A stretch of 64,000 nucleotides of DNA from an uncultured Actinomycetes bacterium (lineage in GTDB: Bacteria > Actinomycetota > Thermoleophilia > UBA2241): the NCBI GenBank assembly GCA_963767005.1, contig CAVYCN010000006.1, positions 32,001 to 96,000 on the forward strand. The letters are read 5' to 3'. The position numbers and the translations under genes are program-made. Shown here one piece after another: positions 1 through 64,000 of the stretch; positions within the stretch are counted from its first letter, which is position 1; the number at the start of each line of letters is the position of its first letter. The notes beneath the pieces are model-generated. The model was given only the letters and a program-made list of their open reading frames with translations. It was not told the DNA's origin and made no database searches.

Positions 1-389
1 TCCTCGGGTTGCGCCAGGTTGGGCACAGCCGCCGCCGAGGCCGCGTAAAACGGTGCGCCCGCGAACGAGCCGGCGAACGCGCACGCGACCATGAGCCAGG
101 GGGCACGCACGAACACGAGCGCGGCCCACGCGGCCCCGTTCAGCAACTCGGAGACGATCATCAGGCGCCGGCGGTCGGACCTGTCGACCAGGGCGCCGGC
201 GAACGGCTGCACGAAGCCCATGACGCCGAAGGTGAACAGGTAGAGGACCGACACCCAGACCGCCGAGCCCGTGCGCCGGTAGATAACGTAGGCGAGCGCG
301 ACGCCCGCCGCATTGCTGCCCGTGATGCTCACCAGGCGGCTGACGGCAAGACGCTTGATCGCGCGACGGTTGGTGGCACTGTCAGGCAC
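1..389 (-). CDS. MFS transporter, N-terminal part (runs off window start)
   Basis: Not in the ORF track. Manual translation from GTG 389 (RBS GGGGAGG) gives MPDSATNRRAIKRLAVSRLVSITG...QPFAGALVDRSDRRRLMIVSE, with MFS motif A (GxLxDRxxRR) and hydrophobic helices. Confidence 0.85.
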   Translation of the reverse strand, partial: MPDSATNRRAIKRLAVSRLVSITGSNAAGVALAYVIYRRTGSAVWVSVLYLFTFGVMGFVQPFAGALVDRSDRRRLMIVSELLNGAAWAALVFVRAPWLMVACAFAGSFAGAPFYAASAAAVPNLAQPE

Positions 390-424
390 TGGCCTCCCCC
401 CGACGAAGCGACGATACTATCACC

Positions 425-1303
425 ATGGCACAAAGCCCACAGCGGGCAGTCGTCGACCTCGTGAACGCGCGCTACTCGTGTCGCGCGTACCGCGACGAGC
501 CGATCGCCGCCGACGCGCGAGCCAGCCTCGCCGCGCACCTGGCGACGCACACCGTGGGGCCGCTCGGCTCACGGGCGCGCTTCGCTCTGGTCGCCGCGGC
601 TCCCGAAGACTCGGCCGCGCTGCGTCGCCTCGGCACCTACGGCTTCATCAAGGGCGCCCAGGGGTTCCTCGTCGGCGCCGTGCGGCGCGGCCCGCACGAC
701 CTCGAGGACTACGGCTACCTGGTCGAACAGGCCATCCTGCAGGCGACCGGTCTCGGCCTCGGCACCTGCTGGCTGGGCGGCACGTTCACCAGGGGCAGCT
801 TCGCTCAGCGCCTCGGCGACCTCGAACGCGGCGAGATCATGCCGGCCGTAGTGTCGCTCGGCTACCCGGCCGGTGACGGCAGCGCGCGCATCCGCGAACG
901 CGAGGCGGGCAGCCGCAGGCTGCCCGCCTCCTCCCTGTTCCTCGCCGAGCGCCTCGGCGAACCGCTCGAGCTCGCGGCCGGCGATCCCTGGACCACGGCG
1001 CTCGAGGCGGTGCGCATGGCGCCCTCGGCCAGCAACAAGCAGCCCTGGCGCGTGCTGCGGCGCGGCGCCGACTGGCACTTTCTGCTGGAGCGCACGAAGC
1101 GCTACGGCAAAGGCAGCGCGCTCTTTGCCGTGCTGCGCCTGGCCGACCTGCAGCGCGTCGACCTGGGCATCGCCCTCTGCCACTTCGAGCTCGTCGCGCG
1201 CGAACTCGGCCTGGGCGGCGGCTGGGTGCTCGACGAGTCGGCGGCCGCCGTGTCGGGCACCGGCCTCGAGTACGTCGCGACCTGGCGCGGCCACAGCGCC
1301 TGA
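425..1303 (+). CDS. Nitroreductase family protein (two-domain type)
   Basis: RYSCRAY, LGLGTCWLGG and AVRMAPSASNKQPW motifs. Confidence 0.9.
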   Translation: MAQSPQRAVVDLVNARYSCRAYRDEPIAADARASLAAHLATHTVGPLGSRARFALVAAAPEDSAALRRLGTYGFIKGAQGFLVGAVRRGPHDLEDYGYLVEQAILQATGLGLGTCWLGGTFTRGSFAQRLGDLERGEIMPAVVSLGYPAGDGSARIREREAGSRRLPASSLFLAERLGEPLELAAGDPWTTALEAVRMAPSASNKQPWRVLRRGADWHFLLERTKRYGKGSALFAVLRLADLQRVDLGIALCHFELVARELGLGGGWVLDESAAAVSGTGLEYVATWRGHSA

Positions 1304-1309
1304 GCGGCG

Positions 1310-1984
1310 CTACCCGGCCCGCTTCCCTTGCTCGCGGCGCAACGCCGCCTCGAGGCCGTCGAGCAGCACCGTCACGTGGAACTCGAAGGCCTCGTCCAGA
1401 GTGAGCAGCCAGGCCTGTGTGGGCACCGTGGCAAAGGCGCCGCCCGCCGCCTGGAGCGTGGCCTCGTCGACCTGCGCCTCGGGCACGTCGCGAAAGACCG
1501 CGGGATCGCCCGCGGCCAGCAGAAAGCCGTTCAGCGCGGTAAAGAACGACGACAGGGCCTGCGCGCTCGCGGCGGCGCCGAAGCCGGCGTTCTGGAGTCG
1601 CTCGATGAGCACGGCGCCACGCTCGAGCAGCGTGGCGCCGGCCGTCGAGCGGGTCGCCAGCAGCACGAAGGCGCCCGGATGTCGCCGGGCGAGATCGCGC
1701 CAGGCGTGCGCGGCCGCCGCGAGGCAGTCGCGCCAGCCGCCGGCCGGCGGCTCGGGCAGCTCGCGTGCCAGGGCGTCGGCCATGACGTCGAGCAGCGCCG
1801 CCTTGGACGGCACGTGATGGTAGAGCGACATCGCCTCGACGCCGAGCCCCTCGGCCAGGCGGCGCATGCTCAGGGCGTCGAGCCCGTCACGGTCGGCGAT
1901 CGCGATGGCCTGGCGGGCGATGCGCTCGACCGACAGCGCCGGCCGCGCGGGACGCCCGACCCCGCGCTCCTTCTTCTCAGTCAT
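1310..1984 (-). CDS. TetR family regulator with TetR_C-type C-terminal domain
   Basis: HTH LSMRRLAEGLGVEAMSLYHHVPSKAALL. Start is ATG 1984 or GTG 1993. Confidence 0.9.
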   Translation of the reverse strand: MTEKKERGVGRPARPALSVERIARQAIAIADRDGLDALSMRRLAEGLGVEAMSLYHHVPSKAALLDVMADALARELPEPPAGGWRDCLAAAAHAWRDLARRHPGAFVLLATRSTAGATLLERGAVLIERLQNAGFGAAASAQALSSFFTALNGFLLAAGDPAVFRDVPEAQVDEATLQAAGGAFATVPTQAWLLTLDEAFEFHVTVLLDGLEAALRREQGKRAG

Positions 1985-1986
1985 GG

Positions 1987-2040
1987 TTGACACCTTACGC
2001 CGTAAGGACTAGTCTGGCAAGCGGACCTTACGCCGTAAGA
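1987..2040 (+). promoter_or_regulatory. Sigma70-type promoter with two TetR operator palindromes
   Basis: TTGACA (1987-1992), 17 bp, TAGTCT (2010-2015). Palindrome CCTTACG-C-CGTAAGG at 1993-2007, second copy CCTTACGCCGTAAGA at 2026-2040. Confidence 0.8.
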
Positions 2041-2057
2041 TATCGACCGGGGGGCAC

Positions 2058-2795
2058 ATGGCACAACGAGACGACATCAGAGACCTGCCGCAGGACGGCG
2101 TCGTCGAGCTCGGCGCCGCGCAGGCCGACGGCCGCATCCTGCGCTCTGTCCGCACCGACGCGCTCCAGGGCCGCGACGCTCGCTTCAACCGCCTCTACGA
2201 CCGTCTGGCTCCGCTCTACGACTGGAACGAACAGATCGGTGGCCGTGTTTTCGGCGTCGACGCCGGGAGGGAGCGCGCGGCCATCGTCGAGCGTCTCGGG
2301 CTGCGGCCCGGGATGAGCGTGCTCGAGGTCTCCCCCGGTCCCGGTGTCTACCAGGGCCTCATCTCCGAGCGGCTCGGAGCCGCCGGGCGGCTGGTCGAGC
2401 TCGATCTCTCGATCGGCATGCTACGCGCCTGCGCCCGCCGCGCGCGGCGCGGCGGGCGTCACCCCCTGCTGGTCCAGGCCGACGCCGCCCGTCTACCCTT
2501 CGTCGACGACGCGTTCGACGTCGTGTTCCACTTCGGCGGCGTCAAGCTCTTCAATGAGCCGCAGCGCGCACTCGCCGAGTTCGTGCGAGTAGCGCGGCCC
2601 GGGGCGACCGTCGTGTGGGGCGACGAGGGCTTCGGGCAGGGGGCGCCGCGCGGCTGGCGCCGGCGCGCCCTGCAGCGCATGAACCCCGGCTTTCTCGAGC
2701 CCGTCCCGCCGTCGCCGGCGGGCCTTGCCGACGAGCGTCGGTACGAGATCATGAACGGCTGTGCCTGGCTGATCGTCGCGCGCAAGCAGGCCTGA
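2058..2795 (+). CDS. Class I SAM-dependent methyltransferase (UbiE-like)
   Basis: VLEVSPGPG, LDLSIGML and ADAARLPFVDDAFD motifs. Confidence 0.9.
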   Translation: MAQRDDIRDLPQDGVVELGAAQADGRILRSVRTDALQGRDARFNRLYDRLAPLYDWNEQIGGRVFGVDAGRERAAIVERLGLRPGMSVLEVSPGPGVYQGLISERLGAAGRLVELDLSIGMLRACARRARRGGRHPLLVQADAARLPFVDDAFDVVFHFGGVKLFNEPQRALAEFVRVARPGATVVWGDEGFGQGAPRGWRRRALQRMNPGFLEPVPPSPAGLADERRYEIMNGCAWLIVARKQA

Positions 2796-2856
2796 CGCCC
2801 GGTCAGCCGATCGACTTCGTCGTCGGCGCTCAGGCGGACGTGACTTCGCTGCGCGC

Positions 2857-4710
2857 CTAGCGCAACGCGGCCAGGCGCGGGAAGCGGCTCTGCACCGCGG
2901 CGACCTCGCGCATGGCCTCCTGCAGGGTGGCCCGCGTGAGCGGCCGCAGCGTGTTCACGTCGATCTCGTTGTCGATCTTGCGGCCGTTGCGGATGGCGAA
3001 GGCGTGGTGGCGTAGCTGCAGGTGCGCCATGCTCGTGTAGGCCTCGCGCAAGGAGCGCTCGGCCGCCGTCTCCTCGCCATCGGACTCGCGCACGGCGATC
3101 AGGCGCTCCACCGTCGAGTGGGCGCTGATGCCGCGCGCGAAGGCACGATAGCGGGCCATGTTCTGGATGGGCACGAGGCCGTGCTTTTTGATGTCGATCG
3201 TGCCCTCGACGCGCTGCCGGAAGCCGAGCGGCAGGCGCGTGCGCGCGGCGAGCTGAGCAAGCCCCTGCATGAAGCTCTTGTGGTGCGGTGCCTCGCGCAT
3301 GATCTCGGTGAGGGCGAGGTCGATGTAGAGCTCGCCGGACACCTGGCGAAAGTCGAAAGCCACGCTGGCCCGCGCCAGGCGCTCGAGGTCGCGGCCCTCG
3401 AGGCAATCCTCGAAGACCCGCTGCCAGGCCGACAGCGACATGCGCCACTGCTGGTAGCGCGCCAGCACGCCGTGCGGGTCGGACTCGTAGCCGCAGAGCT
3501 CGAGGCCCTGGTTCACGTCGTCGGCGAGGGCCTTGAAGTACTGGTCGATGGCCGGGTCGTCGCTGTCGGCGTAGGCGAGGCCGTTGTCCTGGTCGGAGGC
3601 CAGGGTGAGCTCGCTGCGGGCGCTGCTGCCGAAGGCGAGCCAGGCGAAGGGAACCGGTGGATCGCCGTGGGCCGCGATCGAGAGCTCGAGCAGACGCGCG
3701 ATCATGGCGTCGTTCAACACAGTGAGCACGCGCATGAGCTGCGGCGCGTCGAGATGAGCCTCGAGCAGGTCGACGAACAGGTGGGGCACGTCGGCCGCGA
3801 AGCGCACGAGGTCGTCGCGGGTCGCCGCCGTCTGCAGCGAGCGGCGCAGCGCGAACGGGCTGCGGGCGTCGAGCGTCATCAGGTTGCTGGCCGACAGGAT
3901 GCCGAGCACCTCGCCCTCGGCGTCGAGCACCGGCAGGTGGTTCACGCCCGCGGTCATCATCGCGATGCTGGCCTCGGGGGCGAGCACCTCAGCGCCGATC
4001 GTGTGCACCGGCGTGGTCATGATGGCCGACACGGGCGCGTCGCGCGACACGCCCGCGAGCACCACCTTGTCGCGGAAGTCGAGGTCGGTGACGATGCCGA
4101 GGCCGTCGCGCAGGCGCACGAGCAGGGCGCTGCGCCCGGCATCGGACAGGATGCGGGCCGCCTCGTGGATCGGCGTGTCGGGCTCACAGAACAGCGGCGC
4201 GCTGCGCACGACCGAGGTCACTGCGCGGTTGCGCACGTCGGGCAGCGAGCGCATGGTCCGGGCCGCCTGGATCAGGCGCTCGCGCTGGTTGCCGGAAAGC
4301 CACGTGAGGCCCTCGGGGTGGCGCAGCAGATCGAAGGTCACGTCCTTGGGGATGCAGTACAGGATGGACTCGACGCTGGCTCGCACGGTGAACTCGGGCG
4401 ACAGGCCGGTCAGCAGCGTGGTGTGGCCGAACACCTCGCCGCGCGTGACGATCGCCACGACGGCCTCTTTGTGCACGAGCTCGAGCGTGCCCTGGTAGAC
4501 GACGTAGAGCTCGGTGCCCGGCACGCCGCTCTCGACGAGCACGGCCTCGCCGGCCGGCGCGCTGCGTTCGACGATCGAGCTCGCGACGCGCTCGAGCTCG
4601 AGCTTGCTGAGCCCGTTGAAGGGCTCGATGTCGGCCAGAAAGCGCATGCGCAGCTTGACCTGCTCGGCGCCGGGGGCCGGCTTGGTGGTGCGCGGCGTGC
4701 GGGGCGACAT
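2857..4710 (-). CDS. cNMP-binding/CBS/DUF294 nucleotidyltransferase signal protein
   Basis: ATG 4710 after AAGGAA. cNMP domain (GEVFG), CBS pair, NTase motif FGSSARSELTLASDQDNG, IDIKKHGLVPI. Confidence 0.88.
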   Translation of the reverse strand: MSPRTPRTTKPAPGAEQVKLRMRFLADIEPFNGLSKLELERVASSIVERSAPAGEAVLVESGVPGTELYVVYQGTLELVHKEAVVAIVTRGEVFGHTTLLTGLSPEFTVRASVESILYCIPKDVTFDLLRHPEGLTWLSGNQRERLIQAARTMRSLPDVRNRAVTSVVRSAPLFCEPDTPIHEAARILSDAGRSALLVRLRDGLGIVTDLDFRDKVVLAGVSRDAPVSAIMTTPVHTIGAEVLAPEASIAMMTAGVNHLPVLDAEGEVLGILSASNLMTLDARSPFALRRSLQTAATRDDLVRFAADVPHLFVDLLEAHLDAPQLMRVLTVLNDAMIARLLELSIAAHGDPPVPFAWLAFGSSARSELTLASDQDNGLAYADSDDPAIDQYFKALADDVNQGLELCGYESDPHGVLARYQQWRMSLSAWQRVFEDCLEGRDLERLARASVAFDFRQVSGELYIDLALTEIMREAPHHKSFMQGLAQLAARTRLPLGFRQRVEGTIDIKKHGLVPIQNMARYRAFARGISAHSTVERLIAVRESDGEETAAERSLREAYTSMAHLQLRHHAFAIRNGRKIDNEIDVNTLRPLTRATLQEAMREVAAVQSRFPRLAALR

Positions 4711-4778
4711 GGCGTTCCTTCGGTCGGATGCGAGGCTGACGGTGGGGTGTTCGGCCGGCGGGCGACCGCTCCTGCCGC

Positions 4779-5561
4779 CTAGTCTACGTGAGGAGCGATC
4801 GGCAGGAGCTCGTTGGCCCGCAGGTAGGCGAGACTGGCCAGCACGTCGGCCTCGCTGGTCATCTCGAGGGCGATGGTGGCCCCGGCCGCGCGCGCCGCGG
4901 TGAGCACAGGGCCGGCGTCGACCACACCGGTGCCGAGCGGCCGGTGGCTGTCGCCGTCGCCGCGCCCGAGGTTGTCGTGCAGGTGCACATGGACCACGTC
5001 GGCCTGCGGCTCCGACAACCACTCGGCGAGCGTGCCGGTGAGGGCGGCGTGACCGGCGTCGAGCACGACCCCGAGGCCCTGCAGGTCGAGGTCGCCGGGC
5101 CGCGTGAAGTGCGACTGGCGCTGGAACGGCATGTTCTCGACCGCCACGCGCACGCCGAGCTCGTCCTGCATCTCGCGCAGACGCGCGAACGAGCGCTGCA
5201 GAGCGAGGGCCACCCGGCGGCTCCAGGGCCGCGGCCGGCGCTGGATGTCGGGGTGAACGATGTACAGGAAGGCGCCGTGCTCGGCCGCCACCTCGAGGTG
5301 GCGCCGGTGCACCTCGAGGGCCGTCCGGTGGCGGCCGTTCGAGGCGCCGGCGAACTCGAAGTGCGTGAACGGCCCGTGCACGCTGAACGGCAGACCCGCG
5401 GCGGCGAGCGCCTGTCCGTTGCCGGGCTCGGTCAGCGAGTGCTGCCCGAACGAGAAGACCTCGGCCGCTGGTGCGATCTGGGCGATGCGGGCCAGGGCGT
5501 CGGCGAGCGGCAGTCCGGCGTAAGCGCCGGTCGACACGCCGATGTCGGAGTCGTGCTGCAC
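4779..5561 (-). CDS. Sugar phosphate isomerase/epimerase (AP endonuclease 2-type TIM barrel)
   Basis: GTG 5561 after GGAGG. SVHGPF, AVENMP, LDAGHA, HVHLHDN...DSHRPLGTG, IALE motifs. Confidence 0.88.
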   Translation of the reverse strand: MQHDSDIGVSTGAYAGLPLADALARIAQIAPAAEVFSFGQHSLTEPGNGQALAAAGLPFSVHGPFTHFEFAGASNGRHRTALEVHRRHLEVAAEHGAFLYIVHPDIQRRPRPWSRRVALALQRSFARLREMQDELGVRVAVENMPFQRQSHFTRPGDLDLQGLGVVLDAGHAALTGTLAEWLSEPQADVVHVHLHDNLGRGDGDSHRPLGTGVVDAGPVLTAARAAGATIALEMTSEADVLASLAYLRANELLPIAPHVD

Positions 5562-5998
5562 GCGGCCTCCAGTATATGTGACCCGGAGTATGCCCCGCCG
5601 CGCGCGGCGACACGACACCACCGGCCGTCCTATCATGGGCGCAGGTGACGACAGCTTGACGAGGGTCGCCACCGGCTCGAAGCGACGAACGACGAAGGCG
5701 ACGATGGAGCGCAGGTGCCCGCAACCAGCGACGACGCGCCCGGCAGGCGCGTCCTGCGCCTGCGCGACCTGAACCGGGCGACGCTCGCGTGGCAGCTCCT
5801 GCGGCCGCGCGTGGCGCTCGGCGACGAAGCCACGCGCGTCGCGGTGGTCATCGCCGGGTGAGGGCGCCTTCGGCCCCGCGCCGCCTCGCGCTCCGCCAAG
5901 ACGTGGGTGCGAGGCCGGCTCGCGACGGCGGACAGTTTGCGCGGCACGTTTCTGGTGAAAGAATCGGTGAAACATCTGCCCGGGCAAAAGGAGACCAC

Positions 5999-6274
5999 AT
6001 GGCAAAGACAGGGCAAGCGCGGGACTATCTCAAGCCGAGAGACCCGGCGACGATCGCGCCACGTCGAGGGCGCAGGGCTTCCACATTCTATCCCGACCTC
6101 GTCGCCGCGTTCCTGGACGCCGGTGAGAAGGCCATGGACGTCGACGTGGCAAAGATCGGGCGCAAGCCCGAGACGGTGCGTTCCGCCCTGAGAAAAGCGA
6201 TTACTACGATGGGCGTGCAGGGCAAGGTGCGCGTGTCGCTGCTGGGCGACGAGGTGGTGCTGATCGCGCGCTGA
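5999..6274 (+). CDS. Small basic hypothetical protein (91 aa), possibly DNA-binding
   Basis: AAGGAG RBS before ATG 5999. K/R-rich: MAKTGQARDYLK...GRKPETVRSALRKAI. Confidence 0.7.
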   Translation: MAKTGQARDYLKPRDPATIAPRRGRRASTFYPDLVAAFLDAGEKAMDVDVAKIGRKPETVRSALRKAITTMGVQGKVRVSLLGDEVVLIAR

Positions 6275-6293
6275 CCGCGCAGGAGGGCGCCCG

Positions 6294-6370
6294 CAGAAGG
6301 CGCCGCCTCTCACGCGGGCCGGCGGTCAGAAGGCGCCGCCTCTCGCGCGGGCCGGCGGCGGCGCCTTCTG
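6294..6370. repeat. 33-bp direct repeat x2 plus an inverted arm; terminator-like hairpin between convergent genes
   Basis: CAGAAGGCGCCGCCTCTCRCGCGGGCCGGCGG at 6294 and 6327, followed by GGCGCCTTCTG (6360-6370). Confidence 0.65.
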
Positions 6371-6384
6371 CCGCCGGCCGCCGG

Positions 6385-7779
6385 CTAGCCGGCGAACGAC
6401 TCGTCGATCGAGCGGGCGGCGCGGCGGCCCGCGCCCATCGCGCTGATCACGGTGGCCGCCCCGGTCACGACGTCGCCGCCGGCCCATACCCCGGGCCGCG
6501 ACGTGGCGCCGGTCTCTTCGCTTGCCACGATGTTGCCCTTGCGCCCCACCTCGAGGCCCGGCGTGGTCATGGGGATCAGCGGGTTGGGGCTGTTGCCGAT
6601 CGCGCAGACCGACGCGTCCATCTCCATGATGAACTCCGAGCCGGGCACCTCGACCGGCCGGCGCCGGCCCGACTCGTCGGGCTCGCCGAGCTCCATGCGA
6701 CGGCACTCGATGCTCGCCAGGCGCCCGGCCTCGTCGCCGATGAGCTGCACGGGCAGCGTGAGAAAGTCGAAGATCACGCCCTCTTCCTCGGCGTTCTCGG
6801 CCTCTTCGGCGCGCGCCGGCAGCTCGGCGCGCGAGCGCCGGTAGACGATGTGCACCTCGTCGGCGCCCAGGCGCAGCGCGGTGCGCGCCGAGTCCATCGC
6901 CACGTTGCCCCCGCCGAACACGGCGACCCGCGCCGGCCGCTTGAGCGGTGTGTCGTAGGCCGGAAAGCGAAAGCCGCGCATGAGGTTGCAGCGCGTGAGG
7001 TACTCGTTGGCCGAAAAGACGCCGTTCAGGTTCTCGCCGGGGATGTCGAGGAACCACGGCAGCCCGGCGCCGGCGCCCACGAAGACGGCGTCGAAGGTCT
7101 CGAGCAGGCGTTCGATCGTGCGCGTCTTGCCGACCACGAAGTCGAGCCGCAGCTCGACCCCGAGGCCGCGCACGTAGTCGACCTCGCGGCGCACGATCGC
7201 CTTGGGCAGGCGGAACTCGGGGATGCCGTAGGTGAGCACGCCGCCGGCCTCGTGCAGCGCCTCGTACATCGTCACCGCGTGACCGCGCAAGGCGAGGTCG
7301 GCGGCCACCGTGATGCCGGCCGGCCCCGAGCCCACGATCGCGACGTGGCGGCCGGTCGGCGGCGGGAGCGGCGCAGCCGCTCCCGCCGCCTCGCCGGCCG
7401 CCGCCTCCCAGTCGGCCACGAAGCGCTCGAGGCGGCCGATCGCCACCGGGTCGCCCTTCTTGCCGAGGATGCAGCGCGCTTCGCACTGCTCCTCCTGCGG
7501 GCAGACGCGCCCGCAGACCGCCGGCAGCGCGTTGGTCTGCTTGACGGCGCGCACGGCGGCGGCGAAGTCGCCCTCGGCCACGAGGCCCACGAAGCGCGGG
7601 ATGTCGACGCTCACCGGACAGCCGTCGACGCAGCCCGGCTTCTTGCACGACAGGCAGCGCGCCGCCTCTTCGCGGGCAAGCTGCTCGGTGTAGCCCAGGG
7701 CGACCTCGTCGAAGTTGCGCACGCGCTCGGCCGGCGCCTGCTTGGGCATGGGCCGCCGCACCAGGTCGACCTTGGCCAC
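6385..7779 (-). CDS. nfnB: NADH-dependent reduced ferredoxin:NADP+ oxidoreductase large subunit (NfnB/SudA, GltD-like)
   Basis: EAARCLSCKKPGCVDGCPV, CGRVCPQEEQCE, GSGPAG, GGGNVAMDSAR. Directly downstream of nfnA. Confidence 0.88.
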   Translation of the reverse strand: MAKVDLVRRPMPKQAPAERVRNFDEVALGYTEQLAREEAARCLSCKKPGCVDGCPVSVDIPRFVGLVAEGDFAAAVRAVKQTNALPAVCGRVCPQEEQCEARCILGKKGDPVAIGRLERFVADWEAAAGEAAGAAAPLPPPTGRHVAIVGSGPAGITVAADLALRGHAVTMYEALHEAGGVLTYGIPEFRLPKAIVRREVDYVRGLGVELRLDFVVGKTRTIERLLETFDAVFVGAGAGLPWFLDIPGENLNGVFSANEYLTRCNLMRGFRFPAYDTPLKRPARVAVFGGGNVAMDSARTALRLGADEVHIVYRRSRAELPARAEEAENAEEEGVIFDFLTLPVQLIGDEAGRLASIECRRMELGEPDESGRRRPVEVPGSEFIMEMDASVCAIGNSPNPLIPMTTPGLEVGRKGNIVASEETGATSRPGVWAGGDVVTGAATVISAMGAGRRAARSIDESFAG

Positions 7780-7819
7780 TACGCCCTCCCCCGCCCGCTG
7801 CCGGCCGCCGCGCCCATCG

Positions 7820-8653
7820 TCAGAACCTCGCCGAGCAGCCGCTGCGGTGCAGCGGTTCGACCTCTTCCTGGTGGTAGCCCTCGCGCCGGGCGAGGAACTC
7901 GTCCCAGTCGACCTCGTGGCCGTCGAACTCGGGCCCGTCGACGCAGGCGAACTTCGTCTCGCCGCCGACGCTCAGGCGACACACGCCGCACATGCCGGTG
8001 CCGTCGATCATGATCGGGTTCATGCTGACGATCGTCTTGATGCCGAGCGGCCTGGTCGCGTTGGCGACCGTCATCATCTGAAAGGTGCAGCCGTGGGCGA
8101 TCACCCGGTCGGGGACGATCTTCTCGTGGGTGAGGATCTCGGCGAGACGGGTGACGTGGCCGCGATAGCCTTTGCTGCCGTCGCGGGTCACGACGATGAG
8201 GCGCTCGACGACCGCCGCCATGCGGTCCTCCCAGTACAGCACGTACGAGCTGCGCGCCTCGATCAGGGCGAAGACCCGGTTGCCGGCCTCGCGCATGGCG
8301 CGGGCGATGGGCAGCAGGCTGCCCAGGCCGTAACAGCCGCCGACCAGCAGCACCGTGCCGAACTTGTCGATCTCGGTCTCGTTGCCGAGCGGCCCGGCGT
8401 ACGAGGCGACCGTGTCGCCGGCCTTCAGCCGGGCGAGCTTGGCGGTCGAGGCGCCGACCTGCACGAACACCGAGGTGACGGTGCCGGCCTGCGCGTCCCA
8501 GTCGGCGATCGTGAGCGGGATGCGCTCGCCGCGCTCGTCGGGCCGCAGGATCACGAAGTTGCCCGCCCGCGCGCTCTCGGCGACGTCGGGCGCCTCGACG
8601 GTCAGCAGGTGCACGTTGGGCACCAGCATGCGGCGTTCAACGACCGGGACCAT
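7820..8653 (-). CDS. nfnA: Nfn small subunit (NfnA/SudB, PyrK-like FAD/[2Fe-2S])
   Basis: ATG 8653 after GGAGGTGG. ERIPLTIAD, GPLGN, MIDGTGMCGVCR...FACVDGPEFDG. Confidence 0.88.
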   Translation of the reverse strand: MVPVVERRMLVPNVHLLTVEAPDVAESARAGNFVILRPDERGERIPLTIADWDAQAGTVTSVFVQVGASTAKLARLKAGDTVASYAGPLGNETEIDKFGTVLLVGGCYGLGSLLPIARAMREAGNRVFALIEARSSYVLYWEDRMAAVVERLIVVTRDGSKGYRGHVTRLAEILTHEKIVPDRVIAHGCTFQMMTVANATRPLGIKTIVSMNPIMIDGTGMCGVCRLSVGGETKFACVDGPEFDGHEVDWDEFLARREGYHQEEVEPLHRSGCSARF

Positions 8654-11177
8654 CTCCACCTCCTCTGGACCGGCGCCCCTTGCGGACGCGGTCACCGGCC
8701 AGCACGGCGCCGCGCGCCGGCCGCCACGAGCCCTGCCAGCTTTCGTCGCGCACGAGGTAGGCCGCGCCGCGCGGGCAGTCGGGGTCGGACCGGGCGGCGA
8801 GGACCAGGTCGGTGCCGTCCAGGCGGACCGTCAGCTCGCCGCCCGGCTCGACCCCGAGCCGGGCGAGATCGTCGGGATGCAGCCCGACGCCCGCTTCGAG
8901 GTGCAGCTCGGCCAAGCCCTCGACCACGCCGGCGAGATCGATGCCGCGGTGGCGGAACGACGCGTGCTCGAGCACGATCGTGAAGCGGCCGCTGTGGACC
9001 GGCACGATGGGTGCGGCCGGGCCGGCCGGCCCGGCCGCACCCATCGCACTCACCGCGACCGGGCTCAGGCGCCGCGGAGCCCGGTCGAGCTCGGCCGGGA
9101 ATCCAGGCACCTCGGCGCGGATCGCGTCGCGCACGGCGCGGGCCGACTCGAAGCCGAGCCCTTTGCGGCCGAGGCGCGCCGCCAGGTCGCTCACGATGCG
9201 CCAGTCGGGCCGCGGCCCGAGCAGGGCGTCGCGCGGCGGCCGGTCGACCGGGCGCAGGTCCTGCACGCGCCCCTCGACGCTCGTCAGCGTGCCCTCGGCC
9301 TCGACCGCGGCGCACGCCGGCAGAAAGACGTCGACGGCGAAGGGCGGCGGGTACATGCTCTGGACGATCACGGTCTCGCAGGGCGGCCGCTCGGTGAGCG
9401 GCGTCTCGCCGATCAGGTAGAGGACGTGCGGCGGCCGGCCGGTCCACAGGCGCTCGAGCCCGTCCTCGGCGGGGCCCGGCCGCGGGCCGGGCAGCACGCC
9501 GGCGAGGACGCCGAGCTCGAGCGCGCCGCGCACGTTGGCCCCCTGGGCGAGCGGCAGCACCGAGGCGCCGGGCAGCGCGGCCACCGCCTCGAGCTCGGCC
9601 ACGAGCTCGCCGGCGCCCTCGCAGTCGAAGACGCGCGGCCCGACGACCACCGACACGGCGCCGGCGGCCTCGCCGTCACCGGCGGCCTCGCCGGCGCTCG
9701 TGGGCGTTGATGCAGCGGCAGCCTCTCCACGGGCAGCGGCACCGTCGCCCGCACGCAGCTCGCGCAGCAGGGCGGCCAGGTCGTGCGCCTCGTCGCCCGG
9801 ACGCGAGCGCAGCCAGCGGTCGGCCACCCGCGCCAGGTTCGACTCGCGCGCATCGACGACCAGCAGGCGCGCGCCGCGCCGCACGGCGCGGCGCACCTGC
9901 ACCCCGGCGACCGAGAACGAGAAGCGCGTGTCGAGGCCGGCGACGACAACGGTGTCGGCCGCGGCCAGACGGGCGAGCGACACCGGCAGCGCGAAGAGGC
10001 GCGACCAGAGGGCGGCGCCGCCGGGCAGCGCCGAGCGGGCCGTGGAGTCGACGGCGGCCGCGAGCGCCTTGCGGGCGAAGCGCTGCGCCGCGTAGAGCGA
10101 CTCGTTGGGCAGGTCGGGCGAGGCGAGCACGAGCACCTCGCCGGGTGGCGCGGTCGCGAGGGCCGCGCCGACGGCGTCGAGCGCCTCGTCCCAGTCGGTC
10201 ACGCGCTCGTAAGGCCCCTTGCGCACGACCGGCCGGCGCCCGCGGTCGTAATGATGGGTGACCTCGGGCAGGCAGAAGCGGCCGCGCAGGCAGAGCTGGC
10301 CGTCGTTGACCTCGAGGTCGGGCGCGGCCCGCACGGCGGAGAGGGCGCCGTCCTTGTGAGCGAGCTCGACCCGGCAGCCCAGGCAGCAGAACGGGCAGGT
10401 GCTCGTCTCGGCGCCGTCGGCCTTGCCGTCCCACTTGGAGACCTTGTCGAAGAGCGCGCCGGTGGGGCACACCGACACGCAGGCGCCGCAGAACTCGCAG
10501 CCGGCGGCCACGTGCGAGACGCCGAACGCCGGACCCACCAGGGTGCGCGGCCCACGGTACTTGAAGGCGAGCACCGACGCGCCGCGCACCTCATGGCACA
10601 TGCGCACGCAGCGCCCGCAAAGGATGCAGAGGTTGTAGTCGCGGTCGTAGAAGGGGTCGTCGTGCTCGGGCTCGAGACCCTTGTAGACGATCGGATAGCC
10701 GACGTCGGTGACCCCGAGCCGCTCGACGAGCGCCTGCAGCTCGCAGTCGCCGTCGTTGGGGCAGCTCCGGCAGCCAGTCGACACGCCCGACTTGCGGATG
10801 GTCGTCAGGCTGCGGCGGCAGTCGTCGCTCTCGCCGCACAGCAGGCAGCTACAGGGGTGCTCCGACAGGAGCAGGCGCAGGATCTCCTCGCGCATCTCGC
10901 GTAGCGCGACCGTGTCGGTCGTGACCGCCATGCCTTCGGTCGCGAGCGTGCTGCAGGCGAGCGGGTAGCCGCGCGCGCCCTCGATCTCGACCGAGCACAG
11001 CCGGCAGCCGCCGAAGGCGCTGAGCTCCTCGTGCCAGCAGAGCGAGGGCACGAACACGCCGGCGAGCTCGGCGGCGCGCAGCACCGTGCTGCCCTCGGGC
11101 ACCGTGACCGGACGGTGGTCGATCTCGAGGTGCACGGCCGGCGCGTCGGGGCGCGGCAGGCGTTCGACCGTGCTCAT
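8637..11177 (-). CDS. NuoG/FdhF-like multi-Fe-S molybdopterin-oxidoreductase-fold subunit lacking the Mo/W ligand motif
   Basis: True start ATG 11177, ATGA-coupled to nuoF. [2Fe-2S] CWHEELSAFGGCRLC, HPCSCLLC, CILCGRCVRMC, CEFCGACVSVCP, CPFCCLGC...C. The FDH ARL(C/U)H motif is replaced by TARSAL. Confidence 0.85.
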   Translation of the reverse strand: MSTVERLPRPDAPAVHLEIDHRPVTVPEGSTVLRAAELAGVFVPSLCWHEELSAFGGCRLCSVEIEGARGYPLACSTLATEGMAVTTDTVALREMREEILRLLLSEHPCSCLLCGESDDCRRSLTTIRKSGVSTGCRSCPNDGDCELQALVERLGVTDVGYPIVYKGLEPEHDDPFYDRDYNLCILCGRCVRMCHEVRGASVLAFKYRGPRTLVGPAFGVSHVAAGCEFCGACVSVCPTGALFDKVSKWDGKADGAETSTCPFCCLGCRVELAHKDGALSAVRAAPDLEVNDGQLCLRGRFCLPEVTHHYDRGRRPVVRKGPYERVTDWDEALDAVGAALATAPPGEVLVLASPDLPNESLYAAQRFARKALAAAVDSTARSALPGGAALWSRLFALPVSLARLAAADTVVVAGLDTRFSFSVAGVQVRRAVRRGARLLVVDARESNLARVADRWLRSRPGDEAHDLAALLRELRAGDGAAARGEAAAASTPTSAGEAAGDGEAAGAVSVVVGPRVFDCEGAGELVAELEAVAALPGASVLPLAQGANVRGALELGVLAGVLPGPRPGPAEDGLERLWTGRPPHVLYLIGETPLTERPPCETVIVQSMYPPPFAVDVFLPACAAVEAEGTLTSVEGRVQDLRPVDRPPRDALLGPRPDWRIVSDLAARLGRKGLGFESARAVRDAIRAEVPGFPAELDRAPRRLSPVAVSAMGAAGPAGPAAPIVPVHSGRFTIVLEHASFRHRGIDLAGVVEGLAELHLEAGVGLHPDDLARLGVEPGGELTVRLDGTDLVLAARSDPDCPRGAAYLVRDESWQGSWRPARGAVLAGDRVRKGRRSRGGGDGPGR

Positions 11178-13156
11178 GAGGTCGCCCCCGCCGACTCGAT
11201 CACGATGGCGTCGCCGGCGATCGCGTCGAAGCGGCAGATCTCGTAGCACGAGCGGCACTTGATGCACTTGTCGAGGTCGAGGTTGTGGGGCTCGGAGCGC
11301 GGTCCCGTGATGGCGCCCGTCGGACACACCTGCACGCAGCGCTGGCAGCCCGTGCAGCGGCCGGGGATGATCGAGTAGACGACCAGGTCGCGGCACACGG
11401 CGGCACGGCAGCGATGCGCCGTGATGTGCTCGACGAACTCGTCGCGGAAGTACTTGAGCGACGAGAGCACGGGGTTCGGCGCCGTCTGCCCGAGGCCACA
11501 GAGCGAGGCCGCCTTGACCACGCGGGCGAGGCGCTCGAGCCGGTCGAGGTCGGCGAGCTCGCCGCGCCCGGCGCAGATGCCGTCGAGGATGCCGACCAGG
11601 TGGCCGGTGCCCACCCGGCAGGGCACGCACTTGCCGCACGACTCGTCCTGGGTAAAGCCCAGGAAGTAGCGCGCCGTGTCGACGATGCAGGTGTCGCGGT
11701 CGAGCACGATCAGGCCGCCCGAGCCGATGATCGAGCCGGCCGCCGCGAGGTTCTCGTAGTCGATCGGCGTGTCGAGGAACTCCTCGCCCAGGCAGCCGCC
11801 CGACGGCCCGCCGGTCTGCACCGCCTTGAAGTCCTTCGCGAGACCGCCGCCGATGTCGTAGATCACCGCGCGCAGGGTGGTGCCGAAGGGGATCTCGACC
11901 AGTCCCGTGCGCCGCACTTTGCCGACCAGGGCGAAGGTCTTGGTGCCGCGCGAGCCCTCGGTGCCGTGGGCGGCATACCAGGCCGCGCCGCGGCCGATGA
12001 TGGCCGGCAGCGTGGCCAGCGTCTCGACGTTGTCGATGATCGTGGGCCGCCCCCACAGGCCGGACACGGCCGGGAACGGCGGCCGGCTGCGCGGCATGCC
12101 GCGCCGGCCCTCGATGCTCGCGATGAGCGCCGTCTCCTCGCCGCAGACGAAGGCGCCGGCGCCTTCCTTGAGGGTGATGTCGAACGAGAAGCCCGAACCG
12201 AGGATGTCGGCACCCAGGAGCCCCAACTTGCGGGCCGCGGCCATGGCCGAGCGCAGGCGGGCGATGGCGAGCGGGTACTCGGCGCGGATGTAGATGTAAC
12301 CGTGATCGGCGCCGATCGCGTAGGCGGCGATCAGCATGCCCTCGAGGACGGCGTGCGGGTCGCCTTCGATCAGCGAGCGGTTCATGAAGGCGCCGGGGTC
12401 GCCTTCGTCGGCGTTGCAGACGAGGCGGCGCGGCCCCTCGTTCTCGCGGCAGGTCAGCCACTTGCGCCAGGTCGGAAAACCGGCGCCGCCGCGGCCCCGC
12501 AGGCCGGCGTCCTTGATGGTGTCGACGACCTCGCGCCAGCTCAGCTCGAGGCAGCGCTCGAAGGCGCGGTAGCCGCCGCGCGCCAGGTAGTGGTCGACCT
12601 GCTCGGGGTCGATCACGCCGCAGTTGCGCAGCACGATACGCACCTGGTCGCGCAGCATCGGGTGGTCGGCCAGGCGCGCCACGGCGGCGACGGCGTCGGC
12701 CGGCGTCGCGCCGTCGTTTGCGGGCGCGCCATCGCCGGCGGGGGCGCCGTCGTCGCCGCCGGCCGGCGCAAAGCCGCCGTCGAGACCCAGATCGGCGCCG
12801 GGTGCGTCGAAGCGCCCGACGAGGTGCGTGCGCGGCACCTCGCCGGCCAGCAGGCCGTCGAGCACGCGCGGCACGAGCTCTGGCGCCATGTTCGAGTAGC
12901 ACACGCGCGGCCGGCCGGGGAGCTGCACGTCGAACAGCGGCTCGAGATAGCAGGGCCCGATGCAGCCGACCCCCACGACCGCGGCGTCGACGCCGCGCTC
13001 GGCCAGGTACTGGAGCACCGCGTCGTGCACGGCGCCGGCGCCGGCAGCCTTGCCGCACGAACCCATGCCGATGTAGACGACGGGGCGCGGGCTGGCCGCC
13101 AGTGCGGCCCAACGCGCCTCGGCCCGCTTGCGGCGGCGCTCAAGCGTGGCCGTCAC
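11174..13156 (-). CDS. NuoF/HydB-like FMN/NADH-binding subunit, long bifurcating type
   Basis: GLRGRGGAGFPT, CNADEGDPGAFMNR, GAFVCGEETAL, GGPSGG, SCGKCVPCRVG and a C-terminal 2x[4Fe-4S] domain. Confidence 0.92.
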   Translation of the reverse strand: MTATLERRRKRAEARWAALAASPRPVVYIGMGSCGKAAGAGAVHDAVLQYLAERGVDAAVVGVGCIGPCYLEPLFDVQLPGRPRVCYSNMAPELVPRVLDGLLAGEVPRTHLVGRFDAPGADLGLDGGFAPAGGDDGAPAGDGAPANDGATPADAVAAVARLADHPMLRDQVRIVLRNCGVIDPEQVDHYLARGGYRAFERCLELSWREVVDTIKDAGLRGRGGAGFPTWRKWLTCRENEGPRRLVCNADEGDPGAFMNRSLIEGDPHAVLEGMLIAAYAIGADHGYIYIRAEYPLAIARLRSAMAAARKLGLLGADILGSGFSFDITLKEGAGAFVCGEETALIASIEGRRGMPRSRPPFPAVSGLWGRPTIIDNVETLATLPAIIGRGAAWYAAHGTEGSRGTKTFALVGKVRRTGLVEIPFGTTLRAVIYDIGGGLAKDFKAVQTGGPSGGCLGEEFLDTPIDYENLAAAGSIIGSGGLIVLDRDTCIVDTARYFLGFTQDESCGKCVPCRVGTGHLVGILDGICAGRGELADLDRLERLARVVKAASLCGLGQTAPNPVLSSLKYFRDEFVEHITAHRCRAAVCRDLVVYSIIPGRCTGCQRCVQVCPTGAITGPRSEPHNLDLDKCIKCRSCYEICRFDAIAGDAIVIESAGATS

Positions 13157-13610
13157 CGAGCAGCTCCTGCAGCTTGAGGACGCTCATCTGACCGTAGATC
13201 GAGTCGTCGATCGTCACCACCGGCGCGAGAGCGCAGCAGCCCAGGCAGGCGACCCGCTCGAGACCGTACTCGCCGTCGGGCGTGGTCTCGCCGGGCCGCA
13301 CGTCGAGGCGGCGCTCGAGCGTCTCGAGCATCTGCACGCCGCCCTTCACGTGGCAGGCGGTGCCCAGGCAGACGCGCAGGCGATGACGGCCCGGCGGCGT
13401 GAAGCGGAACTGGGCGTAGAAGGTGGCGACGCCGAAGACTTCGTTCTCGGACAGCTTGAGCCAGCGCGCGACACCCGCGATCGACTCGGGCGACAGGTAA
13501 CCGAGGACCTCTTGCGTGCGCTGCAGCACCGGCACGAGGTCGGAGGGCGCACCGGAGAAGCCGCGCCTGATAGCGGGCCAGGGGTCGGAGGTCGGGGCGG
13601 GCGTCGCCAC
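13140..13610 (-). CDS. NuoE/HydC-like [2Fe-2S] subunit
   Basis: VATFYAQF, VCLGTACHVKG, ACLGCCALAP. Confidence 0.92.
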   Translation of the reverse strand: MATPAPTSDPWPAIRRGFSGAPSDLVPVLQRTQEVLGYLSPESIAGVARWLKLSENEVFGVATFYAQFRFTPPGRHRLRVCLGTACHVKGGVQMLETLERRLDVRPGETTPDGEYGLERVACLGCCALAPVVTIDDSIYGQMSVLKLQELLGDGHA

Positions 13611-13662
13611 CGGCAGCCCCCCTGCCTTCAGCCGCGCCTGAAGAACGATCCGCAGGCCATAT

Positions 13663-13869
13663 CCCGGAAGCTCCCCTCGTCAGTGTCGACCGACGACCGG
13701 ATGGAGAAACGAGCACAGCGGTGATGCGGCCATGGTAGCACACGGCGGCAAGCTTCCGCCCGCGCCACCGGCGGCACAGCATGCGGCGGAACTGCGGCTT
13801 GACGTCTTCCGCCCCCGCGCGGCAGCGTGCTACGATGCAGGCACGTGGTCCGGCCACGAAGCTTCCGGG
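13663..13869. promoter_or_regulatory. Divergent promoter region: mirror-image extended -10 boxes and a repeated AGCTTCCG(GG) element
   Basis: TGCTACGAT on + (13828-13836) and TGCTACCAT on - (13732-13740). AGCTTCCG copies at 13663-13672 (-), 13750-13758 (+) and 13859-13869 (+). Confidence 0.45.
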
Positions 13870-14041
13870 TCGCCTCGGGGGGCGGAGGAACTGACGGCAT
13901 GACGTCACACCGGTTCCGTGTGGACAGCGTCGCACCTCGGCCACCGCGCGGCCCGCGAGCCGCAGCAGAGCTCCCGTCCGGACCTTCCCCCGTCCTTCCC
14001 CCTAGCCGCGCCGCCGCGGATCCGAGCGGACTGGAGGCCCG

Positions 14042-14563
14042 ATGAGCACGTGCGCGCATAGCTGGTCCATGACCGACGTCCAGAACGGCTACCTCGTCGT
14101 CGAAGGCTGCTATCACTGCGGCGCGCGCAGCTCGTTCTTCTCGCTCGAGCCCGCGGTGCCGATCGACGAGTACCGCGAGGGTCCGCACTTCTGGGAGCAC
14201 CTCGCCGGCTACCAGGCCGTCAGGTTCAACCTGCGCTGCGACCAGTGCGGCGAGAAGGTCGACCTGCACGACATGATGGGCCTGATGCTCTCCACCTGCG
14301 ACGATCAGGACTGCCCGGTCGGCCGGCTCAGCACCGAGCTCGGCAAGAAGACGTCGGTCTACGTCGCGCTGTGCGCCGACTCGTCGCACACGGCGGGCCA
14401 CTGTGTGAGCGACGCCGGCGTGAAGGCCCTCGAGCAGTACTTCAACCAGCGCCTGCGCACCGGGCGCCGGAAGATCGCGGTCGTGCCCTGCAGCATGTGC
14501 GACCGCATCGACCGCTGCCAGGGCATCGTCCTGGCCGACACCGGTCTGACCGAGTTCTATTGA
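14042..14563 (+). CDS. Cys-rich hypothetical protein (12 Cys), probably metal-binding
   Basis: GGAGG RBS, host-like codon usage, CYHC, CDQC and CSMC motifs. Confidence 0.75.
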   Translation: MSTCAHSWSMTDVQNGYLVVEGCYHCGARSSFFSLEPAVPIDEYREGPHFWEHLAGYQAVRFNLRCDQCGEKVDLHDMMGLMLSTCDDQDCPVGRLSTELGKKTSVYVALCADSSHTAGHCVSDAGVKALEQYFNQRLRTGRRKIAVVPCSMCDRIDRCQGIVLADTGLTEFY

Positions 14564-14597
14564 TGCCGCGGCCGCGGTCGCGCACAAAGGGGGTTGC

Positions 14598-14927
14598 ATG
14601 AAGATCTCCGAGGTCGTCGAGAAGACTGGGCTCGAGGCGCTCAACGAGTGGGAAGACGTCGACGTGGCCGGCGTCTACATCTCGGACATGGTGTCCGACA
14701 TCATCACCGGCGCGAGCGGCTGCGGCCTGCTGCTCACGCTGCAGACCCACAAGAGCCTGATCGCCGCCGCCAACCTGGTCGACGTCGAGGCCGTGGTGTT
14801 CGCCCACGGCAAGCGCCCGGCCGACGACGTACTCGAGCTCGCCGGCAAGGCCGGCATCGCCCTGTTCACGACGCCCGACCACACCTGGAAGTACGCCGTC
14901 AAGCTCTTCGAGCTCGGCATGCGCTAA
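14598..14927 (+). CDS. DRTGG domain protein
   Basis: GVYISDMVSDII, LLLTLQTHKSLIAAANL; DRTGG-like small protein. Confidence 0.8.
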   Translation: MKISEVVEKTGLEALNEWEDVDVAGVYISDMVSDIITGASGCGLLLTLQTHKSLIAAANLVDVEAVVFAHGKRPADDVLELAGKAGIALFTTPDHTWKYAVKLFELGMR

Positions 14928-15269
14928 ATGGAGCTGGCCGACATCGCCGCCGCCCTCGACTGCGCGCCGCTGACCCCACAGGACGGTGTCGGCGACATCG
15001 ACACCGTCGTGGCGTCCGACGGCATGAGCGAGATCCTCGCCTTCCACACGCCGGGCGCGGTCATGCTCACAGGGCTGACCAACATCCAGTCGGTGCGCAC
15101 CGCGGTCGTCGCCGACGTGCACGCCATCATCTACGTGCGCGGCAAGCGCCCGGCCGAGACGGCCCTCACCCTCGCTCGCGAGAAGGGCATCCCGGTGCTG
15201 TCGACCAGGCTCGGCATGTTCGAGAGCTGCGGCATCCTCTACGAGCGCGGCCTCAAGGGGGCGATGTAG
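14928..15269 (+). CDS. DRTGG domain protein
   Basis: ASDGMSEIL, LTGLTNIQSVRTA, YVRGKRP, MFESCGILYERGL. Confidence 0.85.
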   Translation: MELADIAAALDCAPLTPQDGVGDIDTVVASDGMSEILAFHTPGAVMLTGLTNIQSVRTAVVADVHAIIYVRGKRPAETALTLAREKGIPVLSTRLGMFESCGILYERGLKGAM

Positions 15270-15706
15270 TGCCCGAGGAGCTCCTCTCGCGCTCGTTCGC
15301 GGTGCACGGCCGCGACTTCGAGAAGGCCGGCGAGGCGTCGACCGAGATCAAGTCGCTGCTCAAGGAGCTCGAGGTCGACCCGAACGTCATCCGCCGCACG
15401 GTGGTGATCGCCTTCGAGGCCGAGATGAACATCGTGATGTACGCCGACGAGGGCACCGTGAGCTTCACGCTCACCGACGAGGACATCGGCATCGAAGCCG
15501 CCGACCGCGGCCCCGGCATCCCCGACCTCGACCTTGCCCTGCAGGAGGGCTGGTCGACCGCCACCGACGAGATGCGCGAGATGGGCTTCGGCTTCGGCAT
15601 GGGCCTGCCCAACATCCGGCGCAACGCCGACGCGTTCAAGGTCGACACGCGCGTGGGCCAGGGCACCACGGTGTCCACCCGCGTCAGCCTGGACGGCACC
15701 GCGTGA
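15269..15706 (+). CDS. Anti-sigma-factor-type Ser/Thr kinase (RsbW/RsbT-like HATPase)
   Basis: GTG overlaps the upstream TAG. EAEMNIVMYA, ADRGPGIPD, GWSTAT..REMGFGFGMGLPNI. Confidence 0.88.
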   Translation: MPEELLSRSFAVHGRDFEKAGEASTEIKSLLKELEVDPNVIRRTVVIAFEAEMNIVMYADEGTVSFTLTDEDIGIEAADRGPGIPDLDLALQEGWSTATDEMREMGFGFGMGLPNIRRNADAFKVDTRVGQGTTVSTRVSLDGTA

Positions 15707-17016
15707 GCGAGGCCGGCATGATCGACTACGCCCACGGCTTTCGCGTGCACGACGACCTCTGCGACGGCTGCCTGGCCTGCATGCGCCTCTGCCCCACCCA
15801 GGCGATCAGGGTGCGCGACGGCAAGGCCAGGGTGCGGGCCGAGCTCTGCATCGACTGCGGCTCCTGCCTGAAGGCCTGCACCCGCGGGGCCATCACGGCC
15901 ACCACGAGCACGCTCGACGAGTTCGCCGACTACGCCTTCAAGGTGGCGATCCCCTCGCCGGTGCTCTACGGCCAGTTCCCGCGCGAGGTGCGACCGGCGC
16001 ACATCGTCCAGGGCCTGCTCAGGGCCGGCTTCGACGCCGTCTGGGACTACGGCATCGAGCTCGGCCTGACGACGCGCGCGATCGCCGACTACGTCGACGA
16101 CTGGGAGGGCCCGCGCCCGCTCGTGAACATGAACTGCCCGGTGATCATCAGGCTCATCCAGGTCTCGTACCCGCGCATGGTCGACCAGCTCCTGCAGATG
16201 CAGCCGCCCCGCGAGCTCGCCGGCCGCGAGATCAAGGCGCGGTACTCGCGCGAGCTCGGCCTGCCGCCCGAGCGCATCGCGGCGATCTACGTGACGCCCT
16301 GCCAGGCGCGCACCATCTCGATCATCCAGCCGGCCGAGGGCGGCCGGAGCTCGCTCGACGGCACGGTCGGAATCCCGCAGGTCTACAACGCCATCCTCGA
16401 AGAGGCGCGGCGCCTGTCGGAGGCCGGCGAGCAGCCCGCCGAGACCTCACTCGTGCGCTCGTCGGGCATGCTGCGCTGGGCCACGCCGCGCGCCTTTCCC
16501 TACGCGCTGCGGCGCCACCGCTACCTGCCGGTCACCGGCCTGTCCAACGTGATCCGCGTGTTCGACGACGTCGAGCGCGGCAAGCTCAAGGACATCGACT
16601 TCCTCGAGTGCTACGCGTGCTGGGCGGGCTGCGGCAACGGCAACCTCACGGTCGACAACGTCTACGTCGGACAGGCCAAGCTGCAGACGATGATGGCCGA
16701 GCTGCCGACGACCGATCCTGTGACCCAGGCCGACATCGAGCGGCGCTACCCGCTCGAGGACTTCACGCTCGAGTTCCCCTTCGCGCCGCGCCAGCGCCCC
16801 GACTCGGGCTCGCTGCGCGACCGCGTGAGCCGGGTGAAGCAGGCCGAGGAGATCCTCGCCCTGCTGCCGGGCTACGACTGTGGCCTGTGCGGCTGCCCGT
16901 CGTGCCTGACCCTCGCCCGCGACGCGGCGGCCGGCGAGGCCGCCGCGACCGACTGCGCCGTGCTGTCGACGCAGCGCATGCGCGAGCTCCGCCGCCTCCG
17001 CCGGCGCGCCTCCTGA
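15703..17016 (+). CDS. [FeFe]-hydrogenase large-subunit-like Fe-S protein (sensory group C/D-like, degenerate H-cluster motifs)
   Basis: N-terminal 2x[4Fe-4S]. P1-like NMNCP, P2-like TPCQAR, P3-like ECYACWAGCGNG. C-terminal FeS motif LPGYDCGLCGCPSC. Confidence 0.8.
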   Translation: MSEAGMIDYAHGFRVHDDLCDGCLACMRLCPTQAIRVRDGKARVRAELCIDCGSCLKACTRGAITATTSTLDEFADYAFKVAIPSPVLYGQFPREVRPAHIVQGLLRAGFDAVWDYGIELGLTTRAIADYVDDWEGPRPLVNMNCPVIIRLIQVSYPRMVDQLLQMQPPRELAGREIKARYSRELGLPPERIAAIYVTPCQARTISIIQPAEGGRSSLDGTVGIPQVYNAILEEARRLSEAGEQPAETSLVRSSGMLRWATPRAFPYALRRHRYLPVTGLSNVIRVFDDVERGKLKDIDFLECYACWAGCGNGNLTVDNVYVGQAKLQTMMAELPTTDPVTQADIERRYPLEDFTLEFPFAPRQRPDSGSLRDRVSRVKQAEEILALLPGYDCGLCGCPSCLTLARDAAAGEAAATDCAVLSTQRMRELRRLRRRAS

Positions 17017-17292
17017 CCTCACCGGCTTCTCGCCCGAGCCGGCGCGCCGCCTGACCCGCCGGCTTCTCGCCCTACACGCCTACACGGCGACGCCGACCTT
17101 TGTAGCGGCAACTCCTGGCCCGGCGGCGCGCCGCCCGCGCACACCGACGCCGCACCCGCCAACGACCGCCGACGTCCGACTTTCACAGCGGACTCTCAGC
17201 GATTCTTCATGCGGCCTTCATGCCGGCCGTCCATCTACAGACAAGCCGAACGCGCCGCCACAGGCGCACGACGAGAGAGGCTGGTCGCACAC

Positions 17293-18699
17293 ATGAGCAA
17301 CGACTGGGACAGCGGCGCCCTGGAGGCTGTCGACGAGCACGTGATCGCGCGGGCGCGTCAACGCGCCCGCGCGACCGTCGCGCCGAAGCCCAACCGGATG
17401 TGGGGCACCGTCTTCCGCGTGCTCGCCTGGCTCGGCGGCATCGTCACGCTGGGTCTCGTCGCTCCGACCGTGTCGCCCCGGGACCTGTCCCTGCCGGGCG
17501 GCCTGGCCACCGACCTCGGCCGCGTGGCCGGCATGGTCGGCACCTACCTGCTCATGATCACGGTGCTGCTCATCGGCCGCATCCCGGCGGTCGAACGGGC
17601 GCTCGGTCAGGACACGCTCGTGCGCTGGCACCGGCGCCTGGGACCCTGGGTGATCGGCCTGCTCGTGGCCCACGGTCTGCTGATCACGCTGGGCTACGCC
17701 CAGGCGGTGCGCAGCGGCCTGCTGCACGAGGTCGCGACGCTGATCACCCACTTCCCCGGCATGCTGGGCGCGGTCGTCGGTCTCGGCCTCATCGTGACGG
17801 CCGGCGTCACCTCGTACCGCAACGTGCGCAAGCACCTGCGCTATGAGACCTGGTGGACCGTGCATCTCTACACGTATCTGGCCATGGCGGTCGCCTTCAG
17901 CCATCAGCTCGCCACAGGCGCGCCGTTCCTGGGCCACCCGCTGGCGCGCGCCTACTGGATCGCGCTGTGGCTGCTCACCGCCGGCGTCGTGCTCTCGTAC
18001 CGGGTGCTGCTGCCGCTGGGCCGCAGCCTCTGGCACCGGCCGCGCGTGGCCCGCGTCGAGCAGCACGCGCCCGGCGTCGTGTCGGTCGTCGTGCGCGGGC
18101 GCCACCTGAACGACCTGCCGGTGAGCGGCGGTCAGTTCATGAACTTCCGCTTCGGACGCAGCGGCCTGTGGTGGCGCGGTCACCCGTACTCGGTCTCGGC
18201 CCTGCCGGCCGGCAACGAGATGCGGATCACGGTCAAGGCCTCGGGTGAGCACAGCGCGGCGCTGGCCGAGCTCGAGCCGGGCACGCCGGTGGCGATCGAG
18301 GGTCCCTATGGAGCCTTCACCCACCACGTGCGCGAGACCGACCGCGTAGTGCTGGTCGGCGCCGGGGTCGGCGCGACCCCGGTGCGGGCCCTGCTCGAGG
18401 ACCTGCCACGGCGCGTCGACGTGGTCGTCATCCTGCGCGCCTCGAGCACCCGCGACCTCGTGCTGCGCGACGAGATCCGGCGCCTCGTCGAGCTGCGCGC
18501 CGGCCGCCTGTACCAGGTCGTCGGACCGCGCGAGCAGCGCCCGCTCGACGCCGGCCACCTGCGCCGCCTGGTGCCCGACATCGCCCAGCGCGACCTGTAC
18601 GTCTGCGGTCCGCGGGGCTTCACGGCGCGGCTCATCGACCAGGCTCGGGTGCTGGGCGTGCCCGAGGGCCGCATCCATCACGAAGACTTCGCGTTCTAG
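17293..18699 (+). CDS. Ferric-reductase-like transmembrane protein fused to an FAD/NAD-binding (FNR) domain
   Basis: Heme His motifs WHRRLG, LVAHG, VHLYTY, FSHQ. GHPYSVS, EGPYGAF, GAGVGATP, YVCGP, HHEDFAF. Confidence 0.88.
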   Translation: MSNDWDSGALEAVDEHVIARARQRARATVAPKPNRMWGTVFRVLAWLGGIVTLGLVAPTVSPRDLSLPGGLATDLGRVAGMVGTYLLMITVLLIGRIPAVERALGQDTLVRWHRRLGPWVIGLLVAHGLLITLGYAQAVRSGLLHEVATLITHFPGMLGAVVGLGLIVTAGVTSYRNVRKHLRYETWWTVHLYTYLAMAVAFSHQLATGAPFLGHPLARAYWIALWLLTAGVVLSYRVLLPLGRSLWHRPRVARVEQHAPGVVSVVVRGRHLNDLPVSGGQFMNFRFGRSGLWWRGHPYSVSALPAGNEMRITVKASGEHSAALAELEPGTPVAIEGPYGAFTHHVRETDRVVLVGAGVGATPVRALLEDLPRRVDVVVILRASSTRDLVLRDEIRRLVELRAGRLYQVVGPREQRPLDAGHLRRLVPDIAQRDLYVCGPRGFTARLIDQARVLGVPEGRIHHEDFAF

Positions 18700-18779
18700 G
18701 GGGACCCGATGGCGACGACTTCACACGCAATCACCGGGACCCCCGCCCGCCATGGTCATGACGAAGCGGAGGGACGGTC

Positions 18780-19298
18780 ATGAAACGCAAAGCAGTGGCA
18801 CCGGCGGCGGCCATCGTGGCCACGGCCGTGGGCCTGGGAATAGTGCTCGGGTACCAACCCAGCACCAAAGCGAGCGCGAGCCTGCCCGCGAACATCAAGG
18901 TGGGCTCGACCGCCGGCGTGGGCGCCGGCGCGACCGCCGTCGGCACCGACCAGGCGCTGAGCGGTGGTCTCGGCGACATCCAGGTCAGGGTGAGCGCCCT
19001 GAACGGCAAGATCACAAGCGTCGGCTTGGCCAAGCTCAACGTGCGTGGGCCGCAGTCGGCGCAGATCACCGGCAGCGTGATCCCGCAACTGATCAGCGAG
19101 ACGATGGCGTCGAACGGCGGCTCGATCCAGGCCGTGTCCGGCGCGACCTATACGAGCCAGGCGTACGGGGCCTCGCTGCAGGCCGCGCTCGACAAGATCG
19201 CCGCCACAGGAGGGTCCAATGCAGCTCTCGGAACCGGTAATGGGAACGGTAGTGTCGTTGGCAATCCGGGAGGCGGAGGCGGCTTCGGCGACGACTGA
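18780..19298 (+). CDS. Exported FMN-binding (flavinylated) protein
   Basis: Signal anchor; flavinylation motif IQAVSGATYTS. Confidence 0.88.
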   Translation: MKRKAVAPAAAIVATAVGLGIVLGYQPSTKASASLPANIKVGSTAGVGAGATAVGTDQALSGGLGDIQVRVSALNGKITSVGLAKLNVRGPQSAQITGSVIPQLISETMASNGGSIQAVSGATYTSQAYGASLQAALDKIAATGGSNAALGTGNGNGSVVGNPGGGGGFGDD

Positions 19299-20094
19299 GG
19301 GGCGCCGCGGCGCGGCGGCGATCGCCGCCGCGCCGTCCGGCGACCCGTCCGCCGCCTCGTCCGGCGACCCGTCCGTCGCCTCGTCCGCCGTCGCGGCCGC
19401 AGCGGCCCGGGCGATCGCCGTGCTGCACCACGTCGACGAGGTGTTCAGCACCTGGCAGCCCGACAGCCCCATGAGCCGCGTGCGGCGCGGCGAGATCGAG
19501 ATCGCCGCCGCGCCGCCCGAGCTCGCCGCCGTGCTCGAGCTCTGCCGCACGGCGCGCGACGCCTCGGGCGGCTGGTTCGACCCCTGGTCGATGCCGGGCG
19601 GCGTCGACCCGACCGGCCTGGTCAAAGGCTGGGCCGCCGAGCTCGCCGTGGGCCGGGTGCGCAAGGCCGCCGGCGTCGCCGGCGCGCTGATCAACGCCGG
19701 TGGCGACGTCGCCGTCTGCGGCGAGCCCGCGCCCGGTCAGCCCTGGCGTGTCGGTATCCGCCACCCGCTGGCCGTCGACCGCCTGCTCACCGTGGTCACG
19801 CTCGGCGGGCACGACCGTGCCGTGGCCACCTCGGGCAGCTACGAGCGCGGCGACCACGTGCTCGACCCGCGCTCGGGCGCGCCCGCTGCCGGTCTGCTGT
19901 CGGCCACCGTCGTCGGTCCCGATCTGGCCTTCGTCGACGCCCTCGCCACCGGCCTGTTCGCCTCGGGCGGCCGCGCCCTGCCCCGCATCGCCGGGCTGCG
20001 CGGCTACAGCGCCCTGATCGTGCAAGCCGACGGCACGACGCGAGCCACGCTCGGCTTCCCCGCCACCGAGCTCGCCGAGGTACGAGCGGCGTAA
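19219..20094 (+). CDS. apbE: FAD:protein FMN transferase
   Basis: MGTVVS, DPTGLVKGWA, INAGGDV, VATSGSYERGDHVLDPRSG, VDALATGLF. Confidence 0.9.
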   Translation: MQLSEPVMGTVVSLAIREAEAASATTEGRRGAAAIAAAPSGDPSAASSGDPSVASSAVAAAAARAIAVLHHVDEVFSTWQPDSPMSRVRRGEIEIAAAPPELAAVLELCRTARDASGGWFDPWSMPGGVDPTGLVKGWAAELAVGRVRKAAGVAGALINAGGDVAVCGEPAPGQPWRVGIRHPLAVDRLLTVVTLGGHDRAVATSGSYERGDHVLDPRSGAPAAGLLSATVVGPDLAFVDALATGLFASGGRALPRIAGLRGYSALIVQADGTTRATLGFPATELAEVRAA

Positions 20095-20198
20095 GGGCCC
20101 ACCGACGCGGTGCTCACAGGGCAGCGCCGGAGCGGCACGCAGCCGGGCCCTGAGACCGCCGCTAAAGGGACGGGGCTGCCCACGCCGATGTAGCCGGC

Positions 20199-20822
20199 GT
20201 GGACACGATCCGCGACACCGACGATCGGCCGGCGCCGCGACCCGACCTCGACGCCTGGGCCGAGGCGCTGCGCAGAGCCGAGGGCGAGCGCGCCGAGCGG
20301 CGCTCGGGGCGCGGCCTGTGGGAACACGCCCAGTGGCCGGTCGCCACAGCGGTCGTCGTCGCGCTCGCCGCGCTGACCTACACCCGCAACGGCTGGATCC
20401 CGTTGCTGTCGGGCGCCGACCTCGGCGCCCACGAGTTCGGCCACATGGTCTTCGTGTGGGCGCCCACGATCTGGTATCAGTTCGCCGGCTCGTTCATGCA
20501 GGTCGCGCTGCCGCTCGCGGTGTGCGCCTACTTCTGGCGTCGCGCCGACCGCTTCGCGGCGGTCCTCACGCTGGCCTGGGCGGCCGAGTCGCTCAACAAC
20601 GTCTCGGTCTATATCTACGACGCCACGCGCATGGTGCTGCCGCTGTTCAACGACGACGGCTCCGGTTCCGGGCACGACTGGCACAACATCCTGAGCGAGC
20701 TCGGCCTGCTCGGCTGGACAGACCCGCTCGCCTATCTGGTGCGCGCCCTGTCGATCGCGCTCTTCGCCGTCGCCTTCGGTTTCGCCCTGCGCGCCCTCGT
20801 GCAGGCGCGACGCGCGGCCTGA
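20199..20822 (+). CDS. Membrane protein with HExxH motif (M50-like metallopeptidase)
   Basis: AHEFGH, AGS, YIYDA, GHDWHNIL motifs and TM helices. Confidence 0.7.
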   Translation: MDTIRDTDDRPAPRPDLDAWAEALRRAEGERAERRSGRGLWEHAQWPVATAVVVALAALTYTRNGWIPLLSGADLGAHEFGHMVFVWAPTIWYQFAGSFMQVALPLAVCAYFWRRADRFAAVLTLAWAAESLNNVSVYIYDATRMVLPLFNDDGSGSGHDWHNILSELGLLGWTDPLAYLVRALSIALFAVAFGFALRALVQARRAA

Positions 20823-20830
20823 ACGCTCCC

Positions 20831-20857
20831 GGCGCGCGGCCTGAACGGCCGCGCGCC
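20831..20857. terminator. Hairpin between convergent genes (likely bidirectional terminator of mttB)
   Basis: Perfect 11-bp stem GGCGCGCGGCC-TGAAC-GGCCGCGCGCC. Confidence 0.6.
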
Positions 20858-20865
20858 CCGTTTGC

Positions 20866-22341
20866 TCAGGGTCGCACGGCGGCCAGCTCGCCTTCGGCCT
20901 CGACGATGATCCGCCCGAGCTCGGCCGCGACCGGCGCCGGCAGCGGTGTCGGCACGTGCGTCTCGAGCAGCCGGACCGCCTCGCGCCGCGCGCGTTCGTA
21001 GACCGTCGTCGCACCGTCGGCGGCCCACTCCTCGCGGACCCGGCGATCGATCAACTGCGAGCGCGACTGGCCGCGCATGCCGCGGTAGGTGTCGTCGTGC
21101 GACAGAAAGTCGCGGAACGGCCCGACCTCGGCGATCACATCGACCGAGAGCGTCTCGTCTGAGACCGGGATCCCGGGCACGCAGAACTTGACCATGCGCG
21201 CGAACTCGGCGTCCATGACGAGCTGTGCGTAGTCGATCGTGACGCCCGATTCCAACATCCCCAGCCCGTAGATCAGGTTGGCCCCTGCCAACGCCGGCAG
21301 CAGGCTGGTGAGGGTCTTCTCGTGACCGGATTGGGCGTCGGCCACCTTGGCGTCGCCCTACGCACCGGCGACCCAGCTCGGCAGCAGGTAGAAGCGCGCC
21401 AGGCAGGCCACCCCGGCGCCGATCATGCCGCACTCGGGGCTGCCCACCGAGGCGCTCGCGAAGCGCAGGTCCATGGCCGTCGTCGAGGAGCCGTAGATGA
21501 CGGGTGCGCCGCGCGTCGTGAGCTGCGCGAGCGTGATGCCGGCCAGCACCTCGGCGTTGTGGGTGACGAGCGTGCCGGCCAGGCTGACCGGCGACGAGCC
21601 GCCGGCCATGGCCATCGACAGCACGTTGACCGGCACGCCGGCGCGCGCCCCCTCGATGATGATGTGACAGGCGTCGGCGACCAGCTTGAGCGGGCTCACC
21701 GGGCAGGTCAGGAACGAAAGCAGCGGGCGCCGGCGTAGCGCTTCGCGGCCGCCGGCGATGGCCGCCGCCATGTCGATCATCGCGCGGGCGCAGAAGCCCG
21801 TGAGCGGACCGATCGTCGCGTGCTTCGTGGTGTTCGCGAAGATCGCCTCGGCGTTGTGCAGCGGCGCGGTGTCGGGCGGCACGTCGTGGGCGCCCAGGGG
21901 CCGCTCGACGACGTCGATCTCGGGCAGCGCGTCGATGATCCTCGTGCAGTCGGCGACGTCGCACTTACGCGACTCGTGCAGCTCGCCGGTCCGCGGGTCG
22001 ACGACCTGGATGCCCTCGCCGAAGTTGGTGAAGCCGACGCGGCCGTCCTCGAGCACGACGTCGCGGGCCGGGTCGCGTCCGCAGAGCACGACCGAGGAAG
22101 GCGCCGAGCGGACCGCGTCTTCGACCAGGTGCGCCGGCAGGCGCACCACGCTCGAGTCGCGGTCGACCTCGGCGCCGGCCGCCGCGAAGATGTCGCGGGC
22201 TTCGCCGTCTTCGACGAACACGCCGGTGCGCGCCAGCACCTCGAGTGTCGCCGAGTGGATCTCGTGCAGCTCGTCGTCGGTGAAGACCTCGAGCCGAAAG
22301 CCGCCGCTCGCTCGCGCGCCGGCCCGCGGGTTGCGCCTCAT
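20866..22341 (-). CDS. mttB: Pyrrolysine-containing trimethylamine:corrinoid methyltransferase (491 aa, in-frame TAG at codon 328)
   Basis: ORFs 21358..22341 and 20866..21345 share a frame, separated only by TAG 21358-21360. Read-through gives [49 protein letters not shown], matching the Pyl context of methanogen MttB. Confidence 0.95.
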
Positions 22342-22396
22342 GGCCGCCTCACCCCTCCCCGGTCACTGGTCGTGCCGCGTCCGATCCGCGCGCGCT

Positions 22397-23803
22397 CTAG
22401 CGCACGCGGCTCGTCGGGGCCGTGCGCTCGCGGAACCGCTCGACGCAGTTGATCGGCAGGTCGAGCACCCGGGCGATGTTCACCTTGGCCTCGATCATGT
22501 TCGCCTGCGCCGGCTGGCTGATCGCGTAGCTGTGGATGCGGCCGAAGCCGTGCTCGTTGCGCACGTCGGTCATGACGACCGGGTCGGACAGGTCGAACGA
22601 CGTCACGCCGAGCCTGTCGGCCACGTACTGCTTGGCCTGCGCGAGACGCATGCCGCGGGTCATCTGCGCGCGAGCGACCAGATCTCCGGCCGCCCGCATG
22701 CCGCCCATGCCCGCCGCCTGCGCATGCGCGTTGTGCATGCCGTGCGGATCGCCCGAGCCCACCTACAAGCCGTCGAGGCGCAGCAGGTCGACGAACGACT
22801 TGGCGGCCCTGCAGACGGCGTCGCCCGGCGGATGCACGAACATCGGCACTGCGCCGACGCCCATGCCGGCGTTCATGTGCACGGGGATCGTGGCGACCGC
22901 CATGCAGGGCTTGACGATGGCGATCGCGCGCGCCACGTTCCAGGCGCAGCTCTTACCGGTGTTCACGTTGACGACCGGGCCGAACATGGTGGCGCCGGCC
23001 TGCTGGGCCAGCAGGAGCTGGTCTTTGGGCCACAGGCCGGCCAGGCGCACGCCCTCGTAGGTGAGCTCGCCGTGCATGCCGAGCACGAACTCGCCCGCCA
23101 TGCCGAGCTGCACGCCGAGGTCGGGGTACTTCTGACGGATGATCGCGGTGGCGCGCAGCGCGGCCAGGAACTCGGGGTCGCCCGAGGCGCCGGTCGTGTC
23201 CCAGTCGATCGCGTCGGCGCCGGCCTCGTACTGCGAATCGGCGAGGTGCACCATGTCGAGGACAGCCATCTCGACCGCCTCTTCTTCGGCCGCCCGCGCC
23301 TCGGCGATCTTGCCCAGCGGCAGCAGCTCGTTCCAGTTGTCGCAGGGGCCGTCCGGTTTGGAGTACAGCCCGAGGTTGGGCATCACGCCGTACTGCAGGG
23401 GCGCCACCGTGGCGAGCAGCGCGTCGTGCATGCACTGCGCCTCGTAGGCGAGGATCGTGCGCACGACCTTGAGCGAGTAGTCGCCGACGCACAGCTCGAG
23501 CAGGTCGGCGCCCATCCACTGCTCGTAGGCCTGCAGATCCTGCAGGCGCGTGGCGTGGGTCTTCATGCCGGTGCCGTCGCAGGAGAGCACGACCTCGTCG
23601 CCCACGTCGACGCCGGTGAAGCGCGCCGGCGAGGCGTAGATGTCGAGCAGGTGGTCGATCTCGTCGGCCGCCAGCGGCGCCACCTTGGCGCGTTTGGCCG
23701 CCGCCTCGGACCCCGCCTCGAGGTCGGCCCTGATCTCGTCGCGGGTCATCCGCACGAACATGCCGTCGGCCATACGCGTCGGCACCCTGGGCTCGCCGCT
23801 CAC
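22397..23803 (-). CDS. mtbB: Pyrrolysine-containing dimethylamine:corrinoid methyltransferase (468 aa, in-frame TAG at codon 347)
   Basis: GTG 23803 after GGAGGGAGG; N-terminal TRMADG. ORFs 22763.. and 22397..22762 abut across TAG 22763-22765, giving LRLDGL-O-VGSGDPHGM...GMRAAGDLVAR, the MtbB Pyl context. Confidence 0.95.
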
Positions 23804-23894
23804 CCTCGTCCTCCCTCCGCTTCGCCGCCGGCGGGCCATCCGCCACACGACCTGCGACCGCGACGGTCCACCCTGTCCGGCGACCGCGGGTCGT

Positions 23895-23950
23895 TAACCG
23901 ACCGGTCAATCAGTGCGCGCCTATCATCGCGCCGGCCGGGTCCGTGTCAA
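23895..23950 (-). promoter_or_regulatory. Promoter and TetR-type operator of mtbB-mttB
   Basis: TTGACA on - strand (23950-23945). Operator TAACCGACCGGTCAATCAG (23895-23913) is identical to 40664-40682. Confidence 0.75.
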
Positions 23951-24480
23951 GGGACATCCGCGCCGCGCGCCGGCTCGAGGCGCACGATGGCCTCGCCCTC
24001 CCACTCGAAGTTCACCTTGTCGACCCGCAGGATGTGCCAGGTCTCGGTGTCGGCGATGCCCTCGATCTTCTCGAGCTCCTCGTTCAGAAACCGGTAGAGG
24101 CCCTCGTTGTCGGGCAGGTGGGCCTCGATCAGGATGTCGAAGGAGCCTGTCGTGTAGCCCACGTATGAGACCGCCTCCATGGCCGCCAGGGCGGCCCCCA
24201 CGCCCTTGGCAAAGCCGCGGTGCACACGGATGCCGACCATGGCATCGACGGGGTAGCCGATCGCGGCCGGGTTCACGCGGGCCATGGGCAGGATCGCCCC
24301 CTGGCTGATGAGGCGCTCCACCCGGTTGCGCGCGGTCGGCTCGGACACGCCCACGGCGCGCGCGATGCTCGCATACGAACGCCGCGAGTTGGCGCGCAGC
24401 AGGCGCACGATGTGGCGGTCGAGCTCGTCGAGCTCGACGACCCCGAACGGCGCCTCGCCCGCCCTGATCACGCCGCCCAC
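23947..24480 (-). CDS. Lrp/AsnC family transcriptional regulator
   Basis: LDELDRHIVRLLRANSRRSYASIARAVGVSEPTARNRVERL; TTGSFDIL in the RAM domain. Exact start uncertain. Confidence 0.92.
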   Translation of the reverse strand: MGGVIRAGEAPFGVVELDELDRHIVRLLRANSRRSYASIARAVGVSEPTARNRVERLISQGAILPMARVNPAAIGYPVDAMVGIRVHRGFAKGVGAALAAMEAVSYVGYTTGSFDILIEAHLPDNEGLYRFLNEELEKIEGIADTETWHILRVDKVNFEWEGEAIVRLEPARGADVP

Positions 24481-24662
24481 CCCACTCCCGCGGCTCCGGT
24501 CGCCGGGGCACAGGTCAGGCCGTCGGCGTCGGGCATCGCGTCACCCTTTCGAAAGCTGCAGACATCATCGTCATTCCTTTACGATTCTGTGGACTATAGC
24601 AGCTCGACCACATGAAACAAACGGCAAGTCGAGAGCGTGCCACCGAAAGAAACGATTGTGTC

Positions 24663-24691
24663 TTGACAGCCGCCGGACGGGGTGCCATCGT
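24663..24691 (+). promoter_or_regulatory. Probable promoter of the non-Pyl mttB-family operon
   Basis: TTGACA, 17 bp, CATCGT with TG extension; preceded by an AT-richer tract (24545-24660). Confidence 0.55.
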
Positions 24692-24810
24692 CCCGAGTCG
24701 GTGGGCCCCGGCGCCTGCGACGCTTCGCTCGGACGCGCATCTCGCACGCGCCGGACGCCCACCGGACCGGTCGCGGCACCGGGCGACCACGCGACAGAGG
24801 GAGACCACCC

Positions 24811-26304
24811 GTGAAGGCGAGCACGACCTGGCTCAGCGACGCGGAGAAGAACGCCATCGCCGACCACGCCCTCGAGGTGCTCGCCACCACCGGCATGCGC
24901 TTCGCCGGCTCGCGGGTCCTGCCCCTGCTCGCCGAGCAGGGCGCCGCGGTCGACCGTGCGCGCGGCCTTGCTCGCTTGCCGCGCGAGCTCGTCGAGCGGT
25001 CGCTCGCCGCCTGCCCGCGCTCGTTCGTCATGGGCGGCGCCACGCCGGCCGACGACGTCGCGCTCGGCACCGGCGAGGCCTTTCACTTCACGCCCAGCGG
25101 CTGCGTGGCCAAGACGCTCGACCGGCAGAGCGGCCGGCGCCGCCCGAGCACGCTCCAGGACCTGCGCGACTGCACCGGCCTCATGGACGAGCTGCCCGAG
25201 ATGGACGTCATGTCGACCCAGGTCAGCGCGACCGACGTCGGCCTTGAGCGCCGCGAGCTGCTCGAGTACTTCACCATGCTCACCGAGACCACCGAGCACG
25301 TCTCGTTCATCGACTGCCCGCACGAGGTCGACGCCGTGCTGCGCCTGTGCGACGTGCTCGGCGAGGCCGCCGGCTTTGCCGAGCGGCCGCGCTTCTCCAC
25401 GGTGTGCACCATCGCCTCGCCGCTGCAGGTCGACGGCGGGGCGCTCGACGTGCACCTCGCCCTGGCGCCGCGCGGCGTGCCGGTCGAGGTCTACTCCATG
25501 ACGATCGCCGGCGCGACCTCGCCGGTCACGCTGGCCGGCACCGTCGTCCAGGCGGTGGCCGAGTTCCTCGGCGTGGCCACCGCCTTTCAGGTGGCGGCCC
25601 CCGGCGCGCGCCTCGTGTTCTGCTTCGGCTCCGGCGTGCTCGACATGGTGCGCACGACCTTCTCGCTCGGCTGCGTCGAGAGCGGCCTCATGGCAGCCAT
25701 GGCCACCGAGGTCGGCCACCACCTCGGCGTGCCCACCCTCAACCCCGCGCTGTCGACCGACGGCAAGCACCCCGGCGTGCAGGCCGGCTACGAGAAGGCG
25801 CTCAAGGCGGCCACCGTCTGCGCCGCCAACCCCGACCTCGTGTCGGGCTGGGGCCTGATCGACTCGCACAACACGATGTACCTGCCGCAGTCGGTCATCG
25901 ACAACGAGATCGCCGCCATGGTGCGGCGCCTGTGCGCGCCGGTCGACGTGAGCGAGGCCAGCCTCGCCGGCGACTCGATCGCCCGCGTCGGGCCCGGCGG
26001 CGGCTTTCTGCGCGAGAAGGACACGGCGCGGCGCATCCGCGCCGGCGAGCACTTCCTGCCGACGGTCTCGAACCGGCTCTCCTACGACCAGTGGCTCGCC
26101 GAAGGTCGTACCGAGGTCGACGCCGCCGCCGCGCGAGTCGACGAGCTGCTCGCGCGGCACCACGCGCGCGGCCCGCTGCTGCCCGCCGACCAGCTCGACG
26201 AGATCGCCGCCATCTGCCGGGCGGACCCCGGCAGCGTCCTCTGGGCGCGGCGCGAGGAGCGCCGCGACCGCCCGCGTCCCACGCCAGGAACGGAGGCACC
26301 GTGA
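24811..26304 (+). CDS. Non-pyrrolysine trimethylamine methyltransferase family (MttB superfamily, MtgB-like) protein
   Basis: IAGATSPVTLAGTVVQAVAEFL. PTLNPALSTDGKHPGVQAGYEK has Ser where the paralogue has Pyl. ARVGPGGGFL. Confidence 0.9.
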   Translation: MKASTTWLSDAEKNAIADHALEVLATTGMRFAGSRVLPLLAEQGAAVDRARGLARLPRELVERSLAACPRSFVMGGATPADDVALGTGEAFHFTPSGCVAKTLDRQSGRRRPSTLQDLRDCTGLMDELPEMDVMSTQVSATDVGLERRELLEYFTMLTETTEHVSFIDCPHEVDAVLRLCDVLGEAAGFAERPRFSTVCTIASPLQVDGGALDVHLALAPRGVPVEVYSMTIAGATSPVTLAGTVVQAVAEFLGVATAFQVAAPGARLVFCFGSGVLDMVRTTFSLGCVESGLMAAMATEVGHHLGVPTLNPALSTDGKHPGVQAGYEKALKAATVCAANPDLVSGWGLIDSHNTMYLPQSVIDNEIAAMVRRLCAPVDVSEASLAGDSIARVGPGGGFLREKDTARRIRAGEHFLPTVSNRLSYDQWLAEGRTEVDAAAARVDELLARHHARGPLLPADQLDEIAAICRADPGSVLWARREERRDRPRPTPGTEAP

Positions 26305-27221
26305 GCAGCACGATCGGCTACATCGGTCTCGGCAGTCTCGGCCGCCACCTCGCCGCCAGCCTGCTGCGGGCCGGCTTCGCGGTCACCGTCAACGACATCG
26401 ACCGCGACGCGGCCGGCCCGCTGCTCGAGGCCGGCGCGGCCTGGGCCGACTCGCCGGCAGCCGTAGCGCGCGCCGCCGGCACGGTGATCACCTGCCTGCC
26501 GTCGCCCGCCGCCGTGGCGAGCGTGGTGGCCGGCCCCGCCGGCGTCCTCGACGACCTCGCCGCCGGCGGCACCTGGATCGACATGAGCACGAACGACGCC
26601 CACGAGCTGCAGCGTCTGGCCGCCCTCGCCGCCGAGCGCGGCGTGGCCACGCTCGAGGCGCCGGTCACGGGTGGCGTGCACCGCGCCGCGGCCGGCATGA
26701 TCACCGTCCTGGTCGGCGGCGACGAGGCCGTCTATCACGCCCACCTGCCGGCCTTCGAGGCGATGGGCGGTCGCGTCTTCTACATCGGCGAGCTCGGCAA
26801 GGCATCGGTGATCAAGGTGATCACCAACATGCTGGCCTTCATCCACCTGGTGGCCGACGGCGAGGCGCTCATGCTGGCCAAGCGCGGCGGCGTCGACCTG
26901 AAGCTCGCCTGGGACGTGATCAAGGCGAGCTCGGGCAACAGCTTCGTGCACGAGACCGAGGGCCAGCTCATCCTGAGCGGCAGCTACAACATCAACTTCA
27001 CCATGGACCTCGCCCGCAAGGACCTGCACTTCGCCCTGGGCATGGGCCACGAGTTCGGCGTGCCACTCGAGCTCGCCGGCTTGACCGAGCAGATCTTCGC
27101 CCGGGCGCGGGCCACCTACGGCGGCGACGCGCAGTCGCCCATGGTCGCCAAGCTGCTCGAAGACGCGGTGGGCACCGACCTGCGCGCGCCCGGCTTTCCG
27201 GCCGAGCTGGCCCCCGAGTGA
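26301..27221 (+). CDS. NAD(P)-dependent oxidoreductase, 3-hydroxyisobutyrate dehydrogenase family
   Basis: GTG 26301 overlaps the upstream stop. IGYIGLGSLG, TCLPSP, EAPVTGG, IKVITN, FTMDLARKD. Confidence 0.9.
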   Translation: MSSTIGYIGLGSLGRHLAASLLRAGFAVTVNDIDRDAAGPLLEAGAAWADSPAAVARAAGTVITCLPSPAAVASVVAGPAGVLDDLAAGGTWIDMSTNDAHELQRLAALAAERGVATLEAPVTGGVHRAAAGMITVLVGGDEAVYHAHLPAFEAMGGRVFYIGELGKASVIKVITNMLAFIHLVADGEALMLAKRGGVDLKLAWDVIKASSGNSFVHETEGQLILSGSYNINFTMDLARKDLHFALGMGHEFGVPLELAGLTEQIFARARATYGGDAQSPMVAKLLEDAVGTDLRAPGFPAELAPE

Positions 27222-27393
27222 CGGCTCGCGGGCTCGATGCACGAAGGCCCCCTGGTGACGGCTCGCGGGTTCGTGCACAGGGGCCCGCGCAAGACGTAGA
27301 ATGTCGTCGCGGCATCCTTCGACGGCAGAAGGTTCGCCGCGAGCGCACACACGACGAATTTTCGGCACATGGCCGGCACGGAAGGAGCGCTTC

Positions 27394-28170
27394 ATGGAGA
27401 TCACCGAGTTCGCGATGGATTTCTTCTCGCTCGCGGGCAGGAACGCCATCGTGACCGGCGGCAACACCGGCCTCGGCAAGGCCTTCGCCCTGGCCCTCGC
27501 CAAGGCCGGCGCCAACGTGCTCGTGCCGAGCATCGTCGACGACGACGGCAGCACCGGAGCGCTCATCGCGGCCGCCGGCGTGCGCTACGAGTTCATGAAG
27601 GCCGACATCACCGCGCCCGGCGTGCCGGCGCGCGTCGTCGACGCCTGCGTAGAGCGTTTCGGCCGCCTCGACGTCCTGGTCAACAGCGCCGGCGTCTGCC
27701 CGCTGGCCGCCGTGCTCGACTTCGGCCGCGAGCTCTGGGACCGCACGATCGCGGTCAACCTCACCGCCGCGTTCGAGATGAGCCACGAGGCCGCGCGCCA
27801 CATGGTGCCCCAGCGCAGCGGCAAGATCATCAACGTCTGCTCGGTCTTCACCTTTTTGGGCGGGCAGTGGTCGCCGGCCTACGCGGCCTCCAAGCACGGC
27901 ATCGCCGGCCTCACCAAGGCCTACTGCGACGAGCTCGCCCAGTACAACGTGCAGGTCAACGGGCTCGCCCCCGGGTACTACGCGACCGAGATCACCCGCC
28001 AGACGCGCAGCGACCCGGTGACCAACCAGCGAGTGCTCGACCACATCGCGACCGCACGCTGGGGCGACCCGGCCGACCTCATGGGCACCGTCGTGTTCCT
28101 CGCCAGCCGCGCGTCCGACTACGTGAACGGCCACGTGCTGCTGGTGGATGGCGGCTACCTCGTCCGCTAG
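27394..28170 (+). CDS. ygcW: SDR oxidoreductase, YgcW-like
   Basis: MDFFSLAGRNAIVTGGNTGLG, GGQWSPAYAASKH, NQRVLDHI, VDGGYLVR; recognised as close to E. coli YgcW. Confidence 0.85.
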   Translation: MEITEFAMDFFSLAGRNAIVTGGNTGLGKAFALALAKAGANVLVPSIVDDDGSTGALIAAAGVRYEFMKADITAPGVPARVVDACVERFGRLDVLVNSAGVCPLAAVLDFGRELWDRTIAVNLTAAFEMSHEAARHMVPQRSGKIINVCSVFTFLGGQWSPAYAASKHGIAGLTKAYCDELAQYNVQVNGLAPGYYATEITRQTRSDPVTNQRVLDHIATARWGDPADLMGTVVFLASRASDYVNGHVLLVDGGYLVR

Positions 28171-28181
28171 GCTGGAACGCG

Positions 28182-29621
28182 ATGGCAGGCACCAAGTACC
28201 TGGTCGGCGTCGACGGGGGCTCGCAGAGCTCCAAGGTCGTCGTCTTCGACATCGGCGGAACAGTGGTCTGCGAGGGCCGTCGCGGGCTGCAGCCCATGAG
28301 CCGGCCGCGCAACGGCATCGTCGAGCACCCCGACGACGACCTGTGGGACTCGATCTGTGCCGCCAGCCGCGAGGCCATGGCGGCCTTCCCCGGCGATCCG
28401 GCCGACATCGTCGGCATCGGCCTCTGCACGATCCGTTGCGAGCGTGCCTTCCTGAAAGCCGACGGCACGCTCGCTGCGCCGGGCATGAGCTGGATGGACG
28501 AGCGCGCCTACCAGCCCTGGACCTATCCGGTGCCGGGCACCGCCTGGGTGACGACCTCGTCGGGCTACATCACGCACCGCTTCACGGGGCGCTTCCGCGA
28601 CACGGCCGCCAACAACATCGAGATCCAGTGGCCGATCGACAGCGACACCTGGCAGTGGAGCGACGACCCGGCCGTGCTCGACGCCTGGCAGATCCCGCGC
28701 GAGATGCTGGTGGAGCTGCAGCTCCCCGGCGAGGTGGCCGGCTACGTCACCCCCGCGGCGGCCGCCGCGAGCGGCCTGCCGGCCGGCGTACCGGTCGTGC
28801 AGACGGCCAACGACAAGGCGGTCGAGGCGCTCGGCGCGGGCTCGCTCGACGACCGCACCGCACTGGTGTCGCTCGGCACCTACATCGCGGCCATGCTGCA
28901 CGGCAGCGAGAACCGCAAGACGCCGACCGAGTTCTGGACGAACTTCGCCTGCGTGCCGCACCGCTACCTCTACGAGAGCCACGGCATCCGCCGCGGCATG
29001 TGGACGCTCTCGTGGTTCCTCGACCTGCTCGGCGACGAGCTCGCCCGGGCGGCCGTCGCCGAGGGCGTGTCGCGCGAGGAGTACCTGGAGCGTGAGGCGC
29101 GCGCGGTGCCGCCCGGCAGCGACGGCCTGATGACCGTGCTCGACTGGCTCGCGCCCGCGGACCACCCCTTCCGCAAGGGCGTCATGCTGGGCTTCGACGC
29201 GCGCCACACGCGGGGGCACGTCTACCGTTCCATCCTCGAGGCCATCGCCGTGACCATGAAGAACCGGGTCGACGCGATGTGCGCCGAGCTCGGCGTCACG
29301 CTCGAGTCGATCGTCGTGTCGGGCGGCGGCTCGAGCAGCCCGCTCTTCATGCAGATCTTCGCCGACGTGTTCGGCATCCCGGCGGCGCGCACGGTCGGCG
29401 CCTCGGGCGCGAGCCTCGGGGCGGCCGTTTGCGCGGCCGTGGCGACCGGTGTCCACCCCGACTTCGGCACGGCCGCCGCCGCGATGAGCGGCGCGCGCGA
29501 GTCGTTCGCGCCGCGCGCCGACGCCACGGCCGTCTACCGCGCCCTGAACGACGCCGTCTACCGCGACATCCGGACGGCCACCGACCCGCTGCTCGAGCGG
29601 TCGTACCCCATCTTCCACTGA
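28182..29621 (+). CDS. ygcE: FGGY carbohydrate kinase, YgcE-like
   Basis: GVDGGSQSSKV, EHPDDDLW, DKAVEALGAG, SLGTYIA, GLMTVLDWL. Confidence 0.85.
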   Translation: MAGTKYLVGVDGGSQSSKVVVFDIGGTVVCEGRRGLQPMSRPRNGIVEHPDDDLWDSICAASREAMAAFPGDPADIVGIGLCTIRCERAFLKADGTLAAPGMSWMDERAYQPWTYPVPGTAWVTTSSGYITHRFTGRFRDTAANNIEIQWPIDSDTWQWSDDPAVLDAWQIPREMLVELQLPGEVAGYVTPAAAAASGLPAGVPVVQTANDKAVEALGAGSLDDRTALVSLGTYIAAMLHGSENRKTPTEFWTNFACVPHRYLYESHGIRRGMWTLSWFLDLLGDELARAAVAEGVSREEYLEREARAVPPGSDGLMTVLDWLAPADHPFRKGVMLGFDARHTRGHVYRSILEAIAVTMKNRVDAMCAELGVTLESIVVSGGGSSSPLFMQIFADVFGIPAARTVGASGASLGAAVCAAVATGVHPDFGTAAAAMSGARESFAPRADATAVYRALNDAVYRDIRTATDPLLERSYPIFH

Positions 29622-29655
29622 CCAGATCCAGCCCCGAGCCACGGAAGGATCCATC

Positions 29656-31098
29656 ATGCAGCTGAGCCGAGAAGCGATCGTCGAGGGCCTGCAGCGCATC
29701 GTCGGCGCCTCCGACGTGGTCACCGACGCGGCCGTCCTCGCCGAGAGCAGCGTCGACAACTTCCGTAAGCTCGAGAACATCTTCGGCGTGCACACCATGC
29801 CACAGCCAGCGGCCGTGGTCATGGTGCGCAGCACGGAGCAGGTCGCCGCCGTGCTGGCCTTCGCCGACGAGCACGGCGTGAACGTCGTGCCGCGCACCGG
29901 CCACACGGCCACCGAGGGCGGCCTCGAGACACCCGTGCCCGACTCGATCGTGCTCGACGGCTCGCCGATGAACCGCATCATCGACATCGACACCTACAAC
30001 ATGCAGGCGACCTGCCAGTGCGGCGTGCCGCTGCAGGCCCTCGAGGACCGCGCCCGCGAGCTCGGCCTGACGACCGGCCACTCGCCCCAGTCCAAGCCGG
30101 TCGCCCACCTCGGCGGCCTCACGGCGACGCGCAGCATCGGCCAGTTCTCGACCCTCTACGGCGGCATCGAGGACATGGTCGTGGGCGTCGAGGCGGTGTT
30201 CCCCGGCGGCCGCGTGGCGCGCATCAAGAACGTGCCGCGACGCGCGGCCGGCCCCGACATCCGCCACATCGTGATCGGCAACGAGGGCGCCCTCTGCTTC
30301 ATCACCGAGGTGACGGTCAAGCTCTTCCCCTACTTCCCGCAGAACAACAGCTTCCTGGGGTACACGCATCGCGGCATGAAGGTCGGCTTCGAGGCGCTGC
30401 GCGAGGTCATGGTCGGCGGCTACAAGCCGTCGGTCGCGCGCATCTACGACCCCGGCGACGCCGACCTGCACTTCTCGCACTTCATCGCGCCCGGCGACTG
30501 CGTGCTGCTGTTCATGGCCGAGGGACCGGCCGGCATCGCGCAGGCCACGGTCGAGGGCATCGAGGCGATCGTCGCCCGTCACCCCGAGTGTCACCAGGTC
30601 GACGGCCGCTACATCGAGACCTGGTTCAACGACCTCTGCTGGGGGCCCGACAAGATCGCCGCCGAGGACGAGCGCATCAGGCAGACACGCAACGTCAACC
30701 GCACGACCGAGATCTCGGCCAACTGGAGCGCGATCAACGACATCTACGAGGCCGCCATCGGCCGCATCACGAACGAGATCCCCGACCTGACGAGGCTCGG
30801 CGGCCACTCGTCGCACAGCTACATCAACGGCACCAACATGTACTTCAACTACTTCTACAACCTGGTCGACTGTGGCCCCGAGGACGAGCCCACCAGGTAC
30901 TACCTGCCGATCATCAGGATCATCTGCGAGGAGACGCTGCGCTGCGGCGGCTCGATCGTGCATCACCACGGCATCGGCAAGGCACGCGTGCCGTGGGTGA
31001 AAGACGAGTACGGCTCGTCGTACTTCATGCTCGAGACGCTCAAGCGGGGGTTCGACCCGCACGGCATCATGAACAAGGGCACGATCCTGCCGGCATAG
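29656..31098 (+). CDS. ygcU: FAD-binding oxidoreductase, YgcU / alkyl-DHAP-synthase-like
   Basis: GHSPQSKP, TRSIGQFSTLYGGIED, KNVPRRAAGPDIRH, GGHSSHSY, HHHGIGK. Confidence 0.88.
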   Translation: MQLSREAIVEGLQRIVGASDVVTDAAVLAESSVDNFRKLENIFGVHTMPQPAAVVMVRSTEQVAAVLAFADEHGVNVVPRTGHTATEGGLETPVPDSIVLDGSPMNRIIDIDTYNMQATCQCGVPLQALEDRARELGLTTGHSPQSKPVAHLGGLTATRSIGQFSTLYGGIEDMVVGVEAVFPGGRVARIKNVPRRAAGPDIRHIVIGNEGALCFITEVTVKLFPYFPQNNSFLGYTHRGMKVGFEALREVMVGGYKPSVARIYDPGDADLHFSHFIAPGDCVLLFMAEGPAGIAQATVEGIEAIVARHPECHQVDGRYIETWFNDLCWGPDKIAAEDERIRQTRNVNRTTEISANWSAINDIYEAAIGRITNEIPDLTRLGGHSSHSYINGTNMYFNYFYNLVDCGPEDEPTRYYLPIIRIICEETLRCGGSIVHHHGIGKARVPWVKDEYGSSYFMLETLKRGFDPHGIMNKGTILPA

Positions 31099-31121
31099 AG
31101 CGCGACGCGAGGACGAACGTC

Positions 31122-31961
31122 GTGAGCGAGCTGCGCATCCTGGTGGCGTTCAAGGTGACGCCCGACTTCGAGGCGCTGCGCGACGCCGAGTGGGCCGCCC
31201 TGGCGGCCGGCGCCGGCGACACGCGGTTCGTCAGGCGCGTGCTCAACTGCTTCGACGAGAGCGCCCTCGAGCTGGCGCTGCGGCTGCGCCGCGACCTCGC
31301 GGCCGCCGGCGTCAGCGCCACCCTGGCCGCGCTGTCGGTCGGCGGCCGCGAGGTCGACCCCTTCCTCGCCACGCTACGGGCGCTCGGCTACGAACGCACG
31401 GCGCGGGTCGAACCCGGGCCGCACGCGGCCGCCCTCGACTTCGCGCCGGGCGCCGTGGCGGCGCTGATCGCCGCCTACGCCCGGCGCGTCGCGCGCAGCG
31501 ACCTCGTCGTGCTCGGCAGCCGCAGCGGACCCGGCGACGGCGGCACGGTGCCCTTCCGCGTCGCCGAGGCGCTCGGCCTGCCCTGCCTGGCCCAGGTCAC
31601 CGAGCTCGCGGCCCTGACAGACGGCCGGGTGCGCGTCGCGCGCGCGGCCGACGACGGCCTGCTGCGGCTCACCCTGAACGGCCCCTGCGTGCTCGGCGTG
31701 GGCAACGCCGTGGTCTCGTGCCTGAGCGCGCCGACCCTGAAGGAGCGCCTCGCCCACCACGACGAGCCGCCCGAGGTGCTGAGCGATGCCGAGCTCGGCG
31801 TCGACCTCGACGCCGAGCTCGGGCGCGCCGGCGTGGCGCTGACCGGCCTCGAGACGATCGACCGCTCGCGCGCCGGTGCGCTCGTCGGCGGCGCGACGCC
31901 GGCTGACGCGGCGCGCCGCCTCTACGACGGCTGGCTGCGCCCTCTGCTGGAGAAGTCGTGA
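31122..31961 (+). CDS. Electron transfer flavoprotein beta subunit (FixA/YgcR-like)
   Basis: ILVAFKVTPD, NCFDESALELAL, LVVLGSRSGPGDGGTVPFRVAEALGLP. Confidence 0.85.
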   Translation: MSELRILVAFKVTPDFEALRDAEWAALAAGAGDTRFVRRVLNCFDESALELALRLRRDLAAAGVSATLAALSVGGREVDPFLATLRALGYERTARVEPGPHAAALDFAPGAVAALIAAYARRVARSDLVVLGSRSGPGDGGTVPFRVAEALGLPCLAQVTELAALTDGRVRVARAADDGLLRLTLNGPCVLGVGNAVVSCLSAPTLKERLAHHDEPPEVLSDAELGVDLDAELGRAGVALTGLETIDRSRAGALVGGATPADAARRLYDGWLRPLLEKS

Positions 31962-32004
31962 GCGGGCGCCACGACCGGCGACTCGGCACTCGTGCGGAGA
32001 AGCC

Positions 32005-33101
32005 GTGAGCGGCACCGCGCTGCGCTTCGTCGCCCTGCTCGACGGCACGACCGCCGGCGCTGCCGGTCAGGCGCGCGCCCTGGGCGCCTTCATCGACGGC
32101 CTGTCGACGACCGCCGCGACGGTCTCGGGCGAGACCGTCGTCTTCTGCGCCGACCCGGTCGCCGGCCGCGAGCTCGCCGACCTCGCACCGACCAGCGACG
32201 TGCGGCTCGTCGCGACGCCGGCCCGCCGACCCGAGCTCATGGTCGAGCGCCTGCTCGCGTCCGGCGCCGCCGGCGCCGACCTCTACCTGGCCGGGCCGGG
32301 CTCGACCGGCGCCGAGCTCGCCACGCGCCTCGCCTGCCGTGCCGGCGGCGGCGCCTTGACGGGCGTCGTCGACCTCCGCCTTGCCGGCGAGACGGCGCGC
32401 TGCCACGCCGCCGTGTGCTCCGGCCACCTGACCGGAAGCTTCGACCTCACGCGGCGACCCTGGTGTCTGAGCCTCGACGCCGCCTGGGCCGACGAGCGGC
32501 CCGCAGCACCTGCCGAGCACCGCGTGCTGTCCGGCGGCCCGGACGGGGTCGCAGCCGGCGAGTCGAGCGACGCCGCGCCGGCGGCGGCGCGGAGCGCGGC
32601 CGCCTCTCTCGGCGACGAAGGTCCGCTCGTTGAGCCCTTCGCCGACGTCGAGCTCGTCGCGCCGGCGGCGGCCAGCGACCTCGCGGGAGCCCGCTTTCTC
32701 GTAGTCGCCGGCTACGGCGCCGGCCGCGACGGCGTCGCCCGCCTGGCCGCCGCGGCGCGCCGCATGGGGGCGGCCTTCGGCGTGAGCCGCCCGGTCGCGA
32801 TGAACGCCTGGGCGCCGCTCGACCGACTGGTCGGCGCCTCGGGAGCACGCAGCGCGCCGCTCGTGTGCGTCGTGGCGGCCGCCTCGGGCGCACCGGCGCT
32901 GTACTGGGGGATCGAACGGGCCGGCTTCGTCGCGGCGGTCAACTCAGACGAGCATGCCCCCATCGCGCGCAAGGCCGACGCCGTCGTGGTCGACGACGCC
33001 GTCGCCGTGGTCGAGGCCCTCGCCGAGATCGTGGAGTCGCAGCCGCGCGGCGCTAGCGCGCCGCCCGCCGGCGGTCCGCGCCCGCAATCCGTTCGCTCGG
33101 G

Positions 33102-33105
<4 letters not shown>
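32005..33105 (+). CDS. Electron transfer flavoprotein alpha subunit (FixB/YgcQ-like)
   Basis: GTG 32005 after GGAG. LVVAGYG, FGVSRPVAMNAW, VGASG, ASGAPA, AVNSDEHAPI. Confidence 0.85.
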
Positions 33106-35269
<2,164 letters not shown>

Positions 35270-35273
<4 letters not shown>

Positions 35274-36166
35274 TTCGAGAAGGCGGTCCGCACGCCGTCC
35301 GCGATGAGGTTGATGGCGATGACAAGCGACGCCAGCGCCAGGGCCGGGAACAGCACGACCCAGGGCGAGCTCTGCAGGACGCCGCGCTCGGTGGCCACGA
35401 CGAGGCCCCAGTCGGACGACGGCGGCTCGAGGCCGAAGCCGAGGAACGAGAGCGTCGCCACCGTGAACACGGCGTAGCCGAGGCGCACGGTGCCCTCGAC
35501 GACGATCGGCTGCGTGATGTTGGGCAGGATCTCGCGCGCCATGACGAAGGCCGAGCGCTCGCCGCGCAGACGGGCCGCCATGACGTACTCGCGCTCGCGC
35601 TCGCCGATCACCGCCGAGCGGATGGTACGCGACACGACCGGCGTGAAGAGCGCGCCGATCACAAGGATGAGGATGGCGTACGACCGGCCCAGCAGCGAGA
35701 TCACGAGGATCGACGTGATGATGATCGGCAGCGCCAAGAAGGCGTCGACCACGCGCATGATGATGTCGTCGGTGAGGCCCCGGTAGAATCCGGCGACGAG
35801 GCCGACGATCCCGCCCCAGAGCAGGCACAGGACGGTGGCCAGCGGCGCGATGATGAGCACGCTGCGGGCGCCGGCCATGGTGCGGGCGAACACGTCGCGG
35901 CCGAGGTCGTCGGTGCCGAACCAGTGGCCGCCGCCGGGCGAGGCCAGGATCGCGCCGGTCGGCGTGGTCGGACTCTGCGTCACGTGGGTCGAGAAGATCG
36001 CCATGAAGACCCAGAAGCCGACGATGACGAGACCGACCAGGAACGTCGGACTGCGAAACAGGGTCCGCAGGACGTAGCGCCGCTGGCGGCGCTGCTCGGC
36101 CGCGGCGGCCGCGTTGGCCTGCGTCTCGAGCGCACCCCGGTCTGGTGTCGTGCCGGTCGTCGCCAC
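35270..36166 (-). CDS. ABC transporter permease (DppC-like)
   Basis: HWFGTDDLGRDVF, EYVMAARLRG, ILPN. Confidence 0.92.
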
Positions 36167-36167
36167 G

Positions 36168-37118
36168 TCAGGTCGACTTGCGGATACGCGGGTTGAGCAG
36201 GGCCACGACGATGTCGGCGGTCAGGTTGGCGGCCATGTAGATCAGAGCGATCACGAGCACGCAGGCCTCGAGCAGCGGCTGGTCGTGAAAGAGGGCGGCG
36301 TTGACCGTGTAGTTGCCGATGCCCGGGTAGTTGAACAGCGTCTCGATCACGACGAGGCCGCCGATCAGCCAGCCGATCTGGCTGCCGATCACGGTGACGG
36401 TCGGCACCATCGCGTTGCGCAGCACGTGGCTGAACACGACACGTGCGCGCGGCATGCCCTTCAGCGTGGCCGTGCGGATGTAGGGCTGGTCGAGGACCTG
36501 GGCGGTGCCGGCCCGTGCCATGCGCGCGATGTAGCCGAGCTCGACGAGCATGAGCGGGATGGCCGGCAGGATCAGGTAGTAGAAACGGTCGATGAACGGA
36601 CCCGGCGTCTGGGGCATCGCGTAGGACGGCAGCCAGCTCAGGACCACCGAGAAGATCACGATGAGGATGACGCCGCTCACGAACTCGGGCATGACCGTCA
36701 TCGACAGCGAGAAGATCGTGATCGCCCGGTCGAGCGGGCTGTCGCGGTGCAGCCCGGCGAACACGCCCAAAGCGATCGAGGTGGGCACGATGATGATCAG
36801 CGCGAAGCCGCCGAGCAGTAGCGAGTTGCCGAGCGAGTGCCAGACGATCGAGGTGACCGACAGGTTGGTGTACTGCAGCGAGTTGCCGAGGTGGCCGGTC
36901 AGGAAGTGACCGGCCCACTCGAAGTAGCGCACGTAGATGGGCCGGTCGACGCCCAGCTTGTGGTCGAGCGCCTTGACGGCCGATTGAGTGGCGTAGGGAC
37001 CCAGGCGGACCCGGCCGATGTCGCCGGGCAGCACCTCGGACAAAGCGAACACGAGGATCGACACCAGCACCAGCGTCGGCAGCATGAGCAGCAGCCGGCG
37101 CGCGATGTATCGTGCCAT
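36168..37118 (-). CDS. ABC transporter permease (DppB-like)
   Basis: YIARRLLL, YIRTATLKG, HVLRNA, IETLFNYPGIG. Confidence 0.92.
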   Translation of the reverse strand: MARYIARRLLLMLPTLVLVSILVFALSEVLPGDIGRVRLGPYATQSAVKALDHKLGVDRPIYVRYFEWAGHFLTGHLGNSLQYTNLSVTSIVWHSLGNSLLLGGFALIIIVPTSIALGVFAGLHRDSPLDRAITIFSLSMTVMPEFVSGVILIVIFSVVLSWLPSYAMPQTPGPFIDRFYYLILPAIPLMLVELGYIARMARAGTAQVLDQPYIRTATLKGMPRARVVFSHVLRNAMVPTVTVIGSQIGWLIGGLVVIETLFNYPGIGNYTVNAALFHDQPLLEACVLVIALIYMAANLTADIVVALLNPRIRKST

Positions 37119-37165
37119 ACCCGGGTCCCTACGCCTTTCTCAGCAAGAGACGGTGAAGCTCAGGG

Positions 37166-38845
37166 TCACTTCGTTACGTACGCCTGCGCGGCGTTGAAGT
37201 AGAACGAGCCGGGGCCCTGGACGCCGTAGACGTTCTTCCACTGCGTGCGCAGCTGCGAGATGAAGAACGCGACCAGGATCGGCGTCTCGTCCTGCTGGAT
37301 CGACGACAGCTTGGTGGCCAGCGTCGTGCGGGTGGCCTCGTCGGTGGTCGACTCGTACTGGTTGAACGCAGTGACGAAGTCGGGGTTGTTCCAGTGCGAC
37401 GAGCTCCAGGCGCTGGTCGGCAGGAGCATGGCCTGCGCGTAGACGCCCGGGGTGGGCCGGCTGCCCCACTCGACGATGACCATCGGCGCGTTCAGCCACG
37501 GCGTGGTGCTGTTGCTGCCGGAGTAGATCGCGTTGTAGCTGATCTCGTTGATCTTGACGTTGATGCCGGCCGGCTTGCACTGCGCCTGGATGAGCTGCGC
37601 GTAGGCCGGGTTCTCGAGGTAGTTGGCGACGGTCAGCGTGACGTCGAGGCCGTTCGGATGACCGGCCGCCGACAGCAGCGACTTGGCCTTGGCGATGTTG
37701 ACGTTGCGCACCGCCGGGGTCGGGCTGCCCGGGAAGATCGTCGGCTCCCAGAAGGTGTCGTAGCCGAGGTTGCTGCGGCCGCCGTAGAGCGCCTTGTTGA
37801 TGGCGTTGCGGTCGAGGCACCAGGCGACGGCCTGGCGGATGCGCTTGTCCTGCCACGGCGTCTTGTTGACGTTGAAGGCGACCTCGCGGATACCGCTCGA
37901 CGGGTAGACGTCGACGCGCAGGTTGGTGTCGCTCAGGACCGACTGGCCGCCCTGGAAGACGGTCTGCGGCTGCACGTCGACGGCGTGGGACTGCAGCTGC
38001 AGGTTGGCCGCCGAGGCGTCGGTGACGAGGATGAAGTCGAGCTCGTCGAGGTACGGGAGCTGGCGGCCCTGGGCGTCCTTGCCCCAGTAGGACGGGTTCT
38101 TGACCATCGTGACGCGCTGGTTGGTCACGAAGCTCTTGATCATCCACGGGCCGGTGCCGACGGCCTTCTTCTGGAAGTTGCCGTCGTAGTTGCGCGGCAG
38201 GATGGCCGTGTTGTACGACGACGAGCTCACCAGGTACGGGAAGTCGGCGAAGGGCTTTTCGAGGTTGAACTGCACCGTGTGCGTGTCGACCGCCTTGGTG
38301 CCGCCCGGCGAGAGGATGCCGGCGAGGGCGGCGAGAGCGCCCGAACCGCTCTTGGGATTGATGACCCGCTCGATGCTCGCCACGACGTCGGCGGCCTCGA
38401 AGGGGCTGCCGTCGTTGAACGTGACGCCCTGGCGCAGGTCGAACGTCCAGACGTCGCCCTTCTGGTTGGGCGTCCACTTGACGGCCAGCTTGGGCACGAG
38501 GGCGTTGGTGTTGCTCAGGTCGATCAGGTACTCGGCGACCTGATAGACGAGCACGATGCCGCCCTGGTCGTAGATGGTGACCGGGTCGAGCGTCTTGAGC
38601 GGCGGCGGGATGATGGCCTTGAGGGTGCCGCCGGTGACGACCGCAGGCGCCGAGGCGCTCGCCGATGGCGTCGTGGCGGTGCTGCCGCCGGAGCTGCCGC
38701 AGGCGGCCAGGAGCTGGCCGACGACCGTGGCCGAAAGGCCGAACACCGACGCGCGCACCAAGAGCTGGCGCCGCGTCATCTTCCCCGTGAGCACCTGCTC
38801 GACGAGGTGCTGCCCGTATTCGCGTGCGTACTGCTCATCCGTCAT
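37166..38845 (-). CDS. ABC substrate-binding protein family 5, Tat-exported lipoprotein
   Basis: ATG 38845. TRRQLL twin-arginine motif, LAAC lipobox, WTFDLRQGVTFNDG, GTGPW. Confidence 0.9.
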   Translation of the reverse strand: MTDEQYAREYGQHLVEQVLTGKMTRRQLLVRASVFGLSATVVGQLLAACGSSGGSTATTPSASASAPAVVTGGTLKAIIPPPLKTLDPVTIYDQGGIVLVYQVAEYLIDLSNTNALVPKLAVKWTPNQKGDVWTFDLRQGVTFNDGSPFEAADVVASIERVINPKSGSGALAALAGILSPGGTKAVDTHTVQFNLEKPFADFPYLVSSSSYNTAILPRNYDGNFQKKAVGTGPWMIKSFVTNQRVTMVKNPSYWGKDAQGRQLPYLDELDFILVTDASAANLQLQSHAVDVQPQTVFQGGQSVLSDTNLRVDVYPSSGIREVAFNVNKTPWQDKRIRQAVAWCLDRNAINKALYGGRSNLGYDTFWEPTIFPGSPTPAVRNVNIAKAKSLLSAAGHPNGLDVTLTVANYLENPAYAQLIQAQCKPAGINVKINEISYNAIYSGSNSTTPWLNAPMVIVEWGSRPTPGVYAQAMLLPTSAWSSSHWNNPDFVTAFNQYESTTDEATRTTLATKLSSIQQDETPILVAFFISQLRTQWKNVYGVQGPGSFYFNAAQAYVTK

Positions 38846-39118
38846 GGCGTCACTCCCCCTGATACTGGACCCTTCCACACACTTGCGACGGGGCGAGAGC
38901 CACGGGCCGGCCGTGCCCCGATCAGTCTCCGCCACCATACACAGCGGCCTGCCTTCATGCAATACGAATCAACCACTCGATTAGCGGCGAGACGCCTGTA
39001 AGAGAATCATTGTTCGGCAAACCCCCGTCGGGACCGGCGATTCGCTTGCTTCACCGCGGCCCTGCCAACAGATGTGCGCTCGTCGAGTGCCGGTCACGGC
39101 TCCCCCGCCGCGCTGAGC

Positions 39119-40477
39119 TCACGCGCCGAGCCACACGCCCTGCCGACCAAGCTCCGCCTGCACGCGGCAGACGTCGACGGCGCTGGTGCCGCCGCCGCTC
39201 AGCGACACGGCGGCGGCGACCCCGGCGGCCTGGCCGGTCACCGCGCAGCACATCTGGTTGCGGGTCGCGGCGTGCGCGACGCGGTCGCCGGCGACGCAGC
39301 GCCCCGCGACCAGCAGGTTCTCGACACCCTCGGGCACGAGCACGCCGTAGGGCACCTGAAAGTAGCGGCCGGTCGTCGGCAGCACGAGCAGGCCGTAGCC
39401 GTCGATGAACTCGGGAAACACGCCGACCGCGTCGGCGAAGCGCGCCTCGCCCCGCACGTCGTTGCCGGTCAGCTCGTAACGCCCGACGATCTTGCGCGAG
39501 TCGCGCACGCCCAGGGTCATGCCGAAGGCACGCAGCCGGGCGCGCTCGAACCCGGGCGTGAAGCGGCGCAGGGCCTCGATTGCCAGCAGCGCCCGGCGCC
39601 GCCCCTCGATCTCGGCACGCGTCAGGTCGCGCACGTCGGTCGCGTCGTAGCCGCCCATCACCACGAGGTTGAGCGAGCTCACCTCGCCGTCGTCGCTGAC
39701 GTGGCCCCAGGTGCCGCCGATGCCCTGCACGTCGGTGGGGATCACACCGGCCTTGCGCGCCAGGTCGAAGGGCTCCTGCAGATAGGGGCTGAAGAGGTCG
39801 TCCTCTTTGCCGGTCGTCTCGACGTGCCAGCCGCTCGTCCAGTCGCCGTAGGTGGGAGCGACGATCGCCACATGATCGAGGAACCGGCGCTTGTCGACGC
39901 CCGAGCACGAGAACATCACGGTGACGCCGAGCGACTCGCCGGGCGCGATCGTGCGGCAGGGCGCGCCGGCGCGGCAGGCCAGGTCGGCGTCGCCGGTCGC
40001 GTCGATCACCCGTGCGGCGAGCACGGCCTGACGCCCCGACTTGCTCTCGGTGATGACTCCCCTGACGCGGCCGCCCTCGACGAGCGGCTCGACGGCGAGG
40101 CAGTGCAGCAACGGCTCGACCCCCGCCTCTTCGACGACGCGGTCGGCCACCACCTTGAAGAGCTCGGGGTCGAGCGCCTGGCTGCACGACTGCGCGTCGG
40201 GCGTCGTGGCGCCCATCTCCGCGGCGCGTCGCTCGAGCTCGACACCGATGCCGCGCAGGTCGACCGTGCCCTCGTGGCGGTACCAGGCGATCGTGTCGAC
40301 GCCGACCTGGGTGATCACGCCCCCCAGGCAGCCGTAGCGCTCGAGCAGCGTGGTGTGGGCGCCGGCGCGGGCGGCGGCCAGGGCGGCCGCCAGGCCGCCC
40401 GGGCCGCCGCCCACCACCAGGACCTCGGTCTCGCACAGGACGGGCGTACGACGAGCCGCCTCACGCACGTGACTCAC
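39119..40477 (-). CDS. FAD-dependent oxidoreductase (FAD_oxidored family)
   Basis: EVLVVGGGPGG, ERYGCLGG, IDATGDAD, GVRDSR, ENLLVAGRC. Start GTG 40477 inferred. Confidence 0.88.
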   Translation of the reverse strand: MSHVREAARRTPVLCETEVLVVGGGPGGLAAALAAARAGAHTTLLERYGCLGGVITQVGVDTIAWYRHEGTVDLRGIGVELERRAAEMGATTPDAQSCSQALDPELFKVVADRVVEEAGVEPLLHCLAVEPLVEGGRVRGVITESKSGRQAVLAARVIDATGDADLACRAGAPCRTIAPGESLGVTVMFSCSGVDKRRFLDHVAIVAPTYGDWTSGWHVETTGKEDDLFSPYLQEPFDLARKAGVIPTDVQGIGGTWGHVSDDGEVSSLNLVVMGGYDATDVRDLTRAEIEGRRRALLAIEALRRFTPGFERARLRAFGMTLGVRDSRKIVGRYELTGNDVRGEARFADAVGVFPEFIDGYGLLVLPTTGRYFQVPYGVLVPEGVENLLVAGRCVAGDRVAHAATRNQMCCAVTGQAAGVAAAVSLSGGGTSAVDVCRVQAELGRQGVWLGA

Positions 40478-40631
40478 GCGTTCACCGTCCAATAGAGCGT
40501 GGCGTATGGACCCATTCCCAGCCTCCAGACGGCGCTGTGGCGGCGCCGATCCGCCACGTTCGCGCGAGCGGCCGAAGCCTCGGTGGCACCGGTCCGCTGC
40601 CGTCGGCGAACGGTCGCAGCGGCCCTTCGCC

Positions 40632-40717
40632 GATTGACCGGTCTGGTAGGATGGCCCCCTGGCTAACCGACCGGTCAATCAGCCAGCCATTCCACCGCAG
40701 CGCGGAAGGAGTGTCAA
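40632..40717. promoter_or_regulatory. Two operator copies plus a minus-strand promoter between the FAD oxidoreductase and tetR
   Basis: GATTGACCGGTCTGGTA (40632-40648, inverted copy), TAACCGACCGGTCAATCAG (40664-40682), and TTGACA on - strand (40717-40712). Confidence 0.75.
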
Positions 40718-40825
40718 CCTGGGTCGGCCGGTGGGGGGCCGGCGGACGGTGGGGGGGCCGGCGGACGGCCACGGCGGCCGGACAGACTGCAGCGCGGAAA
40801 CGAGCCACGGCACGGGGGGAAGGAC

Positions 40826-41623
40826 GTGACGAGCGGCGACGAGAGCACGACCGCCAGGCCGGCAGGGCGGTCGACCGGGGGTCGGGCGGGTGCCGCAACA
40901 GGCCCGGCCGGGCGCGACCGTCGTGCGGCGACCACACGGCGCTACAAGGCCGACGTCCCGTCGGGCCGCCACTTCGACGACCCCCTCCCCACTCTGCCCG
41001 CGACGGCACGCAACCTGCTGCTGGCCGCCAAGCACATCATCGCGAGCCAGGGCTTTCACGCGCTCACGCTGAACAGCGTGGCGGCGGCGTCGGGCGAGAA
41101 CAAGGCGATGATCGCCTACTACTTCGGCAACAAGGCCGGCCTCGTGGCGGCGGTGCTGGACTCGGTCATCCACGACGAGTACGTCGCCTCGCTGAACCGC
41201 ATGAAGCACGTCGACCCGGCGCGCCGCTCCCATCAGCTCATCGAGGAGATGGGGCGCATGGCGAGCTCCACCGACGAGTTCTGCGTGTTCTTCGAGATGC
41301 TGCCCCACGTGCTGCGCGACGACGCCTTGCGGCTCCGGATCGCCCAGCTCTACCGCTGGTACTGGAGCATGAAGCTGCAGTGGCTCGGGGCGACCGACGG
41401 GGCGCTCGACGATCCCGAGCTGCTCGGCCTCACCCAGCTTCTCTCGGCCGTGATCGACGGCCTCGCCGTCCAGGTGGCCGTCGACCCGGCGATCGACCTC
41501 GCCAACCCGCTGGGCGTGCTCGCCGCGATGCTGCCGGACTCGCCGGGGCTGCCCCGGCCGACGGCGACCGGTCCTGCAGACGACGCCGGGCACACCCCGG
41601 CGCCGGCGCCCGAGCGACCGTAA
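40826..41623 (+). CDS. TetR/AcrR family transcriptional regulator
   Basis: LLLAAKHIIASQGFHALTLNSVAAASGENKAMIAYYFGNKAGL. Confidence 0.9.
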   Translation: MTSGDESTTARPAGRSTGGRAGAATGPAGRDRRAATTRRYKADVPSGRHFDDPLPTLPATARNLLLAAKHIIASQGFHALTLNSVAAASGENKAMIAYYFGNKAGLVAAVLDSVIHDEYVASLNRMKHVDPARRSHQLIEEMGRMASSTDEFCVFFEMLPHVLRDDALRLRIAQLYRWYWSMKLQWLGATDGALDDPELLGLTQLLSAVIDGLAVQVAVDPAIDLANPLGVLAAMLPDSPGLPRPTATGPADDAGHTPAPAPERP

Positions 41624-41634
41624 GGGGGCGCGGC

Positions 41635-42135
41635 TTGAAACGCGCGGTCCACGGTACGCAGAACGTCAGCCGCATGTGTCTGGTCTGCGGAGTCGAGAAC
41701 GAAGCCGGTCTGCACGGCAGCTTCCACGAGCTCGAGGGCGGCGAGCTGCTCGGCGTGTTCCGGCCGGGCCCCGAGCACCAGAGCTACCCCGGCCGCCTGC
41801 ACGGCGGGATCTCCTCGGCCATGCTCGATGAGACCATCGGCCGCGCCGTCACGATCGCCCACCCCGGCACCTGGGGAGTGACGGCCGAGCTCACCGTGCG
41901 CTTCCGCAAACCCGTGCCGCTCGACGGCGAGATCAGGGTGGTCGGCCGCATCACGCGCGACACGAGCCGCCTGTTCGAGGGCAGCGGCGAGATCGTGCTC
42001 GGCGACGGCACCGTCGCCGTCGAGGCCCGCGGCAAGTACGTGAAGATGCCGCTCGACGCCATCACCGACGGCGACTTCGACGAGCGCGACTGGTTCACCG
42101 ACCCGCGCACCCCGCCCGACACCGTCGAGCTGTAG
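41635..42135 (+). CDS. PaaI family hot-dog thioesterase
   Basis: CLVCGVENEAGL, HQSYPGRLHGGISSAMLDE, TAELTVRFRKPVP. TTG start inferred. Confidence 0.88.
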   Translation: MKRAVHGTQNVSRMCLVCGVENEAGLHGSFHELEGGELLGVFRPGPEHQSYPGRLHGGISSAMLDETIGRAVTIAHPGTWGVTAELTVRFRKPVPLDGEIRVVGRITRDTSRLFEGSGEIVLGDGTVAVEARGKYVKMPLDAITDGDFDERDWFTDPRTPPDTVEL

Positions 42136-42309
42136 CGGCCGGCGGCCCGCGCAGCGGCCCGCCGCACCGCCCGAGCAAGAGGACCCGCTCCTGTGCGGCG
42201 GGCCGACAGCCGGCGGATCGGACCCGACCATGACTCGGGCCGACCGCGCCGGCCATCGCCCCTCCGCGCCTCTCGAGCCAGCGGCACCCCTGCCTATTCC
42301 CCACCGCCA

Positions 42310-42448
42310 CCTCGCCCCACCGTTGGTCGCCCGGCCCCGCCTCGCCCTACCGTCGGTCGCCCAGCCCGCCGTCTCGCCGCACCGTCGGTCGACCGAGCTG
42401 CCGCCTGGCCCCACCGTTGGTCGACCGGCCGGCCCGCCGCCTCGCCCC
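42310..42448. repeat. Degenerate intergenic tandem repeat, about 30-36 bp x 4 plus a partial copy
   Basis: Core CTCGCCCCACCGTYGGTCG at about 42310, 42340, 42372 and 42404. Confidence 0.75.
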
Positions 42449-42475
42449 AGGCCTCTGCGCGCCGGTGCCGGCGAT

Positions 42476-42505
42476 TGTTGAGGCAAACTCATAACAGGGT
42501 AGACT
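42476..42505 (+). promoter_or_regulatory. Putative MarR operator and -10 box
   Basis: Imperfect inverted repeat TGTTGAG...CTCATAACA followed by TAGACT, upstream of marR. Confidence 0.5.
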
Positions 42506-42555
42506 CACAGTCGTGCCGTGAGCGGCACGATGCTCTCGAGCGAACGGAGAGACCC

Positions 42556-43107
42556 ATGACCACCCAGACGACCGCCGCGACGTCCAGCGGACCGGCGCGA
42601 GCCGGCGCCGACCTCGTCGGCCAGCTCGCCGAGCTGCTGGCCTGCGCGTCGTGGCGGTTGCGCCGCACCGCGCGCGCCGAGCTCGAGCCGTTCGGCCTGA
42701 CCTTCGGCCAGGCCCGCGCCCTGCGCCTGCTGTCGCGCGCCGGCGAGCCCTTGCGCATCGGCGAGCTCGCCGCCCGCCTCGAGATCGTGCCGCGCTCGGC
42801 GACGACGATGGTCGACACGCTCGAGGCCGCCGCCCTCGTGTCGCGGCGGCCCGACCCGCTCGACCGCCGCTCGATCCTTGTCTGTCTCACCGCCACCGGC
42901 GACGAGCTCGTGGCGCGCCTCGGCCGGGCCCGCAGGGCCAGCGCCGAGGCGCTCTTCGCACGGCTCGAGCGGCCCCAGGCCGAGCAGCTTCGCGACCTGC
43001 TCGCCACGCTGCTCGAACGTGCGCCGGGGCCGCGAGGCGAGCCCGCCCCCGCGAGCCCGCGGGCGGCGCGGGGCAAGCCGGCGTCGCCGGACGGGGCCGC
43101 CTCATGA
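42556..43107 (+). CDS. MarR family regulator
   Basis: GLTFGQARAL, ELAARLEIVPRSATTMVDTLE, DPLDRRS. Confidence 0.9.
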   Translation: MTTQTTAATSSGPARAGADLVGQLAELLACASWRLRRTARAELEPFGLTFGQARALRLLSRAGEPLRIGELAARLEIVPRSATTMVDTLEAAALVSRRPDPLDRRSILVCLTATGDELVARLGRARRASAEALFARLERPQAEQLRDLLATLLERAPGPRGEPAPASPRAARGKPASPDGAAS

Positions 43108-45131
43108 TGGGGCCCGGCGGCTTTGGGGCGCTGCGTTCGATGCGCCGCGGCGGCAAGGCGGACAAGGACGCCACCGTCCCGAAGGGCACGACGCGTCGCA
43201 TCCTGACCTTCGTAGCCCCGTACAAACGGCCCCTGGCGGTATTCCTCGTGCTTGTCGTGATCGACGCGATCGTGAGCGCGGCGAACCCGCTCATCTACCG
43301 CGAGATCATCAACCGCGGCATCCTGGGCCACGACGCCGGCCTGATCGTGGCGCTGGCCCTGCTGGTCGCCGGCATCTCGATCGCCGACGCCGGCCTGTCG
43401 CTCGTCGAGCGCTTCATCAGCGCCCGGGTCGGCGAGGGGCTCATCTACGACATGCGCACACGTGTGTTCGACCACGTGCAACGCATGCCGCTCGCCTTCT
43501 TCACGCGCACCCAGACCGGCGCCCTGGTGAGCCGCCTGAACAACGACGTGACCGGCGCCCAGGAGGCCTTCACCGACGTCCTGTCGAGCGTCATCGGCAA
43601 CCTCATCAGCGTGGGCATCGTGCTCGTCATCATGTTCGTGCTGTCGTGGGAGCTCACGCTCGTCGCGCTGGCGCTGCTGCCGGTGTTCATGCTGCCGGCC
43701 CGCTGGCTCGGCCGCCGGCTGCAAGCGATCACCCGCGAACGCTACGAGCTCACGGCAGAGATGAACAACGGCATGGTCGAGCGCTTCAACGTGGCCGGTG
43801 CGCTGCTCGTCAAGCTCTTCGGCCACCCCGAGGCCGAGAGCGCGGCCTTCAGCGACAAGGCCGCCCGCGTGCGCGACATCGACGTGGTGCAGGCGATCTA
43901 CGGGCGCTTCTTCTTCGTCGCCCTGCTGCTCACGGCGGCGCTTGCCACCGCGCTGGTCTACGGCTGGGGCGGCGTGCTCGCCGTGCACGGCGCGCTCGAC
44001 GTCGGTACGGTCGTCGCCCTCGTCGCCTACCTCAACCGGCTGTACGGGCCGCTCACGGCGCTCTCCAACATCAACGTCGACCTCATGACCGCGCTCGTGT
44101 CGTTCGACCGGGTCTTCGAGGTGCTCGACCTGCCGCCGATGATCGCCGAGCGACCCGATGCCGCGACGCTGCCGCGCGGACCGGCCCGCGTCGAGTTCGA
44201 TCACGTCGGCTTCGCCTACCCCACGAGCAGCGACGTCTCACTGGCCTCGCTCGAGTCGGTCGCCGTGCTGAACGACACGCCCGGCCAACAGGTGCTGCAC
44301 GGCGTGAGCTTCACGGCCGAGCCGGGTCAGCTCGTCGCCCTCGTCGGACCGTCGGGCGCCGGCAAGACGACGATCAGCCAGCTCGTGCCTCGCCTCTACG
44401 ACGTCGACGAGGGTGCGGTGCGCATCCACGACGTCGACGTGCGCGACGCGAGCTTCGCGTCGCTGCGCGGGGCGATCGGCATGGTCACCCAGGACGTCCA
44501 CCTGTTCCACGACACGATCCGCGCCAACCTGCTCTACGCCAAGCCCGACGCGACCGACGCCGAGCTCGCCGAGGTGCTGGGCGCCGCCCAGATCATGCCG
44601 CTGATCGAGTCGCTGCCCGACGGCCTCGCCACCGTGGTCGGCGACCGCGGCTACCGTCTGTCGGGCGGCGAGAAGCAACGCATCGCGATCGCCCGCCTGC
44701 TGCTCAGGGCGCCCGACGTGGTCGTGCTCGACGAAGCCACGGCTCACCTCGACTCCGAGTCCGAGCTCGCTGTGCAGGGCGCCCTCAAGGTCGCGCTCGC
44801 CGGCCGCACCTCGCTCGTGATCGCCCACCGCCTCTCGACGGTGCGCGACGCCGACCAGATCCTCGTGCTCGACGACGGCCGCGTCGTCGAGCGGGGACGT
44901 CACGAGGAGCTGCTGGCCGGCGGCGGCCTGTACGCCGAGCTCTACCGCACTCAGTTCCTCGGTCGCAACGGGGACGGCGACGGCCGGGTCGCGCAGGGCG
45001 ACGGCGACGAGGCGGGCGCTGAGCCCGATGGGGCGGGCGCTGAGCCCGGCGAGTACGGCGCGGCGCGCGACGAAGGGAACGTGGACCGCGACGCCGACGG
45101 CCGCCGCGCCGCGGAACTCGGCCTCGGCTAG
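43104..45131 (+). CDS. ABC exporter, fused permease/ATPase
   Basis: TM domain plus GPSGAGKT, LSGGEKQRIAIAR, LDEATAHLD. Confidence 0.93.
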   Translation: MMGPGGFGALRSMRRGGKADKDATVPKGTTRRILTFVAPYKRPLAVFLVLVVIDAIVSAANPLIYREIINRGILGHDAGLIVALALLVAGISIADAGLSLVERFISARVGEGLIYDMRTRVFDHVQRMPLAFFTRTQTGALVSRLNNDVTGAQEAFTDVLSSVIGNLISVGIVLVIMFVLSWELTLVALALLPVFMLPARWLGRRLQAITRERYELTAEMNNGMVERFNVAGALLVKLFGHPEAESAAFSDKAARVRDIDVVQAIYGRFFFVALLLTAALATALVYGWGGVLAVHGALDVGTVVALVAYLNRLYGPLTALSNINVDLMTALVSFDRVFEVLDLPPMIAERPDAATLPRGPARVEFDHVGFAYPTSSDVSLASLESVAVLNDTPGQQVLHGVSFTAEPGQLVALVGPSGAGKTTISQLVPRLYDVDEGAVRIHDVDVRDASFASLRGAIGMVTQDVHLFHDTIRANLLYAKPDATDAELAEVLGAAQIMPLIESLPDGLATVVGDRGYRLSGGEKQRIAIARLLLRAPDVVVLDEATAHLDSESELAVQGALKVALAGRTSLVIAHRLSTVRDADQILVLDDGRVVERGRHEELLAGGGLYAELYRTQFLGRNGDGDGRVAQGDGDEAGAEPDGAGAEPGEYGAARDEGNVDRDADGRRAAELGLG

Positions 45132-46372
45132 ATCGCCCAGCGCTCCCGTACGAGCACAGGCAGCTCGCCGGCGGCGGCGGTCACGCCGCTCACGGTCACG
45201 TCGGGAGCGCCGATCATGACGTCCTGGTGCACGTCCGATTCGTTCACGCCGCGCGCCTCGAGGGCGGCCGGGTCCTCAGGCAGACCGTCAGGGAACGAGT
45301 CGTGGATGGCGGCGCCCCAGGCGATGTGGCAGGCCGCGTTCTCGTCGAGCAGCGTCTCCTTGAACACGACGCCCAGGCGTCCGACCCGTGACGACGAGTC
45401 GACGAGCGCCACCTCGCCCAGCCGGCAGGCGCCCTGATCCTGGCTGATGCTGGCCTTCACGGCGTCGGCGTTGGTCCGCGCCTGCACATCGACGATGCGG
45501 CCGTCCTCGAAGCGCAGGACGAGCCCGGTGACGAGCTGGCCGTTCACTGTGACCGGCTTGGTCACGACCGCCGTGCCGCTCACCCCGCGAAAGTCGGGGG
45601 CGACGTAGATCTCCTCGCTCGGCAGATTGCAGAGGAACGTACGACCCCAGCTCGTCGTGAGCCAGGCGGGCTGCCAGTGGGCGTCGGCGTGCAGCGGGAT
45701 GTGCAGGTCGGTGCCGCCGCCGCGGAAGCGCACGGCGACGAAGCCCGCCTCGTCGAGGCGGCGCGCCTGAGCCTGGAGCTCGTCGCGGCGCGCGCTCCAG
45801 GCGGCCACCGGGTCGGGCTCGTCGAGGCGGACCGCGGAGAGCAGGTCGCGCCAGAGGCGGGCGACGTCGGGCTCGCCGTAGATGCGCCGCGCCCAGGCGG
45901 GCGTCGGGCAGGCACAGAGGCTCCAGTTCACGCGCGCCTGGATGGTGCGGTAGGCGGGCAGCGCGACCGCCGTCTGAAGCGCGCTGGCGCGTCCGGCCGG
46001 GACGCCGGCGTAGGGGTCGTCGAAGGGGTCGCCGAGGGTGCGGATGCGCGCCCAGCGCTCGTCGACGACGTTCTGGTAGGCGGCTTCGAACCAGGCCGGC
46101 ACACTCGTGGCGAGGGCATCGGTCGGCGCGCCGCCGGCCTTGGCGGCCAGCACCCGGTCGTCGAAGTAGATCGTCTCGGCGACGCTCGCGCCGCAGGCGT
46201 AGGCGCGCTCGGCGAGGGCGGCGATCAGGTAGCTGTGCGCCACGTCGCCGGTGATCAGGATCTTCTGGCCCTCTTCGAGGTTGACCGCGGCGCGTAGCAT
46301 GAGGTCGGCGTACCGCCGCAGGTCGGCGGCGCTGATGCCGTACGCGCCAGAAGGGTCGATGCTGTCGCTCAT
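45128..46372 (-). CDS. Aminopeptidase, M29 family (AmpS/PepS-like)
   Basis: NLPSEEIY, LGEVALV, LLDENAACHIAWG, NESDVHQDVMIG. Confidence 0.9.
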   Translation of the reverse strand: MSDSIDPSGAYGISAADLRRYADLMLRAAVNLEEGQKILITGDVAHSYLIAALAERAYACGASVAETIYFDDRVLAAKAGGAPTDALATSVPAWFEAAYQNVVDERWARIRTLGDPFDDPYAGVPAGRASALQTAVALPAYRTIQARVNWSLCACPTPAWARRIYGEPDVARLWRDLLSAVRLDEPDPVAAWSARRDELQAQARRLDEAGFVAVRFRGGGTDLHIPLHADAHWQPAWLTTSWGRTFLCNLPSEEIYVAPDFRGVSGTAVVTKPVTVNGQLVTGLVLRFEDGRIVDVQARTNADAVKASISQDQGACRLGEVALVDSSSRVGRLGVVFKETLLDENAACHIAWGAAIHDSFPDGLPEDPAALEARGVNESDVHQDVMIGAPDVTVSGVTAAAGELPVLVRERWAI

Positions 46373-46596
46373 GGATGGCTCCCCACTTCGAGCCGGCCGT
46401 GCCGGCCGCGGACCGTCGTACAGCTACGTTCTCCTGGCCCGCTACGATACACCTCGTGGCCGCTGCCCGCTCACGGCCCGGGGTCCCGGCCCGGCGGCGG
46501 CACCGGGCTCGTTGCGACCCCGCGCGGGTACAGTGCAGTCGCGCCGCGGCCCCCGGCGACCGAGGCGGTCCCTGGCTCACCGTCACGGAGGGCGCC

Positions 46597-47292
46597 ATGA
46601 ACATCGGCATCATCGGCTCGGGCATCGTAGCCCAGACCCTGGGTGAGCGTCTGCTCACCGTCGGCCAGCAGGTCATGATCAGCGCGCGCGACCCCGACGC
46701 GCCCAAGGACCTCGGCGAGCGCGGCGTCCTGGCGGCGGCCGGCGTGTGGGCGACCGCCCAGTACGACCAGGGCCGGCCGGCGGCGGCGGGCACGTTCGCC
46801 GAAGCGGCGGCCTTCGGCGAGCTTCTGATCAACGCCACGTCCGGCACGGGTTCGCTCGCCGCCCTGGCGGCCGCAGAGCAGGCCGACATCGACGGCAAGA
46901 TCATCCTCGACCTGTCCAACCCGCTCGATTTCTCGCACGGCATGCCGCCGCGCCTGTCGATCTGCAACGACGACTCGCTGGCCGAGCAGATCCAGGCCGC
47001 CTATCCCGGAGCGCGCGTCGTCAAGGCCCTGAACACAGTGACCGTCGCCGTGATGGTCGATCCCGGACGGCTCGGCGAGGAGACCGACCTGTTCGTGGCC
47101 GGCAACGACCACGACGCCCGGACCTGGGTGGCCGACAACGTGCTCAGGGACTGGCTGGACTGGGCGCGCGTGGTCGACCTCGGCGACCTGACCGCGGCAC
47201 GCGGCCTCGAGATGTACCTGCCGCTCTGGCTGCGCCTCTGGGGCGCGACGGGCACACCGCTGCTGAACGTGCGACTCGTAGTCGCGAGCTAG
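46597..47292 (+). CDS. NADPH-dependent F420 reductase-like / NADP oxidoreductase
   Basis: MNIGIIGSGIVA, LDLSNPLDFS, SLAEQIQ, VVKALNT, DLGDLTAARGLE. Confidence 0.85.
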   Translation: MNIGIIGSGIVAQTLGERLLTVGQQVMISARDPDAPKDLGERGVLAAAGVWATAQYDQGRPAAAGTFAEAAAFGELLINATSGTGSLAALAAAEQADIDGKIILDLSNPLDFSHGMPPRLSICNDDSLAEQIQAAYPGARVVKALNTVTVAVMVDPGRLGEETDLFVAGNDHDARTWVADNVLRDWLDWARVVDLGDLTAARGLEMYLPLWLRLWGATGTPLLNVRLVVAS

Positions 47293-49718
47293 GCCCCGCC
47301 GTCCTGCGTCGGCTCCGCCGCGCTGCTCTGGCCGCGCAGGTAGGCGTCGATCGAGCGGGCCGCGGCCTTGCCGTCGCCCATCGCCAGGATCACGGTGGCG
47401 CCGCCGCGCACGATGTCGCCGCCGGCCCAGACGCCGGGCAGGCTGGTGGCGTGGTGCTCGTCGGTTGTGATGTTGCCCCAGCGGTTGGTGGCGATCTGCG
47501 GGGTGGCCTCGGTGAGCAGCGGGTTGGCCACCGTGCCCAGGGCCACGACCACGGCGTCGCAGGCCAGCTCGAACTCGGATCCGGGCAGCGGCACCGGCCG
47601 CCGCCGACCGGAGTCGTCGGGCTCGCCGAGCGCCATGCGCTGCAGGCGCACGGCGCGCACCCAGCCGCTCTGGTCGCCTTCGATGCCAAGCGGCGCCACG
47701 AGGAAGTGGAAGTCGATGCCCTCCTCTTCGGCGTGAGCGATCTCCTCGATGCGGGCCGGCATCTCGGCGCGCGTGCGCCGGTAGGCGCAGATCGCCGCCG
47801 CGGCGCCCAGGCGCTTGGCGGTGCGCACCGAGTCCATCGCCACGTTGCCGCCGCCGAAGACCACGACGCGGGCGGCGCGCATGATCGGCGTGCCGCCCTC
47901 GCGCTCCTGCCAGGCGCCCATGAGGTTGACCCGGGTCAGGTACTCGTTGGCCGAGTAGACGCCCTTCAGGTTCTCGCCGGGCACGTTTAAGAACATCGGC
48001 AGGCCGGCGCCGTTGGCCACAAAGACGGCGTCGAACTGGGCGGCGAGCTGGTCGACGGTGAGGGTGCGCCCGACGATCACGTCGCACTCGATCTCGACCC
48101 CCAGGCGGCGCAGGTTGGCGACCTCGGCATCGACGATCTTCTTGGGCAGGCGGAACTCGGGGATGCCGTAGCGCAGCACGCCGCCGGTGTCGTGCAAGGC
48201 CTCGAAGACGTGGACCTTGTGTCCGGCGCGGGCGAGCTCGCCGGCCACGGTCAGCCCACCGGGGCCGGCGCCCACCACGGCGACGTTCTTGCCGGAGGGC
48301 GTGACCTCGGGGACCTCGAAGGGCAGGTGCTCGGCGGCCCAGTCGGCCACGAAGCGCTCGAGCCAGCCGATCGCCACGGGCTCGCCCTTCTTGCCGCGCA
48401 GGCAGACGCCCTCGCACTGGGTCTCCTGGGGGCAGACCCGGCCGGTGGTGGCCGGCAGGGCGTTGTCGGTGAGCAGCAGCTGGGCGGCGGCGGCGAAGTC
48501 GGCGGCCGCCAGGGCGGTCAGGAAGGCGGGGATGCGCACCTCGACCGGGCAGCCGGCCACGCAGGGTGAGTTCTTGCAGGCCAGGCAGCGGTTGGCCTCG
48601 CGGATCGCGTCGGCGGCCGTCAGGCCGAGGTTGACCTCGCTGAAGTTGTGGGCGCGCCGGGCGGCGTCCTGGGCCGGCATGGCGACGCGGCCGATCGCCA
48701 TGCGCTGCTTGGCCGTCAGGGGGGCGCCGGGGACCAGTTCGACCTCGGGGGTCGCGGGGGCGGGCTCGGGCGCGGCGGCGGGGGTCGCGGCTGCGGCTCT
48801 GGGAGTCGCGCCAGGGGCAGGCTCGGCGACCGCGGCGGACGGGGCCGGGGCGGTGGAAACAGGAGCGGCGTCGGCCTCGACCAGGGCGTCGGCGGCGGCC
48901 ACCAGGCGGCAGCCGTGGCTGTCGAGCTCGTGGTAGGTGGCCTGGCGGCCGGCGAGCTCGTCGAAGTCGACGAGCAGGCCGTCGAACTCGGGGCCGTCGA
49001 CGCAGGCGAAGCGGGTCTGGCCGCCGACCGTGACGCGACAGCCGCCGCACATGCCGGTGCCGTCGACCATGAGCGGGTTGAGGCTGACCACGGTCGCGGT
49101 CGCGGTCTTGGCGGTGAGGGCACAGACGGCCTTCATCATGGGCACCGGACCGACGGCATAGACGGCCGCCGGATGGCGCTCGCCGGTCTCGGCCAGCAGC
49201 CGCGCCAGCGGCGCCGTGACAAAGCCGGTCTCGCCCAGGGAGCCGTCTTCGGTCGTCAGATAGAGCTCTGATGAGAAGGCGCCGAGCTCGTCGGCCAGCA
49301 CCACGTAGGGGGCGCTGCGCCCGCCGATGATCGTGATGAGCTCGTTGCCGGCGGCGGCCAGGGCCTTGGCCAGCGGGTAGAGCACGGCGGTGCCGGCCCC
49401 GCCGCCCACGCAGACCACCCGGCCGAGGCGGGCGATGTGGGTGGGCTGACCCAAAGGTCCGGCCACGTCGGCCAGCTCGCCGCCGGCGGCCACGGCGCAG
49501 ATGCGCTCGGTGCTGATGCCGACGGCCTGGATGATGAGCGTGATGGTGCCCTCTTCGGGGTCGTCGTCGGCGATCGTCAGGGGGATGCGCTCGTCGCCCG
49601 GGGCGGCGCGCACGATGACGAACTGGCCGGGCTTGCGCGAGCGGGCCACGCGCGGCGCCGAGACGATCAGGCGGTGCAGGCGAGGAGCGATCTCCTCGTT
49701 GGAGAGGACTTCGAACAT
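47289..49718 (-). CDS. Fused NfnA-NfnB transhydrogenase
   Basis: N-terminal NfnA (ERIPLTIAD, MVDGTGMCGGCR), Ala/Pro linker, C-terminal NfnB (EANRCLAC, GRVCPQETQCE, GGGNVAMDS). Confidence 0.9.
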   Translation of the reverse strand: MFEVLSNEEIAPRLHRLIVSAPRVARSRKPGQFVIVRAAPGDERIPLTIADDDPEEGTITLIIQAVGISTERICAVAAGGELADVAGPLGQPTHIARLGRVVCVGGGAGTAVLYPLAKALAAAGNELITIIGGRSAPYVVLADELGAFSSELYLTTEDGSLGETGFVTAPLARLLAETGERHPAAVYAVGPVPMMKAVCALTAKTATATVVSLNPLMVDGTGMCGGCRVTVGGQTRFACVDGPEFDGLLVDFDELAGRQATYHELDSHGCRLVAAADALVEADAAPVSTAPAPSAAVAEPAPGATPRAAAATPAAAPEPAPATPEVELVPGAPLTAKQRMAIGRVAMPAQDAARRAHNFSEVNLGLTAADAIREANRCLACKNSPCVAGCPVEVRIPAFLTALAAADFAAAAQLLLTDNALPATTGRVCPQETQCEGVCLRGKKGEPVAIGWLERFVADWAAEHLPFEVPEVTPSGKNVAVVGAGPGGLTVAGELARAGHKVHVFEALHDTGGVLRYGIPEFRLPKKIVDAEVANLRRLGVEIECDVIVGRTLTVDQLAAQFDAVFVANGAGLPMFLNVPGENLKGVYSANEYLTRVNLMGAWQEREGGTPIMRAARVVVFGGGNVAMDSVRTAKRLGAAAAICAYRRTRAEMPARIEEIAHAEEEGIDFHFLVAPLGIEGDQSGWVRAVRLQRMALGEPDDSGRRRPVPLPGSEFELACDAVVVALGTVANPLLTEATPQIATNRWGNITTDEHHATSLPGVWAGGDIVRGGATVILAMGDGKAAARSIDAYLRGQSSAAEPTQDGGA

Positions 49719-49997
49719 GCCGACCTCGCGTTCGCTGACCGGGCAGATGGCGGACGGCTGCCGCCGCGGCGACGAGCGCCGTGCGAACCTCGCGAGGGTG
49801 GACGAACCACCCCGGCCGCCCGGGTGCCAATGTTATCGTCGCGGCGCCGCCGGCGCGAGCGCGGCGTCCGCACCCGGACGGCTTCTCGCTGCAATCGACC
49901 GCGAACAGCGTCGGCTTCGAGCGCGCTCAACGGCTACCACAGGGCGAGCCGACGGAGTACCATCGAGGGGTGAACCGAGCCATGGAAGGGGGTCACT

Positions 49998-50201
49998 ATG
50001 CCCGTCTGTTGCCCCTACTGCGGGTGCACGCTCGACGCTCCACCCAAGGCGCCCGAGGAGTGTCCGACCTGCCACGGGACGATGCACTTCGAGTGGGTCG
50101 CCGGCACGAGCGAACGATGCCTCATGACCGACGAGCAGTGCAACGACAACGAGAGAGCCTGGCAGAAGTGTGACGTGAGGGCGACGCGGCGCCTCGGCTA
50201 G
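49998..50201 (+). CDS. Small Cys-rich zinc-ribbon-like protein
   Basis: CPYCG...CPTCH, 9 Cys in 67 aa, purine-rich RBS. Confidence 0.6.
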   Translation: MPVCCPYCGCTLDAPPKAPEECPTCHGTMHFEWVAGTSERCLMTDEQCNDNERAWQKCDVRATRRLG

Positions 50202-50309
50202 CCCGGCGCCTGCCCTCGACAGCCTCCTCTTCGCCCCTCGTCCCAGACCGCGGCGGCCACCGTCCGGCCGTCCGGTAAAGACCTTCGCGCGGCGACCGAT
50301 ACATCAGGC

Positions 50310-51371
50310 ATGGACCGGTCGAGGCGCAGGCGCACCCTCTCGACGGCGGCCGCCGTCGTGCTGGGCATCGCCGTGCTGTTCGGCACGGTCGCGATGTCGA
50401 GCGCGCGCGCCGACCAGGCGATCGTCGCCGTCCAGACGCCCAAGACCCTCGCCGGCCTCGAGACCGCGGCTCACGCCCAGCGCCTGCAGATGGCCCGGCT
50501 CGAGGCCCAGATGCAGGTCATCCACCGCGCGTACGAGGCGGCCGAGGCGCACCTGACCGCCATCGACGCCAGCCTGTCCCAGACGCGCCTCGAGTACTCC
50601 CAGACGCAGACCGACCTGCAGCAGGAGAGCGCCCTGCTCGGCGCCCGCCTGGCGGCCATGTACAAGATGGGGTCGTTCTCGTTCCTCGACGTGCTCGCCG
50701 GCTCGGCCAGCCTCGACCAGGTGCAGACCCAGATCACCTTCTACCGCAAGCTCACCGAGCAGGACGGCCGCACCGAGGCGACCGTGGCCGCCCTGAACGA
50801 CCAGGTCGGCCACCTCGCCGCCGCGCTCACCACGAAGCGCGCGGGCGCCGAGGCCGCCCAGCAGGCGGTCGACGCCCAGCGCCTCGCCATGTCCGACAAG
50901 ATCGCGCAGCGGCGCGCCATCCTCGAGAACCTCGTCGGTCAGATCGAGAAGATCATCGACCGCGGCCGGCCCAGCGGCGGCACCCTCTCCCCCGTGCCCC
51001 TGTCGAACAGCTACACGCCCATCACCTGGGCCAAGGCGCTGCTCGAGCAGCTCGGTATGCCGCTCACGAGCCAGAACGTGGCCGCGGTCACCGCCTGGGA
51101 GCTCGCCGAGGGCGGCCACTGGCACAACACCGCCCACTACAACCCGCTCGATACCACCATGCCCGAGCCTGGCGCCACCTCGATGAACTCAGTCGGGGTG
51201 AAGGCCTACGTGAGCTGGGCGCAGGGATTCGTGGCGACGATCGCCACTCTGCGCAACGGCTACTACGGGCAGATCCTCGCGGCGCTGCGGGCCGGCGACA
51301 ACGCCTACGCGGTGGCCGACGCGGTGGCCGCCTCGCCCTGGGGCACAGGCAACTTCAGCGGCCTGCTCTAG
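50310..51371 (+). CDS. Secreted coiled-coil protein with a C-terminal lysozyme-like (peptidoglycan hydrolase) domain
   Basis: Signal peptide ..ARAD, CwlO/PcsB-like coiled coil (AAMYKMG...LDVL), WELAEGG...YNPLDTT. Confidence 0.7.
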   Translation: MDRSRRRRTLSTAAAVVLGIAVLFGTVAMSSARADQAIVAVQTPKTLAGLETAAHAQRLQMARLEAQMQVIHRAYEAAEAHLTAIDASLSQTRLEYSQTQTDLQQESALLGARLAAMYKMGSFSFLDVLAGSASLDQVQTQITFYRKLTEQDGRTEATVAALNDQVGHLAAALTTKRAGAEAAQQAVDAQRLAMSDKIAQRRAILENLVGQIEKIIDRGRPSGGTLSPVPLSNSYTPITWAKALLEQLGMPLTSQNVAAVTAWELAEGGHWHNTAHYNPLDTTMPEPGATSMNSVGVKAYVSWAQGFVATIATLRNGYYGQILAALRAGDNAYAVADAVAASPWGTGNFSGLL

Positions 51372-51467
51372 GGAACGGGCAAACGCGCAGGCGGGAGCTC
51401 GAAGGAACGAGCGAACGTCGGAGCGGGACTGCGGGGAACGAGCGAACGCCGGGGCGGGAGCTCCCCC
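51372..51467. repeat. Degenerate ~31-bp tandem repeat x3
   Basis: GGAACGRGCRAACG...GCGGGA at about 51372, 51404 and 51435. Confidence 0.65.
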
Positions 51468-51637
51468 GCGCGCGAGGCGCGAGTGTGGAGCTTTCTCTGG
51501 AGGACGACCTCCCCACAGCGGTTTACGACCCGAAGGCCTTCGTCCCGCACACGCCCGGCGTCCACTCGTCCGCTTGATACCCGGCGCCCGGCGCTTTGCA
51601 GCGCCGGGCGCCGTTCGCCGCGGAGATGCCCGCCCGC

Positions 51638-52414
51638 CTACGTGGTGACCACGATCGTCCTGCGGCGGTAGACGGCCACCGACAGAAGGTACGAGACGAC
51701 GAGGATGCCGAGGATCCACGCCAGCGCCGCCCAGACCCTGGGACCAGCCGTCCCGTCGACCAGCAGTGAACGCATCGTCTCGACCACCGGCGTCATCGGC
51801 TGGTGCTCGGCAAAGCCCCGCAGCCAGGGCCTCATGGAGCTCGTCGGCACGAACGCGGGGCTGATGAAGATGAACAGGAGCAGCACGTAGCTGAACGCGC
51901 CGGCCCCCTCCACCGTCTTGGCGAGCAGACCGAAGAAGATGGCCAGCCAGGTCGTCGCGAGCGTGAACAGCAGCAGAATCGCGGCAAAGACCAGCCACGC
52001 CACCACGCCGGCGTGTGACCGGAAGCCGATCGCGAACGCGACCGACAGGACCACCAGGGACGAGAAGAGGTTGGACAGGGTGGACGACGCCACCTGCCCT
52101 CCGAGGATCGACGACGGCGCGAGCGGCATCGTCCTGAAGCGATTGATGATGCCGCTCTGCACGTCCATGCTGAGGCGCACCGCGGCGTACGCAATGCCGC
52201 TCACGACCGTCATGACGACGATGCCCGGCACGATGAAGTCGACGTAACTGGCCGCGCCCGTCTGCCGTCCCACCGCCCCGCCCCACACGTAGACGAACAG
52301 CAGCATGAGTGCGATCGGCATCAGCAGCACGGTGATGATGGTGTCGGGACTGCGCGTGATATGGCGCAGGCTGCGCTTGGCCAGGGTCCAGGTGTCTGCG
52401 AGCGCGCGCGTCAT
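51638..52414 (-). CDS. ABC-2 permease (DrrB-like)
   Basis: YVDFIVPGI, GIINRFRTMP, FISPAFVPT. Confidence 0.9.
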   Translation of the reverse strand: MTRALADTWTLAKRSLRHITRSPDTIITVLLMPIALMLLFVYVWGGAVGRQTGAASYVDFIVPGIVVMTVVSGIAYAAVRLSMDVQSGIINRFRTMPLAPSSILGGQVASSTLSNLFSSLVVLSVAFAIGFRSHAGVVAWLVFAAILLLFTLATTWLAIFFGLLAKTVEGAGAFSYVLLLFIFISPAFVPTSSMRPWLRGFAEHQPMTPVVETMRSLLVDGTAGPRVWAALAWILGILVVSYLLSVAVYRRRTIVVTT

Positions 52415-53373
52415 CGCTCCTCCCCCCCGTCGGCGCCGGTCATCTTGAGGAACACGTCGTCGAGTGTGGCCACCTTCTGGGAGAACTCGGTCGGCTCGAT
52501 CCGAGCGTCCTCGAGCGCCGCGAAGACGCGGGCGACCTGAGCCGCGGAGCCGTCCGTGGCGATCGTCAGCCGCGCGCCCTCGCGTCTGGCCGGCGCGTAG
52601 CCCTTGCCGAGCGCCGCACCGGCGGCGTCACGGGTCTCGTCGTCGGGGAACGTCAGCTCGATCAGCCCGCCCGGCACGAGCTTCTTCAGCTCGCCGGCCG
52701 TTCCGCGGGCGACGATCCCGCCCTGGTGCAGGACCGCGATGTCGTCGGCGAGCTCGTCGGCCTCGTCGAGATACTGTGTCGTCAGGAACACCGTGGTCCC
52801 GCCCGCGGCCAGCGTGCGGATCGTGCGCCACATCTCGTTGCGGGCCGCCGGGTCGAAGCCGCTGGTAGGCTCGTCCAGGAAGATGACGGCAGGACTGCCG
52901 ATCAGGCTCATGGCGATGTCGAGGCGCCGGCGCATGCCACCCGAGAACGTCGACACAGCGCGATCGGCCGCCTCCTCCAGGCCGAACCGCCGCAGCAGGT
53001 CGGCGGCCGTCCCGGCGGAGTCGGCGACGTGGCGCAGGTCACCGATCAGCAGCAGGTTCTCGCGGCCGGTCAGACGGTTGTCGACGGCGGCGAACTGCCC
53101 CGTCAGACTGATCTCGCCGCGCACCTTGCCCGGCCGGGCGGCGACGTCGTAGCCGGCCACCGTGGCCGTGCCGCCGTCGGCTTTGATGAGGGTCGTCAGG
53201 ATGTTGATCGTCGTCGTTTTGCCGGCGCCGTTGCTGCCCAGCAGGGCGAAGACCGTCCCTCTCTGCACGCTGAAGCTGAGGTCCTTCAGCACCGAGACGT
53301 TGTTGTACGACTTGCTGAGCGACCTGGCCTGGATGGCCGTCTCCGCGGCGAGCGAGGCGCTCAGGCTGCTCAT
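52411..53373 (-). CDS. ABC ATPase (DrrA-like)
   Basis: GSNGAGKTT, FSGGMRRRLDIA, LTTQYLDEA. ATG 53373. Confidence 0.92.
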   Translation of the reverse strand: MSSLSASLAAETAIQARSLSKSYNNVSVLKDLSFSVQRGTVFALLGSNGAGKTTTINILTTLIKADGGTATVAGYDVAARPGKVRGEISLTGQFAAVDNRLTGRENLLLIGDLRHVADSAGTAADLLRRFGLEEAADRAVSTFSGGMRRRLDIAMSLIGSPAVIFLDEPTSGFDPAARNEMWRTIRTLAAGGTTVFLTTQYLDEADELADDIAVLHQGGIVARGTAGELKKLVPGGLIELTFPDDETRDAAGAALGKGYAPARREGARLTIATDGSAAQVARVFAALEDARIEPTEFSQKVATLDDVFLKMTGADGGEER

Positions 53374-54143
53374 ACCGAGCGCTGGTAGGCGCGGAACGCG
53401 CGGGTGGCGATCCAGGTGCAGACCACGGAGAACACCAGCAGATACAGGGTATGGCTGAGCACGCCGCTCGACCCGGGGCCGTTCATGAGCGCCGTGCGGC
53501 CCGCCTGGATCGCCCAGTTGGCCGGGTTGTACCGGGCGATGTCCTGGATCCACTGGGGCGCCAGGTCCTGCTGCAGGAAGGCCGACGACAGGAAGATCAG
53601 CGGCAGCAGGAGCATGTTGACCGCCGCGATCACCGACTCCTCCTTGCGCAGCAGCAGGGCGACGCCGTTCGACAGCGAGGCGACGCCGATCGACAGCAGG
53701 GCCGAGACGACGATCAGCACGGCGACGCCGCCCCAGCCGCCGGCGAAGCGACCGCCCACGAGCAGCGCAAGGCCCACGATGATGGCGGTCTGGATGAGGA
53801 TGGTCAGCACCTGCGGCGTGACCCGGCCCAGCATGATCGCGCCGCGGCTCGTCGGCGCCACGAGGAACCGGTCCATGACGCCGCGGTCGAGATCGTCGAT
53901 CACGCCCATGCCGCTCCAGCCGCCGGCGAACATGGCGCTCATGACGACGATGCCCGGCGTGAGGAACGTGATGTAGGAGTGCGTGGCAAAGCCGGGGATC
54001 TCGACGACCTTCTTGAACAGGGCGCCGAAGAGCAGCAGGTAGATGATCGGTTGCGCCAGCGAGAGACCCACGAACCAGGGCTGGCGCAGGAAGTTGCGTA
54101 CCTGGCGCGCGGTCAGGTAGAGCGTGTGGCGCAATGCTGTCAT
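53370..54143 (-). CDS. ABC-2 permease (DrrB-like)
   Basis: LAQPIIYLLLFG, YITFLTPGI, GVMDRFLVAP. ATG 54143. Confidence 0.9.
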   Translation of the reverse strand: MTALRHTLYLTARQVRNFLRQPWFVGLSLAQPIIYLLLFGALFKKVVEIPGFATHSYITFLTPGIVVMSAMFAGGWSGMGVIDDLDRGVMDRFLVAPTSRGAIMLGRVTPQVLTILIQTAIIVGLALLVGGRFAGGWGGVAVLIVVSALLSIGVASLSNGVALLLRKEESVIAAVNMLLLPLIFLSSAFLQQDLAPQWIQDIARYNPANWAIQAGRTALMNGPGSSGVLSHTLYLLVFSVVCTWIATRAFRAYQRSV

Positions 54144-55120
54144 CGGACCACCTCCGCGGCCGTGTCGGCGTCGGCGAAGCGCCGACCGGTGTACTTCAGA
54201 TAGACGTCGTCGAGCGAGGGCCGGGCGACCGTGACCGAGACCACCGGCACGCCCTGCGCCTCGAGGGCCTGGAGCATGACCGGCACCGCGCGAGCGCCGT
54301 CGTCGGCGCGGGCATGCACGATCCGGCCGTCCTCGATCGTCACGTCGCGGACGCTTTCGACGCGGCCCAGGGCCGCCGTCACGCGACCGTTGGCATCGGC
54401 GACGCCGAGCTCGACGTGCACGGCGTCGCCGCGCAGCTCGCTCTTCAGGGCGTCGGGCGTGCCCTCGGCCACGATGCGCCCCTGGTCGACGATCGCCACG
54501 TGACGCGCCAGGCGGTCGGCCTCCTCCAGGTAGTGCGTGGTGAGCAGGATCGTGAGACCCTCCTCGGCGGCGAGGCGCTCGATCTCGCGCCACATGTCGG
54601 CGCGGGCCGCGGGGTCGAGCCCGGTGGTGGGCTCGTCCAGGAACAGCACGGCGGGCCGGTGGATCAGGCCCATGGCCACGTCGAGCTTGCGCTGCATGCC
54701 GCCCGAGTAGGTACGGGTGACGCGCCGCGCGGCGTCGGCCAGGTCGAAGCGCTCGAGCATGGCGTCGACGCGCGCCTCGAGCTCGCGACCCGTCATGCCG
54801 TACAGGCGGCCCTGCAGGCGCAGGTTCTCGCGCCCGGTGGCCTGCACGTCGACGCCCGACTTCTGCGCCACGGAGCCGATCGCGCGACGCACGCGGTCGG
54901 GGTGGCGCAGCACGTCGATGCCGGCCACCTGAGCCGCGCCCTCGTCGGGCCGTGACAGCGTCGTCAGGATCCGCACCGTGGTCGACTTCCCCGCCCCGTT
55001 CGGGCCGACGAGGCCGAACACGCTGCCCGGCTGCGCCTCGAAGCTCACGCCGTCCAAGGCGCGCACCCCCTTGGGGTACGTCTTCACCAATCCTTTCGCT
55101 GCGATCGCGGTGTCACTCAT
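54140..55120 (-). CDS. ABC ATPase (DrrA-like)
   Basis: GPNGAGKST, YSGGMQRKLDVA, LTTHYLEEA. Confidence 0.92.
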   Translation of the reverse strand: MSDTAIAAKGLVKTYPKGVRALDGVSFEAQPGSVFGLVGPNGAGKSTTVRILTTLSRPDEGAAQVAGIDVLRHPDRVRRAIGSVAQKSGVDVQATGRENLRLQGRLYGMTGRELEARVDAMLERFDLADAARRVTRTYSGGMQRKLDVAMGLIHRPAVLFLDEPTTGLDPAARADMWREIERLAAEEGLTILLTTHYLEEADRLARHVAIVDQGRIVAEGTPDALKSELRGDAVHVELGVADANGRVTAALGRVESVRDVTIEDGRIVHARADDGARAVPVMLQALEAQGVPVVSVTVARPSLDDVYLKYTGRRFADADTAAEVVR

Positions 55121-55196
55121 GCGTCGTCATCCTTCGCTCGCCGGCCGGTCCCGCGAATGCTCGCGGACCAGGCCGGAACGTTTCCAGAACGGTCAC

Positions 55197-55250
55197 AGTT
55201 TAGTTCCAAGATATTTTGAGTGTCAAACTTTTCTTCTGTGGTATATTCTC
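55197..55250. promoter_or_regulatory. AT-rich divergent promoter with a palindromic operator
   Basis: TTGACA-18-TAAACT on - strand (55226 to 55197). Palindrome TTTGAGTGTCAAA (55215-55227). TG-G-TATATT on + strand. Confidence 0.6.
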
Positions 55251-55279
55251 TCCATCTCTTCCCCGTTCTGGAGGCGACA

Positions 55280-56383
55280 TTGGCAAGCAAGGCGGACAAG
55301 CTGATCGACGAGGTCGGGGGGGAGCTCGGCGAGCTGCGCCGGGCGGCCGACAGCCTCGACGAGGCGGTCGCCACCAAGTTCGGGCTCAACCGCACCGACC
55401 TGCGCTGCCTGGGGATCATCTACCGCCGCGGCAGGGTGACGGCCGGCGAGCTCGCCGAGGAGAGCGGACTGTCGCCGGGCGCGATCACGACCGTGCTCGA
55501 CCGCATGGAGCGCGGCGGCTACGCGAACCGCGTGGCCGACCCCGCCGACCGCCGCCGCGTGCTCGTGACGTCGACCGCGGCGACCCGCGAGCTCGGCGCC
55601 CGCCTGTACGGCGAGGTCGAGCTCGCCGGACGCGCCCAGCTCGAGGGCGTCGCTCCCGACCACATCGAGGTGATCCGCGATTACCTGCGCGGCGTGCGGC
55701 TGTTCTACGAGGAGCTCGTGCGCAGCGTGCAGGGACCGGCGGACGCCGGCGGCGACGGCGCCGCCACCGTGACGGCGACCGACGCGAGCGCGCCGCTCGC
55801 CGGTGTCACTCTCGGCCGGCTGGTGATCGTCAAAGGCGCCGCGCGGGTGGACATCCGCGTCGACGACTCGCTGACCGATCTCTACCACGCGACCTTCGAC
55901 GCGCCCCCGCAGATCACGGTCGACGGCGGCACAGTCACGATCGGCCAGAAACGCCGTTTCCTGCCGTTCGACTGGCGGGTGGCCAGGACCGACCTCCGAC
56001 TCAACCCCGCCGTGCCCTGGGAGATCGCGCTCAAGGGCGGCATGTGGAAGCTGACGGCCGACCTCCGCGGCCTCGAGCTGCGCTCGCTCGACGTCGACGG
56101 CGGCGCGAGCGACGTCGAGATGTGGCTGCCGGCGCCGGCCGGCGTCGTGCCCGTGCGCATCTCCGGCGGTGCCAGCCACGTCCACCTCCACCGCCCCATG
56201 GGCTGCGCCCTGCGCGCCGACGTGAGCGGTGGCGCCAGTCAGATCGAGCTCGACAGCCGCGCGCAACACGCGATCGGCGGCCGCGGCCGCATCGAGACCC
56301 CGGACTTCGCCCAGGCGAGCGACGGTTACGAGCTGCGTTTCACCGGCGGTGCCAGCCACCTCGAGATCGACGTCGCCAGGTAG
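55280..56383 (+). CDS. MarR regulator fused to a C-terminal beta-repeat (DUF4097/LiaF-like) domain
   Basis: TTG start after GGAGG. GLNRTDLRCL...DPADRRRV, then repeated xxGGAS beta units. Confidence 0.8.
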   Translation: MASKADKLIDEVGGELGELRRAADSLDEAVATKFGLNRTDLRCLGIIYRRGRVTAGELAEESGLSPGAITTVLDRMERGGYANRVADPADRRRVLVTSTAATRELGARLYGEVELAGRAQLEGVAPDHIEVIRDYLRGVRLFYEELVRSVQGPADAGGDGAATVTATDASAPLAGVTLGRLVIVKGAARVDIRVDDSLTDLYHATFDAPPQITVDGGTVTIGQKRRFLPFDWRVARTDLRLNPAVPWEIALKGGMWKLTADLRGLELRSLDVDGGASDVEMWLPAPAGVVPVRISGGASHVHLHRPMGCALRADVSGGASQIELDSRAQHAIGGRGRIETPDFAQASDGYELRFTGGASHLEIDVAR

Positions 56384-56391
56384 GAGCCCGC

Positions 56392-56430
56392 AAGCGACGA
56401 GGGCGGGGTACTCCGGCGCCCCCGTCGCTT
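56392..56430. terminator. Hairpin between convergent genes
   Basis: AAGCGACGAGGGCG ... CGCCCCCGTCGCTT inverted repeat. Confidence 0.5.
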
Positions 56431-56481
56431 CGCGCCTTCACCGACCGGCCGGCGGGTGCGCTCCGGCCGTCCGAGCCGACG

Positions 56482-58884
56482 CTACTTGCCGGCGACGTTG
56501 ACCGTGCCGCCGAGCGTCCCGGGAGCCGGCCAGGGCTGGGGCCGGCCGTCGCCGGGCGGCGCGGCGACGCCGTCCGGCGCCGCCGCGCCACGCCCTTCGA
56601 CGCTCACGTTCGGCAGCCACTCGAGCCAGCGCGGCAGGTACCAGTTCCAGTCGCCGAGCAGCTCCATGGCGGCCGGCACGATGATCGTGCGCACCACGGT
56701 GGCGTCGAGCAGCACGGCCACGGCAAGGCCGAAGCCTATCTGCTGGAACATGACCAGGCGGCCGCCGGCCATGCCGGCGAAGACACACACCATGATCGCC
56801 GCGGCGCCGGTGATGATGCTCGCTGTGCGGCCCACGCCCCAGGCCACCGCCTCGCGCGTGTCGCCGGTATGGTCGTAGCGCTCCTTGATGCGCGACAGCA
56901 GGAACACCTGGTAGTCCATCGAGAGACCGAACAGCAGGCTGAACAGGAACAGCGGCACCCAGGCCTCGATCGTGTCGACCCTGGTCAGGCCGAGCAGGTG
57001 GGCGCCCACGCCCTTCTGGAAGACCAGCACCAGCAGGCCGTACGAGGCGCCGACCGACAGCAGGTTCATGGCGATCGCCTTGGCCGGGATGACGATCGAG
57101 CGGAAGGCGACGAGCAGCAGCACGAACGAGAGCGACAGCACGACGGTCAGGGCGATCGGCAGCCAGCGGTGGAAGAAGGCGAGGTAGTCGACGACGAAGG
57201 CGGTGTTGCCCGACACATACACCTTGGCCGGCGCGTCGCCAAAGGCGGCCGGCACCATGTCCGCGCGTACGTGCTTGACGAGGGCCTGGGCGGCCTCGCC
57301 GGCCGGGTCGCCCGCCAGGGTGGTCGTGACCACCGTCAGGTCGCCGGCCTTGTCGACCACCGTCTGGGCGGAGCCGAAGCGGCCGTCGCGCTTCATGGCG
57401 GCGACGAGCGTCGCGACGCCGCGACGCACGGCCGGAGTGGCCGCCGGCCCGTCGACCACGATCTGCAAGGGGTCGACCTTGCCCAGGCTGAAGTCGCGCC
57501 CGAGGATGTCCCAGCCCTGCTTGGCGTACTGGTCGGCCGGCAGGTAGCGGGCCGTCATGTTGGTGTTGCCGGTCTTCATCGCGAGCACCGGAGCGGCCAG
57601 CACGAGCAGGCAGACGACCGCCGCGATGAGCCACACCGCGGGCCGCCGCATGATGCTGTGGGCGAGGCGTTCGAACAGGCCCGAGCGACCGCTCGCGCGG
57701 TCCATCGCGAGGCGGCCGACGAGCGGTAGGCGCAGGGCGTTCACGCGGTCGCCGAGCAGGCCGAGCAGGGCCGGCAGCAGCACCAGGGTCGTAGCGAGGG
57801 TCGTGAAGACCACGAGCATCACACCGAGGCCCATGCCGATCGTGATGTCGAGCGGCACGATGACCATGCCGAGCATGGCGAGCACGACGGTCATGCCGCT
57901 GAAGAAGATGGCGCGATTGGCCGTGGCGCCGGTCGCGGCGATGGCGTCGATCCGGTCCAGGCCGTGGGCGCGCTCCTCGCGATAGCGCGAGACCACGAAC
58001 AGCGTGTAGTCGATGCCGACGGCGAGACCCATCATCGTGAGGACGTTCAGCACGAAGGTGTTGATCGGATAGACCTGGCCGATCAGGCCGGTCAGGGCCA
58101 AGGCCAGCACGATGCTCACGATGCTGAGCAGGAGCGGCATGCCGGCCGCGACCAGGGCGCCGAACACGACGACGAGGATGACGAGGGCCGCCGGTATGCC
58201 GAACACCTCGGCGTTCTCGAGGTCGCCCTTGGCCACCGTGTCGATCATCTTGTTGAGGCTGGCGTCGCCGGTCTGGGCGAGCGTGAAGCCGGGCTGCGCG
58301 CTCGCGACCACCGCGGCGTGCAGCCTGTCGACGTTCTTCTCGGCCTGGTCGAGGTCGCCGGCCATGACCACCGGGATCAGGGTGGCGTGACCGTCGCGCG
58401 AGCGCAGCGTCTGGTCGCGGCTCGTGTAGAGGGTCGAGACGTTCTGGACGACGCCGGCGCCGAGCTTGCCGATACGTCCGGCGACGCCCTCGACGTACGC
58501 CCGAAAGCGCGGGTCGCCGACCTTGTAGCTGGCCGAGCGCACGATCACGAAGTCGGTGTAGCGCTGCGGGCCGGTGAGCCGCTGCTGCACCAGGTTCTGG
58601 CCGATCACGCTGTCGGGCTCGCCGCCGCGGAACTTCATGTCCGAGGTAACGCCGCTGCCGAGCAGCGCTCCCATCGACACGACGGCCACGGCGACCAGCG
58701 CAAGCCAGGCCCCGGTCGCCCGCCACGGATGTGTCGCGCTCGCGCGCGCGAGCCGCTCGGTGAACGACACGCGGCCCGCCGCGGCCCCGGCCGCGCTCCC
58801 GTGCGCACCGTTCGTCGCTTCGCTCGCGGCCCTCGCGCCGCCGTCGGCCTCCGCCGTGCTTCGCCTGCGCGTCGTCTGCCTCAT
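56482..58884 (-). CDS. MMPL family (RND superfamily) transporter
   Basis: GLAVGIDYTLFVVSRYREE, FGLSMDYQVFLLSRIKE, WNWYLPRWLEWLP. Start uncertain, ATG 58884 chosen. Confidence 0.9.
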   Translation of the reverse strand: MRQTTRRRSTAEADGGARAASEATNGAHGSAAGAAAGRVSFTERLARASATHPWRATGAWLALVAVAVVSMGALLGSGVTSDMKFRGGEPDSVIGQNLVQQRLTGPQRYTDFVIVRSASYKVGDPRFRAYVEGVAGRIGKLGAGVVQNVSTLYTSRDQTLRSRDGHATLIPVVMAGDLDQAEKNVDRLHAAVVASAQPGFTLAQTGDASLNKMIDTVAKGDLENAEVFGIPAALVILVVVFGALVAAGMPLLLSIVSIVLALALTGLIGQVYPINTFVLNVLTMMGLAVGIDYTLFVVSRYREERAHGLDRIDAIAATGATANRAIFFSGMTVVLAMLGMVIVPLDITIGMGLGVMLVVFTTLATTLVLLPALLGLLGDRVNALRLPLVGRLAMDRASGRSGLFERLAHSIMRRPAVWLIAAVVCLLVLAAPVLAMKTGNTNMTARYLPADQYAKQGWDILGRDFSLGKVDPLQIVVDGPAATPAVRRGVATLVAAMKRDGRFGSAQTVVDKAGDLTVVTTTLAGDPAGEAAQALVKHVRADMVPAAFGDAPAKVYVSGNTAFVVDYLAFFHRWLPIALTVVLSLSFVLLLVAFRSIVIPAKAIAMNLLSVGASYGLLVLVFQKGVGAHLLGLTRVDTIEAWVPLFLFSLLFGLSMDYQVFLLSRIKERYDHTGDTREAVAWGVGRTASIITGAAAIMVCVFAGMAGGRLVMFQQIGFGLAVAVLLDATVVRTIIVPAAMELLGDWNWYLPRWLEWLPNVSVEGRGAAAPDGVAAPPGDGRPQPWPAPGTLGGTVNVAGK

Positions 58885-59184
58885 GACACCCCTCACCGTC
58901 GCCGTCGCCCTCGGGGCCTTAAGCTCGGCCCTCGCCAGAAGGCTACGCGGCGGCGAGCGCCGCGGCGTCGCTCCAGCGTGGCGCATCGGGGTCAACTGCG
59001 GGGGGAGATCGCGGTGCCGCGCGGGTCCGCCCGCGAGTGACGAGCGGCCCCCTCTACCCCGGCGGAGGTAGACGACGACCCTCCCGGGGAAGACCCGCCA
59101 GAAACCCGGGGCCTGTGGCGCAGCGGCCGCCGCGGCGGCCGGATGATAGGCTTTCGCGACTCGCGAGCAACGGAGGTCCCGCAC

Positions 59185-60381
59185 GTGACGACCACCCACC
59201 CCACGCCACCGGCGGCCCCGCCGGCGCCGGGTCGCACCGGCGCCGTGCCGGACGTGGGCGAGACGCCCACGACCGGCACGGCGCCGCGCTACCACGCCCC
59301 GCTCAGCGGCGGCGTCGAGCAGATCGACACGCCGGCGCTGCTGCTCGACCGCGACCGGCTCGAACGCAACATCGCCGCCATGGCGGCCTTCGTCGCGGGC
59401 GGCCCGGCGCAGCTCCGGCCGCACAGCAAGACCCACAAGTGCGTCGAGATCGCCCGCCTGCAGCTCGCCGCCGGCGCGGTCGGCATCACCTGCGCCAAAG
59501 TCGGTGAGGCCGAGGCCCTGGCGGCCGGCGGCATCCTCGACATCCTGATCGCCAACCAGGTGGTCGGACCCATCAAGATCGCCCGCCTGGTCGCCCTGGC
59601 GCAGCGCTGCGCCCTGACGGTTGCGGTCGACGACGCCGGCAACGTGGCCGCCCTCTCGGCGGCCGCGGCGGCCGCCGGCGTCACGCTGCGCTGCTACGTC
59701 GAGGTCGACGTCGGCATGGCGCGCTGCGGCGTCGCCGACGGCGCCGCCGCGCTCGAGCTCGCCCTCCGGGTGGCCGCCGCGCCCGGCCTGGTCTTCGCCG
59801 GCCTGCAGACCTACGAAGGCCACCTCCAGGAGGTCGTGCCGCTTGCCGAGCGCGTCGCGCGCACCCGCCACGACATGGCCGCGGCGCTCGCGGCCCGGCA
59901 GGCCGTCGAGGCCGGCGGCCTGCCGGTCGGCCAGGTGAGCGGCGGTGGCACCGGCACGCACATGGTGACCGGGCGGCTGCCCTACATGACCGAGCTGCAG
60001 TGCGGCTCCTACGCCACGATGGACGCGCTGTACGCGGCGGTCGGCGGCGCCGACTTCGAGAACGCCCTCACGGTGCTCGCCACGGTGATCAGCCGGCCGC
60101 GACGCGATCGCGCCGTGCTCGACGCCGGCCTCAAGGCCGTGACGCCCGAGTTCGGCCCGCCGACGGTGCTCGTCGACGGAGCGACCTGGCTCGACTTCTC
60201 CGAGGAGCACGGCGAGCTCGCCCTCGAGGGCGCCGCGTGCGGGCTGCGCATCGGCGACAAGATCGCGCTCGTGCCGCGCCACGGCTGCACGACGATCAAC
60301 CTCTACGACGAGATCCACGTGCTGCGCGACGGGCGCCTCGACGACGTGTGGCGCGTGACCGGTCGCGGCCGGAGCCAGTGA
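59185..60381 (+). CDS. DSD1-family PLP enzyme (D-threonine aldolase / D-serine dehydratase-like)
   Basis: DTPALL, LRPHSKTHK, YEGH, GGGTGT, SEEHG, HGCTTINLYD. Confidence 0.9.
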   Translation: MTTTHPTPPAAPPAPGRTGAVPDVGETPTTGTAPRYHAPLSGGVEQIDTPALLLDRDRLERNIAAMAAFVAGGPAQLRPHSKTHKCVEIARLQLAAGAVGITCAKVGEAEALAAGGILDILIANQVVGPIKIARLVALAQRCALTVAVDDAGNVAALSAAAAAAGVTLRCYVEVDVGMARCGVADGAAALELALRVAAAPGLVFAGLQTYEGHLQEVVPLAERVARTRHDMAAALAARQAVEAGGLPVGQVSGGGTGTHMVTGRLPYMTELQCGSYATMDALYAAVGGADFENALTVLATVISRPRRDRAVLDAGLKAVTPEFGPPTVLVDGATWLDFSEEHGELALEGAACGLRIGDKIALVPRHGCTTINLYDEIHVLRDGRLDDVWRVTGRGRSQ

Positions 60382-61397
60382 TGGACGGCGGGCTCGCTTC
60401 GTTCGTCCGCGCCCTGCCCAAGGCCGAGCTCCACCTGCACATCGAGGGCACGCTCGAGCCCGAGCTCATGCTCGCCCTCGGCGAGCGCAACGGCGTGCAC
60501 GTGCCCTACGCCGACGCCGACGAGGCGCGCGCCGCCTACCGGTTCTCCGACCTGCGCTCGTTCCTCAACCTCTACTACCGCGGCATGGAGGTGCTGCGCC
60601 ACGAGGCCGACTTCTGCGAGCTCACGGCCGCCTATCTGCGCCGCGCTCACCGCGACGGCGCGCGCCACGTCGAAGTCTTCTTCGACCCGCAGAGCCACGT
60701 CGTGCGCGGCGTACCGTTCGACGAGGTCGTGGCCGGCATCGCGGCGGCGCTCGCCGACGCCGAGCGCGAGCTCGGCCTCTCGTCTCGCCTGATCATGTGC
60801 TTCCTGCGCGACGAGAGCCCGAGCAGCGCCCGCGAGGTCCTGCACCAGGCGCTGCGCTACCGCGACCTCATCGTCGGCGTGGGCCTCGACTCGGCCGAGG
60901 TCGGCCACCCGCCGCGCGACTTCGCGGCGATCTTCGCAGAGGCGCGCGCGGCCGGCTTTGTGACCGTCGCCCACGCCGGCGAGGAGGGCCCGGCCGGCTA
61001 CGTGAGCGAGGCACTCGACGTGCTCGCGGTGCGGCGCATCGACCACGGCGTGCACGCGATCGACGACCCCGCACTCGTCGCGCGCCTGCGCCGCGACCAC
61101 GTGACGCTCACCATGTGCCCGCTCTCGAACCTGCGCCTGCGCGTGGTCAACGACCTCGCCGAGCATCCGCTCGCGCGCCTGCTCCGGGCCGGCGTGCCGG
61201 TCACCATCAATTCCGACGACCCCGCCTACTTCGGCGGCTACCTGGTCGACAACTACCTGGCCGTCGCCGAGGCCCTGCGTCTCGAGCCGGCCGAGCTGGT
61301 CGCACTCGCCCGCAACTCGATCACCGGCTCGCTGCTGACCGACGAGCGCTGCGCCGCGCTGCTCGCCGAGCTCGACGAGCAGGCGACCCGCGCCTGA
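60381..61397 (+). CDS. Adenine/adenosine deaminase
   Basis: LPKAELHLHIEGTLEP, FFDPQSH, AHAGEEG, RIDHG, CPLSN, NSDDPAYFGG. Confidence 0.93.
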   Translation: MDGGLASFVRALPKAELHLHIEGTLEPELMLALGERNGVHVPYADADEARAAYRFSDLRSFLNLYYRGMEVLRHEADFCELTAAYLRRAHRDGARHVEVFFDPQSHVVRGVPFDEVVAGIAAALADAERELGLSSRLIMCFLRDESPSSAREVLHQALRYRDLIVGVGLDSAEVGHPPRDFAAIFAEARAAGFVTVAHAGEEGPAGYVSEALDVLAVRRIDHGVHAIDDPALVARLRRDHVTLTMCPLSNLRLRVVNDLAEHPLARLLRAGVPVTINSDDPAYFGGYLVDNYLAVAEALRLEPAELVALARNSITGSLLTDERCAALLAELDEQATRA

Positions 61398-61447
61398 CGG
61401 TTCCAGGCCTCTGCGACGAGCAGGCGGCCCGCGCCTGACGGTTCCAG
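61373..61447. repeat. 34-bp duplication of the deaminase 3' end including the stop codon
   Basis: CGACGAGCAGGCGRCCCGCGCCTGACGGTTCCAG at 61373 and 61414, one mismatch. Confidence 0.85.
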
Positions 61448-61487
61448 ACGCTTCCGCCGGCCCCGCCCCCGTCATATCCTTGCTCGC

Positions 61488-62015
61488 ATGCCGCAGCTCG
61501 TCACACCGGCCGAGGAATACCGCGCCTCGTTTCTGGCGGCGCTCGTCGAGTACCACGAGGAGCACCGCCACCTCGAGCTCGGCCTCGAGACGCTGAACGC
61601 GCCCGACTCGTTCGCCCGCTACGTGGCCGCGCTGCGCGCCGAAGAGAACCTGCACACCGATGACCGCTCAGGGCGCGTGCCGCAGACGAACCTCTGGTGG
61701 GTCGACGGCTACGAGTACCTGGGACGCATCGCAATCCGCCACCGGTTGAACGCCGGCCTGCGCAGCGTCGGCGGCCACATCGGCTACGAGATCCGTCCGA
61801 GAGCGCGCCATCGCGGCCACGCCACCGCGATGCTCGCCGCGGCCCTGCCGCTCGCCCACGCCATGACGATCGACCCGGCGCTCATCACCTGCGACGTGAA
61901 CAACACGATCTCGCGGCGGGTGATCGAGGCCAACGGCGGACGCTACGCCGGCCGTGACGGCGACGAGCTGCACTTCTGGGTGCCGACCTCACCGCCCGCC
62001 GCGCCCGACTGTTAG
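61488..62015 (+). CDS. GNAT acetyltransferase
   Basis: GRIAIRHRLN, GGHIGYEIRPRARHRGHAT, ITCDVNNTISRRVIEANGG. Confidence 0.9.
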   Translation: MPQLVTPAEEYRASFLAALVEYHEEHRHLELGLETLNAPDSFARYVAALRAEENLHTDDRSGRVPQTNLWWVDGYEYLGRIAIRHRLNAGLRSVGGHIGYEIRPRARHRGHATAMLAAALPLAHAMTIDPALITCDVNNTISRRVIEANGGRYAGRDGDELHFWVPTSPPAAPDC

Positions 62016-62033
62016 CCGGGCACCCGTTGCGGG

Positions 62034-62324
62034 CTACGCGCGGCGCTCCTCCTCGCGGTCGAGCATCTCGTGCAGCTCGCGGGCCGAAACCTGGCGCAGC
62101 CGCAGGGCGGTGGCGCCGGCACGCAGGAACCGGGGCACGTAGTCGTTGATGGCCTCTTCGGCCCCGCCGGCGCGCACGAACACGTAGCCGGTGTGGTTGC
62201 CGACGAAGCAGCCCCACTCGTAGGCCTCCTGAAAACCCGGGCCCTGGTTGAGGGTCGCGTCGATCGACTCGAGACAGCGCTCCGGATCGTGTGGCACGAC
62301 GACGAGGAATCGCGCCCGGGCCAT
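62034..62324 (-). CDS. Hypothetical small protein
   Basis: GGGAGGGG RBS, host-like codon usage, VPH..C...WGC..GNHTGY. Confidence 0.7.
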   Translation of the reverse strand: MARARFLVVVPHDPERCLESIDATLNQGPGFQEAYEWGCFVGNHTGYVFVRAGGAEEAINDYVPRFLRAGATALRLRQVSARELHEMLDREEERRA

Positions 62325-62490
62325 CGCCCCCTCCCTTGCTTGCGCGCCAGAGACTGACTGGCGGATGCCCGCCGCGAGAGGCGGCCAAACCGGCCCCGGC
62401 AGTGACGACCGGCAGCCGGCAGCCGTCGGCGTCGGCCGGCCGCTGGCGTATCATCCGTGCGAGCTTGGCTTTCCGACCGAAGGAGACGAC

Positions 62491-63165
62491 GTGGGCAGGC
62501 TGGCACGCGGCGTCGCCTGGGGCGCCATCTTCTGGTGCGCCTTCCTGGCCTTCTGGACGCGCGCGGCGGGGCTTGCGTGGGTGCCGTTCGCCGTTCTCGC
62601 CGTCCTGTGCGTCGTCTTCCTCGTGCTCTCGGGTCGGCGTGAGCGGCGTGCCGGCAAGTCCCTGCCCCGGGGCGTCAAGCGACTCGCCTACCGCAGCGAC
62701 GAGACCTACGTGGCGTTCTGCTGGCTCTGGCACCGCGGCCAGCCACGACGGATGCGCGTGCTGCGGTCCGACGAGCACGCCGCCGCGGCGGCGGACGAGG
62801 CCGAGGGCCAGACCTGCGTCTACGACGGCGGGGACGACCGGTTCGTCGACGACGGCGTCGCGCCGCGCCGGACCTACCACTACAGCCTCTTCGTGGCGAA
62901 CGCGGCGGCAGGCTGGGCCGAGCCGGTCTGCCAGTCGGTGATGACGTACTCGCAAGCCGACCAGGTCTCGCTCGAGTCGCAGAGCCCGGCTCCGCCGCTC
63001 ACACGAGAGCAGGCGAACGCGGCCGAGCTGATGATGGCCCTGCGGCGAGGCCCGGACTGCCTCCTGACCGACAGCGTGGCCGGCGTCGCCACCGACCTCA
63101 TCTTCGCCGCGGCGTCGGTGTTCGCCGGCGACAAGGCCGCGGACGGCTGGCAGGAGATCACGTAG
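62491..63165 (+). CDS. Hypothetical membrane protein (two TM helices plus an FN3-like segment)
   Basis: AAGGAG RBS and GTG 62491; FVDDGVAPRRTYHYSLF. Confidence 0.65.
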   Translation: MGRLARGVAWGAIFWCAFLAFWTRAAGLAWVPFAVLAVLCVVFLVLSGRRERRAGKSLPRGVKRLAYRSDETYVAFCWLWHRGQPRRMRVLRSDEHAAAAADEAEGQTCVYDGGDDRFVDDGVAPRRTYHYSLFVANAAAGWAEPVCQSVMTYSQADQVSLESQSPAPPLTREQANAAELMMALRRGPDCLLTDSVAGVATDLIFAAASVFAGDKAADGWQEIT

Positions 63166-63196
63166 GTCGTCGGGCGGCCGCCGGCGACCCGGCCGG

Positions 63197-63745
63197 TCAG
63201 CTCCGGGCAGCCTGTCTGGACGGCGCGAAGTCGACCGCGTCGCTGCGCGCCACCTTCACATACGAGCCCAGCGTCGCGTTGTGATGAGCGATGATCTGGG
63301 GCGCGGTCAGCGCCTCGGTGTCGAAGGTGCTGTGAGCATCGCCGACCAGGATGACGCCGAGTCCGAGGGTCACGGCCTGGCGGACCGTCGAGTCGACACA
63401 GAACTCGGTCTGCAGGCCGCAGACCACGACCTCGTCCACGCCGAGCTGGGCCAGGGTCTCCGCGAGCCCGGTGTCGTGGAACGCGCTGCCGTGGGTCTTG
63501 CGCACGAAGCGGTCGCCGTCCCTGTGTACGTCGAGGCCGTCCACGAAGTCCCACAGGGCCGACTCCGCGACGATCTCCTCGTCCTCGTGCTGCACGAAGA
63601 AGACCGGGCTGCCGGCGGCGCGCGCCGCGGCGGTCAGGCCGTTGATGGTGGCGACCAGCGCGCCGCCTTCGTGGACCTCGTGGACCGCGCCGTCCTCCCA
63701 GGCGTACACGCCCTTCTGGACGTCGATCACGAGCAGTGCCTTCAC
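63197..63745 (-). CDS. Isochorismatase-family cysteine hydrolase
   Basis: ALLVIDVQ, KTHGSAF, GLQTEFCVDST, DAHST. Confidence 0.92.
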   Translation of the reverse strand: MKALLVIDVQKGVYAWEDGAVHEVHEGGALVATINGLTAAARAAGSPVFFVQHEDEEIVAESALWDFVDGLDVHRDGDRFVRKTHGSAFHDTGLAETLAQLGVDEVVVCGLQTEFCVDSTVRQAVTLGLGVILVGDAHSTFDTEALTAPQIIAHHNATLGSYVKVARSDAVDFAPSRQAARS

Positions 63746-63940
63746 GGGATCTCCTTTCTGGACCGGCCCGACGGACCCGCCCCTGGACGCATGCCGACCC
63801 GCCGCGCACCACGCGCGCGGCGCACGACATGCTATGCCCGAACAGACAACGTCCCATCCTCAAGGAACCGTGGCCCGGCACGATAACCGTCGTGAAGGGC
63901 GCCCATGTCGGCACGACCCACCGGCCCGAGGAGGGACATC

Positions 63941-64000
63941 ATGCTCCACTGCAGCTCCTGCGGCCTGTCGCTGTCGCGGGGCGCTGCCATCTGTCCGGCC
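63941..64000 (+). CDS. Start of a zinc-ribbon-containing protein (partial)
   Basis: GAGGAGG RBS; MLHCSSCGLSLSRGAAICPA. Confidence 0.55.
   Translation, partial: MLHCSSCGLSLSRGAAICPA

Follow-up and report, generated by a model that had tools for sequence, protein, structure and literature searches.

The locus analysed here raises the question of whether two in-frame TAG codons of a bacterial genome are read as pyrrolysine (Pyl) and, if so, what sets them apart from the TAG codons that end about 32% of the genes in the same genome. The window, by which we mean the whole stretch of 64,000 nucleotides analysed, carries adjacent and co-oriented mtbB and mttB genes with one such TAG each, together with a divergent operon, an importer and regulatory elements (Table 1). 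The pair heads a 16-gene cluster that is conserved in the genus.

Table 1. Features of the window around the mtbB-mttB pair
Feature	Position	Strand	Remarks
mttB, Pyl-type trimethylamine methyltransferase family	20866..22341	-	491 aa, Pyl328; TIGR02369, 7XCM match
mttB post-Pyl hairpin	21277..21292	-	6-bp stem, AGGG loop beginning at +72
mttB Pyl codon, in-frame TAG	21358..21360	-	codon 328; GGT GCG before
mtbB, Pyl-type dimethylamine methyltransferase family	22397..23803	-	468 aa, Pyl347; TIGR02368
mtbB post-Pyl hairpin	22669..22698	-	13-bp stem, AGAU loop beginning at +78
mtbB Pyl codon, in-frame TAG	22763..22765	-	codon 347; after rare Leu codon TTG
Palindromic operator-like site	23893..23914		just downstream of mtbB promoter; 33.3 bits, best control 16.3
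Sigma-70-like promoter of mtbB-mttB	23923..23950	-	TTGACA-16-GATGAT; 1 found vs 0.2 expected
Lrp/AsnC-family regulator	23947..24480	-	
Non-Pyl MttB-superfamily methyltransferase	24811..26304	+	Ser at Pyl column; 313 bits, below 525; opens divergent operon
Beta-hydroxyacid dehydrogenase, short-chain dehydrogenase, FGGY kinase, FAD-linked oxidase, EtfB, EtfA	26301..33105	+	syntenic in congeners
Opp/Nik-family ABC importer	33102..38845	-	fused ATPase, two permeases, family-5 binding protein
Weaker operator-like site	38964..38985		upstream of binding protein; 19.1 bits
PF12831 FAD-dependent oxidoreductase	39119..40468	-	reaction not assigned
Two operator-like sites	40629..40683		oxidoreductase-tetR interval; 31.3 and 14.3 bits
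TetR-family regulator	40826..41623	+	PF00440 37.6 bits; weak BetI-type C-terminus, PF13977 26.8 (cut-off 27)

Two methyltransferase genes and the pyrrolysine machinery

The identities proposed in a preliminary description, mtbB and mttB, agree with the profile scores of the read-through products, which reach 722.8 bits for MttB on the whole-protein equivalog profile TIGR02369 (cut-off 525) and 407.3 bits for MtbB on TIGR02368 (cut-off 369.1). MttB aligns over residues 3-483 with Methanosarcina barkeri MttB (7XCM/7XCL; 421 bits on 7XCM), and its TAG falls on Pyl334; G108, M243, Y358 and G366 correspond to Gly110, Met249, Tyr364 and Gly372. Thr111 of the M. barkeri enzyme is replaced by Glu, which is common in bacterial-type MttB; the canonical site is kept, and the window protein has the top TIGR02369 score among the seven Pyl-MttB of the genome. 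Judged by its score and by the residues at Pyl334, Gly110 and Tyr364, it is predicted to be a Pyl-MttB.

The mtbB gene starts with GTG at 23803, preceded by GGAGG, and its Pyl context, LDGL-O-VGSGD, contains the DG.O.G.GD motif, so that by score and UAG motif its product is predicted to be a Pyl-MtbB. A second TAG (22397-22399) forms the last codon and is a true stop, as six of the seven orthologues listed have TGA there. The protein represents a diverged subfamily with an 11-residue deletion; no solved MtbB structure was found for reading the pocket, and an AlphaFold model built from 8 rows was uninformative, with a pLDDT of 62.

For each of the two genes, the codon is TAG in 10/10 orthologous loci. 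Within the genome, TAG stands at one shared alignment column in 7 of 35 MttB-family genes and at the same column in all eight MtbB genes. Both halves of each gene are intact and conserved, as had been claimed, with pooled dN/dS near 0.2 on either side of the TAG (0.206 upstream and 0.192 downstream for mttB; 0.176 and 0.218 for mtbB), values that are not independent because each orthologue pair was computed against the window gene. As also foreseen, standard annotation splits such genes into fragments, and relatives' proteins in public sets end at the TAG: of the 120 top-scoring matches listed, nearly all have a length of 326-327 aa. Contigs from RNA runs of relatives in two studies span both genes, although such contigs cannot show transcription.

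Outside the window, the genome (rated 100% complete, 19 contigs) encodes tRNA-Pyl(CUA) (pylT), and PylSc, PylSn, PylB and PylD score over their profile cut-offs, while PylC, of which only 351 of 432 residues were scanned, reaches 202 bits (cut-off 248). The gene content thus appears to be that of a complete bacterial Pyl system. According to a published statement, pyl genes are by themselves no proof of function; here the genes are also intact and conserved and carry the TAG at the catalytic position, and therefore the TAGs in mtbB and mttB are very likely decoded as pyrrolysine. That mtbB and mttB are instead pseudogenes whose TAGs arose by nonsense mutation or faulty assembly, a possibility that the preliminary description had kept in view, might draw on frameshifts in some relatives' assemblies and on a search for sequencing reads of this very strain that found none (best share of words 0.19), but its probability is negligible given that 16 paralogues, like all full-length family homologues listed, have this codon in one and the same column, and given purifying selection downstream of the TAG and the full pyl set.

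Altogether, the genome carries 16 Pyl methyltransferase genes from three unrelated families, mttB, mtbB and mtmB. A genome-wide read-through screen, together with five TAG stops followed by a 6-bp hairpin, gave no convincing further Pyl gene, and the TGA of the C10 MttB match was rejected as an in-frame codon, as it precedes the start of a gene that is not a Pyl gene. We infer that the host belongs to family UBA2241 of the Thermoleophilia, which fits the actinobacterial placement suggested earlier: its PylSc is 84% identical to a bog_752 record, and genus Bog-752 belongs to this family. Of 46 other genomes assigned to the family, 43 have PylSc.

A hairpin and a preceding codon mark the pyrrolysine codons

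A hairpin with an AG(A/G)N loop and a stem of at least 5 bp lies 3' of 16/16 Pyl UAGs, at +72, +78 or +114 nt, which counts as three independent families and not as 16 events because paralogues share ancestry. The motif was defined post hoc from these same sequences. The same rule is satisfied at 15 of 892 true TAG stops, at 33 of 1806 true TGA stops and in 4 of 216 upstream windows within the same Pyl genes; under synonymous resampling, the probability of the hairpin is 0.001 for mttB, 0.0165 for mtbB and 0.0005 for mtmB. Moreover, the A of the loop comes from rare codons, namely Ala codon GCA in 57/57 mttB (2.8% of genome Ala) and Gly codon GGA in 33/33 mtbB (3.5% of genome Gly), and GCA is found at the corresponding Ala in 0 of 15 non-Pyl MttB homologues. 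The stems also show compensatory changes: for the set of 92 mttB, cells with changes on both sides number 28 against 8.7 after shuffling, and for the set of 30 mtbB they number 29 against 12.1 (0/500 shuffles each), while the number of pairs with two-sided change lies within the shuffles (102/500 and 151/500, respectively).

In a second order (f4), the hairpin is present in 23/23 mtbB and 5/5 mttB, 3 of these 28 genes belonging to the defining set. For mtmB, 7 of 9 genes have a stem of at least 6 bp capped by an AGGN loop at +114, and 8 of 9 have A at codon +38; the clean hairpin is missing in two, and six of the other seven have a U-G closing pair, which falls outside the strict rule. Among 121 metagenome mttB, only 77 combine a loop AG with a stem of at least 5 bp, and the hairpin becomes scarcer at low GC, the figure below 50% GC being 7 of 23. 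The broad taxonomic reach of the hairpin is carried by mttB only, because mtbB and mtmB were sampled from Thermoleophilia. One extra high-GC mtbB also fits the hairpin rule. As for stability, the mtbB hairpin stands out (z -4.22) and that of mttB is not unusual (z -0.68), and no surplus of structure is seen across the 16 genes in the 60 nt directly behind the UAG (mean z +0.27, synonymous shuffles).

The codon ahead of the UAG is biased as well. Where it encodes Leu, it is TTG or TTA in 12/12 Pyl genes and in 1 of 65 true stops, and in order f4 TTA precedes the Pyl TAG in 23/23. A conserved 3' structure that is absent at true stops, beyond the counts given above, is what a cis-acting recoding element would show, and hairpin and -1 codon are therefore put forward, with a motif defined post hoc, as a candidate bacterial Pyl insertion signal. 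Together they distinguish the Pyl UAGs from some 890 UAG stops, and such a signal would give Pyl-tRNA an advantage over release factor 1, either through a bound factor, for which free-standing PylSn is a candidate, or through slowed termination.

Whether the hairpin works on UAG decoding itself is, in our estimate, an even question. The hairpins might instead be real and act on the mRNA, shielding or marking the stretch bared at the UAG (Rho, RNases) or binding a regulator, with Pyl insertion decided simply by how well tRNA-Pyl competes with release factor 1 and raised by pylBCD induction. This is possible, if somewhat the less probable of the two: the distance is not the fixed short one of bacterial SECIS elements and, at +72 to +114 nt, lies outside the ribosome footprint, Methanosarcina-like mttB lack the hairpin (an M. 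barkeri primer has GCC at that Ala), and papers on archaea favour supply and demand, Pyl insertion being said there to need no element. On the other hand, the -1 codon bias points to the decoding step. In addition, unselective read-through would be costly because extensions past TAG stops are not shorter than those past TGA stops (medians 66 and 53 codons), which leaves no sign of compensation in this genome. Nor was TAG-stop depletion seen in Pyl-encoding kin, within small samples (31/89 in G024, which has Pyl; 16/98 in G020, which lacks it; 11/70 in G030 and 22/69 in G036).

Returning to a role in decoding, we tentatively propose, at somewhat less than even odds, a wider rule: Pyl-using bacteria would tag their Pyl UAGs with a U-U-purine or GCG-type codon before and a factor-read AG(A/G)N hairpin 70-115 nt after, a tag that would have evolved in three unrelated families and would confine Pyl insertion to specific sites while UAG still stops a third of genes, and this tag would be the bacterial PYLIS predicted in 2007 and then unfound.

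Regulation of the locus

The TTGACA element of the mtbB promoter stays in register in six out of eight orthologues, and the operator-like site is also found ahead of mtbB in 6 of 7 congeners. The sites between the oxidoreductase and tetR are kept in 3 of the 5 congeners holding the region. Such conserved palindromes at a regulator's own promoter and at target promoters are the pattern of a TetR operator regulon, and the TetR-family protein of the window is likely to read them. A genome-wide regulon was rejected, strong sites being confined to this window. As a repressor, TetR would link mtbB-mttB to the ABC importer, and the pair therefore likely acts downstream of an imported N-methylated compound. 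Searches of PDB and Atlas gave no substrate names for the binding protein, the oxidoreductase or the kinase.

Substrates and the fate of the methyl group

In M. barkeri MttB, the amine is bound by Pyl and its methyl is activated for transfer to Co(I)-corrinoid. By analogy, Pyl in the window enzymes would bind the amine and activate the methyl in the same way, and the products of mtbB and mttB very probably demethylate amines, and are predicted to load a corrinoid protein with N-methyls taken from tertiary and secondary amines, of which TMA and DMA would be the simplest case. The preliminary description expected the partners elsewhere in the genome, and this was borne out by 16 PF02607 corrinoid-protein matches, one RACo-type activator and one methyl-THF:corrinoid methyltransferase (301 bits, cut-off 259), all outside the window. 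Hence a corrinoid methyltransferase system appears to be encoded, whose components would act in trans from other contigs.

Of the Wood-Ljungdahl and methyl-THF genes that had been suggested for a search, the methyl-THF transferase was found, whereas acetyl-CoA synthase was not (no PF03598 match in this genome; present in 12 of 24 family genomes). The lone CdhD (PF03599) match, considered as a corrinoid Fe-S protein, is an HgcA-like gene instead. Judged by these two proteins, the organism does not appear to be a Wood-Ljungdahl acetogen, and our proposal contains no acetate route because no acetyl-CoA synthase was found. Methyl-THF may instead be oxidised to formate by HdrABC-MvhD-MetVF, FolD, cyclohydrolase and Fhs working in reverse, and this formate may be converted to CO2 and H2 by a selenocysteine formate dehydrogenase and a hydrogenase.

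Free TMA and DMA are slightly favoured as main substrates. Three-step stripping of a larger quaternary amine is rather unlikely: the ABC importer would bring in R-N(CH3)3+ and the non-Pyl MttB take the first methyl; Pyl-MttB would act on the tertiary amine R-N(CH3)2, whereas R-NH-CH3 would be the substrate of the diverged Pyl-MtbB; and the carbon skeleton would go to the dehydrogenases and kinase. In that case the main substrates would not be free TMA and DMA. This reading would account for a non-Pyl MttB within 4 kb at 4/4 loci that pair Pyl mtbB with Pyl mttB (about two independent origins by the tree), but methyltransferases are expected to cluster anyway because they share partners. It also fits the scarcity of Pyl mtmB (one here, in 2 of 46 other family genomes and in 0 of 11 congeners), the failure to find CutC or GrdB for TMA release in this genome or 11 congeners, the operator that the pair has in common with an Opp-type importer and with a TetR whose end is weakly BetI-like, and a sister locus (C18) where a hydrolase and a class III aminotransferase are encoded as well. 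Gly110, invariant in 66 sequences, is replaced in 33 of 58 family Pyl-MttBs; however, the window MttB keeps the canonical site with the best TIGR02369 score of seven, and Gly110Ser occurs in mid-GC lineages too. In E. limosum, non-Pyl MttBs stop after one methyl, but stepwise demethylation by non-Pyl enzymes has been proposed for strain DCMF.

Overall, we consider it probable that the TAGs of mtbB and mttB are read as Pyl, helped by the -1 codon and a hairpin 72-78 nt behind, and that the enzymes would pass N-methyl groups to corrinoid. The genes are a clear example of a known trait, found family-wide in an uncultured anaerobic actinobacterial family, and the hairpin and -1 codon make selective Pyl insertion amid common UAG stops testable by a few synonymous changes. 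If they do act on decoding, Pyl insertion could no longer be regarded as independent of a dedicated element, and both a route to Pyl-gene prediction and a context-dependent amber-suppression tool would follow.

Comparison with known systems

The Pyl core, mttB and mtbB with TAG, is an already published trait and not new, because Actinobacteriota MAGs from Stordalen Mire that express Pyl-coding mttB and mtbB are in print (PMC10805028), as is the PylSc of a Thermoleophilia bacterium (PMC9630628 supplement); these genes come from the same class and very likely from the same family. The portions of the two sources drawn on here say nothing of operon anatomy, of counts across the family or of paralogues, or of an operator or recoding signal.

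The M. barkeri enzymes (MttB in 7XCL/7XCM/7XCN, PMC9842639, and MtbB) resemble those of the window in the Pyl column, the family scores, the four active-site residues and the adjacency of mtbB and mttB. They differ in that the window has Glu at Thr111, a locus without a corrinoid gene, a THF-type transferase and not CoM as methyl acceptor, split PylSn and PylSc, a diverged MtbB and a downstream hairpin. TAG stops amount to 1-27% (median 5%) in Pyl-encoding archaea, against about 32% here.

Pyl-using Deltaproteobacteria and Firmicutes, such as the Olavius delta1 symbiont (PMC1976440), those of PMC8318568 and 'Ca. Formimonas warabiya' DCMF (PMC9768040), likewise have many Pyl methyltransferases (8 in delta1, up to five TMA methyltransferases, and at least 7 Pyl-MttB in DCMF) and share with this genome selenocysteine and Pyl together, UAG as a common stop and reverse oxidation in the methyl branch. 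The present genome differs in its 16 Pyl genes and in having no acetyl-CoA synthase found, and no common RNA structure was found or reported in those studies.

Finally, PYLIS (Rfam RF02509 and RF02510; PMC3639795) and bacterial SECIS are, like the hairpin described here, stem-loops that lie within a gene and 3' of the stop codon that is recoded, and the two Rfam models match the 100-nt stretch beginning at each TAG, although no common structure in mttB was seen in PMC3639795. Unlike these elements, the hairpin is short, has a fixed AG(A/G)N loop, lies at +72 to +114 nt and not directly behind the codon, and is common to three unrelated families.

Pyrrolysine genes and decoding machinery

The coordinates assigned to mttB and mtbB, the tri- and dimethylamine methyltransferase genes of the window, were borne out, and both genes are real. 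When the in-frame TAG is read through, mttB scores 722.8 bits against TIGR02369 (cut-off 525) and mtbB 407.3 bits against TIGR02368 (cut-off 369.1), while the TAG of mttB aligns with the pyrrolysine (Pyl) residue Pyl334 of M. barkeri MttB, whose Gly110, Met249, Tyr364 and Gly372 are also retained. According to PMC9842639, Pyl binds the amine in MttB and turnover requires Tyr364. At the orthologous loci, TAG is conserved at the Pyl position in 10/10 cases for each gene, and dN/dS is 0.21 before and 0.19 behind the TAG in mttB, and 0.18 and 0.22 in mtbB. The terminal codon of mtbB is a second TAG, replaced by TGA in six of the seven orthologues shown, so that UAG is used both ways within one gene.

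As predicted in the preliminary description, partners lie elsewhere in the genome (G000): tRNA-Pyl(CUA), pylSc, pylSn, pylB, pylC and pylD are all located on contig C3. G000 encodes 16 Pyl methyltransferases, including eight MtbB, each with one TAG, seven MttB (TAG in 7/35 aligned genes, six fragments among 41 matches being excluded) and one monomethylamine enzyme, MtmB (TAG in 1/4 matches). The selenocysteine genes SelA and tRNA-Sec are present as well. Genes, machinery, selection and sequence signals are all in evidence for the window pair, and UAG is presumably read through in the source organism.

Coordinates of the features discussed in the text
Feature	Genome: sequence	Position	Strand	Remark
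mttB	G000: window	22341-20866	-	single TAG, codon 328/491
mtbB	G000: window	23803-22397	-	single TAG, codon 347/468
NfnAB-like and HydABC/NuoEFG-like flavoprotein genes	G000: window	6385-13610, 47289-49718	-	
pylSc locus L003	G000: C3	234984-236911		overlaps cell-wall amidase gene
Pyl-mtmB locus L019	G000: C3	78297-82497		sole Pyl-mtmB
pylB/pylD locus L022	G000: C4	545111-554336		second pylB and pylD, both above cut-off
RACo locus L028	G000: C4	101443-118903		single RACo activator
HgcA-like gene and ferredoxin	G000: C4	456974-458418		outside window
CooS-like gene	G000: C12	165676-167565		stand-alone
Repeated stretch	G000: C6; C9	10900-28623; 924-22125		near-identical
PylSc match	G021: C9	10153-10875		one in-frame TAG

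Among PylSc sequences, the 11 closest relatives carry the label Actinomycetes, Actinomycetota or Thermoleophilia, and one of them (84%) is a bog_752 record, the genus Bog-752 being listed under Thermoleophilia; UBA2241, to which the genome can probably be assigned because of these relatives and that listing. PylSc was detected in 43 of the 46 other family genomes, 7/44 genomes of a second family of the class, 0/160 across ten further families and 1/400 genomes drawn across the phylum. The family genomes lacking it (G020, G041 and G127), two of them small (1.7-1.8 Mb) and nearly closed, provide a natural loss control. In 12/12 family loci checked, pylSc follows the amidase gene, separate from pylT/B/C/D, and both pylSc and pylC end in TAG. 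The TAG within the PylSc match of G021 is possibly an error of a frameshift-rich assembly.

At L022, the neighbours of pylB and pylD are a Pyl-mttB, a corrinoid gene, two permeases and a non-Pyl MttB, and an 85-aa ORF occupies the possible place of pylC. At L019, mtmB is preceded by an ornithine carbamoyltransferase gene and by one resembling dimethylarginase; together they likely form a module leading from methylarginine to methylamine.

Hairpin and codon context of the Pyl codon

When 58 mttB and 33 mtbB genes from the family are compared, the rarest codons are concentrated at codons -2 to +44 around the Pyl TAG. These rare codons spell a hairpin in mttB, with a 6-bp stem and a loop AGGN starting 72 nt 3' of the TAG, while the loop is AGAY at +78 in mtbB and AGGN at +114 in mtmB. 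A rule fixed only after data inspection (loop AG(A/G)N closed by C-G or G-C, at least 5 stem pairs, +61 to +125) describes 16/16 Pyl codons of G000, compared with 15/892 TAG, 33/1806 TGA and 2/131 TAA true stops. With the protein fixed and its codons resampled, the window mttB would form the hairpin with a chance of 0.001 and mtbB with one of 0.0165, the value for mtmB being 0.0005. In the family, the loop A comes from GCA in 57/57 mttB and GGA in 33/33 mtbB, GCA being used at that Ala in 0/15 non-Pyl MttBs. In mttB and mtbB alike, two-sided stem changes, counts of which may be inflated by kinship, exceeded 500/500 shuffles in cells and also in score, with no excess by number of pairs.

In an order outside the source family, the hairpin was found in 23/23 mtbB and 5/5 mttB, 3/28 of which were already in the defining set, and 7/9 full mtmB genes carry the loop on at least 6 pairs (6/7 closed by U-G). 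Among the metagenome mttB matches listed, GCA occupies 99/115 Ala codons at +24 and 77/121 genes have loop and stem, which the Methanosarcina-like mttB listed there do not. Where Leu precedes the Pyl TAG, its codon is TTG or TTA in 12/12 cases, compared with 1/65 before true TAG stops; in the window mttB, this position is Ala (GCG) instead. Hairpin and -1 codon may assist UAG read-through; that they direct Pyl insertion is a possible, though somewhat doubtful, reading of these sequences. Alternatively, the hairpin may guard the mRNA after premature stops, which its distance from UAG and the archaeal data would allow.

Probable fate of the methyl group

Elsewhere in G000, 16 corrinoid-cap matches were found, some duplicated between C6 and C9, as well as one RACo activator and one methyl-THF:corrinoid methyltransferase gene. 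The repeated stretch of C6 and C9 agrees with the 4.87% contamination figure. Wood-Ljungdahl or methyl-THF genes, suggested as a check, were found for the methyl branch, but acetyl-CoA synthase (present in 12/24 family genomes) and the corrinoid Fe-S protein were not found in G000. The genome encodes hdrA-mvhD-metV-metF-hdrC-hdrB, folD, cyclohydrolase and fhs, together with a NiFe hydrogenase and a formate dehydrogenase interrupted by an in-frame TGA. Instead of feeding acetogenesis, methyl-THF would be oxidised, with formate, CO2 and H2 as products.

At L028, the activator gene is accompanied by lysine 2,3-aminomutase, a beta-keto acid cleavage enzyme, three EamA transporters and several non-Pyl MttBs, possibly a methyl-lysine route. 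Two Nfn-type copies occur within the one window, and the CooS-like gene has a CRP-type regulator and a ferredoxin beside it. An arsC-acr3-arsR operon contains an HgcA-like gene, with the motif VWCAAGK, and a ferredoxin ending in CDC; both are likely mercury methylation genes.

Putative operator, gene cluster and presumed substrate

Upstream of mtbB, a promoter-like site is followed by a palindrome, both conserved. Genome-wide, two copies of the palindrome are strong, one upstream of mtbB (33.3 bits) and the other (31.3 bits) in front of the TetR gene at 40826, the best control reaching 16.3 bits; weaker copies lie before the ABC binding protein gene and near tetR. TetR is predicted to control the mtbB-mttB pair. 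This pair stands at the head of a larger unit of 16 genes, whose order from mttB to tetR is kept in G011, G007, G003 and G002; the Lrp match is missing in G001, and the compared stretches of G004 and G005 end inside the cluster. Other genera have only pieces of it (five stretches, four genomes). The non-Pyl MttB, dehydrogenases, kinase, Etf and Opp-type importer of the cluster suggest an imported N-methylated compound.

The Pyl pair could strip a larger amine, a reading fed by these genes, by searches of G000 and 11 congeners that gave neither CutC nor GrdB and by the rarity of Pyl mtmB (2/46 family genomes), but the window MttB has the canonical site and the Gly110 variants are its paralogues. 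Trimethylamine and dimethylamine are the presumed substrates of the window pair. Among 58 Pyl-MttBs of the family, 11 short matches being left out, Gly110 is replaced by Ser in 17, Asp in 15 and Cys in one. In the Pyl-MttBs of L088 (G013) and L097 (G019), Tyr364 is replaced by Phe, and according to PMC9842639 this substitution lowered the activity of M. barkeri MttB.

Comparison with known pyrrolysine systems

Actinobacteriota MAGs were reported to express Pyl-coding mttB and mtbB in PMC10805028, the relevant part of which counts Bog-752 among the most active genera and leaves the genus bearing the Pyl genes unstated; a Thermoleophilia PylSc is listed in PMC9630628. Many Pyl methyltransferases per genome are described for other bacteria (PMC8318568, PMC9768040, PMC1976440), and new roles for Pyl-MttB are hinted at in PMC9768040. 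A bacterial Pyl element was expected in PMC1976440, where the relevant passage reports no common structure, as does that on mttB in PMC3639795, and PMC13663744 states in its relevant part that no insertion signal is required for Pyl. No earlier report of an AG(A/G)N hairpin was found in a literature search mainly outside subscription papers and bioRxiv supplements.

The Pyl-coding mtbB-mttB pair, as first described, is true and of a kind already known. To this known trait, the hairpin and codon context add a well-supported sequence pattern of candidate function, which makes the long-open question of Pyl insertion testable. By crude in-house gene calls, TAG is the stop of 892/2780 G000 genes, with read-through tails behind these stops not shorter, and this share of 32% exceeds the 1-27% given for Pyl-bearing archaea in PMC12626013.

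Follow-up and report, generated by a model that had tools for sequence, protein, structure and literature searches.

The in-frame TAG at positions 21358..21360 (minus strand) of a 64,000-nucleotide stretch of DNA (the window) from a soil actinobacterium of the class Thermoleophilia, whose genome is labeled G000 here, is almost certainly a pyrrolysine (Pyl) codon. Furthermore, comparison across gene families gives good support to a conserved mark at bacterial Pyl ambers that appears to be under selection. The mark bears on the question of how cells distinguish a UAG that means Pyl from one that ends translation. The amber lies in mttB (20866..22341, minus strand), which encodes a trimethylamine:corrinoid methyltransferase of 491 aa when read through, as assigned by the TIGR02369 profile and by alignment with M. 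barkeri MttB.

The original prediction placed this amber at codon 328, and the codons that it quoted are present on the minus strand (21372-21343, GTC GCC GGT GCG TAG GGC GAC GCC AAG GTG), with the TAG at 21360-21358. Translation with table 11 gives a 327-aa ORF (21358-22341) and a 159-aa ORF (20866-21345) in the same frame; when TAG is read as Pyl (O), both fuse into a single 491-aa frame in which O328 is the sole recoded step. The joined protein matched TIGR02369 over positions 1-469 of the 469 in the model, with 722.8 bits (equivalog cut-off of 525), which confirms the predicted read-through length and the assignment of the 159-aa ORF as the C-terminal part. Separate production of this ORF by re-initiation was rejected, since both halves belong to one family match. 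The suggested alignment with Methanosarcina MttB was also run, and the amber falls in the X/K Pyl column (Pyl334) of M. barkeri MttB 7xcl/7xcm (E 4e-125). Assorted sense codons, which were looked for in close homologues, are absent from all those above 60% identity in a set of 56 related loci: every one has TAG at the Pyl column. In this set, TAG is found at the column in 55 loci, and the remaining locus only has a TAG-less homologue of 32% identity. Sense codons occupy the column in three of 58 alignments at ≥50% identity; their identities are 52-60% and they belong to separate neighbouring paralogues. Among the TIGR02369 matches listed, from 40 genomes of the order, 147 of 150 show TAG and the other three show sense codons, and TAG is also kept in seven diverged paralogues. 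Neither chance nor error accounts for a TAG that recurs so consistently at one column, both in the related loci and in the listed matches. The closest named database records are 83-92% identical and belong mostly to Thermoleophilia or Actinomycetota/Actinomycetes, with two labelled as proteobacterial.

A true stop, whether in a pseudogene, through a sequencing error or in a split gene whose 159-aa ORF is separate, is therefore extremely unlikely. It would agree with the common use of TAG as a stop in G000, with an unconserved in-frame TAG in an unrelated gene (C13:18131, see below), and with genome G045 (93% complete), which has four TAG-mttB matches while pylSc and pylD were not found. Against it stand the recurrence of the TAG in all 55 close homologues as well as seven diverged paralogues, its position in the catalytic column, the conservation of both halves and the presence of the full decoding set. 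In two RNA runs, the amber is covered by contigs from relatives (shares of 0.05-0.07), but they were given no weight as evidence of expression, as contigs cannot show transcription. The gene is of a known kind, as Pyl-mttB is already in print for Actinobacteriota MAGs of Stordalen Mire (PMC10805028), which belong to the same phylum and have Pyl mttB and mtbB reported as expressed; the available passages of that paper contain nothing on pyl machinery, order-wide distribution, stop-codon use or an RNA element.

The decoding genes pylSn, pylSc, pylB, pylC, pylD and pylT are all found in contig C3 of G000. The tRNA-Pyl gene (pylT, C3:242986-243058) shows a CUA anticodon, an anticodon stem of six pairs and G73, and a tRNA-Sec is also present. 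pylSn and pylSc are separate genes, with profile scores above their cut-offs (122.2 > 51.15 and 298 > 178.15 bits, respectively), as are those of PylC (276.6 > 248.3) and PylD (194.7 > 150.05). PylB was scored only on a fragment truncated where the locus ends (273.7, below the cut-off of 348.2); its whole frame is open and the radical-SAM cysteines are present. The genes are scattered over C3:236048-246370, with pylSc behind a cell-wall amidase gene on one strand, and pylSn and pylBCD-pylT on the other. In G000, TAG is the terminal codon of pylSc, pylSn and pylC. A pylC-pylD fusion through the in-frame TAG, an arrangement seen in G000, was discarded: the pylC TAG is in frame with pylD in only two of 29 loci, therefore no conserved fusion exists. 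A second pair of pylB-like and pylD-like genes, with no pylC called between them, is located at C4:551818-554336 (L116); its neighbours include an amber mttB, a corrinoid gene and two genes that resemble amino-acid permeases. The G000 assembly yielded neither an EF-Tu gene nor a 16S rRNA gene.

Pyl is a core trait of the whole order of 89 species-level genomes: pylSc was found in 82 of the 89 and in all 11 genera, pylD in 47 of the 50 genomes that are ≥85% complete, and tRNA-Pyl in 27 of 30 pylD loci. In a sample of the class, pylSc was found in 46 of 49 genomes of the family to which G000 belongs, seven of 44 of a second family and none of the other 207. The 2022 survey of 81 PylRS-containing bacteria included two Actinobacteria (PMC9630628). 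In G022 and G023 (98% complete), pylSc, pylD and amber mttB are absent together, and in G070 pylSc, pylD and tRNA-Pyl are present while an MttB-family candidate was not found.

Gly110, Met249 and Tyr364 are named active-site residues of M. barkeri MttB; Tyr364 is required for its full activity, and the equivalents of Gly110 and Tyr364 are described as fully conserved across Pyl-MttB (PMC9842639). According to the alignment, their counterparts in the window are Gly108 (22018..22020, minus strand), Met243 and Tyr358 (21268..21270, minus strand). The substrate is thus very probably trimethylamine, and we infer both Pyl insertion and trimethylamine activity for this MttB. On the basis of knowledge of MttB (PMC9842639), Pyl328 with Tyr358 and Gly108 would activate trimethylamine and the methyl group would pass to a corrinoid protein encoded elsewhere and then, probably, to tetrahydrofolate. 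The genome shows 18 TIGR02370 matches to corrinoid proteins, four of them over the cut-off and none in the window, one weak match below the cut-off to a RamA-like activator, and genes for a pterin-binding methyltransferase-like protein, MetF and Fhs; no match to acetyl-CoA synthase was found in the genome. The likely route is from trimethylamine to corrinoid, tetrahydrofolate and methyl oxidation. We infer that classical acetogenesis is not the route, unless the acetyl-CoA synthase gene is missing from the assembly. A search for glycine reductase gave no match anywhere, including the controls, and is thus uninformative.

The full-length alignment, the amber at the Pyl334 column and the three active-site equivalents are shared with M. 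barkeri MttB (PDB 7XCL/7XCM/7XCN; TIGR02369). The system differs in its bacterial host, in the lack of an adjoining corrinoid gene and of an acetyl-CoA synthase match, and in having six further amber mttB paralogues. Four of these (C3:158518, C4:145389, C4:257073 and C11:77878) lack the Gly110 equivalent, which is replaced by Ser, Ser, Asp and Ser, respectively, and may take other amines. G000 contains 16 amber methyltransferase genes in total: seven mttB, eight mtbB and one mtmB. It also contains about 28 TAG-less genes of the MttB superfamily and three TAG-less genes of the MtmB family. In eight loci (L054, L055, L238, L239, L240, L278, L282 and L066), TAG-less MttB genes with 52-60% identity to the Pyl enzyme lie beside amber copies and, judging by sequence, would be natural Pyl-loss derivatives.

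Upstream of mttB, the window contains mtbB (22397..23803, minus strand), which encodes a dimethylamine methyltransferase of 468 aa with Pyl at codon 347 (TIGR02368, 406.6 > 369.1), with the start codon inferred from an SD-like stretch. Its own true stop is a TAG (22397-22399), and its amber (22763-22765) is preceded directly by the rare Leu codon TTG (22763..22768, minus strand, for both codons). A promoter-like site, TTGACA-16-GATGAT, is located ahead of mtbB-mttB (23923..23950, minus strand); it is a consensus match only, with one found against 0.1 expected. Further upstream are a gene for a regulator of the Lrp/AsnC family (23947..24480, minus strand) and a divergent TAG-less gene of the MttB superfamily (24811..26304, plus strand; 312.9, below the cut-off of 525), without Pyl, which shows Ser at both the Pyl and the Tyr364 columns. 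Elsewhere in the window, positions 6385-17016 contain a NuoE/F/G-like trio with a molybdopterin-family subunit, an Nfn-like pair and a sensor-like gene with an [FeFe]-hydrogenase domain, and a second Nfn-like gene is found at 47289-49718.

TAG is an ordinary stop codon in this genome. With genes called by a self-trained script instead of a standard gene finder, TAG closes 879 of 2735 confident gene ends (~32%), or 863 ends after removal of 16 Pyl halves. In 400 kb of each of two other genomes, it closes 95 of 283 genes in the Pyl-positive G024 and 73 of 288 in the Pyl-negative G023; thus, no depletion of TAG as a stop was seen in these three genomes. This differs from the genome-wide TAG-to-Pyl code of archaea, in which TAG is nearly absent as a stop (10.1101/2024.09.30.615893). 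TAA closes 84 of 288 genes in G023, which is small, compared to 21 of 283 in G024, a genome of equal GC content from the same genus. Back-up stops are not enriched after TAG, as the median distance to the next TGA or TAA is 96 codons, compared to 66 after TGA. Because TAG is common and lacks close back-up stops, blanket suppression would be costly.

A scan by coding score for a wider Pyl proteome gave 102 TAG candidates, and 18 of those that are not methyltransferases were compared with Pfam; no conserved Pyl gene was found among these 18. The only one with a Pfam domain across the TAG encodes a solute-binding protein (C13:17255-19033; L097:3256-5034). It was rejected as a Pyl gene, as two orthologues show TCG and there is no hairpin, and its TAG (C13:18131) is a nonsense change, an error or a neutral Pyl read-through. 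A terminase-like remnant (our own reading, without Pfam match) was rejected because its TAG looks unconserved, and the others of the 18 because no family spans the TAG. Separately, a gene read by us as peroxiredoxin-like (C12:109464-110288, L113) has an in-frame TGA where its paralogue has Cys, followed by a hairpin, and is likely a selenoprotein; a repeat of about 318 bp is present in nine or more copies at C10:69091-72589. As TAG is not depleted, close back-up stops are lacking and no conserved Pyl gene beyond the methyltransferases was found among the 18 candidates, either the cell lives with the ambiguity or its Pyl ambers are marked in some way.

A candidate for such a mark lies downstream of the amber. 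In mttB of the window, the predicted hairpin core GTTGGC-AGGG-GCCAAC extends from +66 to +81 after the amber (21277..21292, minus strand; loop at 21286-21283), within a predicted extended imperfect stem from +50 to +97 (21261..21308, minus strand) of weaker support, whose lower helix has 77.6% of cells paired. In mtbB, the predicted hairpin extends from +62 to +97 (22666..22701, minus strand), with the loop AGAT at 22685-22682. The loops are AGGN in mttB (+72), AGAY in mtbB (+78) and AGGN in mtmB (+114), and the fourth loop base varies freely. In mttB, the codons GCG TTG GCA GGN GCC AAC are fixed at +22 to +27, with GCA in 54 of 54 genes, TTG in 52 of 54 and GCC in 54 of 54; in mtbB, GGA is fixed at +26 in all 88 genes. 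Both GCA and GGA are kept across paralogues that are about 50% alike. These are rare choices: in the genome, GCA makes up 337 of 13985 Ala codons before Gly (2.4%) and GGA 78 of 4910 Gly codons before Asp (1.6%).

A hairpin rule, a loop AG(G/A)N with at least five of six pairs, was fixed before the later loci were fetched. In the discovery set, it holds for 69 of 69 TAG-mttB, 88 of 88 TAG-mtbB and 10 of 11 TAG-mtmB genes, and for two of 107 TAG-less MttB homologues, none of which is among the six closest. In the loci fetched later, it holds for 86 of 87 mttB, 48 of 49 mtbB and none of 31 TAG-less genes. The two out-of-sample misses keep the loop and have four of six pairs, and out-of-sample genes with GC3 <0.6 pass in 20 of 21 and 10 of 11 cases. 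The metagenome scan selected on the peptide ALAGAN and not on the codons, and took the best 80 of more than 600 matches. Within G000, a hairpin 66-120 nt downstream, a range chosen after the data had been seen, is found at 16 of 16 Pyl ambers, compared to 43 of 861 true TAG, 70 of 1731 TGA and six of 120 TAA stops; when all six pairs are required, it is found at 15 of 16 Pyl ambers and six of 861 true TAG stops. Genes and alignment rows are related, so that all these counts are not independent events. In a quick tree of 65 rows, the TAG-less close homologues form three groups among the amber genes, which suggests about three amber losses, with a single origin also conceivable. No strict match to the rule was found in pyl genes or leaders. 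The archaeal check consists of one published primer, in which M. barkeri mttB1 shows GCC instead of GCA at the loop position, so that the AGGN loop is absent from that stretch (PMC9842639).

The firmness of the predicted structure differs between families. The mtbB stem shows 80 two-sided changes against 35 in shuffles, with none of 500 as high (66 distinct rows of 111), and a covariation score of 0.210 against 0.087 in shuffles (none of 500), while a slid alignment gives at most 0.086; covarying pairs are no more numerous than in shuffles (142 of 500). The upper helix of mttB is paired in 94.7% of cells and is almost invariant (67 rows of 103), with 18 two-sided cells against 8.3, and RNAalifold retains four pairs, none of them two-sided and without covariation. 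As the mttB core is nearly invariant, little covariation is available, and the case for mttB depends on rare codons that are fixed, on a fourth loop base that is free to vary and on disappearance of the hairpin where the amber is gone. The mtmB stem is the weakest; with both closing pairs required, it is found in four of 10 genes from the family of G000, five of five from family f4 and not in the single deltaproteobacterial gene at +114. Stem swaps from C-G to U-G are seen and C-A is absent, which fits a sense-strand RNA better than a DNA palindrome. The first 60 nt after the amber fold no better than shuffles in the window (z of -0.73 and 0.12).

The hairpin and rare codons could also be by-products of protein sequence or ancestry, with the amber read as Pyl by simple competition of Pyl-tRNA with RF1 under pyl expression, which is the stated archaeal model (PMC9499178). 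In agreement with this, codon positions 1 and 2 in the stems are fixed by the peptides LAGAN and AGDLV, and the folding z-scores of the two copies in the window are modest (-1.95 and -2.83). However, TAG-less homologues that share the peptide encode it differently and do not satisfy the rule, among them six of the later loci that keep ALAGAN with other codons, and this explanation would leave GCA in 54 of 54 mttB and GGA in 88 of 88 mtbB fixed beside a free fourth loop base, with covarying third positions. We consider this explanation improbable.

The codon 5' of the amber is also biased. The 164 distinct Pyl sites include 100 at which Leu immediately precedes the amber, and 98 of these use TTG or TTA (12 of 12 in G000). 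These two codons account for 3-7% elsewhere in the same genes, for 2.4% of Leu codons in the interior of G000 genes and for only one of 64 before true TAG stops. In out-of-sample mtbB, TTG or TTA precedes the amber in 45 of 49 genes. The base immediately 5' is C in six of 155 Pyl ambers, compared to 395 of 863 true TAG stops. Avoidance of CTAG was rejected as the cause of this bias, as C, including CTG TAG, is common before true stops. The two codons 5' of the mttB amber in the window are GGT GCG (21361..21366, minus strand), that is, Ala at -1 and the rare GGT at -2; GGT is found at -2 in 42 of 54 mttB genes, though it makes up about 9% of Gly codons in those genes. The P-site tRNA can alter termination by RF1. 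Rare codons are also seen in mttB homologues at +4, +9 and +11 (window 21324-21348, minus strand), with AAA in 34, CAA in 38 and GGT in 29 of 54 genes. Synonymous sites that are kept in three unrelated families and lost with the amber argue for selection on the mRNA; the hairpin together with a codon 5' of the amber that is TTR or does not end in C would very likely reflect mRNA-level selection tied to the amber, as far as comparison of sequences can tell.

Two Rfam models match the window: PYLIS_3 (RF02510, mttB) with 71.7 bits at 21261-21360, and PYLIS_2 (RF02509, mtbB) with 57.9 bits. The latter model includes the upper part of the mtbB hairpin and its four-base loop, whereas PYLIS_3 overlaps the extended mttB stem but leaves the mttB hairpin unpaired. 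The available part of PMC3639795, the likely source of these models, states that mttB has no common structure and that the families share none. In the titles and abstracts searched, neither a shared tetraloop element nor the codon bias was found. In archaea, PYLIS is dispensable for Pyl insertion (PMC9499178). As in bacterial SECIS with SelB, the hairpin is an in-frame structure internal to the gene that follows a recoded stop; SECIS sits right after the UGA and has a dedicated factor (PMC1976440), whereas here the loop is 72-114 nt away. A SelB paralogue specific for Pyl was rejected as the hairpin factor, as no second copy was found in 30 genomes, each of which has one SelB, Pyl-negative genomes included. 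The Olavius delta-1 symbiont (PMC1976440) and marine deltaproteobacteria (PMC8318568) resemble G000 in their split pylSn/pylSc, the presence of both Sec and Pyl, and several amber mttB/mtbB copies: eight in delta-1 and up to five mttB per marine genome, against 16 amber methyltransferase genes in G000. A bacterial element had been predicted and a common RNA structure sought in Pyl genes, with none reported in the available text of PMC1976440; the deltaproteobacterial loci analyzed here carry the hairpin. According to the part of PMC12626013 that is available, no mechanism of targeted Pyl insertion is known in the organisms concerned.

We lean slightly towards a role of the AG(G/A)N hairpin in marking the amber for read-through, in which it would favor Pyl-tRNA over RF1 at a paused ribosome. 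A ribosome waiting at the UAG would leave the RNA ahead free, so that the hairpin could fold, and a factor bound to its loop might bias the competition of Pyl-tRNA with RF1 in favor of insertion. PylSn, a free-standing protein whose physiological role is called unknown in the available part of PMC9630628, would be the first candidate binder, which is a guess. Loops at 72, 78 and 114 nt, at no fixed distance and not beside the codon, weaken the case for a read-through signal. The fuller proposal, held with slightly more doubt than confidence, is a bacterial insertion signal in which one AG(G/A)N hairpin, arisen separately in mttB, mtbB and mtmB, would act from afar alongside a fixed codon in the P site, with no SelB-like factor involved, so that chosen UAGs become Pyl while a third of genes end in UAG.

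It is also conceivable, and in our judgment rather unlikely, that the hairpin downstream of a genuine Pyl amber is under selection because it sets the fate of the mRNA: once a ribosome has stalled or stopped at UAG and left the RNA exposed, it would block Rho, hold RNA polymerase back until translation draws level, or be cleaved so that the message is removed. The sequence comparisons that point to selection agree with this equally well; the variable distance and the long imperfect stems suit a device that acts on the mRNA, the 30 genomes searched for SelB gave no elongation factor specific for Pyl, and ribosomes dwell at UAG in M. acetivorans (PMC13663744). However, a plain anti-Rho or pause hairpin would not require three unrelated genes to share the AG(G/A)N loop, and the biased codon 5' of the amber, which points to the ribosome, would be left unexplained.

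As Pyl is core to an order of 89 genomes, these bacteria likely compete with methanogens for methylamines. In a lineage with 72% GC, selected A/U bases stand out, and the exact bases that can be changed without altering the protein have been identified. If the read-through role is true, the hairpin would be a bacterial PYLIS overlooked by earlier searches and, if it raises read-through, it would offer a portable route to site-selective amber suppression in genetic-code expansion.

Follow-up and report, generated by a model that had tools for sequence, protein, structure and literature searches.

An in-frame amber codon of mtbB, a dimethylamine methyltransferase gene of an uncultured Actinomycetes bacterium, almost certainly encodes pyrrolysine (Pyl). 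The mRNA around it is conserved at synonymous sites, with a rare leucine codon directly before the amber and a hairpin after it that is very probably real and under selection; this context likely helps the ribosome to separate Pyl TAGs from the TAGs that end genes. The gene itself is ordinary, as Pyl-type mtbB and mttB genes, expressed, have already been published from Actinobacteriota MAGs of Stordalen Mire (PMC10805028). What is added here is the mRNA signals, which give the PYLIS idea a new form and make an open question directly testable. The window is the whole stretch of DNA analysed, 64,000 nucleotides (GCA_963767005.1 CAVYCN010000006.1:32001-96000); positions are counted from its first letter, and features lie on the minus strand except where the plus strand is named.

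The mtbB gene, of the dimethylamine:corrinoid methyltransferase family, occupies 22397..23803 (468 codons) and is preceded by a Shine-Dalgarno-like GGAGGGAGG, rated strong, at 23810..23818. Read through the amber, its frame passes the curated MtbB family thresholds across the full PF09505 model (540.1 bits, residues 23-474 against model positions 4-462 of 463; TIGR02368, 406.6 bits against a cut-off of 369.1). Numbered from the GTG at 23803, the amber is codon 347 (22763..22765), in the context GAC GGC TTG TAG GTG GGC TCG GGC GAT CCG, and the (I/V)GxGDP motif that follows it is shared with named methanogen genes. The original prediction had placed this codon at the catalytic Pyl site. Alignment with paralogues and relatives confirms the assignment, the amber falling in the Pyl column of the family with no misalignment, and the Rfam model PYLIS_2, the start of which is the Pyl UAG of mtbB, aligns its positions 1-100 from exactly this TAG (57.9 bits, cut-off 36). 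Most database homologues are annotated as 346-residue proteins that end at the amber. Because gene callers cut MtbB in this way, the lineage is under-counted as a methylamine competitor of methanogens.

Next to mtbB lies mttB, of the trimethylamine methyltransferase family (20866..22341; 491 codons; TIGR02369, 722.8 bits against a cut-off of 525), with its own in-frame TAG, the inferred Pyl codon 328, at 21358..21360 (PYLIS_3, 71.7 bits, cut-off 38). This codon aligns to residue 334 of Methanosarcina barkeri MttB (7XCM), which is Pyl334 in the account given in PMC9842639. The same source, as far as its accessible text goes, bears out the premise that MtbB and MttB share no sequence homology, from which it had been argued that ambers at the Pyl sites of two such neighbours are very unlikely to be chance nonsense mutations. 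That argument is strengthened by the relatives of mtbB. Eighty related loci were retrieved, nearly all from Thermoleophilia, Actinomycetes or Actinomycetota MAGs; one does not cover the Pyl column, and the column is TAG in all 79 that do. The genome also holds eight mtbB paralogues, each with a single TAG in the same column (8/8), and class-wide there is one TAG in 150 of the 150 mtbB among the matches listed, with 76 further matches beyond these.

Selection on the protein continues past the amber. Against 52 orthologues, the median dN/dS of the window mtbB is 0.24 upstream of the TAG and 0.21 downstream, so that the relaxed selection that would have spoken for a dead reading frame was not found, and the alignments of 77 of the 79 relatives extend beyond residue 440. 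The closest relative, L020, is an outlier (0.49 downstream versus 0.09 upstream, on few changes), with no non-synonymous change within 40 codons of the TAG. The codon 3' of the amber varies among relatives (GTG, GTC, GTA, GTT, GCG) and, because all of these occur, it is read as Val/Ala and not as a start.

The genome encodes the means to read the amber as sense, beyond what the original prediction could see: a tRNA-Pyl(CUA) gene, pylT, found by ARAGORN at C3:242986-243058, and separate pylSc and pylSn together with pylB, pylC and pylD, all above NCBIfam cut-offs. Release factor matches of RF1 and RF2 size are present too, the names being inferred from size. TAG is in ordinary use as a terminator here: on gene calls made with our own codon model it ends 928 of 2,860 genes, about a third, and the sequence downstream of such stops resembles non-coding DNA, with 28 of 625 above threshold, mostly through next genes that happen to be in frame. 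The genome thus differs from the genetic code 34 archaea, in which all TAG is described as Pyl (bioRxiv 10.1101/2024.09.30.615893, from the text available) and with which it shares the Pyl machinery. Since TAG is otherwise a stop, a Pyl TAG, a stop TAG and a second Pyl TAG follow one another in the same transcript region. The middle one is the terminal TAG of mtbB (22397..22399), which is taken to be a true stop because 71 of 79 relatives have TGA there; no hairpin is found after it, which makes it an internal control. This terminal TAG is a detail absent from the original prediction.

A search for further Pyl genes that was blind to family passed 15 of 964 in-frame TAGs, 14 of them in known methyltransferases and one in an unlikely frame; two known mttB copies failed the filters. 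In this genome, Pyl candidates are confined to the methylamine methyltransferases: eight mtbB, seven TAG-bearing mttB (of 41 MTTB matches) and one TAG-bearing mtmB (of four). Two other candidates were rejected. A TGA at C10:37067, within an MttB match, is not in the Pyl column; it is the stop upstream, caught where that match has its edge. The second, at C13:18131, is a TAG in frame within a solute-binding gene; orthologues that are 77% and 76% identical do not share it, no hairpin follows it and, judged from these sequences, it is probably a nonsense change or an assembly error. This last case shows what a genuine nonsense TAG looks like here, and it bears on the reading of the mtbB amber as a real stop, either of a pseudogene or of the first of two proteins with a restart at the following GTG. 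TAG is indeed common as a stop in this genome and a GTG does come directly after it, but that reading is scarcely credible given the conservation of the TAG, the purifying selection beyond it, the pyl genes and a following codon that is not kept as a start; truncation at the amber would, moreover, fall within the last strand of the predicted barrel.

That barrel comes from an AlphaFold2 model of MtbB (54 sequences; pLDDT 89.3), predicted to be a TIM barrel with eight strands, in which Pyl is residue 337 of the model and would lie on the eighth strand (335-338). Fold matches to the predicted structure cover residues 57-380 and so run across the TAG; the best solved match of the model is the Hcy domain of MetH (Z 18.0, rmsd 3.6, 249 residues aligned). 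A sequence search returned no solved MtbB structure, and MttB and MtmB are not among the best 50 fold matches listed, which excludes nothing. The catalytic role of Pyl and the specificity for dimethylamine are carried over from the Methanosarcina enzymes. The tRNA-Pyl and split PylSc/PylSn of the genome almost certainly read the mtbB TAG as Pyl, which, on the eighth barrel strand and by that analogy, would activate dimethylamine or a related amine; the methyl group would then pass to a corrinoid protein encoded elsewhere, and the adjoining MttB would carry out the same chemistry on trimethylamine.

The likeness to Methanosarcina and bacterial MtbB is close, in that the gene scores above the PF09505 and TIGR02368 cut-offs, has one amber and adjoins a Pyl mttB. 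The differences are that the host is an actinobacterium of about 71% GC, with eight mtbB paralogues and no adjoining corrinoid gene, and that, set beside the two paralogues with the highest PF09505 scores, the clade of the window mtbB lacks 11 residues close to the first strand and has 4-5 extra ones close to the C-terminus. The MAGs of PMC10805028 have the same genes in the same phylum, and a record titled bog_752 (L023) is among the close relatives of the window mtbB; the available text of that paper has one sentence on the subject, which does not extend to the pyl gene set, the expansion of paralogues or an mRNA signal. Among 201 genomes of the class, 41 have MtbB and 40 have PylSc, every one of the latter within those 41, although kinship among the genomes means that these are not independent counts. 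Thirty-four of 36 sampled members of the lineage's family have mtbB, mostly in several copies, and in a draw across the phylum a Pyl mttB was found in 2 of 401. For the mRNA signals, the breadth across lineages is that of metagenome contigs and of the named rows in supplement 2 of PMC3639795.

The first of these signals is the leucine codon TTG directly 5' of the amber (22766..22768). Across the window gene and its 79 relatives the codon at -1 is TTG in 76, TTA in two, CTG in one and a tyrosine codon in one, so that TTG or TTA accounts for 78 of 79 leucine codons in that column. At 25 other conserved leucine columns these two codons account for 0-6 of 60-80, and genome-wide they make up about 2% of leucine codons. 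The same choice is seen in the other two gene families: TTG or TTA is used in all 24 Pyl mttB with leucine at -1 and in all 12 mtmB. The remaining -1 codons among the 77 Pyl mttB include GCG (39), GGT (10), GGC (2) and TAC (2). In these alignments, therefore, UUG/UUA is kept by what reads as selection at silent sites wherever the preceding residue is leucine.

The second signal lies further downstream in mtbB, where the GC content at third positions (GC3) falls from about 0.95 to 0.59-0.74 across codons +20 to +40. Codon +26 is GGA in all 80 genes of the first set and in 187 of 187 of a widened one, although genome-wide GGA is used in 51 of 4,201 glycine codons that precede aspartate. The A of this GGA opens, at +78, the AGAY loop of a predicted apical hairpin at 22669..22698, which is +65 to +94 counted from the TAG; in the window gene the loop reads AGAU (22685-22682, +78 to +81). 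A weaker extension, from RNAalifold and the fold of the window copy, would reach 22652..22717, with a lower stem of about +46..+56 paired with +100..+111; one of its pairs, +54:+102, ranks third of 6,670 in the tree-aware covariation described below. An RNAalifold proposal of a long-range pairing that would bury the UAG has no covariation backing in mtbB and was rejected. Also set aside was an initial conclusion from synonymous heterozygosity that no PYLIS is present, which the GC3 profile and codon tables overturned: heterozygosity rose after the TAG because third positions become A/T-rich.

The widened set adds to the first one 40 class-level loci (38 usable) and a pattern scan of metagenomes that gave at least 122 stretches, 77 of which, among the 80 matches listed, had enough sequence. 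Three non-MtbB sequences and one with an indel were removed and seven whose residue at -1 is Ile, Val or Phe were separated, leaving 187 distinct mtbB with GC3 from 0.26 to 1.0. Here +72:+87 is the top pair by APC-corrected mutual information (z 24; CG 72, AU 34, GC 24, UG 21, UA 18), and three further stem pairs are among the top eight. Over 141 distinct segments, 90.1% of stem cells are paired, whereas 500 shuffles give 80.6 +/- 0.5 and slid controls 29-50%, a contrast that is inflated by relatedness among the sequences. Relatedness is dealt with by a tree of 227 mtbB (from 232 found, less five that have indels upstream, all with Leu or Tyr at -1), on which +72:+87 has undergone 14 compensated co-changes on independent branches, ranking first of 6,670 wobble pairs; of eight changes at +84, seven have a compensating partner. 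On this tree the loop A has not changed once, against 43-83 changes at nine other glycine wobble columns. Structure with covariation support, as a PYLIS would have, is thus present in mtbB. In the seven separated genes, which resemble the named methanogen rows, +72:+87 is unpaired throughout and GGA is found in three.

These data also weigh on two readings in which no RNA signal exists. One takes the hairpin and the UUG to be by-products of a self-complementary peptide motif and of the codons of a donor of lower GC. It can point to the lack of excess stability in the window mtbB, where the fold of +45..+105 and of +60..+120 gains nothing over codon-resampled sequence (z 0.11 and -0.23), and to a stem that is partly found in methanogens; it is the self-complementarity of the peptide motif that leaves only geometry and loop, and not stability, to stand out in this gene. 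Nevertheless, this reading is largely refuted, and we consider it very unlikely: it does not account for the compensated changes or the invariant loop A, the remainder of mtbB is fully GC-adapted (GC3 about 0.95), and the element persists in genes with GC3 from 0.26 to 0.98. The other reading, more improbable again, is that conservation acts on the DNA, through an inverted repeat to which a regulator binds, for example one of the Lrp/AsnC family, a gene for which lies upstream of mtbB (23947..24480; near orthologues in many loci). The repeat is there, in imperfect form, but G-U pairs are frequent in it, one of them invariant (+76:+83, 187/187; +75:+84 is U-G in 39), and the arms of mtbB, mttB and mtmB differ in sequence yet retain their pairing.

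The hairpin recurs in two further genes that are unrelated to mtbB. In the window mttB the predicted hairpin is GUUGGC-AGGG-GCCAAC (21277..21292, +66 to +81; loop 21286-21283), and the segment is more stable than codon-resampled versions (z -3.3). Among 77 Pyl mttB there is a six-pair stem with an AGGN loop at +72, written with TTG in 73 and GCA in 76; the combination TTG-GCA is found in none of 229 other ALAG motifs. In the three cases of an Asn to Ser replacement, the leucine codon has become CTG and the pair is retained. After the TAG, GC3 dips to 0.78-0.90 in 52 Pyl mttB and stays at 0.94-0.96 in 90 non-Pyl homologues. It should be noted that covariation in mttB is weak, with no stem pair among the top 30 by mutual information, so that support there comes from the rare codons and one compensated pair. 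In mtmB (12 genes, one frameshifted copy excluded) 11 genes have the loop A at +114, within codons for four different amino acids, and nine have a perfect stem. One mttB (L290) and one mtmB (L106) are without the standard form. Taken together, and as far as sequence comparison can tell, synonymous sites of mtbB, mttB and mtmB keep a stem of at least five to seven pairs with an A-G-purine-N loop.

The same element is rare elsewhere. A descriptor of at least five pairs, an A-G-purine-N loop and a position within +66..+84 matches 3' of 14 of the 15 called Pyl TAGs, the exception being mtmB with its loop at +114, a figure that is partly circular because the descriptor was derived from these same genes; a sixteenth Pyl gene, absent from the gene calls, has the hairpin as well. 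After true stops, matches number 6 of 797 for TAG, 15 of 1,536 for TGA and 1 of 99 for TAA, and at random coding positions 97 of 20,000. Selection at silent sites is easy to see in this genome because GC is 71%, there are 16 Pyl genes and a third of genes end in TAG.

Some of this had been prefigured. Rfam holds PYLIS_2 for mtbB (RF02509) and PYLIS_3 for mttB (RF02510), and the window genes match both above cut-off, although such scores for the most part mirror coding conservation. PYLIS_2 already depicts the apical hairpin of mtbB; PYLIS_3 does not contain the GUUGGC/GCCAAC hairpin, and PMC3639795, in its available text, gives no common structure for mttB. The source windows of these models are described there as 100 nt long and mostly from methanogens, with two bacterial rows among 18 for mtbB, and the mtmB hairpin at +114 falls outside them. 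A shared loop, covariation on a tree, a bias in the -1 codon and a contrast with true stops do not figure in that text. Rows of its supplement 2 were compared by eye. Both bacterial mtbB rows, Acetohalobium and Desulfosporosinus, have the hairpin. Of the 16 methanogen mtbB rows, three have the full stem with an AGAC loop, six the loop A and seven a paired +75:+84; because of the three full forms, the mtbB hairpin cannot be called exclusive to bacteria. In mttB, six pairs are present in three of eight bacterial rows (Thermincola, through a compensatory change, and two Desulfosporosinus), Acetohalobium has four pairs only, and Desulfitobacterium and three Desulfosporosinus have no hairpin (4/8); in the archaeal rows six pairs occur in 0 of 10, and four pairs with the loop in two.

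A known parallel is the bacterial SECIS element with SelB, likewise a hairpin that lies within coding sequence, downstream of the stop codon that is recoded, and that has a conserved loop (PMC1976440 and PMC12626013, in the parts available). By the same sources, SECIS comes directly after the UGA and is served by a dedicated elongation factor. Here the loop lies 72 (mttB), 78 (mtbB) or 114 (mtmB) nt from the UAG, well beyond the footprint of the ribosome and not immediately 3' of the recoded codon, and no dedicated factor was found in searches directed at genes linked to pyl, both of which an unlinked factor would escape: pyl neighbourhoods (22 loci, clustered) contain only pyl genes, corrinoid proteins and one radical SAM gene, with no shared candidate, and the genome's nine matches to PF00009 include none within the pyl cluster. 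According to the accessible text of PMC1976440, a bacterial cis element for Pyl was expected and none had been found as of 2007. Pyl insertion into reporters that have no cis element is reported in the available parts of PMC2933860 and PMC12626013, and the mechanism by which UAGs are discriminated or Pyl is inserted in a targeted way is still called open in what could be consulted of bioRxiv 10.1101/2024.09.30.615893 (2024) and PMC12626013 (2025). A literature search, the coverage of which ended short of subscription journals and preprint supplements, returned no report of the shared bacterial loop or of the -1 codon bias.

On the whole we think it probable that the hairpin or the UUG acts on read-through of Pyl UAGs, as a candidate function. 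Either a factor or the ribosome itself would sense the loop, which, in concert with the P-site codon, would turn down release by RF1 or turn up delivery of Pyl-tRNA; the hairpin would serve as an enhancer and not as an absolute requirement. A quite different role is a possibility that we take seriously while judging it unlikely. Decoding would then be plain amber suppression, in which tRNA-Pyl and RF1 compete and substrate does the tuning; the hairpin, though real, would shield the mRNA from Rho or nucleases, cause a pause, or bind a regulator that senses read-through. This would fit the distance from the UAG, which is long and differs between genes, the bacterial Pyl genes in which the hairpin is missing, the pyl neighbourhoods without a dedicated factor and, on the available text of PMC12626013, motif-free insertion and the substrate-tuned pyl genes of M. 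acetivorans. Three points are set against it: one kind of loop is common to three genes that are unrelated, and is confined to those members of each that contain Pyl; the P-site codon is under a constraint of its own; and the loop A is invariant, for which protection from polarity has no obvious need. It is the Pyl-only loop together with the P-site codon that points to the decoding step.

A more specific form of the preferred reading, an effect on read-through, may be offered tentatively, and we would not yet expect it to hold in full: that the A-G-purine-N tetraloop hairpin 70-115 bases downstream is a true bacterial Pyl insertion signal, that it arose separately in three methyltransferase genes, and that it is bound by a factor, PylSn (the RNA-binding half of the synthetase, in bacteria a free protein) being a candidate, and helped by UUG so as to deliver Pyl-tRNA or to block RF1. 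Were this the case, bacteria would have an equivalent of SECIS for the 22nd amino acid, and the hairpin would be a portable tag by which amber suppression could be made site-selective; an element that works could be put to that use in engineered bacteria. As the silent changes to be made can be named exactly (one loop base, two wobble pairs and one leucine codon), a reporter assay is feasible.

As for the surroundings of mtbB, no corrinoid-protein gene is present in the window and 16 matches lie elsewhere in the genome; among 48 orthologous loci, a corrinoid gene is found 3' of mtbB in six and a Pyl mttB within 2.5 kb of it in 35. The genome search gave no match for cdhC/acsB, and acetogenesis is not claimed. 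It gave two pterin-binding matches and a RamA-like match below cut-off. One RNA run that had been considered as evidence of expression (word share 0.06) was set aside, its contigs being mostly less than 95% alike and so from relatives. Divergent from mtbB, on the plus strand, a cluster at 24811..33105 encodes a non-Pyl MttB homologue, an NAD-dependent dehydrogenase, an SDR, an FGGY kinase, an FAD-linked oxidase and two ETF subunits, and the first five of these genes are syntenic across orthologous loci.

The choice between synonymous codons is fixed at further positions in mttB, with codons counted here from the pyrrolysine (Pyl) TAG. Ala-type genes use GGT for the glycine at codon -2 (positions 21366-21364 of the window) in 34 of 35 cases, and downstream, within 21249-21241, codon +37 is TCG and codon +39 is GTC, in each case in 52 of 52 genes. 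The protein encoded by the neighbouring gene, MtbB, was modelled from positions 22400-23773 (predicted structure m4166d6adb405); at Z 16-18, the solved folds closest to its predicted barrel are the homocysteine domain of MetH, 4ay7 (a methyltransferase of Methanosarcina mazei) and uroporphyrinogen decarboxylases, and a sequence search found no solved structure of MtbB.

Whole-genome matches indicate that the set of methyltransferases is greatly expanded in the host, which has 41 matches to the MttB-family profile (seven with a TAG), eight copies of mtbB, four of mtmB (three of them without a TAG) and 16 corrinoid proteins. Despite this expansion, neither cdhC nor acsB was matched anywhere in the genome. 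A region of contig C4 (L101, 545000-554400) contains a second pylB together with a pylD-like gene, a Pyl mttB, a corrinoid gene and two genes that resemble those of permeases. Its pylB scores 430 bits, which exceeds the cut-off, and its mttB has the TTG codon and the predicted RNA hairpin seen in other Pyl genes. The GC content of the region is 63-67%, compared with 71% for the contig, and it is possibly a later acquisition.

There are exceptions to the hairpin pattern. One Pyl mttB (L290) lacks the hairpin, and in one mtmB (L106) it is a shifted variant; another mtmB copy (L324) carries a frameshift and still keeps it. In the host genome, an in-frame TAG interrupts a solute-binding protein gene (L325, contig C13, 17276-19066), where it is absent from the orthologues and no hairpin was found after it; this TAG is a nonsense change or an assembly error. 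At C19, 163119-164171, and C4, 389248-389345, the same genome has a tRNA-Sec and a dehydrogenase-like frame with an internal TGA. The frame runs on for 553 codons beyond the TGA, the context of which, HCART*HAPT, corresponds to a selenocysteine formate dehydrogenase motif. It is likely, therefore, that selenocysteine and pyrrolysine both expand the code of this one genome.

Divergent from mtbB, a plus-strand cluster (window 24811-33105) encodes a non-Pyl MttB, a dehydrogenase, an SDR protein, an FGGY kinase, an FAD oxidase and ETF, and presumably resembles the ygc genes of Escherichia coli. Its first genes adjoin orthologues of the window mtbB at many loci, and it may be a source of di- and trimethylamine out of a quaternary amine. 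The plus-strand genes at 17293-20094, for a ferric-reductase-like membrane protein, an FMN-binding protein and ApbE, are an electron transfer set of the flavinylation type. The stretches 13140-17016 and 8637-13156 carry a redox cluster and, adjoining it, putative large oxidoreductase subunits; the products of the cluster include a 4Fe-4S protein similar to Fe-hydrogenase, a histidine-kinase-like ATPase and two DRTGG proteins.
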